Source: an uncultured Verrucomicrobiota bacterium (lineage in GTDB: Bacteria > Verrucomicrobiota > Kiritimatiellia > PWTM01). From it: a stretch of DNA of 64,000 nt. The notes under the pieces were generated by a model. The model searched no databases. It had not been told where the DNA came from and saw nothing but the letters and a program-made list of their open reading frames with translations. Of this stretch, positions 1 through 64,000 are shown piece after piece. How positions within the stretch are numbered: the stretch's first letter is position 1; every line of letters starts with the position of its first letter. The stretch lies in contig CAZSUU010000011.1 of the NCBI GenBank assembly GCA_964610105.1, positions 21,394-85,393 on the forward strand, read 5' to 3'. A program made the translations under genes and the position numbers.

Positions 1-1275
1 GGCGAACGCCTCATCGGCCGGGCAGTTGAGCTTCGCCTCGCCCCTCACGGCCTTGAAGAAGTTCTCCAGGTGCGGCTGGTGGATGAACTTGTTCAGCACG
101 ATCGGGATGTCGAACATCTCGGGCAGCGGCGACTCGCGGATGTCGATCTTCTCGGCCTCTGTCGGCTGGGGCAAAGGCGCCGCCGGGGCGCGCAGGTAGT
201 TCTTCGCCCTCCACTCGTCCCACGGCGGCGCCGCGACCTCGCGGTACAACTTGGTCGTATTCGGGTTCTCCGACATCTTCAACGACCCGTCGGTGCCCAT
301 GAAGTACTCGAAGTAGCCTCCCCCGCCGCTGCTGGTGGTCTGCACCTGGTAGAGCGCGCGGGTCGTGCCCTCCGGCAGCGCGTACTCGTAGACTACCATC
401 GCGTTGTCGAACCAGTCGCGATTCTTGTAGTAATCGAGCCCGCCCGCCGCCAGCACCCGCTTCGGATAGGCGTCGAGGAACCAGTTGAAGATATCGATCT
501 GGTGGGCGCCAAGGTCGGAAAGCGGACCGCCCCCGAACTTCTTGAACCAGCGCCAGTTTCGAAACTGGTGCATGTTGTCGAAGCCGTACTTCGCCAATTG
601 TCCGGCCGGCATCTCGGCGCCCCTGGGGAAACCGGTATCGGGCTTCACCGCGCGATTCCACTGGGCGTTGGCGGCGGTCACGCGGCCGCAGATCCTGGCC
701 TCCCGGAGCAGGCGTTGGAACGCGAAGATGTAACGGGGATTGCTCCGGCGCTGGTGGCCGATCTGCAGCAGCCTGCCCGTTTCCCTCATCGTCCGGACCA
801 TCGAACGCGCTCCTTCCACGGTGTTCGACATCATCTTCTCGCAGTAGACATGGAGCCCGGCCTTGAGGCAGGTGTTCGTCACCGGCGCGTGCCAGACGTC
901 GGGCGTCGCAACGATCACGGCCCGCAGGTCCTTCTCCCCGGCCAGCAGGTCCTCGACATTCTCGTAGGCGTTGACCTTGGAACCGTTTGCCTTCAGGTAC
1001 CGCCGGCCATACTCGCGGCTGTAGTCCCAGATGTCCGCGATCGCCGCGAACTCGATGCCGGCGATTTTGAGGAGGGCGTCCGTCAGTGTGCGGCCCTGCT
1101 CGCCCCAACCCACCAGTGCGAAGCGGATCCGCGATGACGGCGATACGCGCCGGGCGTGCGCCCGCGGCAGTACCAGCCCCGCGCCCGCGGCGGCCGCGGC
1201 GCACACGAGAAACGAGCGGCGGGAGAGACCGCCGGAAGGGGAGGGGCCGTTGGGCGGATGAACAGGCGAATTCAA
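1..1275 (-). CDS. Gfo/Idh/MocA family oxidoreductase with a twin-arginine (SRRSFL) signal; 3' end runs off the window start
   Basis: The real minus-strand frame (codons ending at multiples of 3) is absent from the ORF track because it has no stop in the window. It translates to typical Gfo/Idh/MocA sequence (VIVATPDVWHAPVTNTCLKAGLHVYCEK, LQIGHQRRSNPRY). The start is uncertain: the nearest in-frame start is a TTG at ~1275. The listed ORF 11..1315 is an out-of-frame artefact. Confidence 0.75.
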   Translation of the reverse strand, partial: MNSPVHPPNGPSPSGGLSRRSFLVCAAAAAGAGLVLPRAHARRVSPSSRIRFALVGWGEQGRTLTDALLKIAGIEFAAIADIWDYSREYGRRYLKANGSKVNAYENVEDLLAGEKDLRAVIVATPDVWHAPVTNTCLKAGLHVYCEKMMSNTVEGARSMVRTMRETGRLLQIGHQRRSNPRYIFAFQRLLREARICGRVTAANAQWNRAVKPDTGFPRGAEMPAGQLAKYGFDNMHQFRNWRWFKKFGGGPLSDLGAHQIDIFNWFLDAYPKRVLAAGGLDYYKNRDWFDNAMVVYEYALPEGTTRALYQVQTTSSGGGGYFEYFMGTDGSLKMSENPNTTKLYREVAAPPWDEWRAKNYLRAPAAPLPQPTEAEKIDIRESPLPEMFDIPIVLNKFIHQPHLENFFKAVRGEAKLNCPADEAFA

Positions 1276-1630
1276 AGGCGGCGGAACAGTCTCTGAAGGC
1301 GGCGCCGTTGTACAAAGGAACGGACGGATTGGAGTGGAAGCGCCGAATGGTCCGATCGGGTCGGTTGCGGCTCGTCGCTTCAGGATCGGTTTCATATGCG
1401 CCACCCGTGGTGATGGGCCCTGGTCATTTGATCCCGCCCCCCGCGCGTCCCGCACGGCGAAGGGCGCCTTCAATAACATAAACGCATGCCGGTCGCGGGT
1501 CCTTCAGACCGTTCTCGTGTTTCCTGCTGCCACCGGGTTCGAGGGTGTCCACGGGCACGAATGCGATTCCGGGACTCTTGAAATCCCGCCAGGTCAGGGC
1601 ATGGTATGGGCAAAAAGCGGGAGATCCCTG

Positions 1631-2257
1631 ATGAAGATCACAGCGCATTCAGCGAGCGCAGCCCTGATGATGCTCGCCGGCGTCTCCGGCGGCGCGCCGA
1701 TGGACTTCGACTTCGCGGATCCCAAGGGCGTCAACGCCATCCACATCCTGCTCGATACCCCGCTCGAGCCGATCGCCGGCATGGCGGGCGGCGTGAGCGG
1801 GCAGGTGAAGTTCGATCCGGAGGCGCCTGCGAAAACGGCCGGGTATATCGAGGTGACGGTCGCCAACCTGGTGTTCGCCAACCCCATGATGACGCAGGTC
1901 TCGCGGGCGACGGACTGGCTGGATGTCGCGCAGTTCCCGAGGATCCGGTTCGACGTGCGCGAGGTGACCGATGTGAAGAAGCTGGACGATACGGGGCGGT
2001 ACACGGCCCGGGTGAAGGGCGACTTCCAGTGCCGCGGCGTTTCAAAGCCGCTGGAGGTCGACGTGGGCTTTCAGTATCTCCCCGGCCGCCTGGGCGATCG
2101 CGTGAAAGGCGCAAGCGGCGATCTGCTGGTGCTGAGGGCCGGATTCTCGGTTCGCCGGACCGACTTCGGGCTCAAGCTGGATCCCGATTTCCTGCACGTC
2201 GCCGACGAAGTCCAGATCCGATTCGGCATCGCCGGCCAGGCCGCAAGGAAGCCGTAA
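1631..2257 (+). CDS. YceI-like periplasmic (polyisoprenoid-binding) protein
   Basis: Internal start MKITAHSASAALMMLAGVSGG (signal peptide) inside ORF 1334..2257; ~209 aa, YceI-like beta-barrel sequence. Confidence 0.7.
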   Translation: MKITAHSASAALMMLAGVSGGAPMDFDFADPKGVNAIHILLDTPLEPIAGMAGGVSGQVKFDPEAPAKTAGYIEVTVANLVFANPMMTQVSRATDWLDVAQFPRIRFDVREVTDVKKLDDTGRYTARVKGDFQCRGVSKPLEVDVGFQYLPGRLGDRVKGASGDLLVLRAGFSVRRTDFGLKLDPDFLHVADEVQIRFGIAGQAARKP

Positions 2258-2427
2258 GGCGGCGAGGCGCCGGCGCGTCAGGGATGCTGCGCTCTACCCG
2301 CCGTCCGCCCGACCCATCGCGCGCGGAGAACGCGGGTATGATTGCCCGCGGTACGGGGGTGGAGGAATCCGCACCGCGCGCCATCCTGCGCGCGAGCGAG
2401 GACGGCACACGGGTGAGAGAATGAAGA

Positions 2428-4596
2428 TCAATACACCAGCGACGGCGAAGCGACCCAGACGGTCGCTTCCGCGCGCCGCTCGGCGGGGCGGTCGACGAGG
2501 ATGATCGTGTCCCAGCGGAGCGGTCCGTCGATGACGCCGTCGCTCTTCGCGCCCCAATGGGTCAGGTGTCCGGTCAGCGGGATCTCAAGGTAGCGCCAAT
2601 CCCCGCTCTCCACGCGCGATTGCGGGGGCTGGAAGACCTCGCCGTTGGCGTCGGCGAACCGGAGGGTCAACCGGCAGTCCGATCCTTCGCGCCGGGTCCA
2701 GAGCCCCATCGCCACGGGGCGTCCCTCGATCGCGCGATCCGCCTCGCGCAGGGGAAAGAGGCGGACGTAGCGCGGGCCCTTCTCAACGGCAAGGTCGATG
2801 CGGACCGCCCGCGCAACGGCTGTCGGAAGACCGGGAGGCGCGGGTTCCCACGCCACGGAGACCACCGCGTCGGCGGTGCCGTCGCCAGACTTCTCGACCC
2901 TGAATCGCGCGGCCGCATCGTCCGCGGTCAGGACGGCCAGCGGCACCGTGCGTCGGGGCGGCGTCAGGAAGACGGTGGCGCCGTCATTCCGCCGGACCCG
3001 CAGGCTCACGGGGCTCGCGAGAAAGCCGCCGTCGAGCGGCGGCAGCGATACCGTCGCCGTCGCCGCGCCCGCCTTCATGCGGAGCCGGGTCAGGGAGAGC
3101 ACGCGGCCGGCTGAGGAAGCCTCGATGTCGCCGTCGAAGGCGTCGCCAAACGCCTTCTCCGCGATCGCGCACGCCGATCCGTCCGGCTGAACGCTCAGCA
3201 GGGCGGCGGAGATGCGCTCGTCCTGCCAGTCGTACGGGGGTCCGGTCGGGCGGCCGAGAAGACGGGCCGTCCAGCGGCGGGCCGTGCCCGCGCCTCCCGA
3301 AGACGGCGAATAGCCCCTTGGGAACGCGAGATACAGGGGATGGCCCGTCAGGGTCAGCGCCACCCGTCCATCGAGCGCAGCCAGGGCCGGCTGCGCCTCG
3401 CCGAGGTGGTTCGTGACGCCGATCGGCCCCGCCTTTGCGGCCAGCCACGCGGTCACCGGTTTCTCCGACGTGGTCCAGGCGGCCAGCATGCGCGTATCGC
3501 CGTTTTCGAAAAGCAGCGCCCAGTCGTCGGGCGACGAGGCCGGCCCCCTCGCTTCCTCCGCCGCTCCCCCCCGGAAAAGAGGCGCGCGCCCTGCATACCG
3601 GAAGCCGCCCAACAGGCCCGTGAAGGTCCGGGCGGCCCGGTAGGCGGGCTTGGGATCGTACACGGGGTCCCGGCCCGCGTGATACTCGTGGGCCACGGTG
3701 CCGAAGTGGTGCTCGGCCTCCTTCGGATCGCGGCCGTCGTCGTGCCAGTCGTACCAGATGGACAGCGGGATGCCGCACGCGGTGTTCGCCAGCCACTGCC
3801 GGGCCAGCATCGCACCCTGCGACGTCTCGTCGAAACGGGCCCAGGCGGCGGAGTACCCCCATTCGCCGGAGAGGATCGGGATGTCCCGGCCCGCGGGGGC
3901 GTAGCGTGCGATCAGGTCGCGCAGCTGGCCGTACTCCCGCGCCACGGTCTCGGGTCCGCTCTCGTGGCGGTAAGGGTGAACCGTCACCGCATCCCAGAAG
4001 TCCAGGAGGCCGCCCTTGAAGCAGGCCTCGAGGAACGGCAGGTCGATGCGCGAGGTCGCGGGGCCGACATACCATTCGCCCGGCGCCGCTTCCCGGATCG
4101 CGTGTCCGGTTACGCGCGCGAGGGCGATGTAGTTGGTGACGTTCGGCTCCGGCTTCCAGAACCCGATGTTGGGCTCGTTCCACATCTCCCAGATGAAACC
4201 CCGCCCGCGGAAATGCTTCACGCCCTCCGCCGCCCAGCGCGCGAACGCCTGCCGGCCCTCGTCGCTGGCGGGCGAGGCGCCGCCGTCGTAGTGGCGGTTG
4301 CCGTAGTCGAGGATGAAGAGGGCCTTCAGCCCGTGCTTCCCGAGGGCGGCGACCAGACGATCGTAGGCCGAGAAGTCGTACACGCCCTTCTCGCGTTCCG
4401 TCGCCCCCCACACGAAGTCCATGCGCACCCACTTCACGCCCGACGCGGCCAGCATCTCCATCTCGCCGGGCCGGGGGTCCGTGAAGTGGATGTTCACGCC
4501 GAATCCGCCGGGGATGGCGACGTCCGGCGGAAAAGGCGCGGCGCCGGCCGCCGCGGCGGAAAGCAGGGCGATGGACCACAGGCGCATAGGTCGCAC
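2428..4596 (-). CDS. secreted glycoside hydrolase family 5 (cellulase superfamily) with C-terminal extension
   Basis: N-terminal signal peptide; GH5 catalytic motifs WEMWNEPN (acid/base) and ILSGEWGY (nucleophile). Confidence 0.75.
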   Translation of the reverse strand: MRPMRLWSIALLSAAAAGAAPFPPDVAIPGGFGVNIHFTDPRPGEMEMLAASGVKWVRMDFVWGATEREKGVYDFSAYDRLVAALGKHGLKALFILDYGNRHYDGGASPASDEGRQAFARWAAEGVKHFRGRGFIWEMWNEPNIGFWKPEPNVTNYIALARVTGHAIREAAPGEWYVGPATSRIDLPFLEACFKGGLLDFWDAVTVHPYRHESGPETVAREYGQLRDLIARYAPAGRDIPILSGEWGYSAAWARFDETSQGAMLARQWLANTACGIPLSIWYDWHDDGRDPKEAEHHFGTVAHEYHAGRDPVYDPKPAYRAARTFTGLLGGFRYAGRAPLFRGGAAEEARGPASSPDDWALLFENGDTRMLAAWTTSEKPVTAWLAAKAGPIGVTNHLGEAQPALAALDGRVALTLTGHPLYLAFPRGYSPSSGGAGTARRWTARLLGRPTGPPYDWQDERISAALLSVQPDGSACAIAEKAFGDAFDGDIEASSAGRVLSLTRLRMKAGAATATVSLPPLDGGFLASPVSLRVRRNDGATVFLTPPRRTVPLAVLTADDAAARFRVEKSGDGTADAVVSVAWEPAPPGLPTAVARAVRIDLAVEKGPRYVRLFPLREADRAIEGRPVAMGLWTRREGSDCRLTLRFADANGEVFQPPQSRVESGDWRYLEIPLTGHLTHWGAKSDGVIDGPLRWDTIILVDRPAERRAEATVWVASPSLVY

Positions 4597-4604
4597 CGAC
4601 GGTC

Positions 4605-7465
<2,861 letters not shown>

Positions 7466-7511
7466 CGGGCCGCCGGAGGCGATGATCTGAAGCAGGAGCA
7501 GGGGACAAGAC

Positions 7512-10082
7512 ATGCAGAAGAACGCGATGTGGAAGTGGATACTGCTGATCGTGCTGTGCGGGCTTTCCATCTGGGTGACGCACCCGCCCATGGACAGGGT
7601 CGACGAAGAGGGGAAGGTGATCCGCCAGGGCAAGATCCGCCTGGGGCTCGATCTCAAGGGCGGGTCGAGCTTCGTCGTGGAGGTGGACCGCCAGGAGCTG
7701 CAGCGCAAGATCGAGGAGCGCGATCCGTCGCATTCGCCCGCCCAGGTCGAGGCCATCCTCAACCGGGAGGTCGTCAACGCGCGCGACGTCGGCATCGAGG
7801 CCATCCGCAACCGCATCGACAACCTGGGCATCGCCGAGCCGGCCATCTATCCCCAGCTCGACAACCGCATCGTGATCCAGATGCCGGGCGTCGACGAGAA
7901 GAAGCGCGAGGAGGCCCGCAAGTCCATTCAGAGCGTGGCGTTCCTGGAGTTCCGTCTCGTCCACAAGAACAGCGCCCGCTGGGTCGAGCGGCTGTTCTCG
8001 GACGGGAAGTTCCCGAAGGGCTTCAAGCCGGCCATGTCGGGCGAGAGCTACGTCTTCGTCCGGGATGCGAGCGACCTCGCCGAGGAGGACATGGACGCCG
8101 CCTACTGGCAGGCCCTCCGCCGGTTTGCCCCGCACGAGGGCGCCGAGTTCATGCTCGAGAAGCGCCAGGCGGCCGACCAGTCGTTCGTCTATCACCCGTA
8201 CTACGTCGAGACCGTCCAGCAGCTCACCGGCAAGAGCATCAAGACGGCGATGAGCGACACCGATAATTTCGGCCGCCCCAAGGTGTCGCTGGAGTTCGAC
8301 AGGGCCGGCCGGAAGAAGTTCGCGCAGTTGACGCGCGATTATGCCCCCCACGGCGACAAGAACCGGGAGAGCAACGACGGGCGCCAGCTCGCCATCATCC
8401 TCGACGGCACCCTGCGCTCGGCGCCCGAGCTCCGCGAGGAGATCAACACCGGCCGCGCGGAGATCACCGGTTCGTTCTCGCTGGGCGAGGTGCGGCAGCT
8501 GGTCAACGTCCTCCGCACCGGCGCGCTGCAGGCGCCGATGCGGATCGTGGAGGAGCGGACCGTGTCTGCGACGCTCGGCAGGGACTCGATCAAGTCCGGC
8601 GTCAATGCCACCCTCATCGGCAGCGTCCTGGTGATGTTCTTCATGGGGCTCTACTATCTCGTGCCGGGCCTGCTGGCCAACACGGCGCTGATCCTCGACC
8701 TCGTGCTCCTGCCGCTGGCCGCCCTCTTCGTGGCGAACTTCTTCGGCGTGTTCTCCGGCTTCCAGGGAGGCACGATCGGACTGCCGGCGCTGACCCTGCC
8801 CGGCATCGCGGGCATCGCGCTGACCCTCGGCATGGCGGTCGACGCGAACGTGCTGATCAACGAGCGCATCCGCGAGGAATTGAAGGCCGGCAAACATCTC
8901 GGTCCGGCGGTGGAGGCCGGCTACGACCGCGCCTTCCTGACGATCTTCGACTCGAACCTCACCACGCTGCTCGCGGCGGTGATCATGTTCTGGCAGGGCA
9001 CGGGGCCGGTGCGGGGGTACGCGATCACCCTGAGCGCCGGCATCCTCGCCAGCATGTACACCGCCGTCGTCGTGACGCGCATGATCTTCGACTGGATGCT
9101 GCGCAATCCGAACCTGAAGACCGTGAGGATGCTGAGCGTCATCGGCGAGACCCGGTTCGACTTCCTCAAGCAGCGGTACTGGGCGATCGCCCTGTCGGTG
9201 ATAGTGATCGTGGGCTCTTGGACCGTGTTTGTCATGAAGGGCCAGAAGAACTTCGGCGTCGACTTCGTCGGCGGCGCCCAGCTGACGTGCGAGTTCAAGC
9301 AGAAGCCGGACATCGGCGCGGTCCGCCGGGCGCTGGAAGCGGCGGGCATCCGCGACGTCAACCCGCAGTACCAGAAGTTCGGCGACAAGGAAGTGCTCGT
9401 CGTCGGCGTGCCGTTCGAATTCGGCGGCAAGGCGAAAGAGGTCATGGAAGAGGGCTTCGCCGGGGCCGGATGCCAGGTGATCGCGCGCGAGGATGTCGGC
9501 CCGCAGGTTGGGGAGGAACTGAAGCGCAAGGGCGTGACCGCGCTGCTCTGGTCGCTGGTCGGGATGATCGTCTACATCTCCGTGCGGTTCGAGTTCAGTT
9601 TCGCCGTGGGCGCCGTGATCGCCCTGGCGCACGACGCGCTGGTGGCCGTCGGCGTGTTCTGCCTGCTCGGCCGGCAGCTCAGCACCCCGATGATCGCGGT
9701 GGTGCTGACGATCATCGGCTACTCGGTCAACGACACCATCGTGATCTTCGATCGCATCCGCGAGCAGATGAAGCTGCACCGCGACATGAAGTTCAAGGAC
9801 CTGTGCAACGCCGCGTTGAATCAGACCCTCGGCCGCACGATCCTCACCACGGGGGTGACCCTGCTCAGCGTCATCTCGCTGATGGTGTTCGGCGGCGGGG
9901 CGATCAACGACTTCGCCGTGCTGCTCTTCATCGGGTTCGTTGCCGGCACGTACTCGTCGGTGTTCATCGCCACGCCGGTGGCCCTGCTCTGGCATCCCGA
10001 CCGCCCGAAGAAGGAGGTCGAGAAGAAGACCGCCCGCAACGGCGTCAGGCAGCCGGTGAAGGGACAGCCGGCGAAGGCCTGA
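7512..10082 (+). CDS. secDF: fused protein-export membrane protein SecDF
   Basis: 856-aa polytopic membrane protein with SecD periplasmic domain then SecF-like second half; directly downstream of yajC. Confidence 0.9.
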   Translation: MQKNAMWKWILLIVLCGLSIWVTHPPMDRVDEEGKVIRQGKIRLGLDLKGGSSFVVEVDRQELQRKIEERDPSHSPAQVEAILNREVVNARDVGIEAIRNRIDNLGIAEPAIYPQLDNRIVIQMPGVDEKKREEARKSIQSVAFLEFRLVHKNSARWVERLFSDGKFPKGFKPAMSGESYVFVRDASDLAEEDMDAAYWQALRRFAPHEGAEFMLEKRQAADQSFVYHPYYVETVQQLTGKSIKTAMSDTDNFGRPKVSLEFDRAGRKKFAQLTRDYAPHGDKNRESNDGRQLAIILDGTLRSAPELREEINTGRAEITGSFSLGEVRQLVNVLRTGALQAPMRIVEERTVSATLGRDSIKSGVNATLIGSVLVMFFMGLYYLVPGLLANTALILDLVLLPLAALFVANFFGVFSGFQGGTIGLPALTLPGIAGIALTLGMAVDANVLINERIREELKAGKHLGPAVEAGYDRAFLTIFDSNLTTLLAAVIMFWQGTGPVRGYAITLSAGILASMYTAVVVTRMIFDWMLRNPNLKTVRMLSVIGETRFDFLKQRYWAIALSVIVIVGSWTVFVMKGQKNFGVDFVGGAQLTCEFKQKPDIGAVRRALEAAGIRDVNPQYQKFGDKEVLVVGVPFEFGGKAKEVMEEGFAGAGCQVIAREDVGPQVGEELKRKGVTALLWSLVGMIVYISVRFEFSFAVGAVIALAHDALVAVGVFCLLGRQLSTPMIAVVLTIIGYSVNDTIVIFDRIREQMKLHRDMKFKDLCNAALNQTLGRTILTTGVTLLSVISLMVFGGGAINDFAVLLFIGFVAGTYSSVFIATPVALLWHPDRPKKEVEKKTARNGVRQPVKGQPAKA

Positions 10083-10113
10083 GCAAACCGGGCGCGGGGG
10101 CGCCCGCGGGGCC

Positions 10114-11925
10114 ATGAAGCACTGGGTCACGACGCCCGCCGATGAGGCCGCCTCGGAGCGCCTCGCGGGCGAGCTTGGCTGCCCTTCCCCCTTTGCGCGC
10201 ATCCTGGTCGCACGCGGGCTGGGTCAGGCGTCGGAGGCCCGGCGGTTCCTCCATCCGGCCCTTCGCGACCTCGGCGATCCCTTCGAGCTGCCGGGCATGC
10301 GCGCGGCGGCCGAAGCCGTGTGGTCGGCGCTGGCGAACGGTCGTCCGACGGTCGTTTACGGCGACTATGACGTCGACGGCCTGACGGCCACCGCTCTGCT
10401 CGTCGGTGTGCTGCGGAAGCTCGGGGCGCAGGTGGAGGCGTTCCTTCCACACCGTACCGACGACGGCTATGGACTGGTCCCCGAAACGCTCGACAAGTGC
10501 GTCGAGCGACACCACCCCCGCTTCCTGGTCACCGTCGACTGCGGGACCAACGCCGCGGCGGCGGTCGAGCGCGCTCGGGCCCACGGCGTGGACGTCGTCA
10601 TCACCGATCATCACCAGCCCTCGGGTCCGCCCGCCCCCGCCGTCGCCGTGGTGAATCCCCGCCTCGGGGACCCGGCGTCGCCCTGGTTCGACCTCTCGGG
10701 CGTCGGCGTGGCGTTCAAACTCGCCCACGCCGTGGTGAAGATCGGCCTTGAGCACGGTTCCGCGGCGGCCCGGGGCCTCGCTTCGCGGCTGAAGGACCAC
10801 CTGGACCTGGTGGTGCTCGGAACCGTGGCCGACTGCGTGCCGCTGCGGGGGGAGAACCGCATCTACGTTCGCCATGGCCTGCCCCTGCTGGACCGGCCGG
10901 CGGGGGTGGGCCTCCGGGCCCTGCGGGAGGTGGCGGCGGTGCGCGGCGCGACCGACACCTATCACGTTGGCTTCCTCCTGGGTCCGCGCCTGAACGCCTC
11001 CGGCCGCCTGGGCACGGCCGAGAAGGCGCTGGAACTGCTGATGACCGACGATCCCGGCCGCGGCCGCCGCCTGGCGGAGGAACTCGACGCGGCCAACCGG
11101 GAGCGCCAGGCGATCGAGAAACGGATCTTCGAAGAGGCGCGGGCGCTGATCGAAGCGCGGCACGCGCCCGAGCTCGAACCGGGCATCGTGATCGCCCACG
11201 AGGGCTGGCATCCCGGCGTGATCGGCATCGTCGCCTCGCGCCTCTGCGGCTTCTACAGCCGGCCGTCGATCGTGATCGCCCTGGACGGCGACTGCGGGCG
11301 CGGGTCCTGCCGGAGCGTCGAGGCGGTCGATCTCGTGGCGTGCCTGCGCGACTGCGCGGCGGTGCTGCCCCGCTACGGCGGTCACAGCATGGCCGCCGGA
11401 CTGGATGTCGCGCGGGATCGGATTGACGAGCTGCGCAGGTTGTTCTTCGAGGCGATCGGGCGGCGGGTGACGCTGGCGGCGCTCCATCCGGTGCTGCATG
11501 TCGATGCCTGGATCGGATTGAAGGACGCCGACGATCGGCTCTTGAAGGCGATGGCGGCCCTGCGGCCCTGCGGCCAGGGCAATCCGGAACCGGTGTGGGC
11601 CGTTGCGGGCGTGCGCCTGCTGTACCCCCGGAAGGTGGGGGACAGGCACCTCAAGATGACCGTGGAACAGGGCGGGGTGCGACGCGACGCTATCGCGTTC
11701 GGCTTCGGCGACCGGCCGATCCCGGAGGGCGCCGCGGACGTGGCCTTCGAGCTGAAGGAAAACACCTGGAACGGCGCCACCAGCCTGCAGCTCCACGTGC
11801 GCGACATCCGCTCGTCCCCATCCAACTCGAACTCTAAGGCGGCGAGCCGCAACCCAACGGTCCTGGACGCTCAATGCTCTCACTCCAATCCGTGCGTTCC
11901 TCCGTGCAACCGCGCCGCCTTCTGA
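10114..11925 (+). CDS. recJ: single-stranded-DNA-specific exonuclease RecJ (C-terminal ~33 codons read into a repeat element)
   Basis: DHH/DHHA1 motifs (VVYGDYDVDGLTATALL, VTVDCGT, ITDHHQP, GGHSMAAG); the ORF tail SKAASRNPTVLDAQCSHSNPCVPPCNRAAF is encoded by repeat copy A. Confidence 0.85.
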   Translation: MKHWVTTPADEAASERLAGELGCPSPFARILVARGLGQASEARRFLHPALRDLGDPFELPGMRAAAEAVWSALANGRPTVVYGDYDVDGLTATALLVGVLRKLGAQVEAFLPHRTDDGYGLVPETLDKCVERHHPRFLVTVDCGTNAAAAVERARAHGVDVVITDHHQPSGPPAPAVAVVNPRLGDPASPWFDLSGVGVAFKLAHAVVKIGLEHGSAAARGLASRLKDHLDLVVLGTVADCVPLRGENRIYVRHGLPLLDRPAGVGLRALREVAAVRGATDTYHVGFLLGPRLNASGRLGTAEKALELLMTDDPGRGRRLAEELDAANRERQAIEKRIFEEARALIEARHAPELEPGIVIAHEGWHPGVIGIVASRLCGFYSRPSIVIALDGDCGRGSCRSVEAVDLVACLRDCAAVLPRYGGHSMAAGLDVARDRIDELRRLFFEAIGRRVTLAALHPVLHVDAWIGLKDADDRLLKAMAALRPCGQGNPEPVWAVAGVRLLYPRKVGDRHLKMTVEQGGVRRDAIAFGFGDRPIPEGAADVAFELKENTWNGATSLQLHVRDIRSSPSNSNSKAASRNPTVLDAQCSHSNPCVPPCNRAAF

Positions 11926-12011
11926 GATTGTTCCGCCGCCCTTCGCAACGGAGAACCGTCACGCAAAACATCATACGCATCTGCGTATCATGTCTGGGCG
12001 GAACAATCTGA
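11836..12011 (+). repeat. copy A of a ~175-bp nested-hairpin repeat family (novel, unclassified)
   Basis: Shares ~85% identity with 23550-23726 (+) and 45953-46130 (-). Conserved 5' block aaggcggcgagcCgcaacc, block cgttcctccgtgcaaccgcgccgc, a 13-16 bp inverted repeat agattgttccgcc/ggcggaacaatct enclosing an inner hairpin atacgcatctgcgtat. Confidence 0.8.
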
Positions 12012-12131
12012 CTCCAACCTGCAACTCCTCTGACTCTCACTCCCCATCACACTCTCCATCCTCATCGAAGCCGGAGTTGCCGGGTTTCAAACCTCTTCGT
12101 ATCGGACGCCGAGAAGATGTATATTCGTTTC

Positions 12132-12566
12132 ATGAGCCATATTCCGAAAGGAATCGCGTTCTCACTGCTGCTTCTCGCGGCGGGCTGCGCGACGCCGGAG
12201 GCGCGCATCAGCCGGAACCCGGAGGTGTTCGCCGCCTTCCCGGCGGACGCCCAGGCATTGATCCGGAAGGGACAGGTCGCCATCGGCTTCACCAGGCCCA
12301 TGGTCGAGATGGCGATCGGACGGCCTTCGGTCGTGTCGATGCGACAGACCGCGGAAGGCGACGCGGAGATCTGGCAGTACATCGACTACGATCGCTATCC
12401 CTCCTATCGGCATGTGCCGATCCGTCACTACTACCGCGACAGCCGGGGACGGGTGTACACCGTCCACGATTTCCTGTGGGTCGATGACGACGTCTGGTAC
12501 GAACGCCAGCGGCTGCGCCTCGAGTTCCGGGACGGAAAGCTCGCGGCCATTGAGGGGACGCCTTGA
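12132..12566 (+). CDS. hypothetical lipoprotein
   Basis: MSHIPKGIAFSLLLLAAGC lipobox-type signal; ORF 12117..12566. Confidence 0.55.
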   Translation: MSHIPKGIAFSLLLLAAGCATPEARISRNPEVFAAFPADAQALIRKGQVAIGFTRPMVEMAIGRPSVVSMRQTAEGDAEIWQYIDYDRYPSYRHVPIRHYYRDSRGRVYTVHDFLWVDDDVWYERQRLRLEFRDGKLAAIEGTP

Positions 12567-12635
12567 GGTTGGGCGTCCGAAGCTCGAAATTGGGCGTCTC
12601 GTCGTTTCGTCGGTGGGGCTTGTTCCGCCTCCGCC

Positions 12636-14102
12636 TCACTCCAGCCGGCGCTTGATCTCGGCGGCCGTGGCGGGGCCGATCCCCGGGACGGCCGCGATCT
12701 CCTCCACGCCGGCCCGGCGCACCCGTGCGATGGATCCGAAGCGCTGGAGCAGTTGCCGCTTCCGCTTCTCCCCGATGCCTTCGATGTCGTCCAGCGCCGA
12801 TTCCTGGATGCGGCGCGCGCGCAGCGTGCGGTGGTAGGTGAGGGCGAAACGGTGCGCCTCGTCGCGGATGCGGCGCAGGATCGTCAGGGCCGGCGAGTCG
12901 AGGGGAAGCGACAGCACCGACTCCGCGCCGTCGGGCCCCCGGTGGATTTCCTCGAACCGCTTGGCCAGTCCGGCCGAGGGCAGATGGCCGAGGCCCAGGG
13001 CGCGGAGTTCGGCCCGCGCCGCGCGCAGCTGGGTCACGCCGCCGTCGATCAGCACCAGGTCCGGCGGCTGCCACGCGGGATCGGAGGCGCGGGCAAAGCG
13101 GCGCCGGATCACCTCGGCCATCATCGCGGGGTCATCGCTCGCCGCGACCGTGCGGATGCGGAAGAGCCGGTACCGGTTGCGCCGCGGACGGCCGTCCACG
13201 GCGCAGACGAGGCTGCCGACGGCGAGCGTGCCGCCGATGTTGGAGATGTCGTAGCACTCGATCGCCCGCGGCGGGGCGGCGAGGCCGAGCGCGCGGCCGA
13301 GCTCCTCCAGTCCGCGCTGCGCCTCGCCGGCGGCGATCTGCGGCGTCTTCATCGACCGCAGCGTGCGGCGGACGGCCTCGTGGAGCAGCCCCAGGGTGTC
13401 GCGCAGGGCGGCGGCGCGCTCGAAGTTCATCTCGGAGGACGCGGTCTCCATCGCGCTCCGGATCTCCTTCAGGTACTCGGGCCGCTCGCCGCGCAGGAAG
13501 GCGCACGCCTCGCCGACGCGATGGCGGTAATCCTCGGGGGCGATCCCGCCGAGGCACGGCGCCGAGCAGAACCGCAGGACATCGGCCAGGCAGTGCGTGT
13601 GATCCTCCGGCCCCGGGATGCGCGGCCGGCATCGGCGCAGGCCGAACCGACGCTCGACGAAATCGAGCGCCGCCCGCGCGGCGGCGGAGCTGGCGTAGGG
13701 ACCGAAGTAGAGCGCGCCGTCCTCGCGGCGGATCCGGCAGGTCGTGAACCGCGGGAAGGGGTCGTCCGGATTCACGCGGAGCAGCAGGAAGCGCTTGTCG
13801 TCCTTGAAGTCGATGTTGTACCGCGGCCGGTACTCCTTGATGAACTGCCCCTCGATCAGCACCGCCTCGGCCTCGGTCTTGAGCACGATGAGGTCGAGGT
13901 CGTCGATCGAATGCACGAGGCTCCGCAGTTTCGGCGCCCCGCTCCGCAGGGTGCTGAGGCGGAAGTAGGATCGCACGCGGCTGCGCAGCGAGGCGGCCTT
14001 GCCGACGTAGATCACCCGCCCCGTGCGGTCGCGCATGATGTACACGCCGGGCCGGTCGGGCAGGGCCGCCAGCTTGGCGCGGACCTTGGGGCTGATGTTC
14101 AT
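12636..14102 (-). CDS. uvrC: excinuclease ABC subunit C (short UvrC)
   Basis: N-terminal GIY-YIG (GVYIMRDRTGRVIYVGKAASLRSRVRSYF) and C-terminal helix-hairpin-helix (AAVPGIGPATAAEIKRRL); 488 aa is shorter than E. coli UvrC. Confidence 0.75.
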   Translation of the reverse strand: MNISPKVRAKLAALPDRPGVYIMRDRTGRVIYVGKAASLRSRVRSYFRLSTLRSGAPKLRSLVHSIDDLDLIVLKTEAEAVLIEGQFIKEYRPRYNIDFKDDKRFLLLRVNPDDPFPRFTTCRIRREDGALYFGPYASSAAARAALDFVERRFGLRRCRPRIPGPEDHTHCLADVLRFCSAPCLGGIAPEDYRHRVGEACAFLRGERPEYLKEIRSAMETASSEMNFERAAALRDTLGLLHEAVRRTLRSMKTPQIAAGEAQRGLEELGRALGLAAPPRAIECYDISNIGGTLAVGSLVCAVDGRPRRNRYRLFRIRTVAASDDPAMMAEVIRRRFARASDPAWQPPDLVLIDGGVTQLRAARAELRALGLGHLPSAGLAKRFEEIHRGPDGAESVLSLPLDSPALTILRRIRDEAHRFALTYHRTLRARRIQESALDDIEGIGEKRKRQLLQRFGSIARVRRAGVEEIAAVPGIGPATAAEIKRRLE

Positions 14103-15076
14103 GGCCCCGGCTCCGCCGCCGCCCTCCGGCGGGCGGCCTGCGCCGCGATGGCGATCGACAACGCCCCCGCCGATCCCAGCAGCACGACCGCCGCGGCGAC
14201 CGGAGCCCCGGCCTGCCGGAGGCCGATGGCGAGGGCGCCGAAGAGCAGCATCGATCCGAACAGGCGCCGGAACCCTCCGGCCGATACGTTGAGGGCCGCC
14301 CGCACGCCGAGCCGGATGCCCCCGAGCGCGCCCGCCAGCAGGAGGGCCGCCGCCGCGAAATCCGCGCGGCCGTGCAGGCCGTACCCCACGGCCCCGCTGG
14401 CGCCCGCGAGCGTGATGCAGACCAGGCTCGTGGCCACGGCGCGCACGGGGGCGATGCGGAGGCCGTTGATCATGAACGGCAGCAGCACCACCCCGCCCCC
14501 CACGCCGACCAGACCGGAGAACACCCCGGTGGCCAGACCCACGCCCGCCAGCGGCCAGACGGAGAGCCTTCGTCCTTCATGCACGAGGAGAAGGCGCGGC
14601 GGGAGACGCCAGATCCGCCGCTCGGGGCGCGGCCCGGCGGCCGACGGCGCCGTGCGCGCCACCCCCGCCGGCCGCAACGCCTCGCGGAGCACCCATAGGC
14701 CCATCGCGCTGAGGAACAGGGCGAGGATCGTCTGGAACACGGGCTCGGCCGTTCCGCGGGATTCGAGCAGGATCAGGACCCGCCGACCGATGTCGACGCC
14801 GGCCAGCATCGGGACGCCCATCGCGAGCCCGAGGACAAGGTCGGTCTGTCCCGCGCGCCTGTGCTGGAGCGCGGCCAGCAGCGAACTGCCGGCAATGAAC
14901 ACCATGCCCGTGCCCACCGCGTCCGCGGCGGGCATGCCGAGAAGATAGAGCGCCGGCGTCACCACCCAGCCGCCGCCGACTCCGAAGAACGCGCCGAGCT
15001 GGCCGCTGATGATTCCGATCAGCAGCAGGAGGATCACCACGGCTGCGGCCGGCAGCCCGAACGCGTCGAATTGCAT
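14099..15076 (-). CDS. TauE/SafE (DUF81) family sulfite/anion exporter membrane protein
   Basis: Polytopic membrane protein with duplicated GxGGG motifs (FFGVGGGWVVTP, LVGVGGGVVLLP); start overlaps uvrC stop (ATGA). Confidence 0.8.
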   Translation of the reverse strand: MQFDAFGLPAAAVVILLLLIGIISGQLGAFFGVGGGWVVTPALYLLGMPAADAVGTGMVFIAGSSLLAALQHRRAGQTDLVLGLAMGVPMLAGVDIGRRVLILLESRGTAEPVFQTILALFLSAMGLWVLREALRPAGVARTAPSAAGPRPERRIWRLPPRLLLVHEGRRLSVWPLAGVGLATGVFSGLVGVGGGVVLLPFMINGLRIAPVRAVATSLVCITLAGASGAVGYGLHGRADFAAAALLLAGALGGIRLGVRAALNVSAGGFRRLFGSMLLFGALAIGLRQAGAPVAAAVVLLGSAGALSIAIAAQAARRRAAAEPGP

Positions 15077-15106
15077 GCGGCCATCCTAGCAGCCCGATCG
15101 CCAACT

Positions 15107-15192
15107 CTGAACACCGAACACCGAACACTGAACACTGAACACTGAACACTGAACACCGAACACTGAACACCGAACCCTGAACACCGAACCCC
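15107..15192. repeat. heptanucleotide tandem repeat (YGAACAC)x12
   Basis: ctgaaca/ccgaaca units repeated ~12 times, 31 bp upstream of the TauE start (minus) and ~150 bp upstream of the DUF1343 start (plus). Confidence 0.9.
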
Positions 15193-15343
15193 TCCTCGGA
15201 CTCGGGATTTCAAACTGCGAGCTTCAAATCCGGGCGCGCGCGCGTGTACGCTGTGCGGAGCCGCTGGACATCGGGGCCCGCCGGCGAGACGGTTCCGAAC
15301 ACCGGACGGGTGTGACCTCCCGCGGTCCGGGCATTGGAAGCGC

Positions 15344-16492
15344 ATGTCGGTCCGCGCATTCACGACGGGGTTCGAGAACCTGCTCAGCCGCCACGGCGGC
15401 TGGCTGCGGGGCGCCCGGGTCGCGCTGGTCGCGCACGGCGCGAGCGTCAACCGCGGCGGGCGGCACTCGGCGGAGCTGCTGCGCGCGGCGGTCGGACGCC
15501 GTCTGACCTGCCTTCTCGCCCCCGAACACGGCTTTGCCGGGTCCGCCCCGGCGGGCGAACACGTGGGCCATGCGGTTCATCCGGGATGGGGCATTCCGGT
15601 CTTCTCGCTCTACGGCGCCACGCGGCGACCGACCCCCGGGATGCTCGCGCGGGCCGACGTGGTGGTCTTCGACCTCCAGGACATCGGCGTGCGCTGCTAC
15701 ACCTATGTCTCGACGCTGCGGCGGGTGATGGAAGCCTGCGCGGAGGCCGGGCGCCCGCTGATCGTGGCCGACCGTCCCGTCCCGCACGCCGCCGCGGCGG
15801 ACGGGCCGATGCTGAACCCGCGTTTCGCGAGTTTCGTGGGCGACATCCCGGCGCCGTGGGTGTACGGGCTGACGCCCGGCGAAACAGCGCGGTGGCTGGC
15901 CCACGAGCTGGGCCTCGGGCTCGACCTGCGCGTCGCGGCGGCGGGCGGATGGCGTCGGGACGGCCGCATGCCGCGCGGATGGCCTGCGGTCCCTCCCTCG
16001 CCGTCCCTCCGCACCCTCGCCTCCGCGCGCGGGTATCCGGCGACCGTGTGCACCGAGGCCCTGCCCGCGCTGGACTGCGACCGGGGCGGCGCGCTCTCCT
16101 TCCGGGTGCTCGGCGCGCCCGGGATGGACGCCGGCGCCGTTGCGGCGAGGGCGCGACAGACGACGGACGAAGGGGTTCGGCTCCGGCCGTGCAGCTACGC
16201 CCGGGCCGGCGTGCGGATGCAGGGGGTGCGCCTGGAGGTGTGCGACCCGTTGCGGTTTCGCCCGGCGGCGCTGGGCGTGGCGCTGCTGGCCGCGGTTCGG
16301 GATGTCCACGGGGATGAATTCCTCTGGCGCGCACCGGGCGCGCGGCCGGCCTTCTTCGACCGGCTGGCAGGGACCTCCACCCTGCGCCGGGCCCTTCAGC
16401 GCGGGGTCGGCGCGGCCCGCATCGTGGGCCGCTGGGAACAGGGGTTACGGGCCTTCGAGCGGCGGTGCGCGCCGTTCCGCCTCTACGATTGA
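15344..16492 (+). CDS. DUF1343 family protein (NamZ/YzbB-like exo-muramidase family)
   Basis: VALVAHGASV, HGF, VVVFDLQDIGVRCYTYVSTL characteristic of DUF1343. Confidence 0.65.
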   Translation: MSVRAFTTGFENLLSRHGGWLRGARVALVAHGASVNRGGRHSAELLRAAVGRRLTCLLAPEHGFAGSAPAGEHVGHAVHPGWGIPVFSLYGATRRPTPGMLARADVVVFDLQDIGVRCYTYVSTLRRVMEACAEAGRPLIVADRPVPHAAAADGPMLNPRFASFVGDIPAPWVYGLTPGETARWLAHELGLGLDLRVAAAGGWRRDGRMPRGWPAVPPSPSLRTLASARGYPATVCTEALPALDCDRGGALSFRVLGAPGMDAGAVAARARQTTDEGVRLRPCSYARAGVRMQGVRLEVCDPLRFRPAALGVALLAAVRDVHGDEFLWRAPGARPAFFDRLAGTSTLRRALQRGVGAARIVGRWEQGLRAFERRCAPFRLYD

Positions 16493-17649
16493 GGCGTCGC
16501 CGGGGCGGGCGCGGCCTTGCGCCCGACGGACCACTCGCGCATGACGCAGTATCCCACGGCCAAGAGGGTGGGACCGATGAAGACCCCGATGAAGCCGAAC
16601 GCGAAAATGCCGCCGATCGCCCCGAGCAGCACGAGGACGAACGGCAGCTTCGCGCCGCGGCTCGTCAGCCAGGGTTTGAGAAAATTGTCCACCGTGCTCA
16701 CCAGCAGGCCGCCCCACAGGAGGATGAAGATGCCGCGGCCGGTGTGACCGGTCGAGAACAGCCACAGCGCGGACGGCAGCCACACGACCACCGCGCCCAC
16801 CGGCACCAGCGAAACGAAGAAGGTCAGCAGGCCCAGCAACAGGGCCGAGGGCATGCCGACGATGAGAAAGCCGATGCCGGCCACGACGCCCTGCACGAGC
16901 GCGGTGCCGAGAACCCCGTGGACCGTCCCCCGGATCGTGCTTCCGGTGATCTCCAGCAGCCGCTGGGTGCGTTCGCCGGCCACGCGGTCGCAGACGTCGG
17001 AGAATTCCTTCCCGACCACTTCGCCGTGGACGAAGAAGAGGAACGCGATCAGGAGGCTCAGCACGAGCTGCAGCAGCCCCTTCGTGAGCGCCAGTCCCTG
17101 CTGCAGGATCCAGCTCGAATTGCGCACCGCGAGGTCCCGCAGGGCGATGAAGATCTTGTCCGCGTTGGCCGTCCAGTCCGACCAGCGCTCCGACACCAGC
17201 TTCCCCAGCAGCGGGAGGCGGACCAGCCACTCGGGCGGCGGATGCGCGGGATCGCTCGCCATGGCCTGGGTCCACTTCACGCCCTCCGATACGCCCTCGG
17301 CGAGGTTGGCGGTGACGACGGCCAGCGGAAACACGAGCGTGAGGGTGAACAGCAGGATCATCACGATGGCCGCGGTCACGCGGCGGCCCCCCAGCCGGTC
17401 GCGGATGCGCCGGTACACCGGCCACGAGGCGTAGCAGAGGATGGCCGCCCACAGGATCGGGGCGATGAAGGGGCGCAGGATCATCAGGCAGGCGACGACC
17501 AGCAGCACGACGGCGGCGATCTTGACCAGCAGCTCAATCGGGACCGGCTGACGCGCACCGGGCCTGGAGGACGAAGACGCCGTGGCGGAAGACGGGTCGG
17601 TTCTCTCGCTCATGCCGCCCATGATCGTCCAGCCGGGGCCTGTTGCCAA
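16483..17649 (-). CDS. AI-2E family transporter (PerM/YhhT, UPF0118)
   Basis: Polytopic membrane protein with AI-2E-type sequence; convergent overlap with the DUF1343 3' end; exact start among several Met codons uncertain. Confidence 0.75.
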   Translation of the reverse strand: MATGPGWTIMGGMSERTDPSSATASSSSRPGARQPVPIELLVKIAAVVLLVVACLMILRPFIAPILWAAILCYASWPVYRRIRDRLGGRRVTAAIVMILLFTLTLVFPLAVVTANLAEGVSEGVKWTQAMASDPAHPPPEWLVRLPLLGKLVSERWSDWTANADKIFIALRDLAVRNSSWILQQGLALTKGLLQLVLSLLIAFLFFVHGEVVGKEFSDVCDRVAGERTQRLLEITGSTIRGTVHGVLGTALVQGVVAGIGFLIVGMPSALLLGLLTFFVSLVPVGAVVVWLPSALWLFSTGHTGRGIFILLWGGLLVSTVDNFLKPWLTSRGAKLPFVLVLLGAIGGIFAFGFIGVFIGPTLLAVGYCVMREWSVGRKAAPAPATPQS

Positions 17650-17753
17650 GTCCTTCCGCGCTTCCGTTACAATTCGGCCATTGTGCTATCCGTTATTCCT
17701 ATGTAGTATCAGCGTACGCGAGTCCGGTTCAATGCCTCGATGGCGGGGAACCT

Positions 17754-18830
17754 ATGTACGAGGGCGACAAGACCATACGCATCTATCTCCGCGAGATCGG
17801 GGAAGTGAAGCTGCTGAGCCCGCGGGAGGAGATCGATCTGGCGGCGCGGATCAAGCGCGGCGACGAAAGCGCGCGCCAGTTGATGATCCGCGCCAACCTG
17901 CGCCTCGTCGTCAAGATCGCCCAGGACTATGCGCGCTACGGCCTGCCCCTCCTCGACCTGATCTCCGAGGGCAATATCGGCCTGATGAAGGCGGTGGGGC
18001 GGTTCGATCCGAAGAAGGGCGGGAAGCTCAGCACCTATGCGGCGTGGTGGATCAAGCAGGCGATCAAGCGCGCCCTCGCCAACCAGAGCAAGACGATCCG
18101 CCTGCCCGCCCACCTCGTCGACAAGATCGCCCGCATGCGCAGGACCGAGCGCAAGCTGACCGAGGATCTCGGCCGGGAGCCGACCGAGGAGGAGCTGGCG
18201 GTCGAGATGAACGTCGAGCGGTCCACCATCAGCCACTGGACCACCGTGGCCATCAAGCCGGCCTCGCTCGACGCCCCGATCAGCGACGATGAGAGCGGGA
18301 CGTTCAGCGAGATCGTAGGCGACGACCGGGCGCGGTCACCGTTCGAGGAGATCAACGACCGCCAGTTGATGGAGGAAGTGAAATCGCTGATGGACCGCCT
18401 CGACTACCGCGAGCGGGAGATTCTCAAGTACCGGTATGGTCTGCAGGGGGCGGCGACGGAAACGCTGGAGGATGTCGGCGTGCGGTTCAACGTCACGCGC
18501 GAACGGGTCCGCCAGATCCAGAACCAGGCGCTGGCACGGCTCCGGCAGATGCTGGAGGAGACGGGTCCCCGGCCGGAGATCGCGAATCGGGGGCTGTTCG
18601 AAGAGGACATTGCGGCCTTGCGCGACACCGAGGACGCGCGCGGCACGGCGACGGCCGGCTCTTCTCCGGCGTCCGCTTCCGCGCGCGTGGCGGGGAAGCC
18701 CCGGGGCCGGAAGGCCGCAGTGGCGGCCGGCAAGCCGGGACGTCCGCGGTCCCCCGCCGCCAGACGGAAGAAGCCGGCCTCGCGACCGCCGGGGAGACGA
18801 CCGAAGAAGAAAAAGGGCGGCAGGACGTGA
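17754..18830 (+). CDS. RNA polymerase sigma-70 family factor (RpoD-like, no region 1.1) with ~90-aa basic C-terminal tail
   Basis: Regions 1.2-4: IRIYLREIGEVKLL, DLISEGNIGLMKAVGRFD, YAAWWIKQAI, VGVRFNVTRERVRQIQNQALARLR; the tail is K/R/P-rich (GKPRGRKAAVAAGKPGRPRSPAARRKKPASRPPGRRPKKKKGGRT). Start MYEGDKT inside ORF 17643..18830. Confidence 0.8.
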   Translation: MYEGDKTIRIYLREIGEVKLLSPREEIDLAARIKRGDESARQLMIRANLRLVVKIAQDYARYGLPLLDLISEGNIGLMKAVGRFDPKKGGKLSTYAAWWIKQAIKRALANQSKTIRLPAHLVDKIARMRRTERKLTEDLGREPTEEELAVEMNVERSTISHWTTVAIKPASLDAPISDDESGTFSEIVGDDRARSPFEEINDRQLMEEVKSLMDRLDYREREILKYRYGLQGAATETLEDVGVRFNVTRERVRQIQNQALARLRQMLEETGPRPEIANRGLFEEDIAALRDTEDARGTATAGSSPASASARVAGKPRGRKAAVAAGKPGRPRSPAARRKKPASRPPGRRPKKKKGGRT

Positions 18831-19354
18831 GCATCGGCCGGATCACGCAGGCCATCCGCGATGTGCCCGACTTCCCCCGCGCGGGGATCGTCTTCAAGGA
18901 TCTGACGCCCGTGTTTCGCGATCCGGCGCTGTTCCGCGCCGCCGTGGCCCTGTTCTCCGACCGGCACGCGGGACACCGCATCGCCTACGTGGCGGCGATC
19001 GAGGCAAGGGGATTCCTGCTGGGGGGCGCCATCGCGGATCGCCTCGGCGCCGGCCTGGTGCCGATCCGGAAGAAGGGCAAGCTGCCTTGGCGCACGCTGG
19101 AGGCTTCTTACGAGCTCGAATACGGATCGGCCACCATCGCGGTGCACGAGGACGCCATCCCGCGCGGGGCGCGCGTGCTGCTCGTCGACGACCTGCTGGC
19201 CACCGGCGGGACCGCGGCCGCGGCGGCCGGGCTGATCGGACAACTGGGAGGCGACCTGGTCGAGATCGATTTCCTGGTCGAACTCGCCTTCCTCAACGGC
19301 CGGGCGAACCTCGCCGGCCACCCCGTGTTCGCCCCCGTGGTGTTTTCCGCCTGA
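18827..19354 (+). CDS. apt: adenine phosphoribosyltransferase
   Basis: PRTase motif VLLVDDLLATGGTAAAA; 175 aa; start overlaps the sigma-factor stop. Confidence 0.9.
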   Translation: MSIGRITQAIRDVPDFPRAGIVFKDLTPVFRDPALFRAAVALFSDRHAGHRIAYVAAIEARGFLLGGAIADRLGAGLVPIRKKGKLPWRTLEASYELEYGSATIAVHEDAIPRGARVLLVDDLLATGGTAAAAAGLIGQLGGDLVEIDFLVELAFLNGRANLAGHPVFAPVVFSA

Positions 19355-19510
19355 ACGGGGAGCGCCGATTCCCAGGGTGTCGCGCCGGACTCGCGGGATC
19401 ATCTCCCCATGGGGAAGGCGGAGGCGCCTTGCTTCGCCGAAGGCTGCGCACGGCAGACGGCGAGGCCTTGACGGCGGGAGGATCGGGCGCATAATGCGAT
19501 CGTATATGTC

Positions 19511-19596
19511 GCTGGGGGAGCCCCGGGTGCGGGGCTGAGATCCGCCGTCGGGCGGAAACCCCTCGAACCTGTTTGGGTCATTCCAGCGAAGGGAAA
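19511..19596 (+). ncRNA. TPP (THI-box) riboswitch
   Basis: CUGAGA ... ACCCcuCGAACCUGuuuGGgucAUuCCAGCGaAGGGAA matches the THI-element consensus; located ~100 nt upstream of thiC. Confidence 0.8.
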
Positions 19597-19693
19597 GCGG
19601 CACGCGGGCGACCGCCGCCACGTCCGGAACGGAATGGCGGCGTTGGTTTTCGCCGGCATCCTCCCCGCTGACCGACCCCGAGGAACGCATATC

Positions 19694-21004
19694 ATGAATC
19701 ATTCGACGCAGATACGGGCCGCCCGCGCGGGGGGGACCACCGCGGCCATGCGCGCGGTGGCAGCGGACGAGGGATGTCCGGCGGAGTGGGTGCGCGACGG
19801 CGTGGCCCGGGGTCGGATCGTGATCCCGGCGAACGTGCACCGCCGGAACGTGCGCGCGATCGGCATCGGGCGCGACCTGCGAACGAAGGTAAACGCCAAC
19901 ATCGGCAACTCCGCACTGGCCGGAACGCCCGGCGACGAGCTGGAGAAGCTCGACTGCGCGGTGCGGCACGGAACCGACACGGTGATGGACCTCAGCACCG
20001 GCCCGTGCGCCGACGAGATACGGAAGGCCATCCTGGAGCGCTGCCCGGTGCCCGTGGGGACGGTGCCGATCTACCAGGCCGCGGCGCAGGTCGCCGAGCC
20101 CTCCGCCCTCACGCTCGACCTGCTTCTGCAGGTCATCGTGACCCAGGCGGAACAGGGAGTGGACTACATGACCCTGCACGCCGGTCTCCGCCGGGAACAC
20201 CTCGGCGCCGTGCGCCGCCGGCTGGCCGGCATTGTCAGCCGGGGCGGCGCGCTGCTCGCCGCGTGGATGGCGCACCACGGCCGCGAGAATCCGCTCTTCG
20301 AACATTTCGGCGAGGTCCTGGCGATCTGCCGCGAGCACGATGTGACGATATCGCTGGGCGACGGTCTGCGGCCGGGGTGCCTGGCCGACGGATCGGACGA
20401 GGCGCAGATGGCGGAGCTGCACACGCTGGGGGACCTGGTCCGGCGCTGCCGCGAGGCGGGCGTGCAGGCGATGGTCGAGGGGCCGGGCCATCTGCCGCTG
20501 GACCAGATCGAACGGAACATGCGCGCCGAGGAGGAGGAATGCGACGGGGCGCCGTTCTACGTGCTCGGCCCCGTGGTCACGGACTGTGCGCCCGGATACG
20601 ATCATATCACCTCCGCCATCGGCGGCGCGTGGGCGGCCTTCCACGGCGCGGCGATGCTCTGCTACGTCACCCCCATGGAGCACCTCGGCCTGCCGCGCCT
20701 CAACGATGTGCGCGAAGGCGTCATCGCGGCGCGCATCGCCGCTCATGCCGCGGACGTCGCGCGGGGACGGCCCGGGGCGCGCCGGCGGGACGATGCGATG
20801 TCGGCGGCGCGGGCGCGGCTGGACTGGGAGGGGCAGTTCGATCTGGCGCTGGATCCCGAGCGCGCGCGGGAATGGCGGACGGCGGACGCGCCGAAGTGCG
20901 GGCGCGGGGAGACCGGGGCGGAACCCGCCGCCTGCACCATGTGCGGTCCCCAGTTCTGCCCCTTCCGCATCAGCGCGGCATTGAAGGATCCCGATCCGCG
21001 CTGA
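19694..21004 (+). CDS. thiC: phosphomethylpyrimidine synthase ThiC
   Basis: VNANIGNS, TVMDLSTG, DYMTLHAG, ISLGDGLRPG, MVEGPGH, FYVLGPVVTD, LCYVTPMEHLGLP, C-terminal CTMCGPQFC cluster. Confidence 0.9.
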   Translation: MNHSTQIRAARAGGTTAAMRAVAADEGCPAEWVRDGVARGRIVIPANVHRRNVRAIGIGRDLRTKVNANIGNSALAGTPGDELEKLDCAVRHGTDTVMDLSTGPCADEIRKAILERCPVPVGTVPIYQAAAQVAEPSALTLDLLLQVIVTQAEQGVDYMTLHAGLRREHLGAVRRRLAGIVSRGGALLAAWMAHHGRENPLFEHFGEVLAICREHDVTISLGDGLRPGCLADGSDEAQMAELHTLGDLVRRCREAGVQAMVEGPGHLPLDQIERNMRAEEEECDGAPFYVLGPVVTDCAPGYDHITSAIGGAWAAFHGAAMLCYVTPMEHLGLPRLNDVREGVIAARIAAHAADVARGRPGARRRDDAMSAARARLDWEGQFDLALDPERAREWRTADAPKCGRGETGAEPAACTMCGPQFCPFRISAALKDPDPR

Positions 21005-21008
21005 GCCC

Positions 21009-21040
21009 AAGGCGGCGAGCCGCAATCCGACGGCCGGAGT
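21009..21040 (+). repeat. partial copy E of the repeat family (5' block only)
   Basis: aaggcggcgagccgcaatccgacggcc immediately after the thiC stop; matches the first ~30 bp of copies A/B. Confidence 0.4.
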
Positions 21041-21049
21041 CATAGGAAC

Positions 21050-21100
21050 GGTCCGCGAGGCCGCGGACCCTCCCGCGCGATTCATCGCGCGCCGTTTCTT
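21050..21100. terminator. two GC-rich hairpins between convergent thiC and site-2 protease genes (putative bidirectional terminator)
   Basis: ggtccgcg-aggc-cgcggacc (8-bp stem) and cgcgcgat-tc-atcgcgcg followed by gtttctt. Confidence 0.3.
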
Positions 21101-21157
21101 CGGGAGGGACGGCGGCCCCGCCGCCGGAGTCGGATCGCGCCATGGGAGAAACCTGTC

Positions 21158-22240
21158 TCACGCGGCGCCGTCTGGAGAAGGCGGGCGGGATGGCGGAGGG
21201 CGGAGCAGGTTGCGGCGCGTGAGGAAACCGGCGATGACCTCGCCGCGCACGACGGGAAACACATACTGCTTCCGGCGCAGGATGTGGGGAAACATCTTCT
21301 CCGCGGGTGTCTCCGGCGCGACGCCGATCCATTCACGCACCAACTCGCCGCCCACCGTATCGGACGCGCGCCACCGCCGGGGCGGCCAGCGCCGGGCGCG
21401 CGGCCACAGGCCGATCATCCGATCGCCGTCGAACACCGGCAACTGCCCGCTGCGCCGGGCGCGCAGTTTCGCCGCCGCCTCGCGCGCGGGCTCGGACGGG
21501 GCCAGACGGGGCAGGTCCATCTCCAGCCATTCCTCGGCGAGGTGACCGCGCAGGCGGTGGAGGATGCGGATGCGCACGGCTTCCCAGCGGCCGGCGACGA
21601 TCAACAGGAGGGCCAGAAGCCCCATGAAGGGATTCGAAAGCCGGATGGCGAGCCCCACGAGTCCGACCGCCCCGGCGAAACCGAGCCAGGCGGCGATGGC
21701 CGTGGCCCGGGGGTAGGGCCACCGGATGGCCAGCAGGGCGCGGATCACACGGCCGCCATCCATCGGGAAGAAGGGGAGCAGGTTGAATCCGGCCAGTCCC
21801 AGGTTCGCCCAGGCGAGCATGTCCGCGAGCCAGCCGGCAGACGGGGAAGCGGTCGCCAGGATCTCCACTCCGGCGAATCCTCCCCGGCAGGCGGCGATCG
21901 CTCCGGCCAGTACGACGCTCGTGGCCGGACCGGCGAGGGCGATGAGGATTTCGTCGCGCGGCCGTTCGGGCAGGTGCGACATGAGGGCGACGCCTCCGAC
22001 CGGAAGCAGGGTGATCCCCCTCACCGTGATGCCGAACCGGCGGGCGACGAGGCTGTGCCCGATCTCGTGCAGCAGCACGCAGGCAAAGAAGACCAGGGTC
22101 AGCACGGCGGCGCCCATGCCCCAGGCGGTTCCTCCTTCGCGCCAGCCCTGCCAGAACGCCCAGGCCGGCACGAGCAGAAAGGCGGCGTGAAGGCGGATCT
22201 CGATGCCGGCCAGGCGGCCGACTCGCGCGGAGGTCTTCAT
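21158..22240 (-). CDS. M50 site-2 protease family zinc metalloprotease with C-terminal CBS pair
   Basis: HEIGHSLVA (HExxH in a TM helix), LDGG (FFPMDGGRV), CBS-like C-terminus; start MKTSARVG (residue 92 of ORF 21158..22513) overlaps upstream gene stop. Confidence 0.7.
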   Translation of the reverse strand: MKTSARVGRLAGIEIRLHAAFLLVPAWAFWQGWREGGTAWGMGAAVLTLVFFACVLLHEIGHSLVARRFGITVRGITLLPVGGVALMSHLPERPRDEILIALAGPATSVVLAGAIAACRGGFAGVEILATASPSAGWLADMLAWANLGLAGFNLLPFFPMDGGRVIRALLAIRWPYPRATAIAAWLGFAGAVGLVGLAIRLSNPFMGLLALLLIVAGRWEAVRIRILHRLRGHLAEEWLEMDLPRLAPSEPAREAAAKLRARRSGQLPVFDGDRMIGLWPRARRWPPRRWRASDTVGGELVREWIGVAPETPAEKMFPHILRRKQYVFPVVRGEVIAGFLTRRNLLRPPPSRPPSPDGAA

Positions 22241-23493
22241 GCGGCCTGCGCGACCGGCGTTTCCGGCGGCGTCCGGTGGAGGGCCACCGAGAATCCCAGC
22301 AGCGCGGCGTAGAGCATGAGAATCAGGCCGGTGCCGAAGTTGTACTCCACGGCGCCGTTGAGCAGGAGCCCGCAGAACGCGCCCAGGGTGCCCAGGGCCA
22401 GCGCGGAGGAGGGAGGGCCTCGCGCGGCGGGGGTGAAATGGCGGCGGGCCGCCCGCGCGAGAAGCGCCAGGGCCTGGGTCATCCACGCCAGCCAGACCGC
22501 GCCGCCGGCCCATCCGAGCTCAATGGTGACCTGGAGCAGGTTGTTGTGCAGGTGGTTCAGCTTCGGTTCCGCGTCGCGGACGAAGCGCCGGATGTCGCGA
22601 TTCACCATCGCGGCGGGCCCCATGCCGAGGGGGCATTTGCGCAGGTAGAACGGCGCCGTCTTCATCCAGAGCTCCACGCGGCCGCCGGGTCCGAAAGCAT
22701 CGGCCCGGCTGCGCTGCAGGCGTTCGCGGACCCAGGGGACGGGCAGGGCGGCGGCGGCGCACAGGGCGAGGACGGCCAGGGGACGCCACCGCCGCCCGGA
22801 GAGCGCCATGACGCACACGGCACCCGCGAATGCGAGCCAGACGCCGCGTTTGAAATGGAGAACGAGGCCCAGGCCGTTGAGGGCCAGCAACGCCCACCGC
22901 CACCGGGGGTGACGCTCGGCGAGGTCGCTGCGGAAGCCGGCGATCAGGTAGCACAGCGAGGCCATGTAGAACTGGGGCGTCCGCATGTCGCCCTGCGAAA
23001 AGAGCCAGAACACAGGCTCTTCGCCGGGCGGAACATGGAGGAGGGACATGGGGATGTGCGCCATGTCGTAGAACGAGCGGACCGTGGTGCCGGCGATGAG
23101 GCCGAGGGCCATGCGGATGGGAAGAGCCAGCGGTCGGCCCCGCGGCTGCAGAAGGGGATCGGGGACAGCGAAGACGAGCAGAAACAGCAGCAGGCGGTGC
23201 AGCTTCGGCACGCTGATCTCCGGCCTCCAACCGAACGACGCCGCGATCGTGGAAACCACGAAGAAGGCCAGAATCGCGGGGAGGTAGGGATTCATCCGCG
23301 GTCGCGACCGCCGGTCCTGCCGCGTCCGCCATCGAGCCCATACCCACACCGCGAGCGCCGCGAAGCCGCAGGTCTGGGCGAAGGCGATAGACAGCGGCAG
23401 CGCGAAGGCGAAGACCACGAGCAGGAAAGCGGCAAACGCCGCCGCTCCGCTCTGCACAGGCTCCGAGCCGTCCGCTACGTGTTCCGCCGTCAT
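22237..23493 (-). CDS. O-antigen ligase/polymerase (Wzy_C) family membrane protein
   Basis: Polytopic membrane protein; motif HNNLLQVTIELGWAGG typical of the O-antigen ligase domain. Confidence 0.65.
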   Translation of the reverse strand: MTAEHVADGSEPVQSGAAAFAAFLLVVFAFALPLSIAFAQTCGFAALAVWVWARWRTRQDRRSRPRMNPYLPAILAFFVVSTIAASFGWRPEISVPKLHRLLLFLLVFAVPDPLLQPRGRPLALPIRMALGLIAGTTVRSFYDMAHIPMSLLHVPPGEEPVFWLFSQGDMRTPQFYMASLCYLIAGFRSDLAERHPRWRWALLALNGLGLVLHFKRGVWLAFAGAVCVMALSGRRWRPLAVLALCAAAALPVPWVRERLQRSRADAFGPGGRVELWMKTAPFYLRKCPLGMGPAAMVNRDIRRFVRDAEPKLNHLHNNLLQVTIELGWAGGAVWLAWMTQALALLARAARRHFTPAARGPPSSALALGTLGAFCGLLLNGAVEYNFGTGLILMLYAALLGFSVALHRTPPETPVAQAA

Positions 23494-23549
23494 GGCCGCC
23501 GCATCGTATCACGCGGGCGGCCGGATGCAATCGCCGCCAACTCATACCC

Positions 23550-23726
23550 AAGGCGGCGAGCGGCAACCGAAAGGCCTTGGCCGTTCAAGGCACTCCCCTC
23601 CATGCCCTCCGTTCCTCCGTGCAACCGCGCCGCTTTCGGGGGTTGTTCGGCCGCCCTTCGCAACGGCGAACCCTCACGAGGAACATCATACGCATCTGGG
23701 TGTCATGTCGCGGCGGGACAATCTGA
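23550..23726 (+). repeat. copy B of the ~175-bp repeat family (degenerate hairpins)
   Basis: ~85% identical to copy A; inner hairpin degraded (catacgcatctgggtgtcatg). Confidence 0.75.
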
Positions 23727-24026
23727 TGGCCGGATCGAAGGTCCGCGCCGGGGACCGATGCGCACCCCGGTGCCACGACGCCGGATCTCGCAGCGGCGAC
23801 GTGGGACTCGATCTCGCGGACTCCACGGAACGAGCCGCGAGGTGCGTGTCGACGCCGGGCATCGGTGGTACAAGGAAACGAAGCACTGGCCAGGACCGGC
23901 GCTGGCCAGTATGCAGTCGAAGGTCAATGGCATGAACAAGATCGTCCGGACATGGCGATGGCTGGCCTTGGCGGCCGGTCTCGAGGGCGCGGATCCCGAT
24001 CCTCAACAGGGCGGCGTGTGGACCGC

Positions 24027-24404
24027 GAATGCGCCTTCAGCGTGAAGGACGACGGCAGGTGGGAGGTGAGACGCGGCTATTGGTTCTACAAGCAGGTGAC
24101 GCGCGCGGGACAGCCGGGGATGGCGGTGGCCCGCGCGAGCGCAATGGACTCGGAGATCGCCGTCCTCGCCTTCGCGCGCAACGGCACGCGGCATCCCGAT
24201 GCCTTCGTGCTCGCCAACCTCGGAAAGGACCGGAAGGTGCGGGTGCAGGTTCGGGGCGCGGCCGCGACGGCCTTCGCCGCCTTCCGCACGACCGAGGACG
24301 GGCGGGAGAAGTACGCCTCGGTCGGGAGATTCGACGTGCGGGACGGGGCCATCCTATGCCCCGCGGCGGGCGGGTCGGCGACCACGTTCCTGGCGGCGGA
24401 GTAA
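24027..24404 (+). pseudogene. C-terminal beta-sandwich remnant of a glycoside hydrolase (GH30-like C-terminal domain)
   Basis: ECAFSVKDDGRWEVRRGYWFYKQ...IAVLAFARNG...DAFVLANLG...TTFLAAE resembles a glycoside-hydrolase C-terminal beta-sandwich; no catalytic domain upstream, and the upstream reading frame is non-protein-like and abuts repeat copy B. Confidence 0.4.
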
Positions 24405-24407
24405 ACC

Positions 24408-25817
24408 ATGCGGATCGCGCATCGCAGCTTGTGGGCCGCGTTTCTGCCCGTCGCGTTTGTGGCGGCGGAGCGGCCGAACCTCATCCTGGTCACCGCCGAC
24501 GACATGGGGTTCCAGCTCGGCTGCTACGGGGACGCAGTGATGACGACGCCAAACATGGACCGGCTCGCGCGCGAGGGGCTCCGTTTCACTCGCGGCTACA
24601 TCACCCAGGCGTCGTGCAGCCCGTCGAGGAGCAGCATGCTCACGGGGCTCTACCCGCACCAGAACGGTCAGATCGGCCTGGCGCACCTGGGCTACTCGAT
24701 GCGACCGGACGTGCCGACGCTGCCCACCTTGCTGAAGAAAGCCGGCTACCGCACCGGCATCATCGGCAAGCTGCACGTGGCGCCGGAGAGCGCGTTTGAC
24801 TTCGACTACAAGGAAACCAACACGGCGGACACGCGCGACATGGCGAAGATTCGGGCGAAATGCGGGGCTTTCCTCGGCGGCGACGCGGCGAGACCGTACT
24901 TCCTCATGCTGAATTTCTTCGATCCCCACGACCCGCACATCCAGGACATCAACGGCAGCCCGAAGGCGAAGGTCGTCCCGGAGCAGGCGAAGGTCTATCC
25001 GTTCATGGGCACCAACTCGCCGGCGATCCGGCAACGGGTGGCGGAGTTCGCCACCTGTGTCAACCGCGTGGACGAGGGGGTGGGGGTGCTCCTGGACGTC
25101 CTGCGCGAGCGCGGTCTGCACACCAACACGGTCATCGTCGTGCTGGGCGACAACGGTCCGCCATTGCAGCGCGCGAAGGTGACCTCGTTCGAGCCGGGGG
25201 TAAACGTGCCGTTCATCGCCTGGGCGCCCGGCCGGATCGCGCCCCGCGTGGGCGACGAGATGGTGTGCTCCATCGACCTGCTGCCGACCTTCCTGGAACT
25301 GGCGGGCGCGGCGCCGCCGCCCGGTCTGCCCGGCCGCTCGCTGCTGTCACTATTCCGCGGCGCGCCGCCGCAGTGGCGAGAGTACCTGGCGACGGAGTAC
25401 ACGACCCACGAGCCCCGCAACCTGAATCCGCAGCGGAGCATTCGCGACAAGCACTACAAGCTCACCCTCACGCTACTCAAGGATCCCGCCTTCCAGTGGC
25501 CCGCGGGCATCGCGATCGCGGAGTACCGCAGGATCCAGCGCCGGGCCGCGACGGGCGAGTACATCGAGCTCTATGACGTGCGGACCGATCCGTATGAGTT
25601 CAGGAATCTCGCCGGCGCGCCGGAACACAAGGACGCGCAGGAACGTTTGCTTCGTGAGTTGAAACGATGGCGGGAGGAGACCCGCGATCCGCTGCTCGAC
25701 CCCGCCGCGCTGCAGGCGATGGTGCTGAAGGAGAAGGACGCCCCGCCCACGCCCGTGCCGGCGTGGAAGAGGGCGCGGGCGGCGGAGGCCGGGCGTGCGA
25801 AGGAGGCGGCAAAATGA
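24408..25817 (+). CDS. sulfatase (formylglycine-dependent arylsulfatase family)
   Basis: CSPSRSSMLTG (C-x-P-x-R), signal peptide, LILVTADDMG, GKLHV. Confidence 0.85.
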   Translation: MRIAHRSLWAAFLPVAFVAAERPNLILVTADDMGFQLGCYGDAVMTTPNMDRLAREGLRFTRGYITQASCSPSRSSMLTGLYPHQNGQIGLAHLGYSMRPDVPTLPTLLKKAGYRTGIIGKLHVAPESAFDFDYKETNTADTRDMAKIRAKCGAFLGGDAARPYFLMLNFFDPHDPHIQDINGSPKAKVVPEQAKVYPFMGTNSPAIRQRVAEFATCVNRVDEGVGVLLDVLRERGLHTNTVIVVLGDNGPPLQRAKVTSFEPGVNVPFIAWAPGRIAPRVGDEMVCSIDLLPTFLELAGAAPPPGLPGRSLLSLFRGAPPQWREYLATEYTTHEPRNLNPQRSIRDKHYKLTLTLLKDPAFQWPAGIAIAEYRRIQRRAATGEYIELYDVRTDPYEFRNLAGAPEHKDAQERLLRELKRWREETRDPLLDPAALQAMVLKEKDAPPTPVPAWKRARAAEAGRAKEAAK

Positions 25818-26300
25818 CACCTCCCGCGCTCGGATGCGCCGTCGGAGCAACGCTCGCATGGGCCGCCGCGCACGCCGTACGAGGAAAGCTGCGGCGTGCC
25901 GCTGCTTATCGCCGCGCCCGGCAAGGCCCACGGGACCGGCTGCCGGCGCGTCGTGGAATACGTGGACTTCTATCCGACGCTGGTGGATCTCTGCGGCCTG
26001 CCCGTGCGCGGCGACCTGGAAGGCCGCAGTCTGCGCCCGCTGATCGAGGATCTCGCCGCACCCTGGGACCATGCCGCGTTCAGCATCAACGCCCGCCATG
26101 ACCAGCCCGTCAATCTCGCCGTCAGCACCGACCGGTTCCGCTACATCGAATACGCCGACGCGAACAAGCCCGCCGAGTTGTATGACATCCAAGCCGACCC
26201 GCGCGAGTGGACGAATCTCGCCGGCGAAGCCAGGCATGCCGAGGCGCTGGCGGCGATGCGAAAGCTGGCGGCGGAACACCGACGGGAGTTCTGGAGGTAG
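25818..26300 (+). pseudogene. C-terminal fragment of a second sulfatase, in frame directly after the upstream sulfatase stop
   Basis: TPYEESCGVPLLIAAPGK...DFYPTLVDLCGLP...DPREWTNLA are sulfatase C-terminal motifs; no N-terminal/catalytic part. Confidence 0.55.
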
Positions 26301-26349
26301 GCCAGCAGCGCGCGGATGACAGGCCGCCCCTTCTCCACGCCCAGTCGAC

Positions 26350-26449
26350 CCCGGCGGTGGACGGCGCGCCGCGCTGGGAGATCCTCCCGACCACCGGCGG
26401 CTGGACCCTGCTGCGGGACGGCCGGCCGTTGTGCATGCACGGCGCGCGC
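26350..26449 (+). pseudogene. duplicated 5' fragment (~100 bp, ~85% id) of the M14-like gene at 28088-28188
   Basis: Encodes GAPRWEILPTTGGWTLLRDGRPLCMHGA vs GAPRWEINSTADGWRLLRDGTPSCIHGA; similarity ends exactly at the 3' end of the minus-strand ATPase gene. Confidence 0.5.
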
Positions 26450-26451
26450 GA

Positions 26452-27675
26452 TCAATCCAGCCATGTCCAGCCGGGGATGATGCGGACGGACCGGCCCTGC
26501 TCGACAAGTGTGTCGTCCTGGTCGAGAGTGATGACCCGCATCTCGCGGGCCTTGCCCTTCGCCGCACCGGGAAGCGCGGCGGCTTGCAGAAGGCCGCGCA
26601 GCTCCCGCCCGCGGTTCTCAGGCGTGAGGCGCGCGCAGCATTGGATGGCATGGGTGGCCGTGACGAAGTCGCACTCCCATTCGTGAGGCGCGGCGGCGAA
26701 GGCCGGGGCCGCTCCGGCGCGGCACAGGGCGAGCAGCACGGCGTTCTCCAGCGTGCGACCGAGGTCGGGGGTCGGGTTGGGGCTGTTGGCGGCGGCGAGG
26801 CCGGTGTCCACCGCGTAGTACTTGGGCGGGCTGGTGACACGCTGCTTGAACGATGCGCTGAACCGCGGCACCGCCAGCATCAGCCACGCATCCTGCAGAT
26901 ACCCGACCATGCGCCCGGTCTGTGCGACGGAGGGCAGGCCGAGACCCTTGGACAACGCCTGCAAGGACAGCGGCTGCCCCGTATGGGCGAGCAAGTGAAG
27001 CGCGAGGGTCATGAGCGGCCTCGCGGTGCGCAGGGAGTGCCGGGTCACGATGTCGCGGTGCACCACGTCCCTCAGCAACTCGCGCAGGAGCGTGCCGCCT
27101 TGCTGCGGGCCGGCGCGCAACGCGGCGGCGAATCCGCCCCGCATCAGATAATCCTCCAGCGCGGCGGCGCCCGCCTTCCGTCCGGTGAACTCGAGATACT
27201 CCTGAAACGAGAACGGATAGACCACGTGCGAGAGGTGGCGGCCCGTGAGTTTCGGTCCCATCTCCCGGCCGAGCAGGCTGGCGTTGGAGCCGGTGAGACA
27301 AACGCGGCGCCCGGCATCGAGCAGCGCGCGCACGAGCCGCTGCCATTCCGGCACTTCCTGCACTTCGTCGAGATACACCGCCGCCTTGGGGTGCCTGGCG
27401 TCCAGCACCGAGAGAAGCGTGGGGAAGTCCTCGGGCCCCATGCCGTAGAGGCGTGTGTCCTCGAGGTTGATGGTGACCGACGCGCCCTGGAGGCCGCGCC
27501 GCACCTGTCCTTGAAGGGTGCTCTTGCCGCAATGACGGACGCCCGCGAGCGCCAGCGCGTGCGAGGCCATCGCCGGTTTCCAACCGGGTTGGAAATGCCG
27601 GATCACCTCGTCCTCCACGCCGGGGGGTTCCGCGGGGTTGGACAGGACGATTTCCAGTGTTTCACGTAATAGCAT
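26452..27675 (-). CDS. AAA+ ATPase (AAA_14/DUF4143-type)
   Basis: P-loop GVRHCGKSTL, Walker-B VYLDEVQ, C-terminal DUF4143-like region. Confidence 0.7.
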   Translation of the reverse strand: MLLRETLEIVLSNPAEPPGVEDEVIRHFQPGWKPAMASHALALAGVRHCGKSTLQGQVRRGLQGASVTINLEDTRLYGMGPEDFPTLLSVLDARHPKAAVYLDEVQEVPEWQRLVRALLDAGRRVCLTGSNASLLGREMGPKLTGRHLSHVVYPFSFQEYLEFTGRKAGAAALEDYLMRGGFAAALRAGPQQGGTLLRELLRDVVHRDIVTRHSLRTARPLMTLALHLLAHTGQPLSLQALSKGLGLPSVAQTGRMVGYLQDAWLMLAVPRFSASFKQRVTSPPKYYAVDTGLAAANSPNPTPDLGRTLENAVLLALCRAGAAPAFAAAPHEWECDFVTATHAIQCCARLTPENRGRELRGLLQAAALPGAAKGKAREMRVITLDQDDTLVEQGRSVRIIPGWTWLD

Positions 27676-27689
27676 GCCGTTGTGCTATC
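27676..27689 (+). promoter_or_regulatory. 14-bp motif gccgttgtgctatc shared with 17677-17690 (candidate promoter element)
   Basis: 13/14 identity with gccattgtgctatc upstream of the sigma-factor gene; both lie in local low-GC intergenic DNA. Confidence 0.25.
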
Positions 27690-28040
27690 TCATGAAACAG
27701 CCGTGTGCAACTGTAGTGAACAGAAGTTTGACCCACGGTGGCCGGGCACGGAGTGCTCGCTGTCGGCGCGAGTCATGGTCGACGGGTTCCCGGGCGACCG
27801 CCGGTCGTGGGTGGGGCGCGGCGGATGGCGTCGCATCCACGGAAGCGCGTATTGCGGCGGGGGCCGTGGTGGGGCAGGATACCGGGCATGAGCCGACCGT
27901 TGCGATTGCCGGCGAAGGGCGGGCGGGATCACGGGACCGCCCGGGGAACGGGTGGAGGGCGCGCGGGCGCCGGGATGGAAGCTGCGTGCGCTTCACGGAG
28001 TGGTCGAGGCCTTTCGGCCTCCGCGTTCTGGAGACGGACC

Positions 28041-29657
28041 ATGATGCGCCCGTTTGAAGTGCTGACGATCCTCCTCGCCCTGGCGGCCCCGGCGGTCCAG
28101 GGCGCGCCGCGCTGGGAGATCAACTCGACCGCGGATGGCTGGCGACTGCTTCGCGACGGCACGCCTTCCTGCATCCACGGCGCGCACATCCCGTGGTACG
28201 AACGGCTCGACGCCCTCGGGCTCCGGACGGGGAACGACGACGCGGCCTTCCGGCCCGGCGCGACCGGCGCCCGCGTCTTCATGCGGTTCTTCGAGGTCGA
28301 GGGCGAGCCGGTCATCGACGACAATGGCACGCCGTCCGGCACGCCCGCCCGGCACGGCTTTTCGACGAACCACCGGTGCGACGACGTCCTGCGCGGCGTC
28401 GTCTGCACGCCCCCGCGCATCGCGATCCCGCCGACCTGCGAAGGCTATCCGGACGTCGACACGTATCGCGACCTGGAGTGCTGCCTGCTGGCCGGGGAAC
28501 CGGACGTCCGCCTCGACGCGGACTTCCCGGGCGGCAACGTGCGGGTGGTCGAGCGTGCGGGCGATACGTTCGTCGTGGCGCCGGACCTTCGCGACACGAA
28601 GGGCTGGTGGTTCCATTTCAACTTCCGCCTGTGCGCCCCGCCGGGGCGGACGGCGACGGTGGTCTTCGCCGAGCGGAATCCGATCGGTGCGCGCGGACCG
28701 GCGGCGAGCATAGACGGCGGGCGCACCTGGACGTGGATGGGCCGCGAAGCGGTGAGGAAGGGCGCGCGCGGCGGCAAGCCGGCGTGGTCGTTCGCGGCGG
28801 CGGTGCCGGAGGGCGCCGCGGAGGCGCGGTTCGCCTTCGCGCCGGTCTACCTGGAGACGCACTTCCGCGAATGGCTCGATGCCCACCGGACGAACGCCGC
28901 CCTGCGCGTGACCGAGCTCTGCCGCAGCCGCGGGGGCCGCCCGGTGGAACGGGTGAGGGCCGGGCGCCTGGACGGGGGGGCGAGGGGCAAGGTGCTGTTG
29001 ACCGCCCGGCACCACGCGTGCGAGTCGATGGCCAGTTACGCGCTGGAGGGATTCCTCGACGCCGTGCTCGCGGACGACGAAACGGGGCGGCGCTGGCGCG
29101 AGCGATGGGAGGTCGTCGCCATGCCCTTCGCCGACAAGGACGGCGTGGAGGCGGGCGACCAGGGCAAGAACCGCGATCCCCACGACCACAACCGCGACTA
29201 CAACGCGACGCCGCTCTACCCGGAGATCGCCGCCTGGATGAAGCTCGGCGAATCGGCGAAGGATACCGTGGTGTTCAGCCTCGACCTGCATTGCCCTTAC
29301 ATCGACGGGAAGTGGAACGATCGCGTGTACATCGTCGGATCGGAGAGACCGGACCATGCCGCGGAAGAGAAGGCCTTCGCGGCCGTGCTCGAGCGCGAGC
29401 GACGCGGGCCGCTGCCGTTCCGCGCGGCCGAATGCTATCTGCCGGCGGGCGAGGCGTGGAACAAGCCCGGGAACTACGCGGCGGGCCGTTCGAACGGAGC
29501 GTGGGCGAGGGACACGTTCTCCGGCGCGCGCCTCGCGGGCGCGATGGAGATCGCCTATGCCGACGCCCAGGGCGTGGAGGTGAACGCGGCGTCCGCGCGC
29601 GCGTTGGGCCGCGACCTCGCGTCCGCCGCGCTGGCGTACCTGGGGGATTCGCCATGA
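28041..29657 (+). CDS. secreted M14-like zinc carboxypeptidase family protein (putative)
   Basis: Signal peptide MMRPFEVLTILLALAAPAVQG; HxxE (ARHHACESM) and downstream His (SLDLHCPY) spaced as in M14 peptidases; DHNRDYN. Confidence 0.5.
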   Translation: MMRPFEVLTILLALAAPAVQGAPRWEINSTADGWRLLRDGTPSCIHGAHIPWYERLDALGLRTGNDDAAFRPGATGARVFMRFFEVEGEPVIDDNGTPSGTPARHGFSTNHRCDDVLRGVVCTPPRIAIPPTCEGYPDVDTYRDLECCLLAGEPDVRLDADFPGGNVRVVERAGDTFVVAPDLRDTKGWWFHFNFRLCAPPGRTATVVFAERNPIGARGPAASIDGGRTWTWMGREAVRKGARGGKPAWSFAAAVPEGAAEARFAFAPVYLETHFREWLDAHRTNAALRVTELCRSRGGRPVERVRAGRLDGGARGKVLLTARHHACESMASYALEGFLDAVLADDETGRRWRERWEVVAMPFADKDGVEAGDQGKNRDPHDHNRDYNATPLYPEIAAWMKLGESAKDTVVFSLDLHCPYIDGKWNDRVYIVGSERPDHAAEEKAFAAVLERERRGPLPFRAAECYLPAGEAWNKPGNYAAGRSNGAWARDTFSGARLAGAMEIAYADAQGVEVNAASARALGRDLASAALAYLGDSP

Positions 29658-29811
29658 ACGACCCGTTCGCATGCGGCGGCTACCATACCGAGGCCGCTGC
29701 CAGGCCCTTCCGCGCCGGGGTCGGCGCGGCCCCATCGGAACGACGCTGGAGCATGGGGACGCGGCGCCCTCACCGCGTTCCGAGGCGTAACGACATGAGA
29801 AGGAGTCCCCG

Positions 29812-31158
29812 ATGATGAACGCCCTGACCCGCCGGTCTTTCCTCCGGCGCTCGACGCTGGTCACCCTGTTCGCAACCGGCGCGGCGCGCAGCCGCGCCGC
29901 GGAGGCCGACCGCGACGACGAGATCCTGGCGCAATGCCCGTCTCGCATCCGCGAGCACCGCATGGGCGACGGAGTGATCTCGGTCAAGACCGCGGACGGG
30001 AAACCGGTTGCCGGCGCGCGCGTGCGGCTGGCGCAGACCCGGCACGAGTTCCTGTTCGGGTGCAACTTCTTCAACTTCGGCAAGCTCGACGACGCCCGAC
30101 TGCAGGAGGCGTACAACGAGCGTTTCGCGGCCTTGCTGAACTTCGCGACGCTGCCGTTCTACTGGCCGATGTACGAACGGGCGCGCCGACAGCCGGCCTA
30201 TGAGGATTCACAGAAAGCCGCCGAGTGGTGCAAAGGCCGCGGGATCGCCTGCAAGGGCCACCCGTTGGTGTGGGATTTCGCCGATCCCCCGTGGTTGCCG
30301 CGCGAATTCGAGGAGATCCGGCGCCTTTCCCACGCGCGGGTCAAGGACTGCATCACCCGTTTCGGCGGGCTGATCGACCGGTGGGACGTGGTGAACGAAC
30401 CGACGCATCTGGGGCGGTTCGGCACGCGGATGGGGGAGTGGGCGCAGTCGCTCGGCCCCGTGCCCTACGTGCGCCAGCATCTCGACACCGCGCGGGCGGC
30501 CGGTCCCAAGGCCACGCTGCTCGTCAACGACTATCGCGTCGATCCGCCCTTCTACCGTATCCTCGACCAGCTCCGCGACGGCGACCGGCTGCTTTTCGAC
30601 GTCGTCGGCATCCAGAGCCACATGCACCGGGATGTCTGGCCGATGGTGAGGGTGTGGAAGGTCTGCGACGAGTACGCGCGGCTGGGGAAGCCCATCCACT
30701 TCACCGAAACCACCGTCGTGAGCGGTCCCTTCCTCGGGCGCGACGAGACGAGGGCGGGGCGGGGCGGCGACAACGAACGATGGGGCGAGACCACTCCGGA
30801 GCTCGAGGACAAACAGGCGGAGCAGGTGGTCCGCTTCTACACCGCGCTCTTCGCGCATCCCGCGGTGGAGGCGATCACCTGGTGGGACTTCTCCGATGCG
30901 CGCGCGTGGAAGCGGGCCGCGGCGGGCCTGGTCCGCAAGGATATGTCGCCCAAGCCGGTCTACGAGCGACTGATGGCTCTCGTCAAGAAGGAGTGGTGGT
31001 CGACGTTCGAGGGGATCACCGACGAGCGGGGGCAGCTTCGCGCGCGGCTCTTCCATGGCGAGTACGAGGCGGCGATCGCGTTGCCCGACGGGTCCGCGTC
31101 GCGGAAGACCTTCGCGTGGCCCCGCCGCGCCGAGCGAAACCCCGTGGTGGTCGTGTGA
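29812..31158 (+). CDS. TAT-secreted GH10-like (clan GH-A) glycoside hydrolase
   Basis: TRRSFLRRS TAT motif; WDVVNEPTHL (acid/base) and IHFTETTV (nucleophile-like) in GH10-like spacing. Confidence 0.55.
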   Translation: MMNALTRRSFLRRSTLVTLFATGAARSRAAEADRDDEILAQCPSRIREHRMGDGVISVKTADGKPVAGARVRLAQTRHEFLFGCNFFNFGKLDDARLQEAYNERFAALLNFATLPFYWPMYERARRQPAYEDSQKAAEWCKGRGIACKGHPLVWDFADPPWLPREFEEIRRLSHARVKDCITRFGGLIDRWDVVNEPTHLGRFGTRMGEWAQSLGPVPYVRQHLDTARAAGPKATLLVNDYRVDPPFYRILDQLRDGDRLLFDVVGIQSHMHRDVWPMVRVWKVCDEYARLGKPIHFTETTVVSGPFLGRDETRAGRGGDNERWGETTPELEDKQAEQVVRFYTALFAHPAVEAITWWDFSDARAWKRAAAGLVRKDMSPKPVYERLMALVKKEWWSTFEGITDERGQLRARLFHGEYEAAIALPDGSASRKTFAWPRRAERNPVVVV

Positions 31159-31514
31159 GCCGCAGAGAAGCGGAGAGAAGTCCATGGGTGTGAATCATGT
31201 ATGCGCGATCGTCTCGCTGGCCCTGGCCGTCTCGGCGTCGGCCGGTCCGTTCCCGCCGCTCCGATCGCCCCTCGACACCAACGACGCCGCACGGGGGCGT
31301 TCAGGCACCTCCGACCGGGAGCGTCAATGAAGGACATCCCCAAGGCGTCAAGCCGCGACCCCATGGTCCTGGTCGCTCCACGCTCTCACTCCATTCCTTC
31401 CCTTCCCTCGTGCGATGGCGCCGCCTTTTCATTGCGTCTCCCGTGGAAGTGGGCTATCGCTTTGGTGCGTTTCATGCACGTGACCGAGATCTCCTTTGCG
31501 GGTTTGGGAAGAGG

Positions 31515-32672
31515 ATGACCGCGCCCCTCGATCCGAGGGCGGCGGGCCGCCGCGTTGCTCTTGTCGCCGCCACGCTGGCGGTGGCAGGGGCCGGGCTTTG
31601 CGCCGAGGCTGATCCTCGACCCTCACTTCGCGAGGCGGCCGGCGAGCGTTTCGCGATCGGCGTCGGCGTGAGCGACCGCATCCCGGAACGTCCGGAGGAT
31701 TGGCCGTTGCTCACGACCCAGTTCAACAGCGTGACACCGGAGAACTGCCTCAAGCCCGATCCGGTTCAGGCGGCGGAAGGACAGTTCAACTTCTCGCGCG
31801 GGGACGCGTTTGTTGACTTCGCCGCGTCGAACCGCCTGGACATCGTCGGCCACTGCCTGGTCTGGGCCAAGGATGATCGAACCCCACCCTGGTTCTTTCG
31901 CGACGGCACGAACACCGCCGGCCGCGAAGTCCTTCTCCGGCGGATGAAGACGCACATCGAGACGGTGGCCGGGCGCTATCGCGGGCGGATCGCCATGTGG
32001 GACGTGGTCAATGAGGCGCTGGACGACGGCACCAACTTCCTCCGCCCTTCGGGTTGGAGCGCGGCGTGCGGCGAGGAGTTCATCGTCAAGGCTTTCGAGT
32101 ATGCGCACGCCGTGGACCCGCGGGCACTGCTCATCTACAACGATTACAACAATGAGCTGCCCGACAAGCGCCCCAAGCTGATCCGGCTCGTGCGCGCGCT
32201 GCGCGAGAAGGGCGCGCCGATTCACGCGGTCGGCCTGCAGGGGCACTATGAAATCGACCGGCTGCCGTTGGCGGACATCGAAGCCACGCTCGTCGCCCTG
32301 CGCGAGATGAACGTGAAGGTGGTGTTCTCCGAGCTGGATATCGACGTCATCCCCCGCTCCCGCTGGTGGGCGGATGGCGGCCGGCATCGCGGCGAACTCG
32401 CGCAGCTCGACCCCTACCGCGACGGCTGCCCGCCGGAGGTTCTGCAACGGCAGGCCGAGTTGTACGCGCGGCTCTTCCGCCTTCTTGGCCGGCACGCGGA
32501 TGTCATCGCTCGCGTCACCTTCTGGAACCTGCACGACGGCCAGAGCTGGCTGAACGACTTTCCCTGGAGGCGGGTGAATCACCCGCTGCTGTTCGATCGT
32601 CTGGGAGAGCCGAAGCCCGCGTTCGAGGCGGTGATCGAGGCGCTGCTGGAAGGACCTGCGCCGCCGCGGTAG
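31515..32672 (+). CDS. GH10 endo-1,4-beta-xylanase
   Basis: TPENCLKP, WDVVNEAL, FSELDIDV, TFWNLHD classic GH10 motifs; signal peptide MTAPLDPRAAGRRVALVAATLAVAGA. Confidence 0.8.
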   Translation: MTAPLDPRAAGRRVALVAATLAVAGAGLCAEADPRPSLREAAGERFAIGVGVSDRIPERPEDWPLLTTQFNSVTPENCLKPDPVQAAEGQFNFSRGDAFVDFAASNRLDIVGHCLVWAKDDRTPPWFFRDGTNTAGREVLLRRMKTHIETVAGRYRGRIAMWDVVNEALDDGTNFLRPSGWSAACGEEFIVKAFEYAHAVDPRALLIYNDYNNELPDKRPKLIRLVRALREKGAPIHAVGLQGHYEIDRLPLADIEATLVALREMNVKVVFSELDIDVIPRSRWWADGGRHRGELAQLDPYRDGCPPEVLQRQAELYARLFRLLGRHADVIARVTFWNLHDGQSWLNDFPWRRVNHPLLFDRLGEPKPAFEAVIEALLEGPAPPR

Positions 32673-33067
32673 CAGGGGGGCGGAATCCGCCGATGGACAC
32701 CCGATGGGTATGATGGGGACAGGCACTCTGCCCCTGCCGGAGCGGATCTTCAGCGGCGCTGAAAGTAGTAGATGACGCCCTGCCGGCCACCGAGGGTGTA
32801 TCCAAGCAACACATCCAGTTTCCGCAAAGCAACGTTATCCAGCGACTCTTCGATCCGAGGCAGCACGTCTGCCATCTTCTTCTTCACGGCAGTTTCCCTT
32901 CGACATGAAGTTTCTCGGTGGCGCCGTTATGAAAGCGGGCCTTGATTGTGCCGTCCGCCCCCCCCGAGCCAAGCGTTCATGCCGTAGGCGGCAATCGGTC
33001 CGCCGATTTGCCGGAGAGTCCCCGGGCGGGAGCGCGGCCCGGGGATAGGGCTACAAGGCTCGATCAG

Positions 33068-36000
33068 TCAATTCTTGTCTCTGAGCAGCCGGATGCCGAA
33101 GCCCGATGGTTTTACGTGATGGCTGTCACCCAGGTATCTGGACCAGTTGTGGACACTGCTCAGCCATCCCCTATCTGAAGATTGAGGTGTGGAGCTCCAC
33201 ATGTAGCAGCTTCCCGTCAAATTGTGAAAGCTTCCATCGCACCAGCGGGCGCCGTTGGGGAGGCAGTTGAAACCGGTCTTGTTGTTCAATTCCGGACGCT
33301 CGCTGATGAGCAATTCCTTTTCCCAGACATTTCCTGATTTATCTGTGATCCGGTACTGCCAGCCAATTCTTCCCGCCACCGATTTGCCGAGCTTGTTTTC
33401 CTTTTCCTTTTCTTGATTGTAGTCGCCCTTCCATTCGGGGTATTGGGTTCCGTCAAAGTTATATCCATTGCGTACCAGGTACCGGCGAAAGGCCAGTTGT
33501 TCCTCAACCGAGGGCACATGCCAGCCTTTGGGCGCAATCCTCGGATGGCTGGCGGCCCACCAGTTGTACAGCAATCCGTTCTTTCCATTTTCGGGTTTGT
33601 TTTCGTTGTAGCACCATGCCGGGGACGAAAGAGCTTGCCATTCCTTGTCGTCAGTGACATTGGGAATGGGCGTGCCGTCGCTGTACTTGGTGGTTTTGAG
33701 ACCTGTGGTGGTCCACACGAAGTCGCCGATCTTCACCGTCTGGTAGACATTCCCGTCGGCATCCGTGACGGTACCCGCGCAGTCGATCATCTCGATGGCG
33801 ATTTCGCCGGTGTCCTGACCGGGCACATGGATCTGATAGTCAAGATAGCCCTCTTTGGTGACCGTGATCACATCCCTGCGATAGTCAATGTAGCCCTTGT
33901 CGGTGACCGTCTGGGCTACCGGCGCAAGACCGACCAGAACCATGCTGAAATTCCCGTTTGCATCCGTCGTCGTGGATTGGCCGGTGCTTTCCACCTTCAC
34001 ACAGGCTCCAGCCAGGCCGGCCCCGGATGAGTCCTTCACTGTTCCGCGGATGCTTGAGGCCTGCGCAGATTCATCCGCGTCACGCAGCAGCCGGATGCAG
34101 AACCCCGATCGGTCGTGATGCTGGTTGTTGCCGTATTTGGCGAACCGGCTGTGAATGCTGCTCATGTGCGAGCCTTCACCCTCACCCTTGGTCGTGCTCC
34201 ACCAGTAAACGCTCTTGCCCATCGCATGGAAACTTCCGTCGTTCCAGCGGCTGCCGGCAGGCAGCGCCGTAAAACCGGCGCGGTTGTTGTTGGTCAGGTC
34301 GTGGCCGGCGTTGCCAGGAGTCGGATCGGAATCCCAGTCGGTCTTGGCCGTCATCGCTTTGGCGACCTTGTTGCCTTCTTTGGTTCCGTCGTGGTTGTAT
34401 CCGTTGGCAATCAGGTAGTCCCGCAGCGCCATTTGTTCCTCATGCGTCGGCACCTTCCACCGCTTGGGAGCGATTCTGTCGGAACTGGCGGCCCACCAGT
34501 TATAGAGTGCTCCGTATTTCTCTCCATTGGCGGGTCTATTTTCGTAATAGCAGAAGCCCGGACTGGCCAGCGCTTTCCATTCGGCGTCACCGGTCACATG
34601 AGGAATCGGCGTGCCGTCATTGTATTTTGTTGTCCTGAGGTTTTCGACGGTCCACACCTGATTGCCAATCTTCACTGTGTGATAGATGTTCCCATCGGCA
34701 TCCTGCACGGTTTCCGCAGAGGTGGCGCGACCGGTTGCGTCCGGGTCCTCCGCAGCGAGGTTGAGCGTCGTTGCGTTGAAGAACTCGATGCACTGGGCGA
34801 GTTTGGGCGTGGATTCAAACCAGTCGTGCGAGTATTCCAGACCGATCATCGTGGGCTTGATGCCCTGGCGGTGCAGCTCGCGGAAGAACTCCTCGGATTT
34901 GCCAATGCCCGTTCCCCACGGCACGTCGTGGCCGTTGCGGCCCGGTTCGTGCAGGTCGTGCATCTGCACGGTGATCACGCGGTCCCTCAGCACGCGCACG
35001 GCGTCGATCGGATCGATGCCCGAGCGCAGCCAGTAACCGAGGTCGGGTGCGGCGCCGATCCGCTTGCTCCGGCCCTCGCAAGCTTTGAGCACACCTTCGG
35101 GACGCCAGTAAAGCGGGGAGATGTCCTTGCCGTGATTGTGAATGGCCACGTTGATGCCGTATTCGTTTGCGAATGTGTCGAGCAGATCGAGGTGCTCCGG
35201 TTTGGGCTCACAGATGAAGGTTTCGAAGCCCATCTTGCGTCCGAACTCAAATAGCCTGCGACACCCGGCGTCGTCCGTGGGAATGTCCTGCGCGTAGTAG
35301 GTCAGCATCCGCACGCCGCCGGATTCCATTTTGAACCGGATCTGGCGCAACTCGTCGTCCGTGAGGTTCTGATCGAAGTTCTTCGGGATGTCCTTGCTGA
35401 CCGGCTGCAGGAAGCTCAGTCCGCCGATGTAAGGCAGGCCAAGCTCGGCGGTCTTCTCGATGGTCTCAAAGAAGGTGAACTTGTGAAACGTGTAGGCCTC
35501 CACGCCGAGCCTCCAACCAAGCTTCTCCTGCGCGAGGATGGCCGGCGAGAGCTTGGCGCTCGGTGTGGTGGGCGCAGGCAGGTCGCCGAGAACGAACTGG
35601 GACGCGTCGAGGTAGAACTGGAGCATCTTCGGATTCCAGAAGACCTGCGGGTTGTGCCCCATCGTTGCGTAGAAAACCCGCCCGCGGCCGTAGGTGCGCA
35701 CCCAGGCGAGCGCATAGTCCTTGTCCGGCCGCAGGACGGGATCGCCCGGCTTGATGCCCGACAGATCGGTCTTCACCGTATCCATGCTCAGCAGCACGCG
35801 AACGCGCTGGCGGGAGTAGGGTTCGTGAAATCGGAAGAACTCCTCGGTCATCTCGAAACCCTCGCCGGCAAACGCCCGGTTGAGGGGATGATCCGCGTCG
35901 TCAATCTTGATCCAGGCCCGTTCGTTGGCGTCTCGGTGAAATGCGCCGCGCGTCCCGATCATGTGACCGAACTCCGGCCAATCTTCAACCGGCGGCCATT

Positions 36001-36430
36001 GCCAGTTCATGAAGGCGATGGACGTTCCATGGACGCCCATGAGTCCTCCCCCGCCGGTGACGAACTCCAGGAGATTCCGCCGCAGGTCGGCGTTGGTGAA
36101 GCAATTGCCGATGGTGTTGTTGAGGAACACGGCGTCGAATTCGCGGAGCGCTTCGCGCTGGAAGACGGCCGGATCCGCGCTGACCGTGGCGCTAAACGCC
36201 CCCGTTCTCTCCCCCATCCGGGTGAAGGCTTCGTTGGCGTGCGCGATGGACTTATGCCCGCCATAGCCCACGTTGCGCGTGAAGATCAGCAGGCGGCGCG
36301 GCCGGGCGGGCTGGACGGTCGCCTTCTCCGGCACGGCGTGTTCGATGAGTTCGCGCTCCGCGGCGTCTTGGACCAAGGGCGCCGCCGCGTTCGCCGGCGG
36401 GCTGAGCATCGTCGCAAGGGCCAGGATCAT
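33068..36430 (-). CDS. multidomain fusion: ThuA-like domain + xylose-isomerase-like TIM barrel + CarbopepD_reg-like + two FISUMP (Fibrobacter succinogenes major paralogous, TIGR02145-like) domains
   Basis: ThuA (LLIFTRNVGYGGHKS, GGGLMGVHGTSIAF), TIM barrel (LGVEAYTFHKF, GFETFICEP, INVAIHNHG), two FISUMP repeats (DADGNIYHTVKIGNQVWTVENL..YNDGTPI..GALYNWWAA..GFCIRLLRD; DADGNVYQTVKIGDFVWTTTGL..GLLYNWWAA..GFGIRLLRD). The 3' third of the gene is ~47-55% GC vs ~68% elsewhere. Start MILALATMLSPPANA signal, residue 23 of ORF 33068..36496. Confidence 0.8.
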   Translation of the reverse strand: MILALATMLSPPANAAAPLVQDAAERELIEHAVPEKATVQPARPRRLLIFTRNVGYGGHKSIAHANEAFTRMGERTGAFSATVSADPAVFQREALREFDAVFLNNTIGNCFTNADLRRNLLEFVTGGGGLMGVHGTSIAFMNWQWPPVEDWPEFGHMIGTRGAFHRDANERAWIKIDDADHPLNRAFAGEGFEMTEEFFRFHEPYSRQRVRVLLSMDTVKTDLSGIKPGDPVLRPDKDYALAWVRTYGRGRVFYATMGHNPQVFWNPKMLQFYLDASQFVLGDLPAPTTPSAKLSPAILAQEKLGWRLGVEAYTFHKFTFFETIEKTAELGLPYIGGLSFLQPVSKDIPKNFDQNLTDDELRQIRFKMESGGVRMLTYYAQDIPTDDAGCRRLFEFGRKMGFETFICEPKPEHLDLLDTFANEYGINVAIHNHGKDISPLYWRPEGVLKACEGRSKRIGAAPDLGYWLRSGIDPIDAVRVLRDRVITVQMHDLHEPGRNGHDVPWGTGIGKSEEFFRELHRQGIKPTMIGLEYSHDWFESTPKLAQCIEFFNATTLNLAAEDPDATGRATSAETVQDADGNIYHTVKIGNQVWTVENLRTTKYNDGTPIPHVTGDAEWKALASPGFCYYENRPANGEKYGALYNWWAASSDRIAPKRWKVPTHEEQMALRDYLIANGYNHDGTKEGNKVAKAMTAKTDWDSDPTPGNAGHDLTNNNRAGFTALPAGSRWNDGSFHAMGKSVYWWSTTKGEGEGSHMSSIHSRFAKYGNNQHHDRSGFCIRLLRDADESAQASSIRGTVKDSSGAGLAGACVKVESTGQSTTTDANGNFSMVLVGLAPVAQTVTDKGYIDYRRDVITVTKEGYLDYQIHVPGQDTGEIAIEMIDCAGTVTDADGNVYQTVKIGDFVWTTTGLKTTKYSDGTPIPNVTDDKEWQALSSPAWCYNENKPENGKNGLLYNWWAASHPRIAPKGWHVPSVEEQLAFRRYLVRNGYNFDGTQYPEWKGDYNQEKEKENKLGKSVAGRIGWQYRITDKSGNVWEKELLISERPELNNKTGFNCLPNGARWCDGSFHNLTGSCYMWSSTPQSSDRGWLSSVHNWSRYLGDSHHVKPSGFGIRLLRDKN

Positions 36431-36514
36431 CCTATCCCACGATGGTCTCCGGCGATGGCTCCGGGGGTCCGCGTGTCGTTCGTTCATGTCGCGCATGTGT
36501 TTCTCCTTCGCGTG

Positions 36515-39022
36515 CTACCGCGGCCGGAAGCGGTATGTGTGCCCCGCGACTGCCGCGAACACCAGGCATTCTCCGTTCGTGCTGTCGGCTCGAACCGCCA
36601 CGGGATCGGAGCTTCGGGTCTCGCGTACCACGACCTCGCGGCCCGGCCAGGGATTCATGATGCGGCAGACGTGGTCCCGCCGCGGCCGCACTTCGAGGAA
36701 ATAGACTCCTTGGGCATTCCTCGCGGCGGAAACGAGGAAGCCGCCGCGGGCCTGGAAGTTGTGGAATGCCATTTCGGTGTCGGGCGGGACCGCCGGAAAC
36801 AGGTGCATTCGCCCGCTGCGGCTGTTGAGCAGGGCTTCGGCGTCGAAGCCGTCCCACTTCGACTGAGCAGGGACGCCCAAGAGGATCAGTGTTTGCGGCG
36901 TGGTTCCCGCTGATTCCAGCTTCCGCGCCGTGCGGAGCATCATCTCCCTCTGCTCCTTCGGGGAATCCAGATTGACTTCGTCGGCCAGGATCGTCAGGTA
37001 CTCCACCGCCTCGCCAAAGTGATCGCCGGGAACATTCTTCGGCTCCACGCCTTGGATCGCGCAATACACCGGCCCGTCGGCAGTTTCCAAGGTAGGATAG
37101 GGGGCCAGGTGGTCGGCGACTTCGCGCCACCTGCCGCGCAGGTCCGCATCCACGCCGAGAATCTCCGACGCCTCGGCCGTACGGCTCAACGCCCAGCGGA
37201 ACATGCACAGCGAGCTGATCACGTCCTTGTTGCGCGCGAATTCCGCGTAATAGCCCCACTTCTCTGGCTCCATGGATGGGATGATGTGGTAGCAGCCGTC
37301 GTCACCCTTCTTCGCGTAGGCCGCGTAGAAGAGGGCCATCTCGCGCATGAGCGGGTAGCACTCCTTGCGCAGGAACTCGATGTCGCCGCCGTAGTCCCAC
37401 TCGTCCCAGACCGGCTTGACGGTCTGGGCCATCGTATCGAGGCACAATTCGAGCGTGAGGGTCGTGTGAACGTACTTGTCTGGCTTGATCGGCGGCTGGT
37501 AGCCGTGGACCAGGCACATGCCGGGCATGCCGAACATGTTCTTCGCGTTGTCCCGCGCGCCCGGCCGCCAGTGCCACACGAGTTGCTTCCACATGTCCTG
37601 GTGGTCGGCCCAGTTGCGGACGAAGTACTTGCTGGTGAAGATCTCGTTGTAGCACGGAGCGCTGCTCCAGAGCTGCGCGTCCCGCTCCGGTGGCACGTAG
37701 GAGGCGCTGCACTCGTACTGGCGCATGTCGGTCTTGGTGCCGCCGCCATGCCCGTCGGCGCAGCTGCGGTAGATGCTCAGAATATCCTCCGTGCACTGCG
37801 TGCCGGTCACACCTTTGAACACGCGACCATTCTCCCGCTTGTCATAGAACGCATTCCACCACGCGGTGTTCTCCCTGACCACGCCGTCGAAGCCGGCGGC
37901 CTCGGCGGCGGCCAGGCGCTCCCTGGCCAGGGCAATCACGTCCGTGCCGTCCATTGTCGTGACAATGGTGACCAACGCCTCCAGCTTCCCGTCGCCCGCC
38001 GGCGTGAAGGTCGCCGTAGCGGCGGCGCCCGGCGCCGCGGCAATGTGTTTGTCCGGCGGCGGCGTGCCAAGCCCCGTCTCGCCTTCCACCGTCTTCACGT
38101 CCACTTGGCCCGGCGTGATGACCACGCCCATCAGCACGTATTCGAAGCCCTGCGGGAACGTCTTCTCCGGTGGCATCTGCTGGCGAATCCAGAAATACCG
38201 CCCGTCCTTGCCGCTGGTCGGCGGATCCATCGGATAGTTGAACGCGTGGTCCGCTTCGGTTCCTTTCTTCGTGTACGTCTTGCCGTCTTCGCTCATGTAT
38301 CTCAGGTGGGCCGTGTCGCGGTGACGATAGAGCCGCAGCCAGAGCGGGGTGTGAATGCCTGAGAACTTGCCGCGGACGGCGTAGAGGTTACTCGTCATCC
38401 CCAGCACGTATTCCAAGCTGGCCTTGGCGTCGCCCTTGGTCACCTGCAGTCTGGTCACGCCATTGGCGCAGCTCTGGGTGGCGTCCGGCGCGGCGGCGCC
38501 GGCCAGCGGGTCCATTCCCACGATAATCTGGCCGACGGGTTTCAGACACGGCATCGAGTATTCGATGGGTTGCCGATAGGGATCGTAAAAGCCGCCTTCC
38601 TTGCGCAGGTAGCCGTACCCCCGGGGACGCTGGCAATCGTGGGCCTTGCCTTCAAAACCCTTGTTGGCCGGGGAGAAAGCGCCGTCCGTGATCTCCTGCA
38701 AGGTCGGGGCGGTCAGACCCCGCGAGTTGACCCGCCGGTCCCAGACGTTGTTCTTGGTCAGGCTGATGGTGATCCGGTCCGGCGGCCCCCAGAGCGTGGT
38801 GCGCATCTTGAGGCTGCAAATGGTCATCGCGCTGCCATGGGGATAGCTGTTCCAGTTCGGCTGGGGATCCCCGGGCTCGAGCCTGTTTCCGAAGGAGACG
38901 GATTGGGCCGCCTCTCGCAGCGGGATTTCCCGCTCCCACGGAAGCGGTTGGGCCGCCAAGGCCGAAAGTGAAATCCCGAGGAGCAGGATTGCCGGGAACG
39001 CCAGTTCGTTGGGGCGTTTCAT
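36515..39022 (-). CDS. secreted GH95/DUF5703-like (six-hairpin) glycoside-hydrolase-family protein, paralog 1
   Basis: Signal peptide MKRPNELAFPAILLLGISLSALAA; shares LTKNxxWD and six-hairpin-like C-terminal region with 53651..55966; family assignment tentative. Confidence 0.65.
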   Translation of the reverse strand: MKRPNELAFPAILLLGISLSALAAQPLPWEREIPLREAAQSVSFGNRLEPGDPQPNWNSYPHGSAMTICSLKMRTTLWGPPDRITISLTKNNVWDRRVNSRGLTAPTLQEITDGAFSPANKGFEGKAHDCQRPRGYGYLRKEGGFYDPYRQPIEYSMPCLKPVGQIIVGMDPLAGAAAPDATQSCANGVTRLQVTKGDAKASLEYVLGMTSNLYAVRGKFSGIHTPLWLRLYRHRDTAHLRYMSEDGKTYTKKGTEADHAFNYPMDPPTSGKDGRYFWIRQQMPPEKTFPQGFEYVLMGVVITPGQVDVKTVEGETGLGTPPPDKHIAAAPGAAATATFTPAGDGKLEALVTIVTTMDGTDVIALARERLAAAEAAGFDGVVRENTAWWNAFYDKRENGRVFKGVTGTQCTEDILSIYRSCADGHGGGTKTDMRQYECSASYVPPERDAQLWSSAPCYNEIFTSKYFVRNWADHQDMWKQLVWHWRPGARDNAKNMFGMPGMCLVHGYQPPIKPDKYVHTTLTLELCLDTMAQTVKPVWDEWDYGGDIEFLRKECYPLMREMALFYAAYAKKGDDGCYHIIPSMEPEKWGYYAEFARNKDVISSLCMFRWALSRTAEASEILGVDADLRGRWREVADHLAPYPTLETADGPVYCAIQGVEPKNVPGDHFGEAVEYLTILADEVNLDSPKEQREMMLRTARKLESAGTTPQTLILLGVPAQSKWDGFDAEALLNSRSGRMHLFPAVPPDTEMAFHNFQARGGFLVSAARNAQGVYFLEVRPRRDHVCRIMNPWPGREVVVRETRSSDPVAVRADSTNGECLVFAAVAGHTYRFRPR

Positions 39023-39224
39023 AAGACCTCCATCGCGTCGTTCATTGCGCCCTTGAGTCCGCAGCCCGCCAGCGGTCGAACACCGCCCGCACCTCGGCCA
39101 CCTGTATTGCCACGTGGACATATTCGTGCCTGCCGGCGTGAAACTCGGCGCTGTGCCTTCGTGTTCGTCTCCATATTGGATGAGGGCCAGACCATGCCGA
39201 CACGTGGGGAAGGTGTGTGCCGGG

Positions 39225-40196
39225 CTACTCCATACCGGCCATCGATCCGGCCAGAAGCCGACGGGCCTGCTCCTCGGCGAAGGCGATGTTCTTGGCCATG
39301 TCCTCCTGCAGGGCCGGAGTGTCGTGCTCGAAATCGATGGCGATCACCCCCTTGTAGCCCTGGCGCTTGAGTTCCTTGAGCGTGTTGGCGCAATCGGCCT
39401 GACCTTCGCCGATGACCGTGTTGCGCGAGTCGAGATCGCCCTTCTTGAGCACGTCCTTGAGGTGGAAGCAGAGGATCCGGCCTTCGAGCTTCCGCAGGCA
39501 GTGCACCGGGTCCAGGTCCGAACGCGCCCATTGCCCGACATCGGCGCACGAGCCGATGAGCCCGCTCCGGTTGGCGCAGACGCCCAGCACGATTTCCGGA
39601 CTCCAATACTCCGATCTGGTCCTTTGATGATTGTGGAGCGCCAGCATCATTCCGTACTCCGCGCAGAGCTTCTCGATCAGGTCGTGCGACCCGGCGGGCG
39701 GCTCCGCGACGATGACGTCCGTGCCAAAGCCCTTCCAGAACTCGAAGAGCCGCTTCGCCTGGTCCGGCTTGCCGTTGAAATCGGCGAACACACTGGGGAT
39801 GGACAGGCCGAGGTCGGCGATCCTCGCCTTGAACTCCTTGCGCGCGCCGTCCGGCATGCCTTCGTTCGCATTCTGGCCCGGCCACTTGGGGCCGAGCTTG
39901 AGATTGGATCGCACTTCGAAATGACGAAGCCCGACCGCGGCCGCCTTCTCCAGCGCTTCGAATGCGGAGAAGCGCCGGTACGTGTAGTGCTGGACGCTGA
40001 GCTTCCAGCCGAGTTTCGCGGCAGCGGGCTGGCCGGGACGCGACGCATCGGCGTGCGCGGAAATCCGCGAATCCAGGATCAGGCCCAGCGCCAGGGCGCC
40101 GCCCCGGCCAAGGAAGTCCCGACGGTTCCATTTCGGAGCGCTTCGGCGGTCCAGGTCCGCTGCATCGTTCACCCGCTTTGCCCATGGCGCCTTCAT
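39225..40196 (-). CDS. TAT-secreted sugar phosphate isomerase/epimerase (xylose-isomerase-like TIM barrel)
   Basis: RRDFLGRGGALALG TAT signal; AP-endonuclease-2/xylose-isomerase-like barrel motifs (LALHNHQ, IDFEHD). Confidence 0.75.
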   Translation of the reverse strand: MKAPWAKRVNDAADLDRRSAPKWNRRDFLGRGGALALGLILDSRISAHADASRPGQPAAAKLGWKLSVQHYTYRRFSAFEALEKAAAVGLRHFEVRSNLKLGPKWPGQNANEGMPDGARKEFKARIADLGLSIPSVFADFNGKPDQAKRLFEFWKGFGTDVIVAEPPAGSHDLIEKLCAEYGMMLALHNHQRTRSEYWSPEIVLGVCANRSGLIGSCADVGQWARSDLDPVHCLRKLEGRILCFHLKDVLKKGDLDSRNTVIGEGQADCANTLKELKRQGYKGVIAIDFEHDTPALQEDMAKNIAFAEEQARRLLAGSMAGME

Positions 40197-40403
40197 GGTG
40201 TATTCCTCGTGACGTGCGAATATGCGCGCAGACTACGCCCCGTTCCGGATTCCCCGCAATCGAACAGCGGCATTGCCGAAAAACGATGTTCCAGGCCGGC
40301 CTGGCTCCGTGATCCGTCCCTGTCCGCCGAGCGATCCGCATGGCGACGGCCCAGCGGTCGTCGCGGTTGTTCCGCCTGCCTGCATCTGGTAGCGTGGAGG
40401 TCC

Positions 40404-41345
40404 ATGATGGAACGCGATACCGCTTCGATGGCCGGCGACCCCGTGTGGTGGACGGAGCCCCTGCGGCGGCGGGAGACCTACGAGGGACCGACCAGCCTCC
40501 TCGGCGAGGCGCCCCTCGTCGGCCGCCTTGATCTCCGCGAAACGGTGCGACACGCGCTGCCCGCCCATCGTCATGCCGGCGCGTACGAAGTTCACTTCGT
40601 GCACTCGGGAAGCCTGGAGATGTGGATCGGCGCTCCCGAACTCGCACATACCGTCCGGGGCGGGATGGCCATCCTCACGCGCCCGGGACAACTTCACGGC
40701 GGCGTGCGGGATCTGCTCAACCCGGCGCGTTTCTCCTGGGTGCAGATCCGTGTCCCCATGCGCCCGGATCGACCGCTGCCGGGACTATCGGCCCCACAGA
40801 CGCGCGCCCTGCTCAAGTCGTTGGCGGTCGTCATGCCGCCGGTCTTCAAGTATTCCCCGGTCGCGGAGAGCTGTCTCGAGCGGTTCTTTCAGGAGCACCG
40901 ACGGCGACGGCCGGACAGCGAGGTCATGGCCCGGTCCGTCCTTCACGAACTGATCGCCCTGCTGGGCCGGGAGTATGGGGCGGGGCCGGCTTCGCCGCGA
41001 TTCGACGAGGACAGGCTGTCGCCGCCAATACGAAGAGCCCTGCGCTGGATCCATGCCAATCTGGGCGAGGAGGCGGGCGCCGCCCGAATGGCCCAGGTCG
41101 CCGGCATGAGCGACAGGCATTTCCGCGGCCGGTTCCATGCCGAAATGGGCTTCACCCCCGCGGACTACCTGACGCGCCGGCGCGTCGAACAGGCCCGCGA
41201 ATGGCTCCGCGACACCCGTCGTTCCGTCACGGACATCGCGCTCGAACTGGGATTCAGTACGCCGGCCTACTTCGCGGCCGTCTTCCGCAAACACACCGGG
41301 CAGACGCCCCGGCAATGCCGAGCCCTCGGAATGGGTGTCGGGTAG
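40404..41345 (+). CDS. AraC family transcriptional regulator (cupin N-domain + HTH)
   Basis: C-terminal AraC HTH (IALELGFSTPAYFAAVFRKHTGQTPRQ); start MMERDTAS within the spurious 743-aa ORF 39114..41345. Confidence 0.85.
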   Translation: MMERDTASMAGDPVWWTEPLRRRETYEGPTSLLGEAPLVGRLDLRETVRHALPAHRHAGAYEVHFVHSGSLEMWIGAPELAHTVRGGMAILTRPGQLHGGVRDLLNPARFSWVQIRVPMRPDRPLPGLSAPQTRALLKSLAVVMPPVFKYSPVAESCLERFFQEHRRRRPDSEVMARSVLHELIALLGREYGAGPASPRFDEDRLSPPIRRALRWIHANLGEEAGAARMAQVAGMSDRHFRGRFHAEMGFTPADYLTRRRVEQAREWLRDTRRSVTDIALELGFSTPAYFAAVFRKHTGQTPRQCRALGMGVG

Positions 41346-41384
41346 CCTCAAAACGCAGGGGGATGAAAAGAAGGACTCGACGTC

Positions 41385-44300
41385 ATGAAAAGACTTCTCA
41401 GCTGCCTGCTGGCCGTTTCGGCCATTCCCGTTTGCGCGTCGACGCTCGAAGAGGATTTCCGCGATCCGCCGGTGAGCACCCGCCCTTACGTGTGGTGGCA
41501 TTGGTTGGGCCCCAATTTCTCCAGGGACGGCATCACGAAGGATCTGGAAGCGATGAAGGCCGCGGGCATCGGGGGCGCGACGATCTTCAACATCAGTTCC
41601 TCGGTGATGGAAAGCCACGCGCCGACGGAGAACAACCCGTGGCCGGACCAGACCTACCGCGGCGCGAAATACTGGGAGGCCATCCGTCACGCCGCGGCCG
41701 AGGCCGACCGCCTGGGCCTGGAGGTCGGCCTGCACAACACGGTCGGCTACTCGACCACCGGCGGGCCATGGATCGACGAGCCCCGCAGCATGCAGCGGCT
41801 CACATGGAGCCAGGTCGAGGTCGCGGGCGGGACGACCGTGTCGGTGAAACTGCCGCCCCCGCCGCTGGACGCGGACGAGGGGTGGGGCAAAACGGGCCGC
41901 ACGCTGTCGTGGTTCAAGGACGTCGCCGTGCTGGCCGTGCCGGCCGGCCGCGATGCCATCGGACTGGGCGACGTGCTCGACCTGACGTCGAAAATGGCGG
42001 CCGACGGTACGCTGAGCTGGATGGCGCCGGCCGGCTCCTGGACCGTCTACCGTTTCTGCCACGCCTCCACGGGGCGTCCCCCGCACCCCGTTCCCGACGA
42101 CGTGCTGGGCCGGGTGCTCGAAGCGGACAAGATGAGCCTCGAGCAGACGAGATTCCACTGGGAGTCCGTGATCGGACCACTTCGGGAACACCTGGGGCCG
42201 CTGTTCGGCAGGAGTTTCCGGCACTTCCTGATCGACAGCTACGAGGCGGGCAACCAGAACTGGACGCCCGACTTCCGAGCCGAGTTCAAGAAGCGCAAGG
42301 GCTACGATCCGCTCCCGTGGCTCGTCACGCTCGGCAACCCCGTCCAGAACGGCCGCGGCAAGACACAGCGCGCGATCGGCAGCGGCGCGGAGACCGCGCG
42401 CTTCGAGTGGGACTACCGCGACGCGATCGAATCGCTGTTCTTCGACAACGGGTGGAAGCCGGCCGCGGACCTGATCCGCGCCGCCGGGGCGGCGCTGCAG
42501 CACGAGCCCTACGGCGGCCCGTTCGACACGGTGGCCGGCGCCGGGCTCGCCGACTTGCCGATGGTGGAGTTCTGGACCGGCCATGACGTGTCCGTGGATC
42601 AAAACGTCGTGGGGGGCGGACGCGCGATGGGGCGCCGCGTGATCGGCGCGGAGGCGTTCACGGGCGGGCCGGGACAGTCGAAGTGGAACGAAAAGCCGGG
42701 GCCGCTCAAGCGTTCGGCCGACGGCGCGTTCGTCGGCGGCGTCAACCGGCTTGTCCTTCACCACTGGGTGCACCAACCGTTCGACGACCGCTGCCGGCCG
42801 GGCTTCGGCATGGGCTGGTGGGGGACGCACTTCAACCGCCACCAGACCTGGTTCGAGCCGGGCAGAGAATTCTTCCGCTACCTCGGCCGCTGCCAGGCGA
42901 TGTTACAGCGCGGGGAAACGCCGGTGGCGCACGTCAGTGTGGAGGCGGCGCACGACGGAGGCGACGCGATTTCGCGGCAGGTGTTCCTGTCGGACCTGGC
43001 GGTGAAGGGCGGCGAGGTGGTCGTGGCCGGCGGGCGGCGGTATCGCCTCCTGCACGTGCCGCACGACGGCGCACTGCTCCCTGCGATGGCGGAGCAGGTC
43101 GGGCGCCTTGTGGAGGCCGGCGCGACGATCGTGTCCCCCGCGCCGAACCGCTCGCCGAGCCTGGCCGACTACCCGGCGTGCGACGAGCGCGTGAAGGCGC
43201 TGGCCGCCACGATCTGGGGCGACGGGAGGGAGGCCGTCCGCAAGGTCGGGAAGGGGACGCTCTATGTGAACGGCGACCTGTCGGCGGCGCGGCGAGACCT
43301 CGGGATCGTGCCGGCCTTTCAGATCCTGGGCGGGCGGGCCGGCAACGTCCGCGTAACCCATCGCGCGGAAGGTGGGACGCAGTGGTTCTTCGTGGCCAAC
43401 ATCCAGTCGCGCCCCTCGGCGTTCAGGGCTTCCCTCGCCGTGTCCGGGATGCAGCCGGAGTTGTGGGACGCCGAACTCGGGACCGTCGCGCCCGCGCCGT
43501 CGTGGCGGATGAACGAAGGCCGCTGCGAGGTGGATCTCGCGCTGGACGCGGAGAAGTCGGTGTTCGTCGTCTTTCGTTCGACGGCTGCGGCGTCTGCCGG
43601 CGTGCCGCCGAAGACGACGCCGGCCGGGGAACCGAAGGAGTTCGCGGTCGGGGGCGCGTGGAAGGTGGAGTGCCGGCCTGTCATGGATAAGCCGTTCGAC
43701 ATCACCCTCGATGCGCTCGCGTCCCTGTCCGCGCAGAACGATCCCGCGCTGAAGTACTTCTCCGGCACGGCGGTCTACCGCAAGACCTTCGCCGTTCCGC
43801 CGGCGGTTCTGGCCGGGGGCGGAAAAGTCTTCCTCGACCTGGGCGCGGTGCATGACCTCGCGACCGTGACCGTCAACGGCCAGCCGCAGGGCGCGTGGTG
43901 GCACCCGCCGTTCGCGCGCGACGTGACGTCCGCGATCCGGGCCGGCGAGAACACGCTTGAGATCGCCGTCGCCAACACCTGGCACAACCTGCTGGTGGGC
44001 GACGAGCAGCAGCCGGTCGATTTCGAGTGGGGCGCCGACCGCGGCGGCAACGGGCGGATGATGAAGGGGTATCCCGAGTGGTTTCTCAAGAACCGGCCGC
44101 GCCCGTCGTCGGGCCGGAAGGGTTTTGTGGTCTGGTACTACCACCGCCCGGATTCGCCGCTGGAACCGGCGGGGTTGCTCGGGCCGGTGCGGCTGATCTC
44201 GGCGGTCGAATCCATGATCGCGGCGAGAGGGGGGAACGATCCCGCGGCGGCGGGCGGCGATTTCGAGGCGAACGTCGTGAGAGACAACCTGCTCAGGACA

Positions 44301-44741
44301 CACCTCGCGCGGGTCGAAGATCAATGCTCGCACAAGGGCGGCGGGAACGACGCGTCGGCGCTGTTCAACGGGACCGCCCGCAACGGGGAGGGCGGTTCGG
44401 AGACTCTGGACGACGGGCAGACCTTCCGCGGCTACGCGGCCAGCGACTGGCTGGTCCTGCACTTCAAGCAACCCTGCGACATCCGCGAGGTGCGGACCTT
44501 CGCCGGCCACCGGGACGGCCGCGCCAGCCAGGGCTACGACGTCCTGGCGGCGTACGCCGCGGAACCGGGCCGGTTCGTGAAGATCGGCTCCGGAGCGAAG
44601 ACCGCTCAGGGGGCGTCGGAGGTGCGCGTGCCCCTCAAGGCGGACCGTGTGACGTCCGTCCGGCTGGAGTTCAAGAACGGGCCGGAGGGGTTCAACGTCT
44701 ATCGGGAGATCAATCTCGTCGGGACCGCGAGCCAGCCATGA
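41385..44741 (+). CDS. secreted GH106-like large glycoside hydrolase with C-terminal F5/8 type C (discoidin) domain
   Basis: Signal peptide; N-terminal PYVWWHWLGPNFSRDGITKDLEAMKAAGIGG typical of PF17132-like hydrolases; C-terminal discoidin-like ...VRLEFKNGPEGFNVYREINLVG. Confidence 0.65.
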   Translation: MKRLLSCLLAVSAIPVCASTLEEDFRDPPVSTRPYVWWHWLGPNFSRDGITKDLEAMKAAGIGGATIFNISSSVMESHAPTENNPWPDQTYRGAKYWEAIRHAAAEADRLGLEVGLHNTVGYSTTGGPWIDEPRSMQRLTWSQVEVAGGTTVSVKLPPPPLDADEGWGKTGRTLSWFKDVAVLAVPAGRDAIGLGDVLDLTSKMAADGTLSWMAPAGSWTVYRFCHASTGRPPHPVPDDVLGRVLEADKMSLEQTRFHWESVIGPLREHLGPLFGRSFRHFLIDSYEAGNQNWTPDFRAEFKKRKGYDPLPWLVTLGNPVQNGRGKTQRAIGSGAETARFEWDYRDAIESLFFDNGWKPAADLIRAAGAALQHEPYGGPFDTVAGAGLADLPMVEFWTGHDVSVDQNVVGGGRAMGRRVIGAEAFTGGPGQSKWNEKPGPLKRSADGAFVGGVNRLVLHHWVHQPFDDRCRPGFGMGWWGTHFNRHQTWFEPGREFFRYLGRCQAMLQRGETPVAHVSVEAAHDGGDAISRQVFLSDLAVKGGEVVVAGGRRYRLLHVPHDGALLPAMAEQVGRLVEAGATIVSPAPNRSPSLADYPACDERVKALAATIWGDGREAVRKVGKGTLYVNGDLSAARRDLGIVPAFQILGGRAGNVRVTHRAEGGTQWFFVANIQSRPSAFRASLAVSGMQPELWDAELGTVAPAPSWRMNEGRCEVDLALDAEKSVFVVFRSTAAASAGVPPKTTPAGEPKEFAVGGAWKVECRPVMDKPFDITLDALASLSAQNDPALKYFSGTAVYRKTFAVPPAVLAGGGKVFLDLGAVHDLATVTVNGQPQGAWWHPPFARDVTSAIRAGENTLEIAVANTWHNLLVGDEQQPVDFEWGADRGGNGRMMKGYPEWFLKNRPRPSSGRKGFVVWYYHRPDSPLEPAGLLGPVRLISAVESMIAARGGNDPAAAGGDFEANVVRDNLLRTHLARVEDQCSHKGGGNDASALFNGTARNGEGGSETLDDGQTFRGYAASDWLVLHFKQPCDIREVRTFAGHRDGRASQGYDVLAAYAAEPGRFVKIGSGAKTAQGASEVRVPLKADRVTSVRLEFKNGPEGFNVYREINLVGTASQP

Positions 44742-44758
44742 GTGCAGAACGGATGGCG

Positions 44759-44858
44759 GGCGGAACCATCTCAGAAGGTGGCGCGGTTGCACGGAGGAAC
44801 GGAAAGAACGCAGTCGGCGCATTGCGCGACCAACACCCTTGGGTTGCAGCTCGCCGCC
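44759..44858 (-). repeat. partial copy D of the repeat family (5' half, reverse orientation)
   Basis: Reverse complement matches cgttcctccgtgcaaccgcgcc...tctgagatggttccgcc and aggcggcgagctgcaaccc; lacks the hairpin half; abuts the vapC stop. Confidence 0.65.
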
Positions 44859-45212
44859 TCAGGCGTCAAGGATCGGGATGCCGTACGAATGAAAGACGGC
44901 GTCGCGCGTCACCACGATCAGGTTCTCGACCTCGGCCTGCGCGATCAGCATGCGGTCGAACGGATCGGCGTGATGCGGCGGCAAGCCCTGCGCGCGCTCG
45001 GCGTGCTCCCGGCGGATGTCGAGCAGCCCGATGCCGTCTGATTGCAGGACATCGATATAGCCGGGTGGAAGTCGGAGCTTGTTCCTCGCCATCTTCAGAC
45101 CGATTTCCCAGATGGAAGCGACACTCAAATGCGCCTGGTTGCGTCCGTCGGAGATGGCGGACCGGGCGGCGGGCGACAAGCGGCCGGGATCGTCGATCCA
45201 CCAGATCGCCAC
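44859..45212 (-). CDS. PIN-domain VapC-like toxin (canonical start missing)
   Basis: SVASIWEIGLK, HHADPFDRMLIAQA, LIVVTRD PIN motifs. The called GTG start omits the conserved N-terminal LLLDSH strand, which is encoded upstream in frame without an ATG/GTG/TTG. Confidence 0.55.
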   Translation of the reverse strand: MAIWWIDDPGRLSPAARSAISDGRNQAHLSVASIWEIGLKMARNKLRLPPGYIDVLQSDGIGLLDIRREHAERAQGLPPHHADPFDRMLIAQAEVENLIVVTRDAVFHSYGIPILDA

Positions 45213-45517
45213 GTGCGAATCCAGGAGGAGTTTCGCGGCCTTCCGCCCTCGGCGACCTTCGTCCGCCTGGGTTTCGGAAGCGGGTAGAGCGGGGCCGAGG
45301 CCGCCCCGGCGAGTTCATCCCCCTGCCAGCAATCGGGCGTCTCGATGACCCTTCCCTTCAGTTGTCCGCCTTTTCGATGGTGGACCGGCGCCGCATAGGG
45401 CGTCATCAGAACGACCGGTTTTCCGGCCTTTCCGATGATCACGGTCTCGCCGGCCAGCACATCGTCCACGAGTCGGGACAGGTGTGTTTTGGCCTGCTGG
45501 ATGTTCACCTGTTTCAC
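45125..45517 (-). CDS. Phd/YefM-family antitoxin (ORF reads ~90 nt into the toxin gene)
   Basis: MKQVNIQQAKTHLSRLVDDVLAGETVIIGKAGKPVVLMTPY typical of Phd/YefM antitoxins; GTG start; 130-aa ORF is longer than the usual ~80 aa because no stop precedes the toxin. Confidence 0.5.
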   Translation of the reverse strand: MKQVNIQQAKTHLSRLVDDVLAGETVIIGKAGKPVVLMTPYAAPVHHRKGGQLKGRVIETPDCWQGDELAGAASAPLYPLPKPRRTKVAEGGRPRNSSWIRTWRSGGSTIPAACRPPPGPPSPTDATRRI

Positions 45518-45520
45518 CAG

Positions 45521-45537
45521 ACCAGACTAAGTCTGGT
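45521..45537. promoter_or_regulatory. perfect palindrome accagact-a-agtctggt immediately upstream of the antitoxin start (candidate autoregulatory operator)
   Basis: 8-bp arms, 1-bp spacer, 4 nt from the antitoxin GTG. Confidence 0.3.
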
Positions 45538-45589
45538 TTCGATAGGAATCAAGCGGATCAATAGGATATTCCCGCCGCCGCAGGAGATG

Positions 45590-45799
45590 GTATTGAAAGA
45601 CCGGCGACTCTGTCCGATGCTCGAGAGGGTCGGAGGGCGACCGCCGATCGGGGCCGCGGAACTCGATGTCGCGCTGTTCTTCCTCTCGGGCCGCCCGAAC
45701 AACAGCATCGCCGAGTTCGCGCTGGACTACACCACCGACCCGGAGCCGCCGCTGGAGGGCACCTGGCAGCCCCTCGAAATCCAGCGCTTCTCGGCGTAA
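45590..45799 (+). pseudogene. C-terminal remnant of a discoidin-domain protein (glycoside-hydrolase C-terminus-like)
   Basis: SIAEFALDYTTDPEPPLEGTWQPLEIQRFSA resembles the C-termini of discoidin domains of GHs in this window (e.g. SVAEFDVVPE); no upstream coding continuity. Confidence 0.3.
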
Positions 45800-45952
45800 G
45801 TGGCCACCCTGCAGCGGACGCCGGAAGGACACCTGCGGGCGGCGGGCTGGCGGCCGCCTTGGTGCGGCGGTTCCGGCGGAATGCGTAAGCGATGCGATCA
45901 TTGGATTCGCGCAAATCCCCGGTGCGTCGCAGGACCGCCGGGGATTTCGTCT

Positions 45953-46130
45953 AGATTGTTCCGCCGTAAGATGACACGCAAATGCGTATGATGTTTTGGG
46001 TTCGGGTTCTCGGTTGCGATGGGCGACGGAACAATCTACCTGTAAGGCGATGCTACGGAACGGAAGAACGGGCGGACAAGAGGCAACGCATCGAGCGGCC
46101 AGGGCCGTTGGGTTGCGGCTTGCCGCCTTA
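45953..46130 (-). repeat. copy C of the ~175-bp repeat family (reverse orientation, both hairpins retained)
   Basis: agattgttccgcc ... ggcgacggaacaatct arms, inner acgcaaatgcgt hairpin, ccgttgggttgcggcttgccgcctt = reverse complement of the 5' block. Confidence 0.75.
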
Positions 46131-46143
46131 GGCCGGAGTAAAC

Positions 46144-48945
46144 ATGAGCACAATTACGCGTTGGCTGATAACAGGCAGCATGGTGGCCTGTGCGACACGG
46201 GGCGATCTGCCCGCCTCGTACCGCGTCGCCTGGATGACGCCGTCGCAGGATTCGCTCGATTCCATGCCCCTATCCGGTCGCCGCGGCGCCGGGGCGAACG
46301 TCTGGGTGCAGGACGGATCGCTCTGGTTCTACCTGGCGCACAACGGCGCGTACGACGAACAGGGCCGACTGTTGAAACTCGGCTGCGTGCGCCTCACGCC
46401 AGTCGATTTCGCGCTCGGCGCCGACGGGTTCCGCCAGGAACTCGATCCGCACACCGGAACGATCCGCCTCGAACAGAACGGATTCAAGGCAACGCTCTGG
46501 TTTGCCGGCGAGACGCTGATCGTGGAGTCCATGTCGGATCCCGGCCGCGCGTTGGAGGTGTCGTTCGCCACCTGGCGGGACCGTGAACTCGAAAACGTCC
46601 GGGTCGACATGATGGGGGCCCGGGGCAGTTTCACGCCGGATCGCGTCCGCGCCGGCCCGGACGGCATCTCGTGGTTCCATCGCAACGCCGACGCGCCGGG
46701 GGATGTTGTCGGGATGGCGCGGGCACAGGGCATCCCGGCGGAAGCGGTCTACGATGTCACCAGTCGCCGGTTGTTCGGCGGCGCGCTGGCTGTTGACGGC
46801 GGCCTCTCCATGCCGACAGAAGCCGCGGTGCGGTGGCAGTTCTGGAACGGCAGGGCCTGGACAGGGCGCACCGCCGCCCGTACGTCGCACGTTCTCGCCA
46901 TCCGGCTCGGCGCGGGACTCGACGCGGACCCGGAGTCGTGGATCCGGGAGGCGAAGGCCCTCCTGCCGCCCGCCGCCCGGGAAGCCGCCCGCGCCGATGA
47001 ACTCGAGCGGTGGAACGAATTCTGGTCCCGCAGCCACATTTGGATTGCCGATTGCCGATTGCCGAATGCCGAATCCGGGCAAGACGGCGTCACAGAGACC
47101 GCGAGTTCAACAAATCGACAATCAACAATCGGCAATCGGGAATCCGATGTCTGGCTCATCGGCCGCAACTACGCGCTGTTCCGCTACATGCTGGCCTGCA
47201 ACCGGGACGGCGAGCTTCCGCTGCTCTTCAACGGCGGTATCTTCACCACCGACAACAACGGGCGGATCAAGGGCAACAACAACGACGAGCTTCCGACTTT
47301 CGAGGGGGAGCCGGTCACGCCCGATTTCCGCCGCTGGATGGGGTGTCGGTTTATGTCGCAGAACCAACGCTGGCTCGGCTGGCCGACGCTGGCGAACGGC
47401 GACGCCGACCTGCTTTGGCCATCGCTGAGGTTCTACCGCGACCGGTCCGTCACCGCCGCGGCGCGCGCGAAGATCCACGGGGCGGAGGGCGTGGTCTACC
47501 CCGAGCCGCTCGACGTGTGGGGGCTCTGCTGCGTCGCGCCCCGGCCCGACGGGCTGTGCGGGGCCGACCACCTGACCTACCACTTCTCCATGATGCTCGA
47601 ACACGCCTGGATGGCGCTGCAGGCGCGCGACGCGCTGGGCATTTCCCTGGCGAAGGACCTGGCATGGATCGAGGGAACGGTGCGGTTCTACGACAGCTTC
47701 TATCGCGCGCAGTGCAAACAGCGGACCGGGAGGGAACTCGGTGACGACGGCCGGCTCGTGCTCTACCCGACGTGCGGGCTGGAATTCGCGGGCGGCGCGA
47801 CGGACGCCATCGAAGTCGTCAGCGGATTGAGGCGCATCACGGCCGGGTTGCTGGCGCTGCCTGATCTGCCCGCGGCCTCGCGTGACCGCCTCCGCCGCAT
47901 CCAGGCCACGCTGCCCGAATTGCCCGTCGGAAACCGGCAGGGCCGGCGCTCGCTGCTTCCCGCAAGGAAATGGGAACGCGACTACAACAAGTGGGAGCCC
48001 ATCGAGATGTACGCCGCGTGGCCGTACCGGCTCGTCGGCATCACGCGGCCGGAGACCCTGCAACTCGCGCGGGACACGTGGGAGACGGTGCCCGGCGATC
48101 GCGCCCGCCTGTGCAAGCAGGACTTCTCGTGGATGGCGAACGTGGCGAACATGGCGGCACTGGCGTGGCCGGAGGAGGCGAAGAAGCGCGCGATCTGGAA
48201 GATGGCCAACACGGCGGCGCCGCAGGCCCGCTTCCCGGCGTTCTTCGGCCCCGGCCACGACTGGCTGCCCGACCACAACTGGGGCGGCAGCGGCATGACC
48301 GGCATCCAGGAAATGCTCCTCGCGCCGGAACCGGGACCGAACGGCAAGCTCAACCTGTTCCCCGCGTGGCCGGCGGATTGGGATGTCGATTTCAAATTGC
48401 ATGCGCCCGGGCCGACTGTCGTCGAAGCTGTGTTGCGCGGCGGGAAGCTGGAATCGCTGAAAGTCACGCCGGAATCACGGACAGCGGACCTTGTCAACTG
48501 GCTTGGCAAAGCGCCGCCCTACACGCCGTCGTCCCCTCCGCTGAGTCAGGGCAGGGTGGTCACGGTTTCCAGCCAGTTCGACCAGCCGGGCTACGATCCG
48601 GCGCGCGCGGTCGACGGCGATCTGAAGACGCGCTGGGCGTCCGACTTCCAGGCCCGTTCGGGATGGCTTGCCGTGGACCTCGGAGAGGAGCATGAAATCG
48701 GCCGCGTCTGGATCAGCGAGATCGAGTGGCCGGAGACGGAGGAGTTCGCGATCGAGGTGAAGCAGGACGGAGAATGGAAGCAAATCGCGCGCGGCACGAC
48801 CATCGGGGCGGACAAGTCCATCGAGTTGCCGCCCGTCCGCTCGCGTGAAATCCGGCTGAACGTCATCAAGGCCAAACGCCCCGTCAACATCAACGAATTC
48901 CAGGTTTTTTCGTCCGATAGAACGCCATCGGATGGATCGCCGTGA
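46144..48945 (+). CDS. GH95/DUF5703-like glycoside hydrolase, paralog 2, with C-terminal discoidin domain
   Basis: N-terminal TPSQDSLDSMPLSGRRGAGANVWV (GH95-like PLGNG-type motif), paralogous to 63048.. and 53651..; C-terminal F5/8 type C (DGDLKTRWASD...NEFQVFSS). Confidence 0.7.
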   Translation: MSTITRWLITGSMVACATRGDLPASYRVAWMTPSQDSLDSMPLSGRRGAGANVWVQDGSLWFYLAHNGAYDEQGRLLKLGCVRLTPVDFALGADGFRQELDPHTGTIRLEQNGFKATLWFAGETLIVESMSDPGRALEVSFATWRDRELENVRVDMMGARGSFTPDRVRAGPDGISWFHRNADAPGDVVGMARAQGIPAEAVYDVTSRRLFGGALAVDGGLSMPTEAAVRWQFWNGRAWTGRTAARTSHVLAIRLGAGLDADPESWIREAKALLPPAAREAARADELERWNEFWSRSHIWIADCRLPNAESGQDGVTETASSTNRQSTIGNRESDVWLIGRNYALFRYMLACNRDGELPLLFNGGIFTTDNNGRIKGNNNDELPTFEGEPVTPDFRRWMGCRFMSQNQRWLGWPTLANGDADLLWPSLRFYRDRSVTAAARAKIHGAEGVVYPEPLDVWGLCCVAPRPDGLCGADHLTYHFSMMLEHAWMALQARDALGISLAKDLAWIEGTVRFYDSFYRAQCKQRTGRELGDDGRLVLYPTCGLEFAGGATDAIEVVSGLRRITAGLLALPDLPAASRDRLRRIQATLPELPVGNRQGRRSLLPARKWERDYNKWEPIEMYAAWPYRLVGITRPETLQLARDTWETVPGDRARLCKQDFSWMANVANMAALAWPEEAKKRAIWKMANTAAPQARFPAFFGPGHDWLPDHNWGGSGMTGIQEMLLAPEPGPNGKLNLFPAWPADWDVDFKLHAPGPTVVEAVLRGGKLESLKVTPESRTADLVNWLGKAPPYTPSSPPLSQGRVVTVSSQFDQPGYDPARAVDGDLKTRWASDFQARSGWLAVDLGEEHEIGRVWISEIEWPETEEFAIEVKQDGEWKQIARGTTIGADKSIELPPVRSREIRLNVIKAKRPVNINEFQVFSSDRTPSDGSP
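47044..47147 (+). repeat. in-frame 104-bp palindromic element built from heptamer repeats (attgccg x3 ... cggcaat x2) inside the GH95-like CDS
   Basis: gattgccgattgccgattgccgaatgccgaatccg ... cgacaatcaacaatcggcaatcgggaatccg; encodes IADCRLPNAESGQDGVTETASSTNRQSTIGNRES, absent from paralog 63048.. (WNRSHIFVAKAGEGAYNL); locally low GC. Confidence 0.55.
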
Positions 48946-50381
48946 TTTGTCGCCTGGCCATTTCGTTCCTGCTGGCCACCCTCTCGGTGCGGGCGGCGAT
49001 CTTCATGCCGGACGGGCGCGTCCGCTCAGATGACTACACGGTGCTGATGGCAGTGGACGCCGAGGCGTCGGACGGGCTGGTTCCCTTCCAGCCCGGCGGG
49101 CATGGCAAGTTTCACCTGCAGGGTTGGCAGCGATCGGACCAGCGGTGCCGTTGGACCATCGGTGTCGAAACGGGCGACACCTACGAGGCGTGGGCCGTCG
49201 TCCGGCGCGGCAACAGTCAACCCGTGCGGCTCGAAGTCGAGGCGGCGGGGCAGGCGGCGGCGGCCGTTTATCCCGCGCAGGCGTCGCGGTGGTGGGAACG
49301 GGTCCGGCTCGATCCTCCACTGAGACTCCCGGCCGGAACGACGGACGTCGCGCTGCGGATCCGAGCGGTGGATGCGGAGTCCGGTTTCGACGCCCAGGTG
49401 CAGGCGGTGGAACTCGTGCGATCTTCCGTGCGCGAATCGTTGAACCGTCGCGCCCTCGCGATGCGGGCGGATCCTGCGTGGTTCCAGCAGGCCCGCTACG
49501 GCGTCATGGTGCACTGGACGAAAGAATCGACGCCGCTGCGCGGCGAGCCCTTGCCCTATCCGCAGGCCGTGGAGGCGTTCGATGTCGAGGTCTTCGCTGA
49601 CCGCATGAAGCGAACGGGCGCAGGTTTCGTGGTGTTCACGACGACGCACGCCCTGCACTACTTTCCCGCGCCGCTGGCGGCACTGGACCGGGCGCTGCCG
49701 GGCCGCACCGCCCGCCGCGATCTCGTCGCGGATCTCGCCGATGCGCTGGGGCGGCGCGGCATGAAGCTGATGTTGTACTACCACCTCGGCGCCGCGAACG
49801 ATCCAGCCTGGTTGGATGCGTCGGGATACCGGGACTCCGACACGTCGCGGTTCTTCGCGCTGTGGCGGGACATGATCGCGGAGGCGGGGAACCGATATGG
49901 CGAAAGACTCGCGGGATGGTGGTTCGACGAGGGATCCACCGGCTACTACCATCGCAACGCGCCGTGGGAATCGCTCGCCCTCGCGGCCAAGGCGGGGAAT
50001 CCGCGGCGGCTTGTGACGTTCAACGCATGGGAACTCATCAATCCGACCGCCTTCCACGACTTCTGCGCCGGCGAAGGCTGCCAGGAGCCGCGCGGTTTCG
50101 GCGGCCTGCTCCGGCCGGGGGGAGACGGCCGATATCCATCCGGCACGCATGCCGGGTTGCAGGCCAGCGCGTGTCTCATCACCGAAAGCGATTGGGGCCA
50201 CTTCGGCCGTGACACGCCGCTGTCCCCGCCGAAGTGGAACGCGGAACAACTGTCGGCGCTGCTGAAGAATTTCATCGCCTGCCGGAACGTCCCGATCTTC
50301 AATCTGGAGATCACGCAGGACGGCCTGGTATCGCCGCGCACGCTGGAGTTGTTCGAACAGGTCAGGAGAACCCTGCCGTGA
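48942..50381 (+). CDS. GH29-like alpha-L-fucosidase family protein
   Basis: Signal peptide; ARYGVMVHWTKEST (GH29-type HW motif), TIM-barrel-like; GTG/ATG start overlaps upstream stop. Confidence 0.6.
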   Translation: MICRLAISFLLATLSVRAAIFMPDGRVRSDDYTVLMAVDAEASDGLVPFQPGGHGKFHLQGWQRSDQRCRWTIGVETGDTYEAWAVVRRGNSQPVRLEVEAAGQAAAAVYPAQASRWWERVRLDPPLRLPAGTTDVALRIRAVDAESGFDAQVQAVELVRSSVRESLNRRALAMRADPAWFQQARYGVMVHWTKESTPLRGEPLPYPQAVEAFDVEVFADRMKRTGAGFVVFTTTHALHYFPAPLAALDRALPGRTARRDLVADLADALGRRGMKLMLYYHLGAANDPAWLDASGYRDSDTSRFFALWRDMIAEAGNRYGERLAGWWFDEGSTGYYHRNAPWESLALAAKAGNPRRLVTFNAWELINPTAFHDFCAGEGCQEPRGFGGLLRPGGDGRYPSGTHAGLQASACLITESDWGHFGRDTPLSPPKWNAEQLSALLKNFIACRNVPIFNLEITQDGLVSPRTLELFEQVRRTLP

Positions 50382-53300
50382 CCAACGGCACATGCGTTTC
50401 GTGGATCGCTACCCTGGTCCGGATCGTCGCTTGCACGGTTTCGCCGCGTGCCGCGGCGCAACCGGCGGTCTCGTTCCTCGACGGCTGTAACGTCATGACA
50501 GATGCCAAGGAGAACGTGATCCCGCTTGCCGGCGAGTGGCGTTTCGAACTGGACCGCAAGGATGTCGGGGTCGCCGAGGGGTGGTTCGACAAGGAGTTGT
50601 CCCTGACCATCCGCCTGCCCGGCACGGTTTCCACGTGGAATCGGGGTGATCCGCTCACGGCTATCCGTCAGCAGATCTGGGGCGGCGAGTTCACGGATCA
50701 GCCGCTTTGGCACCCGATGATCCGCTCGGACTATCGGGGCAACGCGTGGTATCAGACTACCGTCGACATTCCAGCATCGTGGGCGGGAAAATCGATCGAG
50801 TTCTTCCTCGAACGCGCCTGCTGGATTTCGGAGGCGTGGATCGACGGCAAGTCCGCAGGACGCATCGATGCGCTCAGTGCGCCCCATCGGCATCAATTCG
50901 GTCAACTCGCGCCCGGCACCCACCGCATCACGCTGCGCATCGACAACCGGCAACTGCACGACCTCGGTTGCAACACGCACGCCTACCACGAGCAGTCATG
51001 CACCATCTACAACGGCGTGATCGGCCGGATCGAACTCTGCGCGGTCCCTGCCGTCGCGGTGACGGCAAACCAGGTCTATCCGAATGCCGCCACCGGTGTC
51101 TGCGACATGCACCTCACGCTGGCCAACACCACCGGCAAGCCGCAGGAAATCCGGATCACCGCCCGCATCCGCACCGATGGCACACCGGAGGTCCTCGCCG
51201 GCGCAAACCGCGTCGTGCAGCTCCCGCCGGGCGAAACGAAGCTCACCGTGCCGGTGACGCTTCCCGCCACCGCGGTGAAGCTCTGGAGCGAATTCGCCCG
51301 CCCGCTCTATCAGGCCGTCATCGAAACCCAAACGGCATCCAGCTCCGCCACCCGCGCGGATCGCTTCGGCATCCGGGATTTCAAGGGTGGTGCCCCGCGT
51401 TTCACCATCAACGGCAAGCCGGTGATGCTGCGCGGCGAGGCGAATAACGCGCAGTTTCCGCTGACCGGGTACCCGCCGATGGACAAGGCCACCTGGCTGA
51501 ACATCTTCACGCTCCTCAAGAATTTCGGCCTCAACCATTTCCGTTGCCACTCCTGGGTTCTGCCGGGGGCGGCATTCGACGCGGCGGACGAGCTCGGCAT
51601 CTACGTGCAGGTGGAACTGCCGAATGGCGAGGCTTCGGTCGCCACGGATTCCGAAGCCGGTCTGCAATGGCGTCAGGCGGAGTTCGACCGTATTCTGGAG
51701 ACCTACGGCAACCATCCCTCGTTCGTTCTCCTCTCGGGCGGCAACGAGGCCAAGACGCCGAAGATCGATTTCCTGAAGTCCCTGGTCGTACGCGGCAAGG
51801 CCAACGATCCGCGCCGCCTCTACGCCACCATCTCCAATCCCGAGGCCAGCGGCATCCGGGACGAGGTGCCCGGCGACGATTTCGCCGTCGCCCACGGCAG
51901 CGCGGGCGGCCGCCGGCGCATGGAGGCGTTCATCAACCGCGAGGCCCCGGAGACGGTCGGCGATTACCGCGCCACCATGGCCGGCCGCCCCGTCCCGCAG
52001 ATCAGCCACGAGACCGGCCAGTGGTATGTCTATCCGGACCTCTCGGAAATCGGCAAATACTCAGGCGCGCTCCGACCGGTTACACTCGAGCATTTCCGCG
52101 ATGTCGCGCGGCGGGAAGGCGTGCTCGCGCAGGTGCCGGATTTCGTCAAGGCCACCGGCCTGCTTTCGCTGGAACTCTACAAGGAGGAAATCGAGCGCTC
52201 GCTGCGCACGCCGGAGTATGGCGGCTTCCAGTTGCTAGGCCTTCAGGATTCCTTCGACCAAGGCGCGGCCTACGTCGGCATGGTCAACAGTTTCTTCGAG
52301 CCGAAGACTTTCGTTAAAACGGAACGGTTCCGCGAGTTCTGCGGCCCGCAAATCCCGCTCGCCCGCATGGCGAAACGCGTCTGGATCAGCGGTGAGACTT
52401 TCACCGCCGAGATTGATTTCGCCAACTACGGTCCGGCTCCGCTCGACAAAGCCACCTTGGCCTGGCGCGTTACCGATGGCGCGAAACCCATCGCCCAAGG
52501 CAGCCTGCCGACGATGACCTTGCCCGATTGCGGCCTCACCCAGGTCGGCTCCGTTTCCCTGCCGCTTCCATCGTTCCGCGCGGCCCGGCAACTGCAGCTT
52601 GAGGTCGGCCTGCGCGGCGGCTCGATTCGCAATCGTTGGAATTTCTGGGTCTATCCCGCCGCCACGCAGCCTTTCCGCGCTCCGAATGTTACGGTGGTTT
52701 CCTCATTCGACACCGCGGCCCGCGAGGCGCTGCGCGCCGGCAGAAACGTCGTCCTCCTGCCGTCCGGATTCAACAGTCCTTACCCCACTGCGATGACACC
52801 GCCGTTCTGGTCGCCCATCATGTTCGCGAACCAGAAACAAGTGCTCGGTTTGCTCTGTGACCCCATGCATCCGGCGCTCGCAGATTTCCCCACGGCCGGG
52901 CACAGCGACTGGCAGTGGTTCGACCTGTTGTTCCAGGCCTCTGCGATTCGCCTGCAAGGCACGCCGGAAGGCTATCACCCCATTGTCCAGGCCATCGATA
53001 GGCCTGACCGCGCCCACAAACTGGCGCTCGTATATGAGACCCGGGTCGGTGCCGGCAAACTGCTGGTCTGCACGCTCGATCTCAACCGAGACCTGGACAA
53101 GCGTCCGGCCGCCTGTCAACTCCGCCGCAGTCTGCTCGCCTACGCCGCCAGTCCGGCCTTCAATCCGACGGTGGAAATTCCGCTGGACGGAAACCTGCCG
53201 GCCTTCACCCGCGAGTCGTTCCTAGCCCGGCTCGCACCGAAAATGAGCGCCTCGACCGAGCACGAGAATTTCTGGGCCATGAACGCTGCCGACAACAGCC

Positions 53301-53638
53301 CGGATACCTGCTGGCACTCGAACTGGAATCCGCCCGAACCCGCCTTGCCGCACTCGCTCGTCGTCGAACTCAGGCGGCCGGTCACCGTCAACGGCTTCAC
53401 CCAGACGCCGCGCAGGGACTGCGATCACGGCCGCATCGCCCACTACCGCATCTACGCCGGCGATGACGGCGAGAATTGGAAGCCGGTGGCCGAAGGCACC
53501 TGGCCGAACAGCGACCAACCCCAGAAAGTCATGCTGAAGAAGCCCGTCACCGCGCGCTTCTTCAAGCTTGAGTCCTTGAGGGAAGTGCAGAATCGTTCTT
53601 GGACATCTGTCGCCGAGTTCGACGTGGTGCCGGAATAG
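50378..53638 (+). CDS. GH2 family glycoside hydrolase with C-terminal discoidin domain
   Basis: GH2 sugar-binding domain (NAWYQTTVDIPASWAGKSIEFFLERACWISEAWIDGK), TIM barrel (NHFRCHSWVLPGAAFDAADELGIYVQVELPN), C-terminal F5/8 C. Start ambiguous: GTG 50378 (signal-peptide-like, overlaps GH29 stop) or ATG 50495. Confidence 0.7.
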   Translation: MTNGTCVSWIATLVRIVACTVSPRAAAQPAVSFLDGCNVMTDAKENVIPLAGEWRFELDRKDVGVAEGWFDKELSLTIRLPGTVSTWNRGDPLTAIRQQIWGGEFTDQPLWHPMIRSDYRGNAWYQTTVDIPASWAGKSIEFFLERACWISEAWIDGKSAGRIDALSAPHRHQFGQLAPGTHRITLRIDNRQLHDLGCNTHAYHEQSCTIYNGVIGRIELCAVPAVAVTANQVYPNAATGVCDMHLTLANTTGKPQEIRITARIRTDGTPEVLAGANRVVQLPPGETKLTVPVTLPATAVKLWSEFARPLYQAVIETQTASSSATRADRFGIRDFKGGAPRFTINGKPVMLRGEANNAQFPLTGYPPMDKATWLNIFTLLKNFGLNHFRCHSWVLPGAAFDAADELGIYVQVELPNGEASVATDSEAGLQWRQAEFDRILETYGNHPSFVLLSGGNEAKTPKIDFLKSLVVRGKANDPRRLYATISNPEASGIRDEVPGDDFAVAHGSAGGRRRMEAFINREAPETVGDYRATMAGRPVPQISHETGQWYVYPDLSEIGKYSGALRPVTLEHFRDVARREGVLAQVPDFVKATGLLSLELYKEEIERSLRTPEYGGFQLLGLQDSFDQGAAYVGMVNSFFEPKTFVKTERFREFCGPQIPLARMAKRVWISGETFTAEIDFANYGPAPLDKATLAWRVTDGAKPIAQGSLPTMTLPDCGLTQVGSVSLPLPSFRAARQLQLEVGLRGGSIRNRWNFWVYPAATQPFRAPNVTVVSSFDTAAREALRAGRNVVLLPSGFNSPYPTAMTPPFWSPIMFANQKQVLGLLCDPMHPALADFPTAGHSDWQWFDLLFQASAIRLQGTPEGYHPIVQAIDRPDRAHKLALVYETRVGAGKLLVCTLDLNRDLDKRPAACQLRRSLLAYAASPAFNPTVEIPLDGNLPAFTRESFLARLAPKMSASTEHENFWAMNAADNSPDTCWHSNWNPPEPALPHSLVVELRRPVTVNGFTQTPRRDCDHGRIAHYRIYAGDDGENWKPVAEGTWPNSDQPQKVMLKKPVTARFFKLESLREVQNRSWTSVAEFDVVPE

Positions 53639-53650
53639 CAAGGAGTACTT

Positions 53651-55966
53651 ATGAAACAGCTGCAAGTTGCCGTGCTTCCGAGCGTCCAGCCACGTTGTCG
53701 TCAACGAACGCCCCCTGGTCGACGATCATGCCGCAAAGCCGCCGCAGTATCGGCGGCGAAGGCCTCGGTTGGCGTTCTGGTGGGAGGATTGATCCTGCAA
53801 TCGGTGCGGGCTGGAGACATTGCCTTTCCGAACGCGCTCGACGCCGCCGCGGTTCAGCAAGACCGCTTGGATGAGATCCACCGCCGCGCCCTGCCGCTCG
53901 GCAACGGCGACTTGAACGCGCTGCTGTGCGACCGTGATGGCGTGCTGTGCCTTCGCCTGACGAAGAACGACATTTGGGACGCGCGCATCGACACCTCGCA
54001 GGATCCGCCACTGCTCCGGATGGATGTGCGCGACCGTTCCTGGAGCGGCGGATCCGACCGTGTGTCCAGTTGGTCGGATCATCCGTATCCGCAGCCGCGC
54101 TGCGCGGCGGTCATCCGCATTGGTTCGGCGGAGCAAAAGGAGCCCGTCACCCAGGCGCATCTCGATCTGCGCCGTGCCGTGGCGCGCGCCAACAACACAA
54201 CGGTCCGCATTCTTGCGGACCGCAATGTCGTCCTGGTCGATGGCGGCCGACCGATCACCCTGGAGGAGGTCAAGGCCAGGGAGTTGCCGCCGGCACAACT
54301 GGGCGAGACGGATGGCGCGAAATGGCTGCACATGAAGATGCCCGGCGACGCGGATTATCCCGGGATGGAATACGCCATCGCGGTCGCGGCCCGCGGGACA
54401 CGGCAAGCGGTGGGCGTGGCGACTTCGTTCGACACGCGCGGGCCGGTGCTGGCCGCAGCGGTCGATCTTGCGCGGGAAGGATTCAAAGAGGATGCAGTCT
54501 CCCGGCACGAAACCGTTTGGGAGAAGTTCTGGGCCGCCTCCGGTCTGGAGCTGGGCGACCCGTTCTTCCAGGACGCCTGGTATCGCAACCTCTACTACAT
54601 GCGGTGCTTCGCGTCCGCGGATTCGCCGTTGCCGATCATGTTGTTCGCCGGCCTGTCGAAGGACGAAACGCCGTGGCATGGCGCGCCGACCTTGGACTAC
54701 AACTTCCAGCAGACCTTCTGGCCGATGTTCGTCTGCAATCATGCCGACCTCGCCGAGCCGTACGTCCGGTTCCTGCAAAACTATGCCCCCCGCGGCCGCT
54801 GGCTGGCCCGGCAGACGTATAGGGTGGATGGGCTGTTTTTGCCGGTGAACATTTTCGGACCGGAACACCTGGTCGCCCCGGACAAGGCCAAGAGCAACAA
54901 CGCACGCCAGATCTGCTATGTACCCTGGTCGTATGCACTGGGCTGCACGGGCTGGGCGCTGCAGAATGTGTGGTGGCGCTATACATACGCCCCCGACCGG
55001 GAGTATTTGGAGTCGGTCTATCCGCTGTTCCGGGATGGCGCGGAGTTTTATGCCAACATCCTCGAACAGTGCCGGGACGGGGAACTCGGTCCGAGCTACA
55101 ACCCGGAACACGGACCGTTCGGCACGTTCAACAATCCCGTGGACCTCGCGTATGTCCGCTTCCTGCTCGCCACGGCCGCGGAGGCGGCCGGGCTGTTGAA
55201 AAGGGACGCGACGCTCGCGCAGCGCTGGCGGCGGCAGTCGGCGCGTGTGCCGGCCTACGAGACGACGCTGTTCGAGGGTAAAACGATCGTCGCCGACTGG
55301 AAAGGCGCGACGGCCGATTCCGTGCCGGAACATAACGTCGTCGTTCCGACCGTTCCGATCTTCCCGGCGGAGCAAGTCACCTGGTTCTCGCCGGACAGCG
55401 AGAAGCAGCTCTTCGAGCGCACGCTGCGCTGGGTCAAATTCCACGACTTCAATTCACATATCATGGCCAACGTGCAGCGGGCGCGGTTCTCCATGCCCGA
55501 GGCCTTCACCCGGGCGCGCGAACACTTCGCCAAGCTGCTCACTCCCAACGGCCTTTTCGCGGAATGGCCCGGTCATGGCTCCTATCTTTCGGAAAGCTGG
55601 GCCTTTGCGGGATTGACGGGGGAACTGTTGCTGCAAAGCGTGGACGACATCATCCGCGTGTTCCCTGCCTGGCCCCTGGAGCACGACGCGGCTTTTGTCG
55701 ATCTCCGCGCGCAGGGCGGCTTGCTCGTGAGCGCGGAACAGAAGTCGGGCCGGATCGGATGCGTGGCGATAGAGGCCACCGTGGCGAAAACGGCGCGGGT
55801 GCTGAATCCCTGGCCTGACCAGCCGGTGGTTGCCGTCAATGCAACGACGGGAAAACAGGCGCCCGGGATGTCGTACGCAAACCGCGTGCTGACGTTCCAG
55901 GTGAACGCCGGCCAACTTTATCATGTTAAACCTGAGTCCGACGCCGCGTGGAAATATAATCCATGA
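53651..55966 (+). CDS. GH95/DUF5703-like glycoside-hydrolase-family protein, paralog 3
   Basis: LPLGNGDLNALL and LRLTKNDIWD motifs; paralogous to 36515..39022. Confidence 0.65.
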   Translation: MKQLQVAVLPSVQPRCRQRTPPGRRSCRKAAAVSAAKASVGVLVGGLILQSVRAGDIAFPNALDAAAVQQDRLDEIHRRALPLGNGDLNALLCDRDGVLCLRLTKNDIWDARIDTSQDPPLLRMDVRDRSWSGGSDRVSSWSDHPYPQPRCAAVIRIGSAEQKEPVTQAHLDLRRAVARANNTTVRILADRNVVLVDGGRPITLEEVKARELPPAQLGETDGAKWLHMKMPGDADYPGMEYAIAVAARGTRQAVGVATSFDTRGPVLAAAVDLAREGFKEDAVSRHETVWEKFWAASGLELGDPFFQDAWYRNLYYMRCFASADSPLPIMLFAGLSKDETPWHGAPTLDYNFQQTFWPMFVCNHADLAEPYVRFLQNYAPRGRWLARQTYRVDGLFLPVNIFGPEHLVAPDKAKSNNARQICYVPWSYALGCTGWALQNVWWRYTYAPDREYLESVYPLFRDGAEFYANILEQCRDGELGPSYNPEHGPFGTFNNPVDLAYVRFLLATAAEAAGLLKRDATLAQRWRRQSARVPAYETTLFEGKTIVADWKGATADSVPEHNVVVPTVPIFPAEQVTWFSPDSEKQLFERTLRWVKFHDFNSHIMANVQRARFSMPEAFTRAREHFAKLLTPNGLFAEWPGHGSYLSESWAFAGLTGELLLQSVDDIIRVFPAWPLEHDAAFVDLRAQGGLLVSAEQKSGRIGCVAIEATVAKTARVLNPWPDQPVVAVNATTGKQAPGMSYANRVLTFQVNAGQLYHVKPESDAAWKYNP

Positions 55967-58900
55967 AGGCACTCAACATCATACGGCTTCTCATCCTCAT
56001 GTTCCCGCTGGCGGCGGTGAACAGCCATGCCCGCATGAGCGCCACCGATCTCCGCTGCCAATACCAGCGCGATCCGGTCGCCGTGGATGCGGTTGCGCCG
56101 CGGTTGGGCTGGGTGATGGAATCCGATGCGCGCGGGGACCGGCAAACGGCCTACCGGATTCTCGTCGCCTCCTCGGCCGACCGCCTGCGGCGCGACGAGG
56201 GTGATCTCTGGGACTCCGGGAAAGTGGCGTCGCCCGAACAAAACCAGGTCGCGTACGCGGGCAAGCTGCTCGCCGCCAACGCGGAGTGTTTCTGGAAGGT
56301 GCAGGTCTGGGACAAGGACGGCAAGGAGTCCGCGTGGAGTCAGCCGGCGCGCTGGGGCATGGGTTTGCTGAAACCCGTCGGCCCGCCTGCGCCGAACGGC
56401 TCCGGCGCGGTTGGCTGGCAGGCCAAGTGGATTGGCGGGAATCCGCAGCCGGTCGCCCAGGTGGAGGGGTGTCCGTGGGTTTGGTTTCCCGAAGGCAACC
56501 CGGCGGAGAATGCCCCGGCCGGCAAACGGTATTTCCGCAAGGTCGTGCCGATTCCCGCCGGGGTGAACGTGAGCGCCGCCACCCTCATCGCCACCGCCGA
56601 CAACCGGATGATCGTGCGGGCAAACGGGCAGAAGGCCGGAGAAGCAAGCCGTTGGGAGAACCTGCACCGCTTCGACCTCGCGTCATGCATCGAGCCGGGT
56701 CGTAACGCGATCGCCATCGAGGCTGAAAACCCGATTCCCAGCCCGGCCGGACTGGTCGGGAGACTCGTGGTCGCGTTGGACGACGGCACGGAACTGACCG
56801 TGCCCGTGGACGCGTCGTGGAAATGTGCGGATCGCCCCGGGGATGGCTGGACCCAGCCGGAATTCGACGACAGCACTTGGGTTGCGGCGCGGGAACTCGG
56901 GCCGTTTGGCATGGCGCCGTGGGGGCGGCCCGCCGCGGGATCTCCGTCGCTGCCCTTGTTCCGCCGCGAATTCACCGTCGAAAAGCCGTTGCGCCGCGCC
57001 GTCGTGCATGTCTGCGGGCTTGGTCAACAGGAGTTGTTCCTTGATGGACGAAAGGTCGGCGATCATTTCCTCGATCCGGCCTGGACGGTTTTCGAGGAGA
57101 CCCTTTTCTACACCAGTTTCGACATCACGTCACAACTGCGCCCCGGCAAGCATGCCTTCGGCGTGATGCTGGGCAAGGGCTTCTACAACACAGCCGGTGA
57201 CCGGCGTGTTCACGGCGTGCATGCCAGCCGCCCGCTCAAGCTCATCCTGCAGGCGCATCTGCATTATGCCGACGGTACCGAACAGGTCGTCGTCAGCGAT
57301 GACAACTGGCGCACCGCATCCGGCCCGATCACGCACAGCGCCATCCTCGGGGGCGAAGACTACGACGCGCGAGCCATGCCGGACGGATGGATGCTCGCGA
57401 CGTTCGACGATTCGCGCTGGCAACGCGCGGTGGAGACCGACGGTCCCGGCGGCGAGCTGCGCGCCGCCCATTCCCCGCCGCTCAAGAGACACGAGGTGTT
57501 CAAACCGGTTCGCGTCGATGAACCGGAGCCGGGGATCTTCGTCTACGACTTCGGGCAGAATGCCTCAGCCATTCCGTCCTTGCGCGTGCGCGGGCAGGCG
57601 GGGCAGAAGGTCAAACTCATCCCCGCCGAGCAACGCCACGGCTCGGCGCCCCGGCGCAACGACGGACGCGGACTGGTGAATCCGGCCGGTGTCGGCCACC
57701 CGAATTACTGGGAATACACGCTGCGCGGTGGGGCGTCGGAGAGTTGGTCGCCGCAATTCAATTACAGCGGGTTTCAATATATCCAGGTCGACGGGGCCGT
57801 GCCGCAGGGGCGGCCCAATCCGCGCAACCTGCCGGTGATCGAGGAACTGGTATCGGTCCACGTTCGCAACGCCGCGCCGGCGGTCGGTCGCTTCGAGTGT
57901 TCGGAGCCGTTGTTCAATGCCATTGACCAGAACATCGATTGGGCCGTGCGCGCCAACCTTTCGCACGTGCTCACGGATTGTCCGCACCGCGAGAAACTCG
58001 GCTGGCTCGAGGTGTCCTACCTGATGGGACCCTCTATCGCCGGGCGTTACGATGTTTCCGGTTTCTATTCCAAGATCGCCCGCGACTGCAGGGATTCGCA
58101 GCGCCCCGACGGCCTGGTGCCGACCGTGGCCCCGGCCTATCCCGTCTTCAGCGGCGGATTCGCCTACACCCCCGAATCGGGCGCCGCCGCCGTGATCGTC
58201 CCGTGGCAGGTTCACCGGTGGTACGGCGACACGGCGGTGCTCGCGGCGAACTACGAAACCATGCGCGGCTACGTGCAATACATGCGCGACACCGCCACCG
58301 ATCTTGTGCCGCGCCCCGGCCTGGGCGATTGGTACGATTACGGCGGCGAAACCAAAGGGGCGTCGCAATTCACGCCGGTCGAACTGAGCGCGATGGCCAC
58401 CTTTTACCGTTGCGCGCGGATCGTGGCGGACACGGCGGGATTGCTCGGCAAGAACGGGGACCGGGACACGTTCGCCCAACTCGCCAACCAAATCCGCGAC
58501 GCCTTCAACGCCCGGTTCTTCGACGGCAAGGGCGAATACAAGAACAGTGGCAGCCCGCAGTGCGCCAACAGCATGGCGCTGGCGCTCGGCCTGGCGCCGC
58601 CGGGTCAGGAGCAAGCCGTGCTGGACCGGATTATCGCCGACCTGCGTGCCCGCGGCAACCAGCAGACCGCCGGCGACATCGGCTTTGTTTACCTGATCGA
58701 AACCCTCGCAAGATTCGGCCGCCACGACGCGATTTGCGATATGACCGTCCGGACCAACATGGGCAGCTACGGCTTCATCGTGAACAACGGGTGGACGGCG
58801 ATGCCGGAGGCGTGGGACGCCAACACCGGCGCCTCGATGAATCACTGCATGTTGGGCCACATCCAGCAGTGGTTTCTCGGATCGCTGGCGGGCATTCGTC

Positions 58901-59229
58901 CCGAGCCGGTGTCACCGGGGTTCGCCCGCTTCATCGTCGCGCCGGAGCCGGTGGGCAGGGTGACCTGGGCGCGCGGCGAATACGATTCCATCCGCGGCCG
59001 CATCGCGTCGTCCTGGAAGATTGACGGCGGGCAATTCCGCCTGAGTGTCGCCATCCCGCCCAACACAACGGCGATGGTATTCGTGCCGGCGGCCAAGCCG
59101 GAGGACGTTAATGAATCCGGCAAGTCCGCCGATGCCGTCTCCGGCGTGAAATTCCTGCGCCATGAGAACGGCAAGGCCGTGTTCGAGGTCGGTTCCGGGA
59201 AATTCGAATTCAGCATGCCACACCACTAA
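55963..59229 (+). CDS. GH78 alpha-L-rhamnosidase
   Basis: Signal peptide; N-terminal LRCQYQRDPVAVD...PRLGWVMESD...QTAYRILVASS typical of bacterial rhamnosidases; ~1088 aa. Confidence 0.8.
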   Translation: MKALNIIRLLILMFPLAAVNSHARMSATDLRCQYQRDPVAVDAVAPRLGWVMESDARGDRQTAYRILVASSADRLRRDEGDLWDSGKVASPEQNQVAYAGKLLAANAECFWKVQVWDKDGKESAWSQPARWGMGLLKPVGPPAPNGSGAVGWQAKWIGGNPQPVAQVEGCPWVWFPEGNPAENAPAGKRYFRKVVPIPAGVNVSAATLIATADNRMIVRANGQKAGEASRWENLHRFDLASCIEPGRNAIAIEAENPIPSPAGLVGRLVVALDDGTELTVPVDASWKCADRPGDGWTQPEFDDSTWVAARELGPFGMAPWGRPAAGSPSLPLFRREFTVEKPLRRAVVHVCGLGQQELFLDGRKVGDHFLDPAWTVFEETLFYTSFDITSQLRPGKHAFGVMLGKGFYNTAGDRRVHGVHASRPLKLILQAHLHYADGTEQVVVSDDNWRTASGPITHSAILGGEDYDARAMPDGWMLATFDDSRWQRAVETDGPGGELRAAHSPPLKRHEVFKPVRVDEPEPGIFVYDFGQNASAIPSLRVRGQAGQKVKLIPAEQRHGSAPRRNDGRGLVNPAGVGHPNYWEYTLRGGASESWSPQFNYSGFQYIQVDGAVPQGRPNPRNLPVIEELVSVHVRNAAPAVGRFECSEPLFNAIDQNIDWAVRANLSHVLTDCPHREKLGWLEVSYLMGPSIAGRYDVSGFYSKIARDCRDSQRPDGLVPTVAPAYPVFSGGFAYTPESGAAAVIVPWQVHRWYGDTAVLAANYETMRGYVQYMRDTATDLVPRPGLGDWYDYGGETKGASQFTPVELSAMATFYRCARIVADTAGLLGKNGDRDTFAQLANQIRDAFNARFFDGKGEYKNSGSPQCANSMALALGLAPPGQEQAVLDRIIADLRARGNQQTAGDIGFVYLIETLARFGRHDAICDMTVRTNMGSYGFIVNNGWTAMPEAWDANTGASMNHCMLGHIQQWFLGSLAGIRPEPVSPGFARFIVAPEPVGRVTWARGEYDSIRGRIASSWKIDGGQFRLSVAIPPNTTAMVFVPAAKPEDVNESGKSADAVSGVKFLRHENGKAVFEVGSGKFEFSMPHH

Positions 59230-59270
59230 GACTCTTGTATGAAAGAGATTCTGAAAGCTCGTAAGACAGC

Positions 59271-60917
59271 ATGAAAACAACGATTAAAGTCCTGATGTTC
59301 CTGGCCGTCCCGTTTGCGGGGCTGGCCGATGACGGCTACGGCCCGGTCGGCGCGCAGCACGCGCCTTCCTCCTACCGCGCGCCGGCGGATTTGGCGCCCG
59401 GCGGCTCGTTCATTGACCGCATCCTGCCGATGCCGGTTCCCAACGGCCTCCGCTCGGACGCCTGGGGCGGCAACAACGTGAAACCGCGCGTGGTGGAGAA
59501 TGGGCTTGAGGACCCTGCGTGGTCTTACTGGTGCATGAGTGTCCACCGGGAGGCCGACGGTCTTTATCACATGTTCGCCACACGCTGGTCGGAGGCCGAC
59601 CCACGCGGGCACAACGCCTGGCCGGACTCCCGCGTCGTCCATGCCACCTCCCCATCTCCCACCGGGCCGTTCACCGTCAAGCAGGAGGTCGGGCCCGGCC
59701 ACAACGTGATGTGTTACCGCGCCAAAGACGGAACCTATGTGCTTTATGTGATAGGCGGAGCTTACACCGCAAAGTCCGTGGACGGGCCATGGAACAAGTT
59801 CGATCTGAAATACGACCGCCGCGGAATGCCGGCGGTCGCGATGAGCAATCATTCATTCGCCATCCGCGAGGACGGCAGCGTCCTGATGGTGTCCCGCGCC
59901 GGTCACATCTGGATCAGCGAGGACGGCCTCAAGCCATTCCGCAAGATCACCACGAAGAGTCTCTATCCCCGGATTCCCGGCCGCTTCGAAGACCCGATCG
60001 TCTGGCGCGATGAAGTCCAATACCATCTCATCGTCAACGACTGGTATGGTCGCACCGCGTTCTACCTGCGCTCGCCCGATGGCGCAAACTGGACTTGGGA
60101 CGAGGGCAAAGCCTACGACATCGAAGTCGTCCGCCATCCGGACGGCGGCAAGGAAGGCTGGCACAAGCTCGAACGCCCCAATGTGCTCCAGGACAATCAC
60201 GGTCGCGCCACCCACCTGTACCTGGCGGCGATGGACGCGCCGAAGGACATAGACCGTGGTTCCGACGGCCACAGCTCGAAAGTCGTCGCCTTGCCGCTCG
60301 TGGTTGAGCGCCGGATGGAAATCCTGCCCGCCAACGCGGAGTCCGGCTCAAAGGTTCGCGTGAGAATCCTTGCCGAGCCGGGATTCGACCCCTCCGCACT
60401 CGACCCCGCGTCCCTGCGCTTCGGCCCGCCCGCCGAGGTGAACCGCAGCAAGGGATCCACGGCGGTAGGGGTAGTTGTTAGCGGCGGCAATCTCATCGTG
60501 ACCTTCGATTCCAAGGGCGGGGAGTCTGCTCCGACCGATCCGGTGGCGAAACTGCTCGGGAGAACCAAGCAGGGCGACCTCGTGCTCGGCTACGTGCGGA
60601 CCCCTGGCCATGCGGGACTCAAGGAGATTCTCTCGCCGCAGCCGCCCCGGATTACCGGTCCTGGCATGCTGGCGGTCACCGTGGAGAATTTCGGTCTGAG
60701 AATATCCGCTCCCACCACCGTGAAGATCTCGCTGCGCGGCGACGGAATTGCCCCGATCGTCCTCACCGCCCCGGCGCCCGCGCTCGAGCCCTATGCCGCC
60801 ACCGAGGTTTCCCTGGAGATTGATCCGAAACGTGTTTCCGGAAAACACCTCCAGGCCGAAACCACCGTCGGCCATCCGGATGCCGCATCATCGATCACCA
60901 GCGACTTGAGGTTCTAA
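59271..60917 (+). CDS. secreted beta-propeller glycoside hydrolase (GH43/GH117-like, tentative) with C-terminal beta-sandwich region
   Basis: Signal peptide; DPAWSYWCMSVHREADGLYHMFATRW propeller-blade-like motif. Confidence 0.5.
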   Translation: MKTTIKVLMFLAVPFAGLADDGYGPVGAQHAPSSYRAPADLAPGGSFIDRILPMPVPNGLRSDAWGGNNVKPRVVENGLEDPAWSYWCMSVHREADGLYHMFATRWSEADPRGHNAWPDSRVVHATSPSPTGPFTVKQEVGPGHNVMCYRAKDGTYVLYVIGGAYTAKSVDGPWNKFDLKYDRRGMPAVAMSNHSFAIREDGSVLMVSRAGHIWISEDGLKPFRKITTKSLYPRIPGRFEDPIVWRDEVQYHLIVNDWYGRTAFYLRSPDGANWTWDEGKAYDIEVVRHPDGGKEGWHKLERPNVLQDNHGRATHLYLAAMDAPKDIDRGSDGHSSKVVALPLVVERRMEILPANAESGSKVRVRILAEPGFDPSALDPASLRFGPPAEVNRSKGSTAVGVVVSGGNLIVTFDSKGGESAPTDPVAKLLGRTKQGDLVLGYVRTPGHAGLKEILSPQPPRITGPGMLAVTVENFGLRISAPTTVKISLRGDGIAPIVLTAPAPALEPYAATEVSLEIDPKRVSGKHLQAETTVGHPDAASSITSDLRF

Positions 60918-60938
60918 CCGATTGCCGATTTTCAATTT

Positions 60939-62996
60939 GTGAACCAAACACTGCGAACGGCCCTGGTCCTTGCCGCCGCGCTTTTCGGCCGGGCCGCCGA
61001 AGAGCTCGGGCCGCAACCACCCGTGGCCATCGGCCGGGGCTACTACGCCATCCTGCCCGGCAAGCTGCTGCTCGCCAGTCAGCTCCATCCGGAGTGGCGG
61101 GAAGCCACCCTCGAATGGACCAAGCTGAGCGGTCCCGGAGACGTGGTGATCGAGCGCCCCGCCGCCGCCGTCAGCTGGGCGGTAGCGGACAAACCGGGCA
61201 AGTACGTCTTCCAACTGAAGACCACCCGCGCCGGCGGGGAACCGTTCACCGGGACAGCGCAGGTCAACGTCTATCCGGCCGGCGACTACCTCGGGAACCC
61301 GATCCTGCCGGGCATGTTCCCCGATCCCCACGTGTTGTTCGACGAGGGACGGTTCTACATCTACGCCACGTCGATGGAGAACGACGCCGGTTCCTACGGC
61401 CGGGCTTCGGTGTGGATGTCGGACGACTTCGTCAACTGGGAGATGAAGCTCAGCAACTGGCCCGAGTACGGCAAGTTCGGCGGCGACATCTGGGCGCCCG
61501 ACATCATCCGCAAGGGCGACAGGTACTACCAGTTCATCACGCGCTCCGGCGGCTACGACACGTGGGGCGCCGTGGCGGACTCGCCGGTCGGCCCGTGGAA
61601 GAACCTGCGCGAGGACAACACCGCGATCGTCAGCGGCGGCGGCAACGCCGGCCGCATCGTCGCTGCCTACAACATGGACGCTCAGCCGTTCATCGACGAC
61701 GACGGACAGGCCTACATGTACTGGGGCTGGTCCGAAGCCATGGCTGCCAGGCTCACGCCGGACCTGAAGAACATCGACGGCGACGTGCACTTCCTCAAGG
61801 GCACCAAGTGGCTGCCCGACGGCGGCTCGCTGCCCCAGTGGCTAAGCGTGGACCTCGGCGAATCGATGCCCGTCACCAGGGTCGTTTCCTCGCCCGAGTT
61901 CAAGCACGTCGCGTACGGCTACAAGATCGAAGTCTCCGGGGACGGAGAGGACTGGATTCTCCTTGCCGATCGCACGGCCAACCGCACCGCGCTGCCCGGC
62001 GAGGGTTACGTCGATGAAGGGCGGGCGACGGGCCGGCACGTGCGCATCACGTTCAACCACTGCGGCGGCCACTGGGCCGGCCTCTACAACTTCGCCGTCT
62101 ATTCCGGCGACCAACTGGTGTCGCTCCACAAGTCCGCCACCGCCTCCTCGGTCCGCGGCAAGGGCTCGGAACCGCAAAACGCCGTGGACGTCTCCAACGG
62201 CCCGCACCTCGCCGACTTCGTCGAGGGTTCCTACATGATCAAGCACAACGGGAAGTACTACCTGCTCTATTCCTCCGGCGTGCTGCACGACGGCACCTAT
62301 TCGGTGCGCTACGGCATGGCCGATCACCCGTTCGGACCTTTCACAACGCCGACGAACCATGTGATCCTCCAAATGAACGAGGAGCAGACCACCCGCGGTC
62401 CGGGTCACAACTCGGTGCTCAGATTCGGCGGGAAACACTACATCGTTTATCACCAGCACAACCAGCCGCACGAGGGGGGCGCACTGGTCTTCCGGCAGAC
62501 GTGCGCGGACCGGATGGAGTTCAACCCGGACGGCACGATCAAGCCGGTGGTTCCCACGCAGACCGGCGTCGGCCCGCTGCGGCCCGCGCCCCCGCCGCGC
62601 GAGGACTTCGCCCGCGGTTGCTACGCCACCGCCACCAGCGTGAAAGGCGGTTACCACGTGCCGGAGTATGCGCTCGACCACAACAACGCCAGTTTGTGGC
62701 GCGCCGCGGACAACGCCTACCCGCAGTCTTTCACCGTCGATCTCGGTGAGGTCCGCGCGTTCTCGCTGATCGAAACCACCTTCGAATACCCCACGCTGTC
62801 ATACGAATATCTCATCGAGGTTTCCGAAGACGGCGAGCACTGGAAAACGCACACCGACAAGCAGGCCGATTTCCCGGTGGCCGTCAGCCCGCACAAAGAC
62901 GCCGGCCAGGCGCGCGCCCGTTTCGTGCGCATCACCATCACCGCCTGCCAGCGTCCGGAGAACGGCGCGGGGCTTTATTCATTCGAGGTTTACTGA
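60939..62996 (+). CDS. GH43 family glycoside hydrolase with two F5/8 type C (discoidin) domains
   Basis: NPILPGMFPDPHVLFDEGRFYIYATS (GH43 catalytic Asp region), YWGWSE; discoidin-like segments (LPQWLSVDLGE..., NASLWRAADN...YSFEVY). Confidence 0.8.
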   Translation: MNQTLRTALVLAAALFGRAAEELGPQPPVAIGRGYYAILPGKLLLASQLHPEWREATLEWTKLSGPGDVVIERPAAAVSWAVADKPGKYVFQLKTTRAGGEPFTGTAQVNVYPAGDYLGNPILPGMFPDPHVLFDEGRFYIYATSMENDAGSYGRASVWMSDDFVNWEMKLSNWPEYGKFGGDIWAPDIIRKGDRYYQFITRSGGYDTWGAVADSPVGPWKNLREDNTAIVSGGGNAGRIVAAYNMDAQPFIDDDGQAYMYWGWSEAMAARLTPDLKNIDGDVHFLKGTKWLPDGGSLPQWLSVDLGESMPVTRVVSSPEFKHVAYGYKIEVSGDGEDWILLADRTANRTALPGEGYVDEGRATGRHVRITFNHCGGHWAGLYNFAVYSGDQLVSLHKSATASSVRGKGSEPQNAVDVSNGPHLADFVEGSYMIKHNGKYYLLYSSGVLHDGTYSVRYGMADHPFGPFTTPTNHVILQMNEEQTTRGPGHNSVLRFGGKHYIVYHQHNQPHEGGALVFRQTCADRMEFNPDGTIKPVVPTQTGVGPLRPAPPPREDFARGCYATATSVKGGYHVPEYALDHNNASLWRAADNAYPQSFTVDLGEVRAFSLIETTFEYPTLSYEYLIEVSEDGEHWKTHTDKQADFPVAVSPHKDAGQARARFVRITITACQRPENGAGLYSFEVY

Positions 62997-63047
62997 ACGC
63001 CATGAAGGACCGATGCATCGTGAAGCCAACGACGTTAAGGGAGTGAG

Positions 63048-64000
63048 ATGAAACACGCCGGCAACCCTATCAACCGCCACAGAGTCTTTCTCCTCGCTCT
63101 TTCAATCGGCATCGCTACTCCGGGCTTGGCGTCAGGCGCGGCGGGGGAGGCTCCGATCGCCGCCTCCCTCGATGACTGCAACGTCGTTTGGAACACTCCG
63201 AGCCAGGATTCCTTCGGATCGATGCCGCTGGGCAACGGCGACATCGGGATCAATGTCTGGGTCGAACCGAATGGCGATCTGCTCTTCTACATCGCCAAGG
63301 TGGATGCCTACGACGCCAACCACCTGCTGCCCAAGCTTGGCCGAGTCCGCCTGCGCGCCGAGCCGGCGCTCGACACCGCGGCGTTCAAGATGTCCCTGCG
63401 GCTCCGCGAGGCCGCGGTCGACGTCGAGGCCGGCGACGCCTCGCTCCGCGTGTGGGTCGATGCCAATGCGCCGGTGATCCGCGTCCAGGGCCGCAGCCGG
63501 ACCCCGCGCCGCTTCACGCTGACGGCCGAATCGCTTCGCGCCTGGAAGAACGCGGCCGACCCCCTGCCGGATTCGGGAACGGTCGCGCTGTTGTTCCACG
63601 ACGCGTCCGACACGCTGGCCTGGTGCTACCGGAACCAATCGTCCGCCTGGGCCGCGCGGTTCGCCAACCAGAACACGCCGGAGATGGTGTCCGCCTTCCG
63701 GGATCCCATCCTCCACCGCACGTCGGGCTGCACGCTCCGGGCCAAGGGCTTCAAGCGCGCCTCGCCTTCCTCGATCGCGACGCCGCAACCGGTCGGCGAC
63801 ATCGACGCCACCGTGCGGATCCTGACCGGCCAGCCGCCGAGCCCCGAGGCGTGGAGACAGGAGGCGCTCGGACCCGTCAGATGGGACTGGAAAGCACACC
63901 TGGCCTACTGGAAGTCGTTCTGGAACCGCAGTCACATCTTCGTCGCCAAGGCCGGCGAAGGCGCCTACAACCTCGATCCCTACCGCTTCACCCAGTTTCC
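63048..64000 (+). CDS. GH95/DUF5703-like glycoside hydrolase, paralog 4 (3' end beyond window)
   Basis: Signal peptide MKHAGNPINRHRVFLLALSIGIATPGLASG; NTPSQDSFGSMPLGNGDIGINVWV closely parallels paralog 2. Confidence 0.7.
   Translation, partial: MKHAGNPINRHRVFLLALSIGIATPGLASGAAGEAPIAASLDDCNVVWNTPSQDSFGSMPLGNGDIGINVWVEPNGDLLFYIAKVDAYDANHLLPKLGRVRLRAEPALDTAAFKMSLRLREAAVDVEAGDASLRVWVDANAPVIRVQGRSRTPRRFTLTAESLRAWKNAADPLPDSGTVALLFHDASDTLAWCYRNQSSAWAARFANQNTPEMVSAFRDPILHRTSGCTLRAKGFKRASPSSIATPQPVGDIDATVRILTGQPPSPEAWRQEALGPVRWDWKAHLAYWKSFWNRSHIFVAKAGEGAYNLDPYRFTQF

What the first reader, a model, noticed from the sequence alone, without database searches (positions are those of the whole stretch)
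11836..12011. Novel ~175-bp nested-hairpin repeat family with at least 5 copies in 64 kb
Three full copies (A 11836-12011 +, B 23550-23726 +, C 45953-46130 -) and two partial copies (D 44759-44858 -, E 21009-21040 +) share ~85% identity. Conserved parts are a 5' block aaggcggcgagCcgcaacc (itself a mini-hairpin gcggc-ga-gccgc), a block cgttcctccgtgcaaccgcgccgc, and a 13-16 bp inverted repeat (agattgttccgcc / ggcggaacaatct) enclosing a second hairpin (atacgca-tc-tgcgtat). Copy C keeps both stems through compensatory-like changes (acgca-aa-tgcgt), whereas B has lost them. All copies are intergenic and sit at gene ends. Reading frames are not conserved between orientations, so this is a DNA/RNA element, not a protein. 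It could be a REP/MITE-like mobile element, a terminator/insulator family, or a family of structured small RNAs.
Basis: seen in the sequence. Interest (0 to 1): 0.75.

Follow-up and report, generated by a model that had tools for sequence, protein, structure and literature searches.

The report
Lineage-specific two-hairpin interspersed DNA repeat
A real ~177-bp non-coding repeat made of two hairpin-forming halves is scattered between genes of an uncultured PVC-group (probably Kiritimatiellia) bacterium; it behaves like a small selfish mobile DNA element rather than a conserved structured RNA, which is ordinary for bacterial genomes.

Summary
The repeat is real. The window holds 7 copies, not 5. 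Three are full (A 11833-12009+, B 23547-23724+, C 46132-45953-). Two are short forms (D 44864-44753-, F 1384-1274-). One is module 1 only (G 31339-31429+), and E (21006-21035+) is a weak 5' fragment. Two more full copies lie at unlinked loci outside the window (L107, L108).

The element has two parts. Module 1 is about 88 nt, closed by AAGGCGGCG/CGCCGCCTT. Module 2 is about 85 nt, closed by a 13-nt inverted repeat around a 10-bp inner hairpin.

- All copies are intergenic.
- Copy A supplies the last 29 codons and the stop of recJ; D supplies the vapC stop.
- A 96%-identical relative lacks copy A.
- About 45 kb from three 72-77% relatives holds no copy.
- There are no matches in Rfam, plasmids, phages or IMG/VR.
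- The stems show no covariation and decay in diverged copies.
- No target-site duplication and no transposase were found.

Best reading: a new family of MITE/REP-BIME-like interspersed elements. The mobilising enzyme is unknown. Interest is low to moderate.

The parts
11833..12009 (+). Copy A, full element. Module 1 is 11833-11921 (AAGGCGGCG...CGCCGCCTT). Module 2 is 11925-12009 (AGATTGTTCCGCC...GGCGGAACAATCT), with an inner hairpin ATGATACGCA/TGCGTATCAT.
   Evidence: nhmmer E=6e-65. Fold energy -66 kcal/mol, z=-4.6. The right edge at 12009 coincides with the end of the first 31-mer of Logan contig L095. The recJ ORF 10114-11925 reads through module 1.
23547..23724 (+). Copy B, full element with weakened stems. 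It lies in the divergent intergenic region between a Wzy_C-family gene (-) and a small ORF plus sulfatase gene (+).
   Evidence: nhmmer E=3e-62. Module 2 fold z is only -1.4 and 0.0 on the two strands. Logan contig L106 starts at 23608, inside module 1. Flanking genes from Pfam.
45953..46132 (-). Copy C, full element. Its 5' end lies 11 nt upstream of the ATG of the DUF5703 gene (46144).
   Evidence: nhmmer E=3e-60. Sequence. Logan contigs L100, L101, L103 and L104 all start at 46103, 30-31 nt inside the 5' end.
44753..44864 (-). Copy D, short form (module 1 plus the left arm of module 2). Its first bases, CCTGAGG, contain the TGA stop (44861-44859) of the PIN/vapC ORF. It ends 11 nt from the GH106 stop codon.
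   Evidence: nhmmer E=4e-22 and 3.6e-26. Sequence. Pfam PIN match. Logan contigs L097 and L098 end at 44809, inside the copy.
1274..1384 (-). It lies between an unannotated (-) ORF and the YceI gene (+).
   Evidence: nhmmer E=4e-17. Inverted repeat I2. Sequence.
31339..31429 (+). It lies between two GH10 genes. The downstream gene starts at 31515 according to the gene call in L097.
   Evidence: nhmmer E=2.5e-14. Direct-repeat family D3 at 80%. Sequence. Gene call.
21006..21035 (+). Copy E, a 5' fragment (CCCAAGGCGGCGAGCCGCAATCCGACGGCC) starting 2 nt after the thiC stop. It may be a badly decayed module 1 reaching about 21100.
   Evidence: nhmmer E=0.002-0.015, over 30 nt only. Only 48-57% identity when forced into a full-length alignment.

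Best explanation
This is a lineage-restricted family of small, non-coding, non-autonomous interspersed DNA elements. In kind it resembles MITEs or REP/BIME-type repeats.

A full unit is about 177 bp and consists of two adjacent hairpin-forming modules:
- Module 1 is closed by the 9-bp inverted repeat AAGGCGGCG/CGCCGCCTT.
- Module 2 is closed by the 13-bp inverted repeat AGATTGTTCCGCC/GGCGGAACAATCT and contains a 10-bp inner palindrome.

The GGCGGCG-type motif recurs four times in alternating orientation. The family occurs as a mosaic of full units, short forms (module 1 plus the left arm of module 2) and module 1 alone.

Inferred mechanism: copies were spread to unlinked intergenic sites by a trans-acting enzyme that recognises the terminal hairpins or inverted repeats. 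After insertion they decay neutrally. Because no target-site duplication is visible and the left edge (CCY-AAGG) is conserved, a single-strand (HUH/Y1, RAYT- or IS200/IS605-like) mechanism or a recombinational one is as likely as a DDE transposase.

Shown side effects: insertions at gene ends rewrite 3' ends. The recJ ORF takes its last 29 codons and its stop from copy A. The vapC ORF takes its stop from copy D.
For: Shown:
- There are 7 copies in 64 kb, on both strands, with unrelated flanks.
- Two further full copies sit at unlinked loci. H is at L107:3000-3177, between the biotin ligase and pantothenate kinase genes. I is at L108:10033-10221, between PPK2 and PPK1. Copy I occurs in the same sequencing runs that carry window-identical proteins.
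- No two window copies share a 25-mer or a 31-mer. Even so, k=31 assemblies of the same strain break inside copies A, B, C and D. Copy H shares A's terminal 31-mer by my reading of the alignment. So closer copies exist elsewhere.
- All 9 copies are intergenic.
- A relative with 96% identical RecJ lacks copy A at the orthologous site.
- About 45 kb from three 72-77% relatives and 12 kb from the 96% and 79% relatives contain no copy.
- Stems show no covariation and decay with divergence. Fold z-scores for module 1 are unremarkable.
- Subfamilies are visible in the centre of module 1: A, H, G and F against D and I.
- Nothing matched in Rfam, plasmids or phages, or IMG/VR.

Precedent: Coxiella QMITE2 (150-190 bp) likewise overlaps gene 3' ends and donates 33 C-terminal residues to EnhC (PMC5896051).
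Against: - No target-site duplication is visible at any of the 5 full copies.
- The whole element has no shared terminal inverted repeat. Only each module has its own.
- No transposase, integrase or RAYT gene was found among the window genes tested. The rest of the genome could not be read.
- The single filled-versus-empty comparison lies in a labile (CTCCAA)n tract, so the junctions are not clean.
- Transposition itself was not observed.
- Copy number in the genome is only inferred.
Confidence: 0.62

Rival explanations
1. A family of structured RNAs. These could be small RNAs, or cis-acting 3'/5'-UTR elements that stabilise mRNA or are processed by RNases. The nested hairpins would be the functional part.
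For: - Copies A and C fold far better than shuffles in module 2 (z from -4.4 to -6.2).
- In the three co-directional intergenic regions (A, G, H) the element is always in the sense orientation.
- By my hand count from the pair tables, most one-sided transitions in the module 2 stems keep G-U pairing on the element's own strand, about 7-8 against 2.
- MITE-derived small RNAs are known in Coxiella (PMC5896051).
Against: - There are 0 compensatory pairs in module 1 across 8 copies, and the consensus energy is only -13 kcal/mol.
- In module 2, 109 of 500 shuffles reach the observed pairing level.
- Stems are broken in copy I and weakened in copy B.
- No promoter-like or terminator-like site is shared by the copies.
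- There is no Rfam match.
- The orientation and wobble biases are not significant (p about 0.06-0.13).
Confidence: 0.13
2. A host-serving REP-like DNA or protein-binding site, for example a nucleoid-protein or gyrase site, an insulator or a terminator. It would be kept at gene ends for function rather than by selfish spread.
For: - Positions are strictly intergenic and at gene ends.
- Internal blocks are conserved irrespective of pairing, for example AACATCATACGCAT in 4 of 5 full copies and CGTTCCTCCGTGCAAC.
- The inner 10-bp palindrome resembles an operator.
Against: - The element is absent from the orthologous recJ site in a 96% relative and from all sampled 72-79% relatives. No site is therefore conserved across species.
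- Copies are truncated and decaying.
- There is no U-tract for termination in the sense orientation.
Confidence: 0.12
3. Relics of larger mobile elements: solo ends of an insertion sequence, attachment or recombination sites, or cassette borders. Copies C and D would then mark the ends of an inserted phd/vapC toxin-antitoxin cassette.
For: - C and D flank the phd/vapC pair and a small ORF in direct orientation.
- The vapC stop lies inside D, as is typical of cassette recombination sites.
Against: - The other 7 copies flank ordinary housekeeping or glycan-degradation genes and occur singly, on both strands.
- No integrase or recombinase was found in the window genes tested.
- The integron core sites RYYYAAC/GTTRRRY are absent from the element ends (read from the sequence).
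Confidence: 0.08

Closest known systems
Bacterial MITEs, e.g. Coxiella burnetii QMITE2 (150-190 bp; PMC5896051)
   Same: - Small, non-coding and multi-copy.
- Inverted repeats that form stable hairpins.
- Intergenic, with overlaps onto gene 3' ends.
- Can donate C-terminal residues and a stop codon.
- Occurs as full and shorter variants.
- Restricted to one lineage.
   Different: - No target-site duplications were detected here.
- The inverted repeats close each of two modules separately, not the whole element.
- No parent insertion sequence is known.
REP / REPIN / BIME elements mobilised by RAYT (Y1) transposases (PMC3337134, PMC3116915, PMC3733652)
   Same: - GC-rich short palindromic motif reused in alternating orientation.
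- Hairpin doublets.
- Mosaic, modular variants, as in BIMEs.
- No target-site duplication.
- Strictly extragenic.
   Different: - No GTAG or CGTC tag next to the palindrome.
- The basic palindrome is only 5 bp (GCGGC-GA-GCCGC).
- The arms of module 2 are about 59 nt apart.
- No RAYT gene was seen, and the genome could not be read to look for one.
Modular interspersed repeats such as pneumococcal BOX (boxA-boxB-boxC) or enterobacterial ERIC (from my own knowledge)
   Same: - About 100-200 bp and built from modules that occur in different combinations.
- Imperfect palindromes.
- Found between genes of the same or different operons.
   Different: - No sequence similarity.
- A different phylum.
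- Transcription and function were not tested here.

Membership tests
MITE | Small (under about 500 bp), multi-copy, no coding capacity | tested here: met
   Units are 88-180 bp. There are 7 copies in the window plus 2 elsewhere. Indels break all frames between copies.
MITE | Terminal inverted repeats at the two ends of the element | tested here: inconclusive
   Each module has its own inverted repeat (9 bp and 13 bp). The 5' end of the full element (AAGGCGGCGAG) does not match the reverse complement of its 3' end (AGATTGTTCC). The short form does end in CCGCCGCCCTT, an approximate inverted repeat of its 5' end.
MITE | Target-site duplication flanking each copy | tested here: not met
   The flanks of A, B, C, H and I, and of D, F and G, show no direct repeat next to the ends.
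MITE | Autonomous insertion sequence with the same termini in the genome | not testable with these tools
   Only 64 kb plus about 25 kb of the genome could be read. No transposase Pfam hit was found in the window genes tested.
MITE / mobile DNA in general | Presence/absence polymorphism at orthologous sites | tested here: met
   Copy A is absent downstream of recJ in L090 and L091, whose RecJ is 96% identical. The junction lies in a variable (CTCCAA)n tract, so it is not clean. Only one site could be tested.
REP / REPIN (RAYT-associated) | 20-40 nt imperfect palindrome carrying a GTAG or CGTC tag | tested here: not met
   The ends read CCTAAGG..., CCCAAGG... or CCTGAGG.... The reverse complement gives CTTAG or CTCAG, not GTAG. 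A CGTC is present in A but not in B or C. Definition taken from PMC3733652.
REP / REPIN (RAYT-associated) | Two inverted REPs forming a hairpin doublet | tested here: inconclusive
   Module 2 is a hairpin with 13-nt arms, but they are about 59 nt apart. Module 1 pairs only at its 9 terminal base pairs.
REP / REPIN (RAYT-associated) | Cognate RAYT (Y1_Tnp) gene flanked by the repeats | not testable with these tools
   There is none in the window. A weak Y1_Tnp hit exists in a 1084-aa protein of a 77% relative (L099), but that locus has no repeat copy.
Integron attC / gene cassette | R''/R' core sites (RYYYAAC...GTTRRRY), uniform orientation in an array, nearby integrase | tested here: not met
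   No core sites are present at the ends. Copies lie on both strands about 1-12 kb apart, between housekeeping genes. No integrase was found in the window genes tested.
Any Rfam RNA family | Score at or above the family gathering threshold | tested here: not met
   The only window hit is the TPP riboswitch at 19504-19612. The permissive scan of copy A gives only chance-level hits (15 bits or less against thresholds of 40-50).
Structured RNA (generic) | Covariation supporting the helices | tested here: not met
   Module 1 has 0 compensatory pairs in 8 copies. Module 2 has 1 doubtful pair in 5 copies, and its pairing level is reached by 109 of 500 shuffles. Power is low with so few copies.

The most novel reading that the evidence does not exclude
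The element could be a hairpin-ended, strand-specific single-strand-DNA transposon derivative, a PATE/REPIN analogue mobilised by an HUH/Y1 enzyme, in a phylum (Kiritimatiellota) where none has been described.

Points compatible with this:
- There is no target-site duplication.
- The element as a whole has no terminal inverted repeat.
- There is a conserved trinucleotide (CCY) at the left junction.
- A small subterminal hairpin (GCGGC-GA-GCCGC) lies at the left end and a large hairpin at the right end.
- There is a weak tendency for stem mutations to keep G-T/G-U pairing on one strand only.

A variant of this reading is that the transcribed element also acts as an RNA.
Probability: 0.15. Interest if true: 0.45.

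Novelty: new member of a known kind. Interest (0 to 1): 0.28.

Why it matters
- It adds a repeat family, with defined borders and variants, for a poorly studied and mostly uncultured PVC-group lineage.
- It explains why short-read assemblies of this organism fragment at these points.
- It shows that such elements rewrite gene 3' ends there (the recJ tail and the vapC stop).
- It offers a strain-typing marker.
- It does not open a new biological question unless a new kind of mobilising enzyme or an RNA role is found.

Tried and rejected
No hit extends beyond the pattern. That scan was wasted.
2. A metagenome-contig scan with CGTTCCTYYGTRCAACSGCGCC returned 2 chance hits only.
3. A concatenated six-frame translation of all copies, used as a protein query, found nothing at E<=1.
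4. Two IMG/VR pattern scans and blastn against plasmids and phages found nothing.
5. Rfam found nothing at gathering or permissive thresholds.
7. The 116-kb NCBI contig that carries the window (P0121) could not be fetched. Only Logan contigs were returned.

Rejected ideas:
- Integron attC sites: no core sites, mixed orientation, no integrase.
- Intrinsic terminators: no U-tract in the sense orientation.
- A coding mini-gene: frames are broken by indels and GC3 is low.
- Local segmental duplication: flanks are unrelated and copies lie at unlinked loci.
- Assembly artefact: independent Logan and ENA assemblies reproduce the copies and their flanks.
- The motif GTAAGGCGGCGAGG at the YceI stop (2254-2267): no similarity beyond the motif.

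Full report
**Observation**

The sequences at the stated coordinates are as described. A profile built from the three full copies and searched with nhmmer recovers these copies:

| Copy | Coordinates | E-value |
|---|---|---|
| A | 11829-12028 (+) | 6e-65 |
| B | 23541-23743 (+) | 3e-62 |
| C | 46138-45936 (-) | 3e-60 |
| D | 44868-44754 (-) | 4e-22 |
| E | 21005-21035 (+) | 2e-3 |

The repeat finder independently reports the same families (D3, D5, D7, I1-I6). The 13-mer arm AGATTGTTCCGCC occurs 10 times at up to 2 mismatches, against 1.7 expected.

It is 60-79% in the first half, 74-82% in the second, and 48-57% for E.

**Anatomy**

The element has two parts.

- Module 1 (11833-11921 in copy A) runs from (CCY)AAGGCGGCGAGCCGCAACC to CGTTCCTCCGTGCAACCGCGCCGCCTT. 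Its only consistent pairing is the 9-bp terminal inverted repeat, plus the small GCGGC-GA-GCCGC hairpin.
- Module 2 (11925-12009) is closed by the 13-bp inverted repeat AGATTGTTCCGCC/GGCGGAACAATCT. It holds a 10-bp inner palindrome, ATGATACGCA/TGCGTATCAT.
- D and F share a short form: module 1 plus the left arm of module 2, ending near CCGCCGCCCTT.
- G is module 1 alone, and E is a 30-nt 5' fragment.
- A GGCGGCG-type motif recurs four times in alternating orientation. In this the mosaic resembles BIME or BOX-type repeats.

The element's own strand is C-rich, and its GC content (51-62%) is below that of the window (67%).

**Context**

RecJ homologues point to the PVC group, probably Kiritimatiellia. 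This rests on source names attached to homologues of about 50% identity. The window is a typical glycan-degradation region with sulfatases and glycoside hydrolases (GH10, GH43, GH95, GH106).

Every copy is intergenic.

- Copy A lies inside the 3' end of the recJ ORF. Codons 575-603 (KAASRNPTVLDAQCSHSNPCVPPCNRAAF) and the TGA at 11923-11925 come from module 1. Most RecJ homologues are about 570 aa and cover 94% of the query.
- The PIN/vapC ORF ends with the TGA inside D's first bases.
- E starts 2 nt after the thiC stop.
- C ends 11 nt before the DUF5703 start codon.
- C and D flank a phd/vapC pair in direct orientation.

**Copies outside the window**

Both large DNA scans failed. The first pattern was too short, and the second found only chance hits. 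Two indirect routes worked.

The first route used assembly breakpoints. Window-identical proteins occur in Logan (k=31) assemblies of many runs, and those contigs break inside the copies:

- L095 starts at 11979. Its first 31-mer ends exactly at 12009, the last base of ...AACAATCT.
- L097 and L098 end at 44809, inside D.
- L100, L101, L103 and L104 start at 46103, 30-31 nt inside C's 5' end.
- L106 starts at 23608, inside B.

No two window copies share even a 25-mer. The breaks therefore need closer copies elsewhere.

The second route used a translation. The open frame across copy A was searched against 1.84 billion representative proteins, and two spurious ORFs were found that contain the whole element. 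Their contigs give two new full copies:

- Copy H is at L107:3000-3177, between the biotin ligase and pantothenate kinase genes.
- Copy I is at L108:10033-10221, between PPK2 and the convergent PPK1.

Copy I occurs in the same runs (ERR4519286, ERR4524289, ERR14964770) that hold the window strain. By my reading of the alignment, H contains A's terminal 31-mer exactly.

**Distribution and mobility**

A relative whose RecJ is 96% identical (L090, L091) has no element after recJ. It carries about 100 nt of (CTCCAA)n-like sequence there instead. This is a presence/absence difference, but in a labile tract, so the junctions are not clean.

No copy is found in about 45 kb from three 72-77% relatives (L099, L117, L118), in the 9.7-kb contig of the 96% relative, or in the 2.4-kb contig of the 79% relative. 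At the window's density, about 5 copies would be expected in 45 kb.

Subfamilies are visible in the centre of module 1. A, H, G and F share ctctcactccaatcc, while D and I share gcgccgactgcgttct.

No target-site duplication is seen at any copy. The left junction is conserved as CCY before AAGG in 8 of 9 copies.

**Structure tests**

Copy A folds well on both strands: -66 kcal/mol (z=-4.6) and -85.7 kcal/mol (z=-4.4).

Copy by copy, module 1 is unremarkable, with z from -2.6 to +0.3. Module 2 is strong in A and C but not in B.

Across copies the results are:

- Module 1, 6 then 8 copies: 0-1 compensatory pairs, consensus energy -12 to -18 kcal/mol, and a positive (penalising) covariation term.
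- Module 2, 5 copies: 88% of cells are paired, but 109 of 500 shuffles do as well. There is one doubtful two-sided change. Copy I has 3 mismatches and 2 wobbles in the 13-bp stem.

So the stems are inherited sequence that decays, not selected structure. B keeps 12 of 13 outer pairs if wobble pairs are allowed.

By my count from the pair tables, one-sided transitions in the module 2 stems mostly keep wobble pairing on the element's own strand, about 7-8 against 2. This is suggestive at best (p about 0.06-0.09).

No promoter-like or terminator-like site is shared by the copies.

**Comparison with known elements**

Nothing matched in Rfam, PLSDB plasmids, INPHARED phages or IMG/VR.

In kind it is closest to bacterial MITEs. 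One example is Coxiella QMITE2 (150-190 bp), which overlaps gene 3' ends and gives EnhC 33 C-terminal residues (PMC5896051). It is also close to the REP/REPIN/BIME elements mobilised by RAYT transposases (PMC3337134, PMC3733652).

Membership in either class is not established.

- For a MITE, the target-site duplication is missing and the parent insertion sequence is unknown.
- For REP/REPIN, the GTAG/CGTC tag is missing and no RAYT could be sought.

Integron attC sites, terminators, a mini-gene, segmental duplication and assembly artefact were considered and rejected.

**Verdict**

This is a real family that matches nothing in the libraries searched, but an ordinary kind of object: a lineage-specific, modular, hairpin-forming interspersed repeat. 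It is most likely non-autonomous mobile DNA (confidence about 0.6), and the mobilising enzyme is unknown.

The RNA reading is not excluded (about 0.13) but has no positive support. The most novel reading still open is a single-strand (HUH/Y1-type) hairpin transposon derivative in Kiritimatiellota (about 0.15).

Noticed in passing
window 19504-19612 (+): A TPP (THI-box) riboswitch, 66.9 bits, lies directly upstream of the thiC gene (19634-21004). It is the only Rfam hit in the window.
   Followed up: no
window 15089-15193: A tandem array of about 14 heptamers (AACAC[T/C]G) lies in the intergenic region between the TauE (-) and NamZ (+) genes. Logan contig L095 also ends inside it, at 15136.
   Followed up: partly
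window 44859-45517 (-): A phd/vapC toxin-antitoxin pair is flanked by copies C and D in direct orientation. The PIN ORF has no canonical start upstream of the conserved LLLDSH motif, and its Pfam match starts at profile position 9. The Phd ORF runs 130 aa into it. The module may be decaying or frameshifted. A small (+) ORF (about 45591-45803) and a hairpin (about 45913-45946) lie between it and C.
   Followed up: partly
window 11800-11835 and 12010-12070; L090 2440-2560: The recJ 3' end is a variable (CTCCAA)n-like low-complexity tract. In the 96% relative it encodes an S/N/P-rich tail (RecJ is 601 aa there, against about 570 aa in most homologues). About 60 nt of it are missing in the window strain.
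   Followed up: partly
window 47042-47072 and 47115-47145: Two inverted runs of GATTGCC-like heptamers (31 nt, 84% complementary, 42 nt apart) lie inside the DUF5703/F5_F8_type_C gene (46144-48945).
   Followed up: no
window 24408-26300: A full sulfatase gene (24408-25817) is followed by an ORF that matches only the sulfatase C-terminal domain (25896-26300, SGSH_C). A 53-nt repeat at 74% identity links 25565-25617 with 26174-26226. This is probably a duplicated or truncated paralogue.
   Followed up: no
window 31184-31331 (+): A short ORF with a signal-peptide-like start (MGVNHVCAIVSLALAVSASAG...) ends 8 nt before copy G. The GH10 gene proper starts at 31515 with its own signal peptide. The ORF could be a remnant of an older 5' end separated by the insertion.
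   Followed up: no
window 2254-2267 (+): GTAAGGCGGCGAGG overlaps the TAA stop of the YceI gene. It matches the element's first 14 nt at 2 mismatches, with no similarity beyond that, so it is likely chance or a tiny relic.
   Followed up: partly
L099 5881-9135: In a 77% relative, a 1084-aa Alpha-L-AF_C protein carries a weak precomputed Y1_Tnp (PF01797) hit. No repeat copy is present in that locus.
   Followed up: no
window 33579-33778 and 34518-34717: A 200-nt internal direct repeat (70% identity) lies within the 1142-aa ThuA / Fib_succ_major gene. It corresponds to the two Fib_succ_major domains.
   Followed up: no

Follow-up and report, generated by a model that had tools for sequence, protein, structure and literature searches.

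A heptanucleotide tandem repeat of variable unit number between divergent tauE and namZ genes of an uncultured Verrucomicrobiota bacterium

Whether bacterial heptamer repeats have a function has been a question ever since their over-representation was noticed, and a tract of 12 such units between two divergent genes of an uncultured Verrucomicrobiota bacterium raises the question in concrete form: does the tract control its neighbors, or is it one more repeat of a common kind? A reading made from the sequence alone had noticed the tract and suggested that slippage within it could alter promoter spacing (phase variation) or that its units could serve as arrayed transcription factor sites. Here, we analyze the tract within its window, that is, the whole stretch of 64,000 nt under analysis (contig CAZSUU010000011.1; G+C content 67%), together with the corresponding locus of related strains and with heptamer arrays from other genomes. 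We conclude that the YGAACAC tract is a further case of the known and common class of heptanucleotide SSRs.

Structure and Setting of the Tract

TRF combined with an in-register reading places a heptamer array of 12 units at 15108–15191 on the plus strand, 10 of them exact YGAACAC and two CGAACCC. Units 1–6 read TGAACAC CGAACAC CGAACAC TGAACAC TGAACAC TGAACAC, and units 7–12 read TGAACAC CGAACAC TGAACAC CGAACCC TGAACAC CGAACCC. The sequence-only reading had likewise counted 12 units, and its placement of the tract (15107–15192) is right except for the two ends, each of which is off by one; its description of the units as varying only at the first position, by C/T alternation, does not hold because units 10 and 12 have A replaced by C at position 6 and the order of the first positions (T C C T T T T C T C T C) is irregular. 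TRF itself delimits 15103–15189, with a period of 7 (12.4 copies, score 125) and a period of 14 (score 139). A search of the window for the 13-mer GAACACYGAACAC with at most one mismatch returned 11 matches, all 11 of them within the tract, where shuffles lead one to expect 0.12; the tandem repeat is real and far exceeds chance. Its head-to-tail 7-nt units and a length beyond chance expectation qualify the tract as a heptanucleotide long SSR (LSSR). A degenerate unit, CCAACTC (15101–15107, plus strand), precedes the array in register and is kept in all three alleles described below; it forms the fixed left edge of the tract.

The tract lies in the 267-bp intergenic gap between the gene for a TauE/SafE-family membrane permease (PF01925; 14099–15076, minus strand) and namZ (15344–16492, plus strand), which has NamZ_N and NamZ_C domains (formerly DUF1343) and belongs to an exo-β-N-acetylmuramidase family. 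This is the position between a TauE/SafE start at 15076 and a DUF1343 gene at 15344 that had been given for it before. The tract is non-coding, and its T-units place TGA in all three frames of the plus strand. From the array, which reads GTGTTCR on the TauE strand, it is 31 nt to the TauE start codon; the namZ start codon is 152 nt downstream, and the array is in sense orientation to this gene. On the minus strand tauE is followed by uvrC (12636–14102), and because the uvrC start is overlapped by the TauE stop codon the two genes are probably part of the same operon.

A consensus scan of 14900–15500 found no sigma-70-type promoter, and a scan of the same interval for terminators with a T-run found none. 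Reading the TauE-proximal upstream region (15077–15100, minus strand) directly, we noted TAGGAT (15083–15088, minus strand), which stops 6 nt short of the ATG and might serve as the −10 element of a leaderless TauE mRNA; alternatively, the AGGA within it could be a Shine–Dalgarno element. Weak promoter-like hexamers for TauE may be arranged on the minus strand as TTCAGA-17-TAGGAT-6-ATG, with the −35 element at the junction of tract and flank, and a weak pair for namZ, TTCAAA-18-TACGCT, may lie downstream of the tract; if the hexamers are read in this way, the tract would be upstream of both core promoters. RNA folding predicts that the tract is fully unpaired on the plus strand, and the intergenic region folds no better than shuffles on either strand (z +1.3 and +1.2). 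Rfam gave no match in 14950–15450 at E ≤ 1 and, in a gathering-threshold scan of the window, no match at the tract; the sole Rfam match in the window is a TPP riboswitch aptamer (RF00059) at 19504–19612 on the plus strand, which scores 66.9 bits (gathering score, 54.3).

Beside the tract, where the intergenic region is richest in AT, there is an imperfect inverted repeat, GGATTTCAAACT-GCG-AGCTTCAAATCC (15205–15231), whose arms (15205–15216 and 15220–15231) are separated by a 3-nt gap and form 10 of 12 pairs. A short hairpin had been proposed here at 15203–15233; the inverted repeat is indeed present, but it is imperfect and limited to 15205–15231. In one relative (L319, see below) one arm carries an uncompensated T>C change, and the stem is not conserved. 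We rejected a conserved RNA or terminator as an explanation in view of the incomplete pairing, the lack of a T-run, the uncompensated change, and the fact that both genes diverge away from the element. The inverted repeat could be an operator or the carrier of promoter elements.

Variation among Strains and Heptamer Arrays in Other Genomes

Compared with the 12 units of the window allele, the tract in assembly ERZ25038401 (L326 and L328; about 98.4–98.9% nucleotide identity to the window) has eight units (TGAACAT CGAACAC CGAACAC TGAACAC TGAACAC CGAACAC TGAACAC TGAACCC), and a Logan contig (L327) agrees with the right part of this 8-unit tract. Assemblies ERZ28614697 (L319) and ERZ15185093 (L320), with 95–97% nucleotide identity and the same gene order, have five units each (TGAACAC CGAACAC CGAACAC TGAACAC TGAACCC). 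All alleles share one register, in that CCAACTC is followed directly by TGAAC at the start, a GAACCC unit stands at the end, and (C)TCCTCGG comes next; elsewhere in the intergenic region (152 nt), the four strains differ by no more than a few point substitutions. As expected of an LSSR, the tract thus varies in length by whole units in these four strains between flanks that are 95–99% identical. A low-coverage contig (L006) agrees with the 12-unit allele over units 1–7, apart from one variant unit. The allele lengths differ by 21, 28, and 49 bp, and helical phasing across the tract is therefore not conserved. The counts of 5, 5, 8, and 12 units in independent assemblies, in the same register, bear out the earlier claim that the tract can undergo slipped-strand changes; invariance of the unit number, which the sequence-only reading had named as evidence against itself, is not what these strains display. 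The variation seen is variation between strains, and this comparison carries the decisive weight in the analysis.

Further evidence comes from short-read contigs. Logan contigs built with k = 31 (L001–L005), which were found through exact protein matches, cover window positions 11979–15136 and 15146–19492 at 100% identity. All of them end within the tract, on each side exactly where the last k-mer anchored in the unique flank runs out, and L003 among them occurs in at least 20 samples. The 100%-identical strain is carried by samples that include runs ERR4519283, ERR4519286, ERR4529291, ERR4539292, and ERR14964780 and assembly ERZ15185073. Because the contigs stop at the limit of the unique flank, pure-tract 31-mers must be non-unique in those samples. 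The breaks could result from length heterogeneity or from additional YGAACAC arrays, be they in this genome or in the community around it.

The tract is restricted to this lineage. NamZ homologs at 58–60% identity have different neighbors and no tract, and the search for NamZ relatives in metagenomes yielded no orthologous locus and only homologs that did not exceed 40% identity; these loci served solely to sample the background of tandem-repeat periods. By the named homologs of NamZ and of the DUF5703 protein described below, the organism belongs to the PVC group (Kiritimatiellae, Verrucomicrobiota, and Lentisphaerae). A tblastx comparison of the window with the repeat-bearing loci from other genomes (at least 119) found no close relative, and two cluster members (P0242 and P0243, 52 aa) were discarded as unrelated marine sequences without similarity to the window. 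From these comparisons the tract appears to be young and lineage-specific, with whole-unit changes that are far faster than substitutions in its flanks, and such outpacing is the signature of slipped-strand mispairing; the tract is most probably a hypermutable SSR. That it is kept in all four strains, always with at least five units, could reflect selection rather than recency.

The strains also differ by a dispersed element of about 175 nt. The window holds at least three full copies of it (11835–12011 and 23550–23726 on the plus strand, 45953–46130 on the minus strand) and three partial copies (44759–44859 and 1274–1378 on the minus strand, 31342–31427 on the plus strand), all within 64 kb and 72–83% identical. 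The element matches no Rfam family and has two long-range stems, AAGGCGGCG...CGCCGCCTT and AGATTGTTCCGCCG...CGGCGGAACAATCT; strains of 95–99% identity differ in whether given sites carry it, and it looks like a MITE-like mobile element. Copies in ERZ25038401 are found at L326 3811–3976 and L328 1–165; in this 8-unit strain an insertion of the 175-nt element follows position 15088 and lies 12 nt upstream of the TauE start codon, and a further copy stands after the equivalent of window position 18836. The element is absent from L319 at the 11835 site, where L319 633–793 (vs. window 11830–12086) has G-poor hexamer runs of the AACTCC, AACTCA, and AACTCG kind. The left flank of the tract, CCAACTC, resembles these AACTCC-like hexamers, and G-poor, C/A/T-rich low complexity seems to be typical of intergenic DNA in this lineage.

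The 64-kb window contains two heptamer regions, the tract at 15108–15191 and a region at 47042–47144, and related PVC MAGs carry many. The second region lies in frame inside an ORF (46144–48945, plus strand) for a 933-aa DUF5703_N / F5/8-type-C protein. It consists of GATTGCC repeated three to five times, about 30 nt, and then a partly reverse-complementary array (...CAATCGACAATCAACAATCGGCAATCGGGAATCC), and it encodes an expanded loop, IADCRLPNAESGQDGVTETASSTNRQSTIGNRESD, at a place where most homologs have a 10-aa loop. Some homologs at 75–91% identity (P0121, P0122, and P0127) have heptamer-encoded peptides of other lengths there, for example, NRQSEIGNRNSD and IADCRMPNAE, and therefore heptamer arrays expand and contract inside a coding loop. 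Arguably, this coding region and the 175-nt mobile element are more unusual than the tract.

Other YGAACAC arrays, for which a search had been suggested on the basis of the sequence alone, are numerous: in a genome collection with one genome per species, arrays of at least four units occur at a minimum of 119 loci. Among the matches listed (L007–L125), the arrays have 4–18 units, are concentrated in the PVC group and Bacteroidota, and come mainly from Verrucomicrobiota, Kiritimatiellae, Victivallales, Planctomycetota, and Flavobacteriia; several MAGs have many loci, with at least eight in the Verrucomicrobiota MAG CAZYXU01. Very often the listed arrays directly adjoin further heptamer arrays, which keep the register and have units such as TGACCAC, TGGCCAC, TGCCAAC, TGAAGAC, TGGAGAC, and TGAATAC. 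TRF applied to the listed loci (789 kb) found 227 period-7 arrays with about 90 distinct units, and in 459 kb of unrelated metagenome loci a period of 7 or 14 is more common than any other short period. The idea that all heptamer arrays have an "ACTG/CTGA core" is not supported, since most of the approximately 90 units lack it.

As a control, viral contigs were scanned with permuted units of the same composition, counting loci with at least four units. YGAACAC itself was found at 13 loci, and the permuted units YGACAAC, YGCAACA, YCAAGAC, YACAGAC, and YGAAACC were found at 36, 6, 28, 4, and 26 loci, respectively. We, therefore, rejected YGAACAC as a special cross-phylum motif; given that units of the same composition are as frequent in viral contigs or more so, its recurrence is what generic heptamer slippage would yield and does not count as evidence for a conserved motif. 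A literature search for the literal unit sequence returned only irrelevant primer matches, and to our knowledge the YGAACAC unit has not been singled out previously.

Possible Roles of the Tract

We consider it likely that the tract is a heptanucleotide LSSR that leaves the divergent genes and their control region unaffected or, at most, changes them in a quantitative way. The tract would have arisen recently in the lineage, and for its mechanism and any effect on expression we infer the following: slipped-strand mispairing in replication or repair would cause the gain and loss of whole 7-nt (and 14-nt) units in a tract that, because the array begins 31 nt from the ATG, would most probably lie upstream of the TauE core promoter or within the TauE 5′ leader, and upstream of whatever drives namZ. 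Changes in unit number would then shift the spacing of the two control regions from each other or the length of the leader in 7-bp steps without constituting an on/off switch.

A stronger role would make the tract a phase-variable or rheostat contingency locus, in which unit number alters promoter geometry or 5′-UTR length and with it the expression of tauE–uvrC and/or namZ; we regard this as unlikely. The tract is suitably placed, being intergenic, 31 nt from the TauE ATG, and between divergent genes, its units differ in close strains (5, 8, and 12) by steps of 21, 28, and 49 bp that alter helical phasing, and short-read assemblies from many samples break in it. In addition, intergenic SSRs affect transcription and 5′-UTR processing in Haemophilus influenzae (PMC8262952, PMC12721329). 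However, a tract of 35–84 bp is too long for a −35/−10 spacer (16–18 bp) and does not lie in an ORF, no promoter consensus was found in the scan, and related genomes commonly contain heptamer arrays that differ widely in sequence. In ERZ25038401 the 175-nt insertion separates the tract from the TauE ATG and both ORFs are intact; therefore, the tract need not stand at a set distance from the start codon. Contingency loci are typically surface, host-interaction, or restriction-modification genes. The genes here are of a housekeeping class (a TauE-family permease, UvrC, and the peptidoglycan-recycling NamZ), the organism is an uncultured PVC bacterium known from metagenome assemblies alone, and the variation seen is that between strains. 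Phase variation by promoter spacing, which the sequence-only reading had put forward, is thus disfavored, and in part contradicted, by the length of the tract as a spacer, the housekeeping genes, and the tolerated insertion. As for the suspicion that the tract or its length was made by short-read misassembly, assemblies with k = 31 do break within the tract, but in four samples independent ENA assemblies reach into or across it with the same flanks and register, and the low-coverage contig repeats units 1–7 of the window allele; we give an artifact hardly any credence.

It is improbable, and clearly more so than a contingency locus, that the tract works as RNA, its CA-rich, G-poor plus-strand repeat being transcribed as an unstructured leader that serves as a ribosome stand-by site or translation enhancer or as a binding array for S1, a cold-shock protein, or some other RNA-binding protein, a role already suggested for TAACTGA repeats. 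An argument for such elements comes from the position of start codons (ORFs of at least 120 aa) in 86 YGAACAC arrays of other genomes with both flanks, analyzed by a test that is symmetric for strand, which was chosen because reverse-complement units carry GTG codons that extend antisense ORFs into the arrays. A start codon occurs within 30 nt downstream in the sense direction at 26 arrays and in the antisense direction at 12 (P = 0.03), that is, about twice as often in sense, and within 15 nt in genomes with GC content below 55% the numbers are 11 and 1. This bias matches the placement of TAACTGA repeats, for which binding of S1, Csp, or CsrA has been suggested (MacGregor 2015, PMC4679880), and it hints that some arrays of the YGAACAC kind act at the RNA level; it could equally be a replication-strand bias. 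A Nostoc preprint reports modest effects from deleting heptamer repeats at recO and recF, and the tract itself is unpaired in the predicted fold and in sense orientation to namZ. Nevertheless, the tract departs from the start-codon pattern in that the start codon closest to it, that of TauE, belongs to the other strand, and its end is 152 nt before the ATG of the sense gene, namZ; moreover, the AT-rich stretch with the putative promoter-like hexamers for namZ is downstream of the tract and would leave it untranscribed in the sense direction, and copy number is not conserved. There is similarly little probability in the broader idea that CA-rich heptamer arrays with an "ACTGA core" (YGAACAC, TAACTGA, and relatives) are cross-phylum transcribed leader elements whose copy number tunes translation. 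PVC bacteria and Bacteroidota make little use of Shine–Dalgarno sequences, and in these groups such leaders could be unstructured ribosome landing pads or arrays for RNA-binding proteins. If the leader reading were true, the window tract would act on namZ or, in antisense, on tauE–uvrC, and the 5-, 8-, and 12-unit alleles would be functional expression variants.

That the units form an array of transcription factor sites, for example, LexA half-sites acting on the uvrC operon or direct repeats for a response regulator, is very improbable. The units contain GAACA, uvrC is in the adjacent operon, and LexA of Verrucomicrobia is the only factor with a GAACA half-site that we know of. Its operator is TGTTC-N4-GAACA, and mutating either arm abolished binding (PMC4951493), whereas the GAACA half-sites of the tract, although beside a DNA-repair gene, have no inverted TGTTC partner and no 4-nt spacing and are arranged as direct repeats instead. 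The TGTTC-N4-GAACA dyad with at most one mismatch has no match in the whole window, direct repeats at 7-bp spacing are out of helical phase and unfit for a LexA dimer, the number of sites ranges from 5 to 12 among strains, and identical arrays stand beside unrelated genes in many phyla. With the dyad absent from the window and heptamer arrays generic in these phyla, the transcription factor sites proposed earlier are likewise disfavored.

The reading as a heptanucleotide LSSR gives the tract by itself little weight beyond that of a strain marker and a warning of breaks in short-read assemblies of this organism. Its natural series of 5-, 8-, and 12-unit alleles, with conserved flanks and beside a DNA-repair operon, is a test case for a cis-regulatory role of heptamers.

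Relation to Known Heptamer Repeats

Upstream of the hmw1A and hmw2A genes of H. influenzae, the repeat unit is reportedly ATCTTTC, with a copy number inversely related to expression. These 7-bp repeats have a shown effect on expression and lie between promoter and start codon, with a copy number that varies between isolates (PMC8262952, PMC12721329); copy number varies here as well. The hmw tracts belong to surface adhesins of a host-adapted pathogen, whereas the present tract adjoins housekeeping genes of an organism known from metagenome assemblies alone.

TAACTGA repeats are intergenic direct repeats found in marine Beggiatoaceae, Cyanobacteria, and some Bacteroidetes (MacGregor 2015, PMC4679880). 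As with the present tract, they are often mixed with other heptamers, assemblies often break at them, and strains differ by 7-nt indels; the T-units of the tract, when read across the junction of ...AC and TGAAC..., share the ACTGA core with TAACTGA. [quoted passage not shown] Both in its unit and in lacking a forward, start-proximal placement, the tract is thus distinct from repeats of the TAACTGA type; a placement of that kind does occur at YGAACAC arrays of other genomes.

A further parallel is offered by the heptamers GGGAATC of Xanthomonas and GGGGAYT of Nostoc (Rehm et al. 2015, PMC4692102), which, from one close species to another, are likewise extensively variable in length and sequence at the same intergenic position: orthologous intergenic tracts of Xanthomonas differ in length between species, and the length of intergenic Nostoc tracts varies between close species. 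Their units are G-rich and capable of forming G-quadruplexes (PMC4692102), whereas YGAACAC, with a single G in each unit, lacks this capacity. Like the present tract, they have no link to pathogenicity genes (PMC4692102). Together with the cyanobacterial STRR of Calothrix PCC 7601, as cited in PMC4692102, they form many intergenic tracts per genome.

The class to which the tract belongs was described by Mrazek, Guo, and Shah (2007), and as cited in PMC4679880 and PMC4692102 that study found heptanucleotides to be the most abundant class of prokaryotic LSSRs and proposed polymerase slippage as their cause. It defined the class statistically and genome-wide, whereas the present tract is known from 64 kb of one genome. 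Long heptamer SSRs, as the cited accounts of Mrazek et al. (2007) describe them, resemble the tract in that they are composed of perfect or near-perfect head-to-tail 7-nt units, are intergenic and much longer than chance allows, and display 7-nt length steps between relatives, a scattered distribution over the phylogeny, and a proposed origin by polymerase slippage.

Follow-up and report, generated by a model that had tools for sequence, protein, structure and literature searches.

Gene remnants around an AAA_14/DUF4143 ATPase gene point to several rearrangements of a sugar-degradation cluster in a Verrucomicrobia-like bacterium

How did pieces of several unrelated genes come to surround an intact ATPase gene in a sugar-degradation gene cluster? 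The DNA comes from a Verrucomicrobia-like bacterium, and the window we analyzed is a 64,000-nt stretch of it. An initial annotation had read the pieces as the result of a tandem duplication. Through comparison with relatives, we see the usual turnover of a genome rather than a novel type of system: a large deletion, an inserted candidate phage-defense ATPase gene and several in-frame collapses. Taken as a full reconstruction, the locus probably bears the scar of several events within a cluster for the degradation of sulfated glycans. Its parts are these:

24408–25817 (+): sulf1, an intact S1-type sulfatase of 469 aa (Pfam Sulfatase and SGSH_C)
25814–25867 (+): probable 5' stub of a gene A, ~18 codons, signal-peptide-like, translation MTPPALGCAVGATLAWAAAHA
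25868–26300 (+): sulf2 remnant, the C-terminal third (~residues 335–476), SGSH_C match
26288–26449 (+): repeat copy 1 (c1), the end of sulf2 and a decayed 5' end of a gene X
26452–27675 (−): intact ATPase of 407 aa, AAA_14 and DUF4143 (Pfam; PADLOC PDC-S01)
27676–27738 (−): conserved 5' leader of the ATPase, with promoter-like element TGTTCACTACAGTTGCACAC...TGTTTC...GATAGC
27739–28024 (no strand): spacer of ~286 nt between cassette and c2, with hairpin GAGGCCTTTCGGCCTC at 28007–28022
28025–28187 (+): repeat copy 2 (c2), defined by alignment with c1 and the X of relative L071
28041–29657 (+): predicted chimeric ORF of 538 aa in a single frame, with X, Y, Y and M14-like parts
28041–28205 (+): chimera part 1, N terminus of X (aa 1 to ~55), matched by L071 X
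28206–28421 (+): chimera part 2, middle fragment of Y
28416–28502 (+): chimera part 3, C-terminal fragment of Y
~28491–29657 (+): chimera part 4, M14-like core

The identity of each piece is directly established, as are the limits of the cassette, the undamaged gene orders seen in relatives and the reproducibility in independent assemblies. Logan contigs out of five separate runs match the window sequence at 100% (L066 covers 23608–26002; L067–L070 start at 25973 and end at 37675, 31605, 28510 and 28210). The junctions, all reproduced in these five independent contigs, are real and not an assembly artifact. That the joins are chimeric, or that the 134-aa ORF at 25896–26300 is a genuine independent small protein, is barely credible. 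Such a reading could draw on the 30-mer 25973–26002, a break point common to all the Logan contigs, and on the many database homologs of the sulf2 remnant that are only 105–235 aa long. Against it, the five runs are 100% identical over every junction, and the break is explained by a co-occurring ortholog with a near-identical conserved motif (L073 is identical to the 30-mer at 29 of 30 positions). The short database "proteins", those we examined, are split or cut full sulfatases, and comparison with L071, L073, L155 and L156 gave no independent conserved small protein corresponding to the ORF.

The upstream gene, sulf1, spans PF00884 entirely (positions 1–301 of 301, E 7e-49) and also matches SGSH_C. 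Its translation contains CSPSR, which fits the C-x-P-x-R motif and places it among S1 formylglycine-type sulfatases, and its orthologs are 74–81% identical (81% aa for that of L156). As the initial annotation had described, the reading frame runs on unchanged past the sulf1 TGA into a sulfatase C-terminal domain that ends at 26300 (25818–26300 against SGSH_C positions 9–150 of 154, E 9e-21); homology to sulf2 orthologs is recognizable from ~25868–25872. The possibility of a recent tandem copy of the upstream sulfatase did not hold up, as this remnant is 27% identical to sulf1 over 180 aligned positions versus 76–80% aa to the sulf2 orthologs of L071, L073 and L156. Positions 25872–26297 correspond, at 80%, to residues 335–476 of the 476-aa L156 ortholog. 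The remnant matches SGSH_C and Sulfatase_C only and lacks the catalytic N-terminal domain, and by this domain content it is a fragment and not an enzyme.

In L156, the closest relative, the sulf1 ortholog is followed by a 657-aa gene, a 536-aa gene and an intact 476-aa sulf2, separate and full length. We looked for the 657-aa and 536-aa genes in the window and found neither. Set against this L156 order, in which two genes separate the sulf1 ortholog from a complete sulf2, the window appears to have lost ~4.5 kb, including both of those genes. The 50-nt linker after sulf1 opens with an L156-like start/stop overlap and a signal-peptide-like stub in a frame that differs from that of the sulf2 remnant. 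The stub's start codon overlaps the sulf1 stop (ATGA); the 657-aa gene of L156, a He_PIG/CBM9 gene, starts in the equivalent overlap (GTGA) and has a similar signal peptide. Since the DNA similarity is weak, we only infer that 25814–25867 is probably the 5' stub of a deleted gene A. At the other side of the junction, the sulf2 ortholog of L073 is uninterrupted over the window's truncation point. The remnant has a dN/dS of 0.19 and the shortest branch among three sequences, with no long branch, which suggests that it was under selection until recently. Damage to sulf2 also occurs in relatives: L071 carries a single in-frame TAG with the frame continuing upstream of it, L155 a sulfatase with an internal deletion, and L072 and L154 pieces spread over different reading frames. 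Separately, the stretch directly upstream of sulf1 (24018–24404, +) may be what is left of the C terminus of a GH30-like glycosidase. The signal is weak: GC3 is 0.91 (coding-like) from 24018 on versus 0.51 in 23865–24017, Pfam gave zero matches on 24018–24404, and the one PDB match, itself weak, is to GH30 xylanase 9ywn_A (residues 334–430, E 0.16).

Downstream of the remnant, blastn within the window detects a direct repeat (26333–26447 versus 28071–28185, 78% over 115 nt, E 4e-21; 64% over 39 aa) whose copies are spaced 1738 nt and which extends to about 160 nt at 74% (26288–26449 versus 28025–28187). The copies have a 21-nt identical core in common, GGCGCGCCGCGCTGGGAGATC. The initial annotation had seen this repeat as a ~100-bp copy at ~85%; the repeat itself stands, at a lower identity and greater length. 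It had also assigned the sequence to the M14-like gene, and here our reading differs, as alignment assigns the repeated sequence to the beginning of X. The X of L071, a 428-aa GH2_C-like gene, begins 4 nt past sulf2 as a single uninterrupted copy. Its first ~50 codons are 62% identical in amino acids to c2 and 46% to c1, and over the repeat stretch its identity is 75% to c2 and 62% to c1. M14 orthologs have their own signal peptides and leave residues 1–150 of the 538-aa ORF unmatched. Positioned right after sulf2, c1 is syntenic with L071 X, and L071 serves as an "empty site" for insertion of the ATPase into X; the relatives include no close strain whose site is empty. The earlier view that the pieces are gene remnants holds.

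The two copies have fared differently. c2 consists of the last 9 nt of sulf2 (with a mutated stop codon), intergenic bases and the start of X, which is intact and keeps both ATG and signal peptide; c1 has lost the start codon via a 1-nt deletion, and its signal peptide is destroyed (hydrophobicity maximum 0.36 versus 2.45 in c2). Branch length is ~19.5% for c1 and 6.5% for c2. Since the copies differ by 26%, the event must be old. A comparison of four sequences (c1, c2, L071 X and L155 X) split the informative sites 4:4:4, which lends no support to a duplication of c1 and c2 within this lineage. As noted in the initial annotation, c1 ends at the 3' end of the ATPase gene, 2–4 nt ahead of the complement of its stop codon (26452–26454).

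That opposite-strand gene was correctly recognized as an AAA/DUF4143 ATPase (AAA_14 E 7.7e-27, DUF4143 E 6.8e-12), and a Walker A motif, GVRHCGKST, can be read in its translation. Residues 38–406 align to positions 27–406 of 412 of PADLOC profile PDLC04787 (E 2.6e-76); with this full-length match and its two-domain architecture, the protein is a candidate defense gene of PADLOC family PDC-S01. DUF4143 is listed in the PD-(D/E)XK superfamily (PMC3424549). PDC-S01 is described as a single-gene candidate that is very common, awaits validation and has been transferred between Bacteria and Archaea (PMC12988326). Around the window ATPase there are no defense genes; its neighbors are sulfatases, GH10 genes and the M14-like gene. 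Across 80 metagenome loci, full-length relatives are 67–91% identical and their flanks unrelated, with neighbors including peptidase S9, gcvP, glucoamylase, TA genes (TA-like neighbors in L078 only) and sulfatases, on contigs of 57 to 69% GC. X, sulf2 or M14 adjoins the cassette in 0 of the 80. The best relatives of the ATPase reach 88–91% aa versus ~80% for those of the flanking genes. DNA homology among ATPase relatives extends from the stop codon to about 50–60 nt upstream of the start (26451/2–27722/38), and the promoter-like motif is kept in 18 aligned upstream regions. These boundaries indicate that the ATPase was acquired as a promoter-plus-ORF cassette that entered X, in agreement with the earlier proposal of an inserted segment bounded by a duplicated stretch.

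The spacer on the far side of the cassette has a GC content of 74% and no codon-position periodicity in any frame, and it has no homolog among the fetched loci, no Rfam match and no sigma-70 consensus match. We rejected a transposable, IS or integrative element, as the ATPase is the only ORF with a domain in 26450–28024, no inverted repeat joins the ends of the insert, and the flanking repeat is ~160 nt at 74% identity. We know of no standard transposition mechanism that a 160-nt target duplication fits, and this counts against a duplication linked to the insertion. Direct repeats bracket the ATPase in the window, L078, L084, L085 and L124/L135/L143 (terminator-like hairpins in the last three); control loci showed repeats of this kind in only 1 of 52 cases. 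Together with the end of homology exactly at the stop codon and ~50 nt upstream of the start, this is a hint that PDC-S01 genes might be autonomously mobile "promoter + ORF" cassettes that create or exploit target direct repeats without a transposase or integrase, an idea to which we give very little credence.

Beyond c2, the gene that the initial annotation had taken for an intact M14 some 1.7 kb downstream lies at the expected spacing but is not intact; by its matches it is an in-frame chimera in which the signal peptide of X leads an M14-like core. The 65 genome loci that match the 538-aa ORF do so only from ~residue 145–158 on, to 538, and residues 56–150 are covered by matches to Y, a hypothetical gene family. 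The core scores 26.0 bits against Peptidase_M14 (PF00246; cut-off 21.6) in a partial match (positions 4–130 of 286), and its HHACE, an HxxE zinc motif, is conserved with L001; on the curated threshold and this motif, it is a predicted Peptidase M14. M14 orthologs (L001, L002, L003, L005 and L006) carry their own Sec/Tat signal peptide directly before (V/I)DADYPGGN, an architecture absent from the window, where X and Y make up the first 150 aa. A single frame holds X, both Y fragments and the M14 core (chance ~1/27), and the same product was also called independently as a gene on L067 and L068. The chimera may be expressed and functional. No relative shows X, Y and M14 adjacent; the sole hint of this order is L072, where the Y C-terminal fragment directly follows sulf2.

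We suggest the following course of events, whose order is inferred. The ancestral order, pieced together from L156 (sulf1...sulf2) and L071 (sulf2-X), would have been sulf1, gene A, gene B, sulf2, X (GH2_C-like), then Y, the M14-like gene and GH10; X, Y and M14 are all absent from L156. In an older event, a ~1.29-kb PDC-S01-type ATPase cassette would have landed, along with ~286 nt of non-coding DNA, ~150 nt from the 5' end of X, with ~160 nt of target (9 nt from the end of sulf2, the bases between the genes and the initial ~147 nt of X) duplicated on either side of the insert. Duplication and insertion would have been one single event. The left copy, functionless, would then have decayed, losing its ATG by the 1-nt deletion and its signal peptide, as the right copy retained both. 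Next, three in-frame deletions may have removed what remained of X, the greater part of Y and the beginning of the M14-like gene, leaving a single 538-aa ORF with the M14-like core behind the X signal peptide. Most recently, a ~4.5-kb deletion would have taken gene A from ~codon 18, the whole of gene B and the first ~334 codons of sulf2, bringing the C-terminal third of sulf2 directly behind sulf1.

Other histories could yield similar debris. An old segmental duplication would have produced two full sulf2-X pairs, with c1 and c2 as their diverged 5' ends, the cassette entering the first X and later deletions taking all that lay between the cassette and the 9 nt at the end of the second sulf2. 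This is unlikely, although the 26% difference between the copies equals that between c2 and its L071 ortholog, the four-taxon test is a star, the cluster is prone to deletions and c2 still holds the last 9 nt of a sulfatase. It needs more events (besides the duplication and the insertion, two or more further deletions, one of which would have to stop just 9 nt short of a stop codon), two sulf2-X pairs occur in no relative, and the spacer left of c2 has neither coding periodicity nor sulfatase homology. We consider it decidedly unlikely that foreign DNA integrated with the aid of homology, by a Campbell-type single crossover or homology-facilitated illegitimate recombination, whereby a piece or circle of DNA originating in a related species brought the ATPase, the spacer and an X 5' end already diverged when the copies were joined. 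Imperfect direct repeats around an insert are the classical result of a single crossover, and the 21-nt core, the closer relatives of the ATPase than of the flanking genes and hosts of differing GC would all suit it. However, there is no mosaic, c2 being nearer to L071 than c1 is on either side of the identical core; none of the 80 ATPase loci has X, sulf2 or M14 beside the cassette; and the later decay of c1 would still be required.

The model of the initial annotation, in which a sulfatase–M14 pair was tandemly duplicated and then internally deleted and/or invaded by the ATPase, is highly improbable. The order of the remnants, a sulfatase 3' end followed by the start of the next ORF, does mimic a truncated gene pair, and L023 has a sulfatase directly upstream of an M14-like gene. 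But the remnant, at 27% identity to the upstream sulfatase, is the ortholog of a distinct gene, only ~160 nt are duplicated, and the repeated 5' piece belongs to X, not to M14.

The favored series of insertion, in-frame collapse and deletion has parallels in known systems. Like PDC-S01 (COG1373) genes, the window ATPase is a full-length profile match with AAA_14 fused to DUF4143, and its single-gene form, patchy distribution and unrelated contexts are as expected of a frequently transferred gene; it differs in lying outside a defense island, inside a glycan-degradation cluster, where it interrupts a gene. The loss of the sulf2 catalytic domain near intact paralogs resembles deletion pseudogenes in sulfatase-rich polysaccharide clusters of Verrucomicrobiota and Planctomycetota, as does the independent damage to sulf2 in L071 and L155, yet this remnant has not entered neutral decay and happens to be in frame with the preceding gene. 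An insert of ~1.58 kb between direct repeats of an interrupted gene recalls target-site duplications or Campbell repeats, but typical target-site duplications are 2–14 nt and identical, and unlike transposon insertions this one is a promoter-plus-ORF unit and a spacer without transposase, integrase or terminal inverted repeat. In-frame fusion genes with signal-peptide replacement likewise place a new leader before a core through in-frame junctions; here there are three junctions, and ~130 aa of debris from two unrelated genes separate the signal peptide from the core.

The case is a worked example of how apparent tandem remnants resolve, given relatives, into a series of ordinary events. It provides boundaries for a PDC-S01 cassette at the nucleotide level, from the stop codon to the conserved promoter-like motif, and the orthologous uninterrupted site of L071 for comparison, which helps in studying how these very common ATPase-nuclease genes move. 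It also offers a candidate natural signal-peptide swap, in which fusion to a destroyed neighbor's leader seems to have saved a secreted M14-like enzyme.

The window has a GC content of 67%, and the segment considered here opens with an ordinary sulfatase gene, sulf1 (Pfam Sulfatase, E 7e-49, together with SGSH_C). Reading on past its TGA without a change of frame gives 160 codons free of stops that match only the C-terminal domains of sulfatases (SGSH_C positions 9-150 of 154, E 9e-21), which bears out the initial annotation of a sulfatase C-terminal piece directly after the stop. The features of the segment are as follows.

24408-25817, intact sulfatase (sulf1)
25868-26300, C-terminal third of a second sulfatase paralogue (sulf2)
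26288-26449, repeat copy 1 (c1)
26452-27675, minus strand, ATPase with AAA_14 and DUF4143 domains
27676-27738, minus strand, promoter-like motif, ~10-50 nt upstream of the ATPase ATG
28025-28187, repeat copy 2 (c2)
28041-29657, plus strand, chimeric 538-aa ORF with an M14-like core

Contigs from five independently assembled sequencing runs, spanning 23608-26002 and 25973-37675, are identical (100%) to the window, and the junctions are therefore not assembly chimeras. Runs in which this population occurs are ERR4519284, ERR4524289, ERR4529291, ERR4534291 and ERR14964780. Over this region the Logan contigs of all five runs break at one 30-mer, 25973-26002, an assembly-graph branch. This 30-mer encodes the conserved sulfatase motif PTLVDLCGLP and is identical at 29/30 positions in the sulf2 orthologue of a relative (L073); a co-occurring relative is likely a sufficient explanation of the break, and a population variant is also possible. 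Logan contigs also end at 28210 and 28510, close to the junctions between the gene fragments X, Y and M14 described below. We rejected these ends as a sign of parental sequences in the samples, because other samples assemble through both positions.

Directly upstream of sulf1 lies a plus-strand ORF (24018-24404) that is coding-like only in its last 128 codons (GC3 0.91 versus 0.51 before). Pfam returned no match to it. A GH30 xylanase gives a weak hit through its C-terminal domain (9ywn_A, E 0.16), and a 52-aa stretch of the ORF resembles a region without a gene call in a comparison locus (L159, 14183-14332). The ORF may be a third truncated gene of the cluster.

The 407-aa ATPase is a full-length match to PDC-S01, a PADLOC candidate family (E 2.6e-76), and by profile and architecture it is a member of that family with a candidate defense function; it lies outside any defense island. 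DUF4143 is part of the PD-(D/E)XK superfamily (PMC3424549), and PDC-S01 has been described as an unvalidated but very common single-gene candidate, with transfers across the boundary between bacteria and archaea (PMC12988326). A metagenome scan for relatives of the ATPase yielded 80 loci. Relatives 67-91% identical sit on contigs of 57-69% GC in unrelated contexts, with neighbors including peptidase S9, gcvP, glucoamylase, sulfatases and TA-like genes. At the DNA level they resemble the window only over 26451/2 through 27722-27738, a stretch reaching from the stop codon to a point ~50-60 nt upstream of the start; beyond the stop codon on the 3' side, sequences differ between contexts. Upstream of the start, the motif TGTTCACTACAGTTGCACAC-N3-TGTTTC-N7-GATAGC is conserved among these relatives (67-91% identical; L074-L151), whose flanks are otherwise unrelated; it is promoter- or operator-like and marks where the shared cassette ends on its 5' side. 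At the amino acid level, the ATPase has best relatives of 88-91% identity, versus ~80% for those of the flanking genes. The unrelated contexts, the bounded DNA homology and the closer relatives of the ATPase together indicate acquisition of the gene with its promoter, as a promoter-plus-ORF unit.

Between the cassette and c2 lies a spacer of ~286 nt (74% GC) that lacks coding periodicity and has neither a nucleotide match nor a credible translated match in the fetched loci. Scans of 25.5-28.6 kb for promoters, terminators and Rfam families gave nothing above chance (one hit, CRISPR-DR33, E 0.16, well below threshold), and we found no transposase, integrase or terminal inverted repeats in the insert. 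Some comparison loci carry a second, distantly related AAA_14/DUF4143 paralogue (27-28% identical) within a few kilobases of the first: L085 2043-2849 (minus strand), L125 9150-10286 and L140 290-1507.

Direct repeats also surround several other PDC-S01 loci and are often terminator-like hairpins that lie ~45-55 nt past the stop codon; among control loci, 1/52 has flank-to-flank repeats.

L124, 5137-5183 and 7222-7269, near-identical terminator-like hairpins
L135, 5557-5596 and 7307-7347, near-identical terminator-like hairpins
L143, 5380-5422 and 7249-7291, near-identical terminator-like hairpins
L085, 5855-5902 and 7270-7317, near-identical terminator-like hairpins
L078, 1-165 and 2403-2567, direct repeat of 165 nt (96%), a partial copy of a nearby CopG/RHH-like small gene
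L084, 5-880 and 4389-5009, direct repeats of 124-320 nt (75-95%), partial copies of adjoining small genes

The hairpins (e.g., AAGAGAGCATCCGTGGTGGGTGCTCTCTT plus a T run) surround both distant and close PDC-S01 genes, one copy 43-55 nt after the stop codon and the other 100-820 nt upstream of the start. L078 and L084 carry close relatives of the ATPase, and their repeats stop short of the cassette ends. The bracketing repeats are heterogeneous and are flush with the cassette ends in the window only; that the PDC-S01 gene is itself a mobile cassette has a low probability.

Within the window, the core of the direct repeat (26333-26447 versus 28071-28185) shows 78% identity across 115 nt (blastn E 4e-21) and 64% across 39 aa; extended with one 1-nt gap to the full copies, 118/160 positions agree. 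The repeat reported in the initial annotation is therefore present and flush with the 3' end of the ATPase (c1 ends 2-4 nt short of the complement of the stop codon), at an identity of 74-78% rather than ~85%. Its source is a different gene. In the relative L071, a protein of 428 aa (X) that weakly matches the Glyco_hydro_2_C TIM barrel begins 4 nt after the sulf2 stop, and its first ~50 codons match both copies (c2, 62% of amino acids; c1, 46%); a second relative, L155, has X beside a damaged sulf2. Only the 5' end of X, as c1 and c2, was found in the window. Both copies contain GTTCTGGAG, the last codons of sulf2. Copy c1 occupies the syntenic position, has lost its ATG through a 1-nt deletion and no longer encodes a signal peptide (hydrophobicity maximum 0.36 versus 2.45), whereas c2 retains the ATG and a normal signal peptide, which takes up residues 1-22 of the 538-aa ORF. 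In a triplet with L071, c1 is the long branch (~19.5% versus 6.5% for c2).

The sulf2 remnant is a pseudogene fragment. That it is a copy of sulf1 is ruled out by an identity of 27%, so no recent tandem copy is involved. The closest relatives in the database share 65-80% identity with it, and many are entered as short proteins; the entries that we inspected are parts of ordinary sulfatases, which argues against an independent conserved small protein. Its dN/dS of 0.19 and the shortest branch of three (with L071 and L073) point to purifying selection on sulf2 until recently. The orthologues in relatives vary in state.

L073, runs unbroken across the truncation point
L071, single in-frame TAG at 7962-7964
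L155, 7257-7727, internal deletion of approximately residues 65-343 (~280 codons)
L072 and L154, split between reading frames

The sulf2 neighborhood seems to be decaying repeatedly, with independent damage in L071 and L155. L072 also carries a C-terminal fragment of a hypothetical-protein gene, Y, directly after sulf2 (2826-3155).

The comparison locus most similar to the window in tetranucleotide composition among those tested (L156, r = 0.98) has a sulf1 orthologue (81% aa) followed by two further genes, of 657 aa (He_PIG/CBM9) and 536 aa, and then by an intact sulf2 orthologue of 476 aa, in which residues 335-476 are 80% identical to window 25872-26297. Neither intervening gene is present in the window. 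The 50 nt from the sulf1 stop to the sulf2 homology open with an ATGA start/stop overlap and encode MTPPALGCAVGATLAWAAAHA, which is similar to the start of the L156 gene beginning at the same overlap position and is probably the stub of its counterpart. We read this arrangement as a deletion of ~4.5 kb, from approximately codon 18 of the gene after sulf1 to approximately codon 334 of sulf2. The frames of stub and remnant differ, leaving an internal GTG at 25896 as the sole possible start for the remnant, whose product would lack the catalytic domain. L156 also carries, ~5 kb upstream of its sulf1 orthologue, a gene for a Y1_Tnp transposase of the IS200/IS605 type (3905-4684).

The M14-like gene, initially annotated as intact, is a chimera. 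Essentially all relatives in 65 genome loci match only residues ~145-158 to 538. A few longer alignments start at residues 103-139; the two that we inspected (L017 and L013) are spurious extensions, one of them through a stop codon. Residues 56-127 and 128-150 instead match family Y, whose proteins end in ...PTCEGYPDVDTYRDLEFY; compared with these, ~120 residues from the interior, the final few codons and the stop are missing in the window. In M14 orthologues a native Sec or Tat signal peptide immediately precedes a (V/I)DADYPGGN motif; in the window, X residues 1 to ~55 and Y debris stand in place of this leader. The M14-like core, a member of a conserved clade, has a borrowed leader. No protein of the same architecture was found among 5.8 billion sequences, and the closest loci with M14 orthologues (L001-L003, of the 65) share no neighbor with the window. 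The X part, the two Y pieces and the M14 core lie in one frame (a chance of ~1 in 27 if the three junctions are independent), and an independent gene call also predicts the 538-aa product; together these are suggestive, but not proof, of selection for a secreted M14-like protein.

These observations are best explained by an older event in which cassette and spacer (26450-28024) entered X ~150 nt into the gene, flanked on both sides by ~160 nt of target sequence, and c1 decayed afterward; the duplication may have arisen in this event. The c1 branch is inferred at ~0.2 substitutions per site, similar to the synonymous divergence of ~0.25 along the window's own sulf2 branch, which makes the insertion old. 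At some stage, in-frame deletions would have fused the X 5' end, the Y fragments and the M14 core, and the 4.5-kb deletion that cut sulf2 would be recent. Alternatively, c1 and c2 could be leftovers of two old sulf2-X pairs, each copy bearing the end of sulf2, or could stem from foreign DNA with a diverged X 5' end that integrated by a single crossover. Comparing the four sequences c1, c2 and X of L071 and L155 gives a star (4:4:4 informative sites), codon-position counts are too low to tell neutral divergence from constrained, and no mosaic pattern surrounds the 21-nt identical core of the two copies. A search of the window for further copies of the genes X, Y and sulf2 and of the ATPase gene found none. 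The initially proposed tandem duplication of a sulfatase-M14 pair is only partly right: gene remnants and an inserted ATPase are there, but the remnant is not from sulf1 and the repeat is X, not M14.

What the locus shows is ordinary genome flux, resolved unusually finely; of interest are the PDC-S01 cassette, with its precise bounds, and the possible rescue of the M14-like protein by a signal peptide.

Follow-up and report, generated by a model that had tools for sequence, protein, structure and literature searches.

How one reading frame came to hold two halves of different base composition is the question that this locus raises. The window (the whole 64,000-nt stretch of DNA that was analysed) comes from a host that is Kiritimatiellota-like, with a GC content of about 62-75% per kb over its entire length; the earlier note had proposed that the 3' half of the gene was acquired horizontally and joined to a resident sugar-metabolism gene. 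The explanation we consider probable is that of a mosaic gene with a mobile FISUMP-CarboxypepD_reg-FISUMP tail, encoding an exported 3-keto-glycoside enzyme with lectin-like targeting. Directly supported are its architecture and mosaic structure, the ages of its parts relative to one another, the purifying selection acting on it, the FISUMP fold and the conserved gene context.

The gene and its domains

This mosaic gene is intact and functional, and its uninterrupted ORF occupies 33068-36496 on the minus strand, stop codon (33068-33070) included, and encodes 1142 amino acids counted from the first ATG; it is the third and final gene of a three-gene minus-strand unit. That there is a single ORF had been recognized, but the length of 1120 aa and the end at 36430 given for it correspond to a start at the alternative codon Met23, while a start coordinate of 32715 takes in some 350 nt of 3' intergenic DNA. 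From N to C terminus the order is signal peptide, ThuA, TIM barrel, FISUMP1, CarboxypepD_reg and FISUMP2, and profile searches place the ThuA, TIM-barrel, CarboxypepD-like and both FISUMP domains above curated cut-offs, as had been predicted. The leader (aa 1-46, 36359..36496, minus strand), read directly from the translation, consists of a basic RRRPSWDR, a short hydrophobic core MILALATML and then ANA/AAP; judging from homologues, which have clear Sec-type leaders with ANA/AD or AQA/ED ends at the same place, it is probably an export signal. Neither a lipoprotein signal nor a T9SS tail was seen in the 1142-aa protein.

The ThuA domain (type A, aa 68-301, 35594..36295, minus strand) matches PF06283 at 1.8e-35 (123.5 bits) and PDB entry 4JQS at 3e-8, and its best relatives are 70-73% identical; the family contains two divergent ThuA types, about 21% identical to each other. 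The xylose-isomerase-like TIM barrel (34766..35530, minus strand; AP_endonuc_2, PF01261, 42.9 bits) matches PDB 3P6L over aa 323-577 with an E value of 2.4e-48 and has relatives 80-88% identical. Its significant solved relatives are only uncharacterised structural-genomics proteins (3P6L, 4KW2 and 3LMZ), and sequence comparison of the TIM domain with characterised 3-keto-glycoside or C-glycoside lyases gave no match (E > 1). The N-half as a whole is 65-77% identical to Verrucomicrobia/PVC-type proteins, mostly without FISUMP.

A linker with the mosaic junction (aa 578-596, 34709..34765, minus strand), located by composition and by the boundary of DNA homology, leads into the shared C-terminal cassette, 1660 nt at 33067..34726 on the minus strand, delimited by blastn, GC3 and dN/dS. 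It comprises, all on the minus strand, FISUMP1 (aa 597-808, 34073..34708), a transthyretin-like beta-sandwich spacer, CarboxypepD_reg (aa 809-897, 33806..34072), and FISUMP2 (aa 898-1142, 33071..33805), the last set apart by its dS, its identity to relatives and a clade of its own. The Fib_succ_major profile matches in two stretches (200.5 bits), and TIGR02145 scores 139.9 bits; PF13620 matches aa 815-887 of the spacer at 42 bits, and in a Foldseek comparison the spacer resembles SusC NTE domains as well as the transthyretin-like domain of carboxypeptidase D (E 7.8e-5). The FISUMP fold is C-type-lectin/FGE-like; the two FISUMP domains are paralogues 70% identical, with an insertion of roughly 50 aa in FISUMP2. 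Since dN/dS is 0.08-0.36, the cassette is functional and under purifying selection.

Neighbouring genes

Upstream of the ORF, and separated from its start by 18 nt, lies a co-directional GH95-like gene (36515..39121, minus strand; Pfam Glyco_hydro_95_cat/C), whose real start is probably near 39022; the gene call on L001 gives it 835 aa. With its counterpart in the syntenic relative L020 it shares 74% identity, and with that of a Bacteroidales MAG, L010, 76% amino-acid identity. The unit begins with a stand-alone xylose-isomerase-like TIM-barrel gene (39225..40196, minus strand; PF01261), 73% identical to TIM1 of L020. Between the two, at 39045..39155 on the minus strand, tblastn reveals what is left of another TIM-barrel gene, its final 37 codons (68% identical over that length); this TIM2 relic and the gene order in L020 together point to deletion of the Gfo/Idh/MocA and TIM2 genes in the window. 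The sole Gfo-like gene in the window is 32 kb off (about 439-1227) and 28% identical.

On the other side, the intergenic region between convergent genes (32673..33067) is ordinary DNA of about 60% GC, where a 3' flank of about 47-55% GC reaching to about 32715 had been described. It contains a 41-aa ORF (32750-32875, minus strand), also called on L003 and L004, lies outside the shared cassette and showed no homology to the fetched sequences. Beyond the cassette are convergent GH10 genes with GC3 of 0.79-0.90.

The compositional break

The GC drop within the gene is real and mostly synonymous, though smaller than the earlier note had it: the N-half has 63.3% GC rather than about 68% (68-72% is reached only in the first ~300 nt of the gene), and the C-half averages 56.3% rather than about 47-55%, with 49-63% in 180-nt windows. 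Of the 7-point difference between halves, about 2 points are due to amino-acid composition and about 5 to synonymous codon choice. With the window's own codon usage as reference, GC3 is 0.834 in the N-half vs. 0.848 expected, and 0.697 in the C-half vs. 0.841 expected. ThuA (GC3 0.835) and the TIM barrel (0.832) have host-like codon usage, while the values for FISUMP1, CarboxypepD_reg and FISUMP2 are 0.72, 0.685 and 0.684; among other genes, none of 341 windows of 552 codons has a GC3 below 0.783. A single GC3 change-point falls after codon 586, at position 34738 (LLR 15.9, permutation p <= 0.0005), and it coincides with the TIM/FISUMP linker and with the point, 34726 (aa 591), at which DNA homology to the Bacteroidales cassette begins.

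From that point the cassette is colinear with copies in 44-46% GC Bacteroidales-labelled MAGs, where it stands behind a different ThuA domain, and the homology ends at the stop codon. By blastn its nucleotide identity is 82.8% across 1685 nt for both L010 and L021, and 80.9% for L005; at the protein level the whole length of the C-half aligns at 78-83% identity with proteins of the order ThuA(B)-FISUMP-CPD-FISUMP, encoded on contigs of 44-50% GC, three of them labelled as Bacteroidales or resembling these. No mobile-element or recombination signature was found flanking the cassette.

Relative ages of the parts

Comparison of dS between the window and L020 (59.5% GC) gives 1.35 for the GH95-like gene and 1.37 for the stand-alone TIM gene, the flanking genes, 1.07 for ThuA and 0.83 for the fused TIM domain, but only 0.30 for CarboxypepD_reg and 0.28 for FISUMP2. 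The synonymous divergence of CarboxypepD_reg-FISUMP2 is thus 4-5 times below that of flanking orthologues, which indicates a recent exchange of the tail. FISUMP2 is 91-92% identical in amino acids and about 91% in nucleotides to L020 and to L021 (45% GC) alike, its dS to the two ranging from 0.28 to 0.38 with local pS down to 0.08-0.10; the dS of CarboxypepD_reg to L021 is 0.55. In the N-half, pS is reduced as well over aa 310-430, and low dS in short tracts could partly reflect nucleotide-level constraint.

FISUMP1 differs from the rest of the tail. It has no counterpart in the syntenic orthologue of L020, and its dS is 1.1-1.4 against every relative, so that synonymous sites are saturated. 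These sequence comparisons mark FISUMP2 as the segment exchanged most recently and FISUMP1 (dS of at least 1.1) as older than CarboxypepD_reg-FISUMP2 (dS 0.3), with more than one event; a horizontal origin of FISUMP1 is suggested by its composition and by its closest amino-acid similarity to Bacteroidales-type copies. A separate horizontal history of the 3' half is accordingly upheld by the junction, the identities and dS, though not as the single event first envisaged. In the mosaic history we favour, the 5' 1.77 kb (leader, ThuA and TIM barrel) would carry the codon usage of the Kiritimatiellota-like host and a divergence from relatives roughly as in neighbouring genes, FISUMP1 would have joined earlier, and CarboxypepD_reg-FISUMP2 would have been gained or replaced recently from an intermediate-GC source. 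Being recent and of such a source, the latter segment would not yet have taken on host codon usage, hence the GC drop.

Distribution of the family and module shuffling

The domain combination, first thought unusual, is less so than it appeared: at least 11 further, distinct protein clusters contain ThuA+TIM+FISUMP fusions, and it is only the full five-domain order that appears specific to the window's species. This clade of FISUMP domains has other fusion partners as well, namely the second ThuA type (ThuA-B), DUF1080, DUF6807 and Laminin_G_3, and in the protein P0242 a P0003-type FISUMP1 occurs together with a P0240-type FISUMP2. In neighbour-joining, midpoint-rooted trees FISUMP2 falls in a clade of its own, with the FISUMP1-type domains as sister group. 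The cassette is probably drawn from a pool of modules that recombines among enzymes of one gene-cluster type and moves between Bacteroidales and bacteria of the PVC group. The N-half and the neighbouring GH95-like gene are also part of a cluster common to several phyla, so that "resident" should be read as compositionally ameliorated, as the host-like codon usage indicates, and not necessarily as ancestral.

Source of the cassette and alternative explanations

A low-GC proximate donor in Fibrobacter or Bacteroidota, as had been supposed, is not supported: the GC3 of CarboxypepD_reg-FISUMP2 is 0.63-0.68 in every host, whether of 45% or 67% GC. This constancy, and the drift of the Bacteroidales copies from GC to AT, suggest from the sequences that the source was of intermediate GC and that the Bacteroidales copies are recipients; only for the FISUMP family in its entirety would an origin in the FCB group be plausible. 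A more specific proposal, which refines the favoured explanation without contradicting it and which we advance tentatively, as somewhat short of an even chance, is that mid-GC PVC-group bacteria are the original home of the cassette, and probably of the entire GH95-like/TIM/ThuA cluster, and that Bacteroidales received it from there, with the 67% GC window lineage obtaining CarboxypepD_reg-FISUMP2 from a PVC relative of about 59% GC and not from Bacteroidota or Fibrobacter. The window's segment is indeed nearest to L020 in nucleotides (89.4%, vs. 87% for the Bacteroidales copies), and FISUMP2 GC3 exceeds that of several neighbour genes in the lower-GC loci L021 and L041 (0.39-0.64) and is near the 0.70-0.78 of PVC-type contigs of about 59-60% GC. 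Polarised substitutions in Bacteroidales run GC to AT vs. the reverse at 42/17, 24/10 and 8/0, and at 12/3 on the shared branch, while the window copy leans from AT to GC (15 vs. 7); these counts are small. The clade's fusion partners are most diverse on high-GC contigs, and the similarity of the GH95-like neighbour to that of the Bacteroidales MAG fits as well. However, the taxonomy of L020 derives solely from synteny and PVC-like neighbouring genes, and the wider FISUMP family is overwhelmingly FCB-group, with named matches in Paludibacter, Chitinispirillaceae, Bacteroidetes and Chlorobiaceae, and with 17-119 copies in each of the Fibrobacteres genomes (PMC4704652). The pathway-linked clade, too, nests among FCB-type CarboxypepD_reg+FISUMP proteins, in a midpoint-rooted NJ tree only.

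The break might instead owe nothing to transfer, the GC drop coming from the amino-acid composition of FISUMP or codon selection and the similarity from purifying selection on an old fusion. The richness of FISUMP in N, K, Y, T and W does lower GC1 and GC2 and accounts for about 2 of the 7 GC points, its GC3 is somewhat reduced in several other hosts of about 60% GC, and ThuA+TIM+FISUMP1-type fusions co-diverge over many relatives. Yet GC3 is still 0.14 under expectation once conditioned on amino acids, and it is not intrinsically low in FISUMP, since the fused FISUMP of L039, from a 68% GC host, has the same GC3 (0.93) as the rest of that gene. Nor can purifying selection lower dS to the values seen in CarboxypepD_reg-FISUMP2, and nucleotide identity of about 91% between 67% and 45% GC genomes of different phyla is incompatible with vertical descent, because SecDF is no more than 62% identical within the host's own phylum (the best non-self match is 61-62%, with none above 62% outside its own species). 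We regard this reading as very unlikely. An assembly or binning chimera, with high-GC and lower-GC reads joined at about 34.7 kb, is suggested by the sharpness of the break, its place at a domain boundary and the origin of the window as a metagenome-derived NCBI contig, but is extremely improbable: gene calls on 9 contigs give the identical protein, and four independently assembled contigs from four sequencing runs match the window at 100% over 5.8-9.4 kb, across the gene, its junction and both flanks, with no join artefact. Moreover, the reading frame is unbroken, high-GC host genes (GH10) resume past the cassette, the nearest lower-GC sequences match the cassette at just 83% identity and have a lower GC3, and the ThuA+TIM+FISUMP junction is found again in many diverged homologues; a chimera is thus excluded, as far as assemblies can show. 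There is next to no likelihood that a diversity-generating retroelement targets the FISUMP domains and that their composition results from mutagenic retrohoming, as no template/variable repeat pair occurs in 30-40 kb, the sole repeats being the FISUMP1/FISUMP2 paralogy, the annotated window genes include no reverse transcriptase, and FISUMP2 is conserved between hosts, its C-terminal part included.

Possible function and relation to known systems

All catalytic and binding activities of the mosaic protein are put forward here as proposals. Glycoside C3 oxidation, 1,2-elimination and hydration have been demonstrated for proteins of the Gfo/Idh/MocA and DUF1080 families and for "sugar phosphate isomerase" TIM barrels (bioRxiv 10.1101/2024.03.25.586180; PMC10628242; PMC8121099), and 3-keto-disaccharides are formed by ThuAB (PMC8121099). 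The loci of the gene's relatives contain GFO_IDH_MocA, AP_endonuc_2, ThuA, 3keto-disac_hyd (DUF1080), PTE and GH95-like genes. The protein would be exported; glycosides oxidised at C3 (3-keto) would be the substrates of its TIM barrel, a metal-dependent 1,2-lyase or hydratase, and its ThuA domain would partner a ThuB-like Gfo/Idh/MocA C3-oxidoreductase. The two FISUMP domains, with the transthyretin-like spacer between them, may bind a glycan or surface component and thereby bring the enzyme to its substrate in the manner of a carbohydrate-binding module. The adjacent Gfo/Idh/MocA gene of the relatives is missing here, with only the TIM2 relic left, which counts against this proposal.

The 3-keto clusters of Bacteroides (BT2156-BT2160) and Alistipes (AL1-AL5) (bioRxiv 10.1101/2024.03.25.586180; PMC8121099) and the GlycDH-OGE-HYD system of Agrobacterium (PMC10628242) share with the window gene or its relatives' loci the TIM barrel, Gfo/Idh/MocA and DUF1080 components, export signals and a setting among glycoside hydrolases. 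They differ in that the window TIM domain belongs to another, uncharacterised subfamily and is fused to ThuA and lectin-fold domains which the described systems lack, that GH95-like and PTE genes are constant companions, and that the adjacent oxidoreductase gene has been deleted. With the ThuAB glucoside 3-dehydrogenase of the Sinorhizobium/Agrobacterium thuEFGKAB operon (PMC8121099) it has in common the PF06283 domain, the link to 3-keto sugars and, in its relatives, accompanying ThuB-like genes; ThuA, however, is here one domain of a large exported protein rather than a separate subunit beside an ABC transporter. Like the FISUMP surface proteins (TIGR02145, PF09603) of Fibrobacterota, Bacteroidota and Chlorobiota, it has bona fide domains of this kind, two in number, and its CarboxypepD_reg+FISUMP unit is that of many FCB-type proteins of about 430 aa, 40-52% identical; in contrast to these, the window domains are appended to the C-terminal ends of enzymes, in a bacterium of the PVC group, and make up a separate clade confined to proteins of the window's cluster type.

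Shuffling of carbohydrate-binding modules and sub-genic lateral transfer are general phenomena among carbohydrate-active enzymes. The tail described here resembles them in being a non-catalytic, beta-rich module of binding type that is carried on different catalytic domains and exchanged independently, although its C-type-lectin/FGE-like fold belongs to no classified CBM family. Here a portion of a gene has clearly moved between phyla; the exchanged segment can be dated by dS against the rest of the same gene and crosses phyla at about 91% nucleotide identity.

Structure of the mosaic gene and its product

The mosaic gene (33068-36496, (-)) is a single unbroken ORF of 1142 codons counted from the first ATG. 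An earlier note, made from the sequence alone, had also recognized a single ORF but gave its product as 1120 aa, the length obtained by starting at Met23 (position 36430). Every domain named there was recovered in Pfam and NCBIfam searches at scores above the curated cut-offs. A ThuA domain (PF06283) matches its profile end to end at aa 68-301 (123.5 bits vs. a cut-off of 33.4) and is followed by a xylose-isomerase-like TIM barrel (PF01261, AP_endonuc_2; 42.9 bits vs. 31.1), placed at aa 323-577 by its match to the nearest solved relative, PDB 3P6L (E 2.4e-48). The tail consists of two FISUMP stretches, at approximately aa 597-808 and 898-1142 (PF09603, 200.5 bits, cut-off 33.9; TIGR02145, 139.9 bits vs. 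41.65, also in two stretches), separated by a CarboxypepD_reg domain (CPD; PF13620, 42 bits vs. 32.3) at aa 815-887.

According to published descriptions (PMC5758913, PMC4704652), FISUMP proteins lie outside the cytoplasm and frequently bear a lipoprotein signal. In the translation, the N-terminus of the mosaic protein shows a basic stretch followed by a short hydrophobic core and an ANA/A site, with no lipobox; since unmistakable Sec-type leaders occupy this position in its homologues, the protein is likely exported.

The FISUMP domain is structurally similar to solved proteins of the C-type lectin (CLec)/FGE fold, the matches including many classical C-type lectins. The CPD has the fold of a transthyretin-like beta-sandwich, matched in Foldseek to the transthyretin-like domain of carboxypeptidase D (E 7.8e-5, TM 0.77 on the target) and also to the N-terminal extension (NTE) domains of SusC. 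A two-domain model of CPD and FISUMP2 was mediocre (pLDDT 67, with an insertion specific to FISUMP2 unmodelled), and its fold search gave the transthyretin-like domain only; a PDB sequence search with the C-terminal half gave a marginal SusC NTE match and no FISUMP match. The simplest reading, by analogy, is that the tail would act as a binding or targeting module comparable to a carbohydrate-binding module.

The combination of domains, which the earlier note took to be unusual, recurs: ThuA, TIM barrel and FISUMP occur together in at least 11 protein clusters. The ThuA+TIM core of approximately 630 aa makes up a large family with variable additions, among them FISUMP, a second ThuA type, FISUMP with the second ThuA, and FISUMP with ThuA and DUF6807, as well as DUF1080, HEAT repeats, GH28, GDSL and PTE. 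DUF1080 and Laminin_G_3 also precede FISUMP domains of the clade to which those of the mosaic gene belong. From the sequences compared, it is the exact five-domain order that seems confined to the mosaic gene's own species cluster. Protein P0242, with the order ThuA(B)-FISUMP-CPD-FISUMP (B being the second ThuA type), has a FISUMP1 of the PVC-type subclade, as in protein P0003, and a FISUMP2 of the Bacteroidales-type subclade, as in protein P0240; the cassettes thus recombine among themselves.

Host and gene neighbourhood

The window contains the housekeeping genes yajC, secDF, recJ, uvrC, thiC and that for a sigma-70 factor. SecDF is 95% identical within the species and otherwise at most 61-62%, the named matches lying in Kiritimatiellae/Kiritimatiellia and Verrucomicrobia; by these matches the host is a deep-branching member, with about 67% GC, of Kiritimatiellota or the wider PVC group. 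Three co-directional genes end with the mosaic gene, which follows a TIM-barrel gene (39225-40196, (-)) and a GH95-like gene (36515-39121, (-)), lying 18 nt downstream of the latter. The surroundings are those of a glycan-degradation locus, with a sulfatase, two GH10 genes, GH106, GH2, a second GH95-like gene, GH78 and GH43.

Overlapping the 5' end of the GH95-like ORF as annotated are 37 codons left from a second TIM-barrel gene (39045-39155, (-)). At the same place (4915-7436) on L020, a syntenic relative's contig of 59.5% GC, there is a Gfo/Idh/MocA gene together with a second TIM gene, so that in the window lineage the oxidoreductase neighbour and this TIM gene have been deleted, the latter down to the relic. 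Only one Gfo/Idh/MocA-like coding sequence was detected anywhere in the window (approximately 439-1227, (-)), 32 kb from the mosaic gene and with 28% identity to the oxidoreductases of L020. The GH95-like neighbour, with a host-like GC3 of 0.84, is 76% identical in amino acids over 832 aa to a gene of the Bacteroidales MAG contig L010 (10428-12917) and 74% to that of the PVC-type L020, and from these identities it seems that the cluster as a whole, beyond the FISUMP tail, passed between phyla at an earlier date.

Several other features of the window may be recorded. An ORF of 134 aa (25896-26300, (+)), immediately after a complete sulfatase gene (24408-25817) and adjoining an AAA_14/DUF4143 ATPase gene (26452-27675, (-)), matches only the C-terminal part of sulfatases (SGSH_C) and resembles a truncated sulfatase gene. 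Between the GH106 and DUF5703 genes, a small gene (45125-45517, (-)) encodes a Phd/YefM antitoxin domain; its GC3 of 0.73 is the lowest whole-gene value in the window. Two ORFs, at 27738-29657 (+) (639 aa) and 59271-60917 (+) (548 aa), have host-like GC3 and no Pfam match at E <= 0.1; GC3 in the former steps from 0.72 to 0.92 at codon 107, and its start may therefore be over-extended.

Two histories within one gene

The fall in GC along the gene that the earlier note described is confirmed in kind, its figures having been too extreme: the N-terminal half has 63.3% GC rather than approximately 68%, and the C-terminal half averages 56.3% rather than 47-55%. When the codon usage of the window's 32 other genes is applied to the amino-acid sequence, the C-terminal half is predicted to have 61.7% GC and a GC3 of 0.841, vs. 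an observed GC3 of 0.697; GC3 in the N-terminal half fits its prediction (0.834 vs. 0.848). The break is real and mainly synonymous. By maximum likelihood, a single change-point in GC3 is placed after codon 586 (LLR 15.9, permutation p <= 0.0005), and no window of 552 codons in the other genes has a GC3 below 0.783, so that the C-terminal half lies below them all and is atypical in composition once its protein sequence is controlled for.

The affinities of the two halves differ accordingly. A scan of reference genomes and tblastn found the N-terminal half (aa 20-596) to be 65-69% identical to FISUMP-free proteins of Verrucomicrobia and Anaerohalosphaeraceae MAGs. On the other side, an ORF of L010 (locus 46% GC) matches aa 590-1141 with 81% identity over 560 aa, and aa 543-1141 are 74% identical to an ORF of a Bacteroidetes MAG contig, L005 (44% GC). 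A protein search with the C-terminal half alone gave four full-length matches, 78-83% identical, all with the order ThuA-FISUMP-CPD-FISUMP; their ThuA is approximately 21% identical to that of the mosaic gene, and the TIM barrel is absent from all four. A scan of metagenome contigs with exact peptide patterns yielded only 16 loci, mostly duplicates of the genome-contig matches. In DNA, homology to the Bacteroidales-type loci runs from 34726 (aa 591), only four codons from the GC3 change-point, exactly to the stop codon (82.8% over 1685 nt). The C-terminal half is thus incongruent with its host, being 78-83% identical in amino acids and 83% in nucleotides to genes of Bacteroidales MAGs, vs. at most 62% for SecDF within the host phylum. 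As for a vehicle, neither flanking repeats nor IS elements nor an integrase were found, the homology stopping exactly at the linker and the stop codon; no donor was identified among the compared sequences. The 3' flank of the gene has no homology to any compared locus and no convincing terminator; the opposite strand has one weak site resembling a terminator. An ORF of 41 aa (MADVLPRIEESLDNVALRKLDVLLGYTLGGRQGVIYYFQRR) lies in this intergenic region (32750-32875, (-)) and is also called as a gene on contigs L003 and L004.

Composition, cross-phylum identity and the heterogeneity of dS described below agree in supporting the mosaicism and the horizontal acquisition of the 3' part that the earlier note proposed. 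Other origins of such a break were considered. An assembly chimera, with a join near 34.7 kb, is ruled out: the identical mosaic protein is called on nine contigs, and four contigs from four separate sequencing runs, independently assembled, match the window at 100% over 5.8-9.4 kb including the junction and both flanks, with high-GC host genes resuming beyond the 3' end of the gene. That the GC drop might come from amino-acid composition alone is excluded by the expected-GC calculation and by L039, a contig from a host with 68% GC, where GC3 in a fused FISUMP1-type domain is 0.93, wholly like that of the host. Sequence coding for FISUMP is thus not inherently low in GC3, and fusions of long standing do ameliorate. 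A diversity-generating retroelement (DGR) target is likewise ruled out, with no template/variable repeat pair in 30-40 kb and no reverse transcriptase among the annotated window genes.

Relative ages of the segments

Synonymous divergence (Nei-Gojobori dS) was compared between the window and L020, which has the order TIM, GH95-like gene and orthologue as in the window. The flanking GH95-like and TIM genes have dS of 1.35-1.37, and within the mosaic gene the values are 1.07 for ThuA, 0.83 for TIM, 0.30 for CPD and 0.28 for FISUMP2, with local pS in FISUMP2 down to 0.08-0.10. Against the Bacteroidales loci, FISUMP2 has dS of 0.33-0.38 (approximately 91% nucleotide identity) and CPD 0.55; FISUMP1 is saturated, at 1.1-1.4, and is missing from the L020 orthologue. 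Purifying selection is evident throughout (dN/dS 0.08-0.36), though it cannot explain the low dS. Given the dS contrast and the missing FISUMP1 in L020, the tail was therefore built up in two or more layers, FISUMP1 being the older and CPD-FISUMP2 exchanged recently, so that the single acquisition envisaged in the earlier note is wrong or unproven. Near the start of the TIM barrel, at aa 310-430 (35207-35566, (-)), pS to L020 is 0.29-0.39, vs. approximately 0.55-0.65 elsewhere in the N-terminal half; another recombination tract, smaller than the first, may account for this, or else a constraint at the nucleotide level.

Direction of exchange and origin of the FISUMP domains

That FISUMP is typical of the FCB group is borne out by the named matches (Paludibacter, Chitinispirillaceae, Bacteroidetes, Chlorobiaceae), the copy number per Fibrobacteres genome being 17-119 (PMC4704652). 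The FISUMP1 and FISUMP2 types linked to the pathway make up a single clade in an NJ tree of 49 domains rooted at the midpoint, amid CarboxypepD_reg+FISUMP proteins of approximately 430 aa; an ultimate FCB origin is plausible.

A low-GC FCB donor, as had been suggested, is nevertheless disfavoured for the latest event by the constancy of GC3 and by the polarity of substitution. FISUMP2 has a GC3 of 0.63-0.68 in all hosts examined (45%, 50%, 59.5% and 67% GC), and several neighbouring genes on the lower-GC contigs lie below this (0.39-0.52 in L021, of 45% GC, and 0.44-0.64 in L041, of approximately 50%). Parsimony-polarised changes in CPD-FISUMP2 of the Bacteroidales copies, GC to AT vs. AT to GC, number 42/17, 24/10 and 8/0, with 12/3 on the shared branch; the window copy has 15 AT to GC vs. 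7 GC to AT. The nearest DNA relative of the window's CPD-FISUMP2 is L020, at 89.4%. Together these point to an unsampled source of intermediate GC, plausibly a PVC-type relative of approximately 59-60% GC, with the Bacteroidales copies as recipients. On L041, which carries a ThuA(B)-FISUMP gene, the GFO, TIM, ThuA-DUF6807 and GFO genes (2247-7992) have GC3 of 0.60-0.64 vs. 0.44-0.54 for several neighbours (8118-17385), a hint that on this contig the pathway genes, too, were imported from a source of higher GC.

Possible function

The relatives' loci in both phyla repeatedly hold GFO_IDH_MocA, AP_endonuc_2, ThuA, 3keto-disac_hyd (DUF1080), PTE and GH95-like genes. GFO_IDH_MocA genes, candidates for a ThuB-like dehydrogenase that would act with ThuA to form 3-keto-glycosides, adjoin the homologues on five relatives' contigs (L020, L022, L039, L041 and L010); none adjoins the mosaic gene. 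Gfo/Idh/MocA enzymes carry out C3 oxidation of glycosides, 'sugar phosphate isomerase' TIM barrels are 3-keto-glycoside 1,2-lyases, and DUF1080 proteins are lyase/hydratases (bioRxiv 10.1101/2024.03.25.586180; PMC10628242); the 1,2-lyases/hydratases have conserved Mn2+ ligands and a catalytic His (PMC10628242). In the Bacteroides BT2156-2160 cluster such chemistry takes place in the periplasm, and ThuAB makes 3-keto-disaccharides (PMC8121099); we found nothing in the literature on ThuA/ThuB biochemistry beyond the summary in that paper. The recurrent gene context and this published chemistry suggest, by analogy, that the mosaic protein would be an exported enzyme of an oxidative glycoside-cleavage pathway. 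In a phmmer search of all PDB chains, the significant matches of the TIM barrel are all uncharacterised proteins, the AP_endonuc_2 entries 7BVR and 7XRF appearing only at E > 1. By sequence, this search relates it to no characterised member of the 3-keto-glycoside 1,2-lyases/hydratases (AL1/BT1, AtOGE, C-glycoside deglycosidases).

Significance

This is a well-resolved case of sub-genic module exchange across phyla, within a recurrent, uncharacterised glycan-degradation cluster. One reading frame joins three age layers, with ThuA+TIM host-like, FISUMP1 older and CPD-FISUMP2 recent; this last, the youngest, is approximately 91% identical in DNA across genomes of 45%, 59.5% and 67% GC that belong to different phyla. 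The case also draws attention to that cluster because FISUMP domains of C-type-lectin fold have been joined there, time and again, to enzymes of the recently described 3-keto-glycoside pathway, and it yields a testable hypothesis on the function of FISUMP, namely glycan targeting, and on that of ThuA-type domains. Should the hypothesis prove wrong, there would still be a tidy instance of domain shuffling in a polysaccharide-degradation locus, useful though no surprise to specialists.

A bolder proposal, which we consider rather improbable, is that the FISUMP clade is a dedicated substrate-recognition cassette, swappable between enzymes of an uncharacterised oxidative (3-keto) glycan system (GH95-like, Gfo/Idh/MocA, TIM lyase, ThuA, DUF1080 and PTE) and exchanged sub-genically between the PVC group and Bacteroidales. 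If so, exchanging the lectin-fold tail would redirect one and the same set of catalytic domains to new glycans, and specificity would evolve through cross-phylum traffic in domains rather than through transfer of whole genes.
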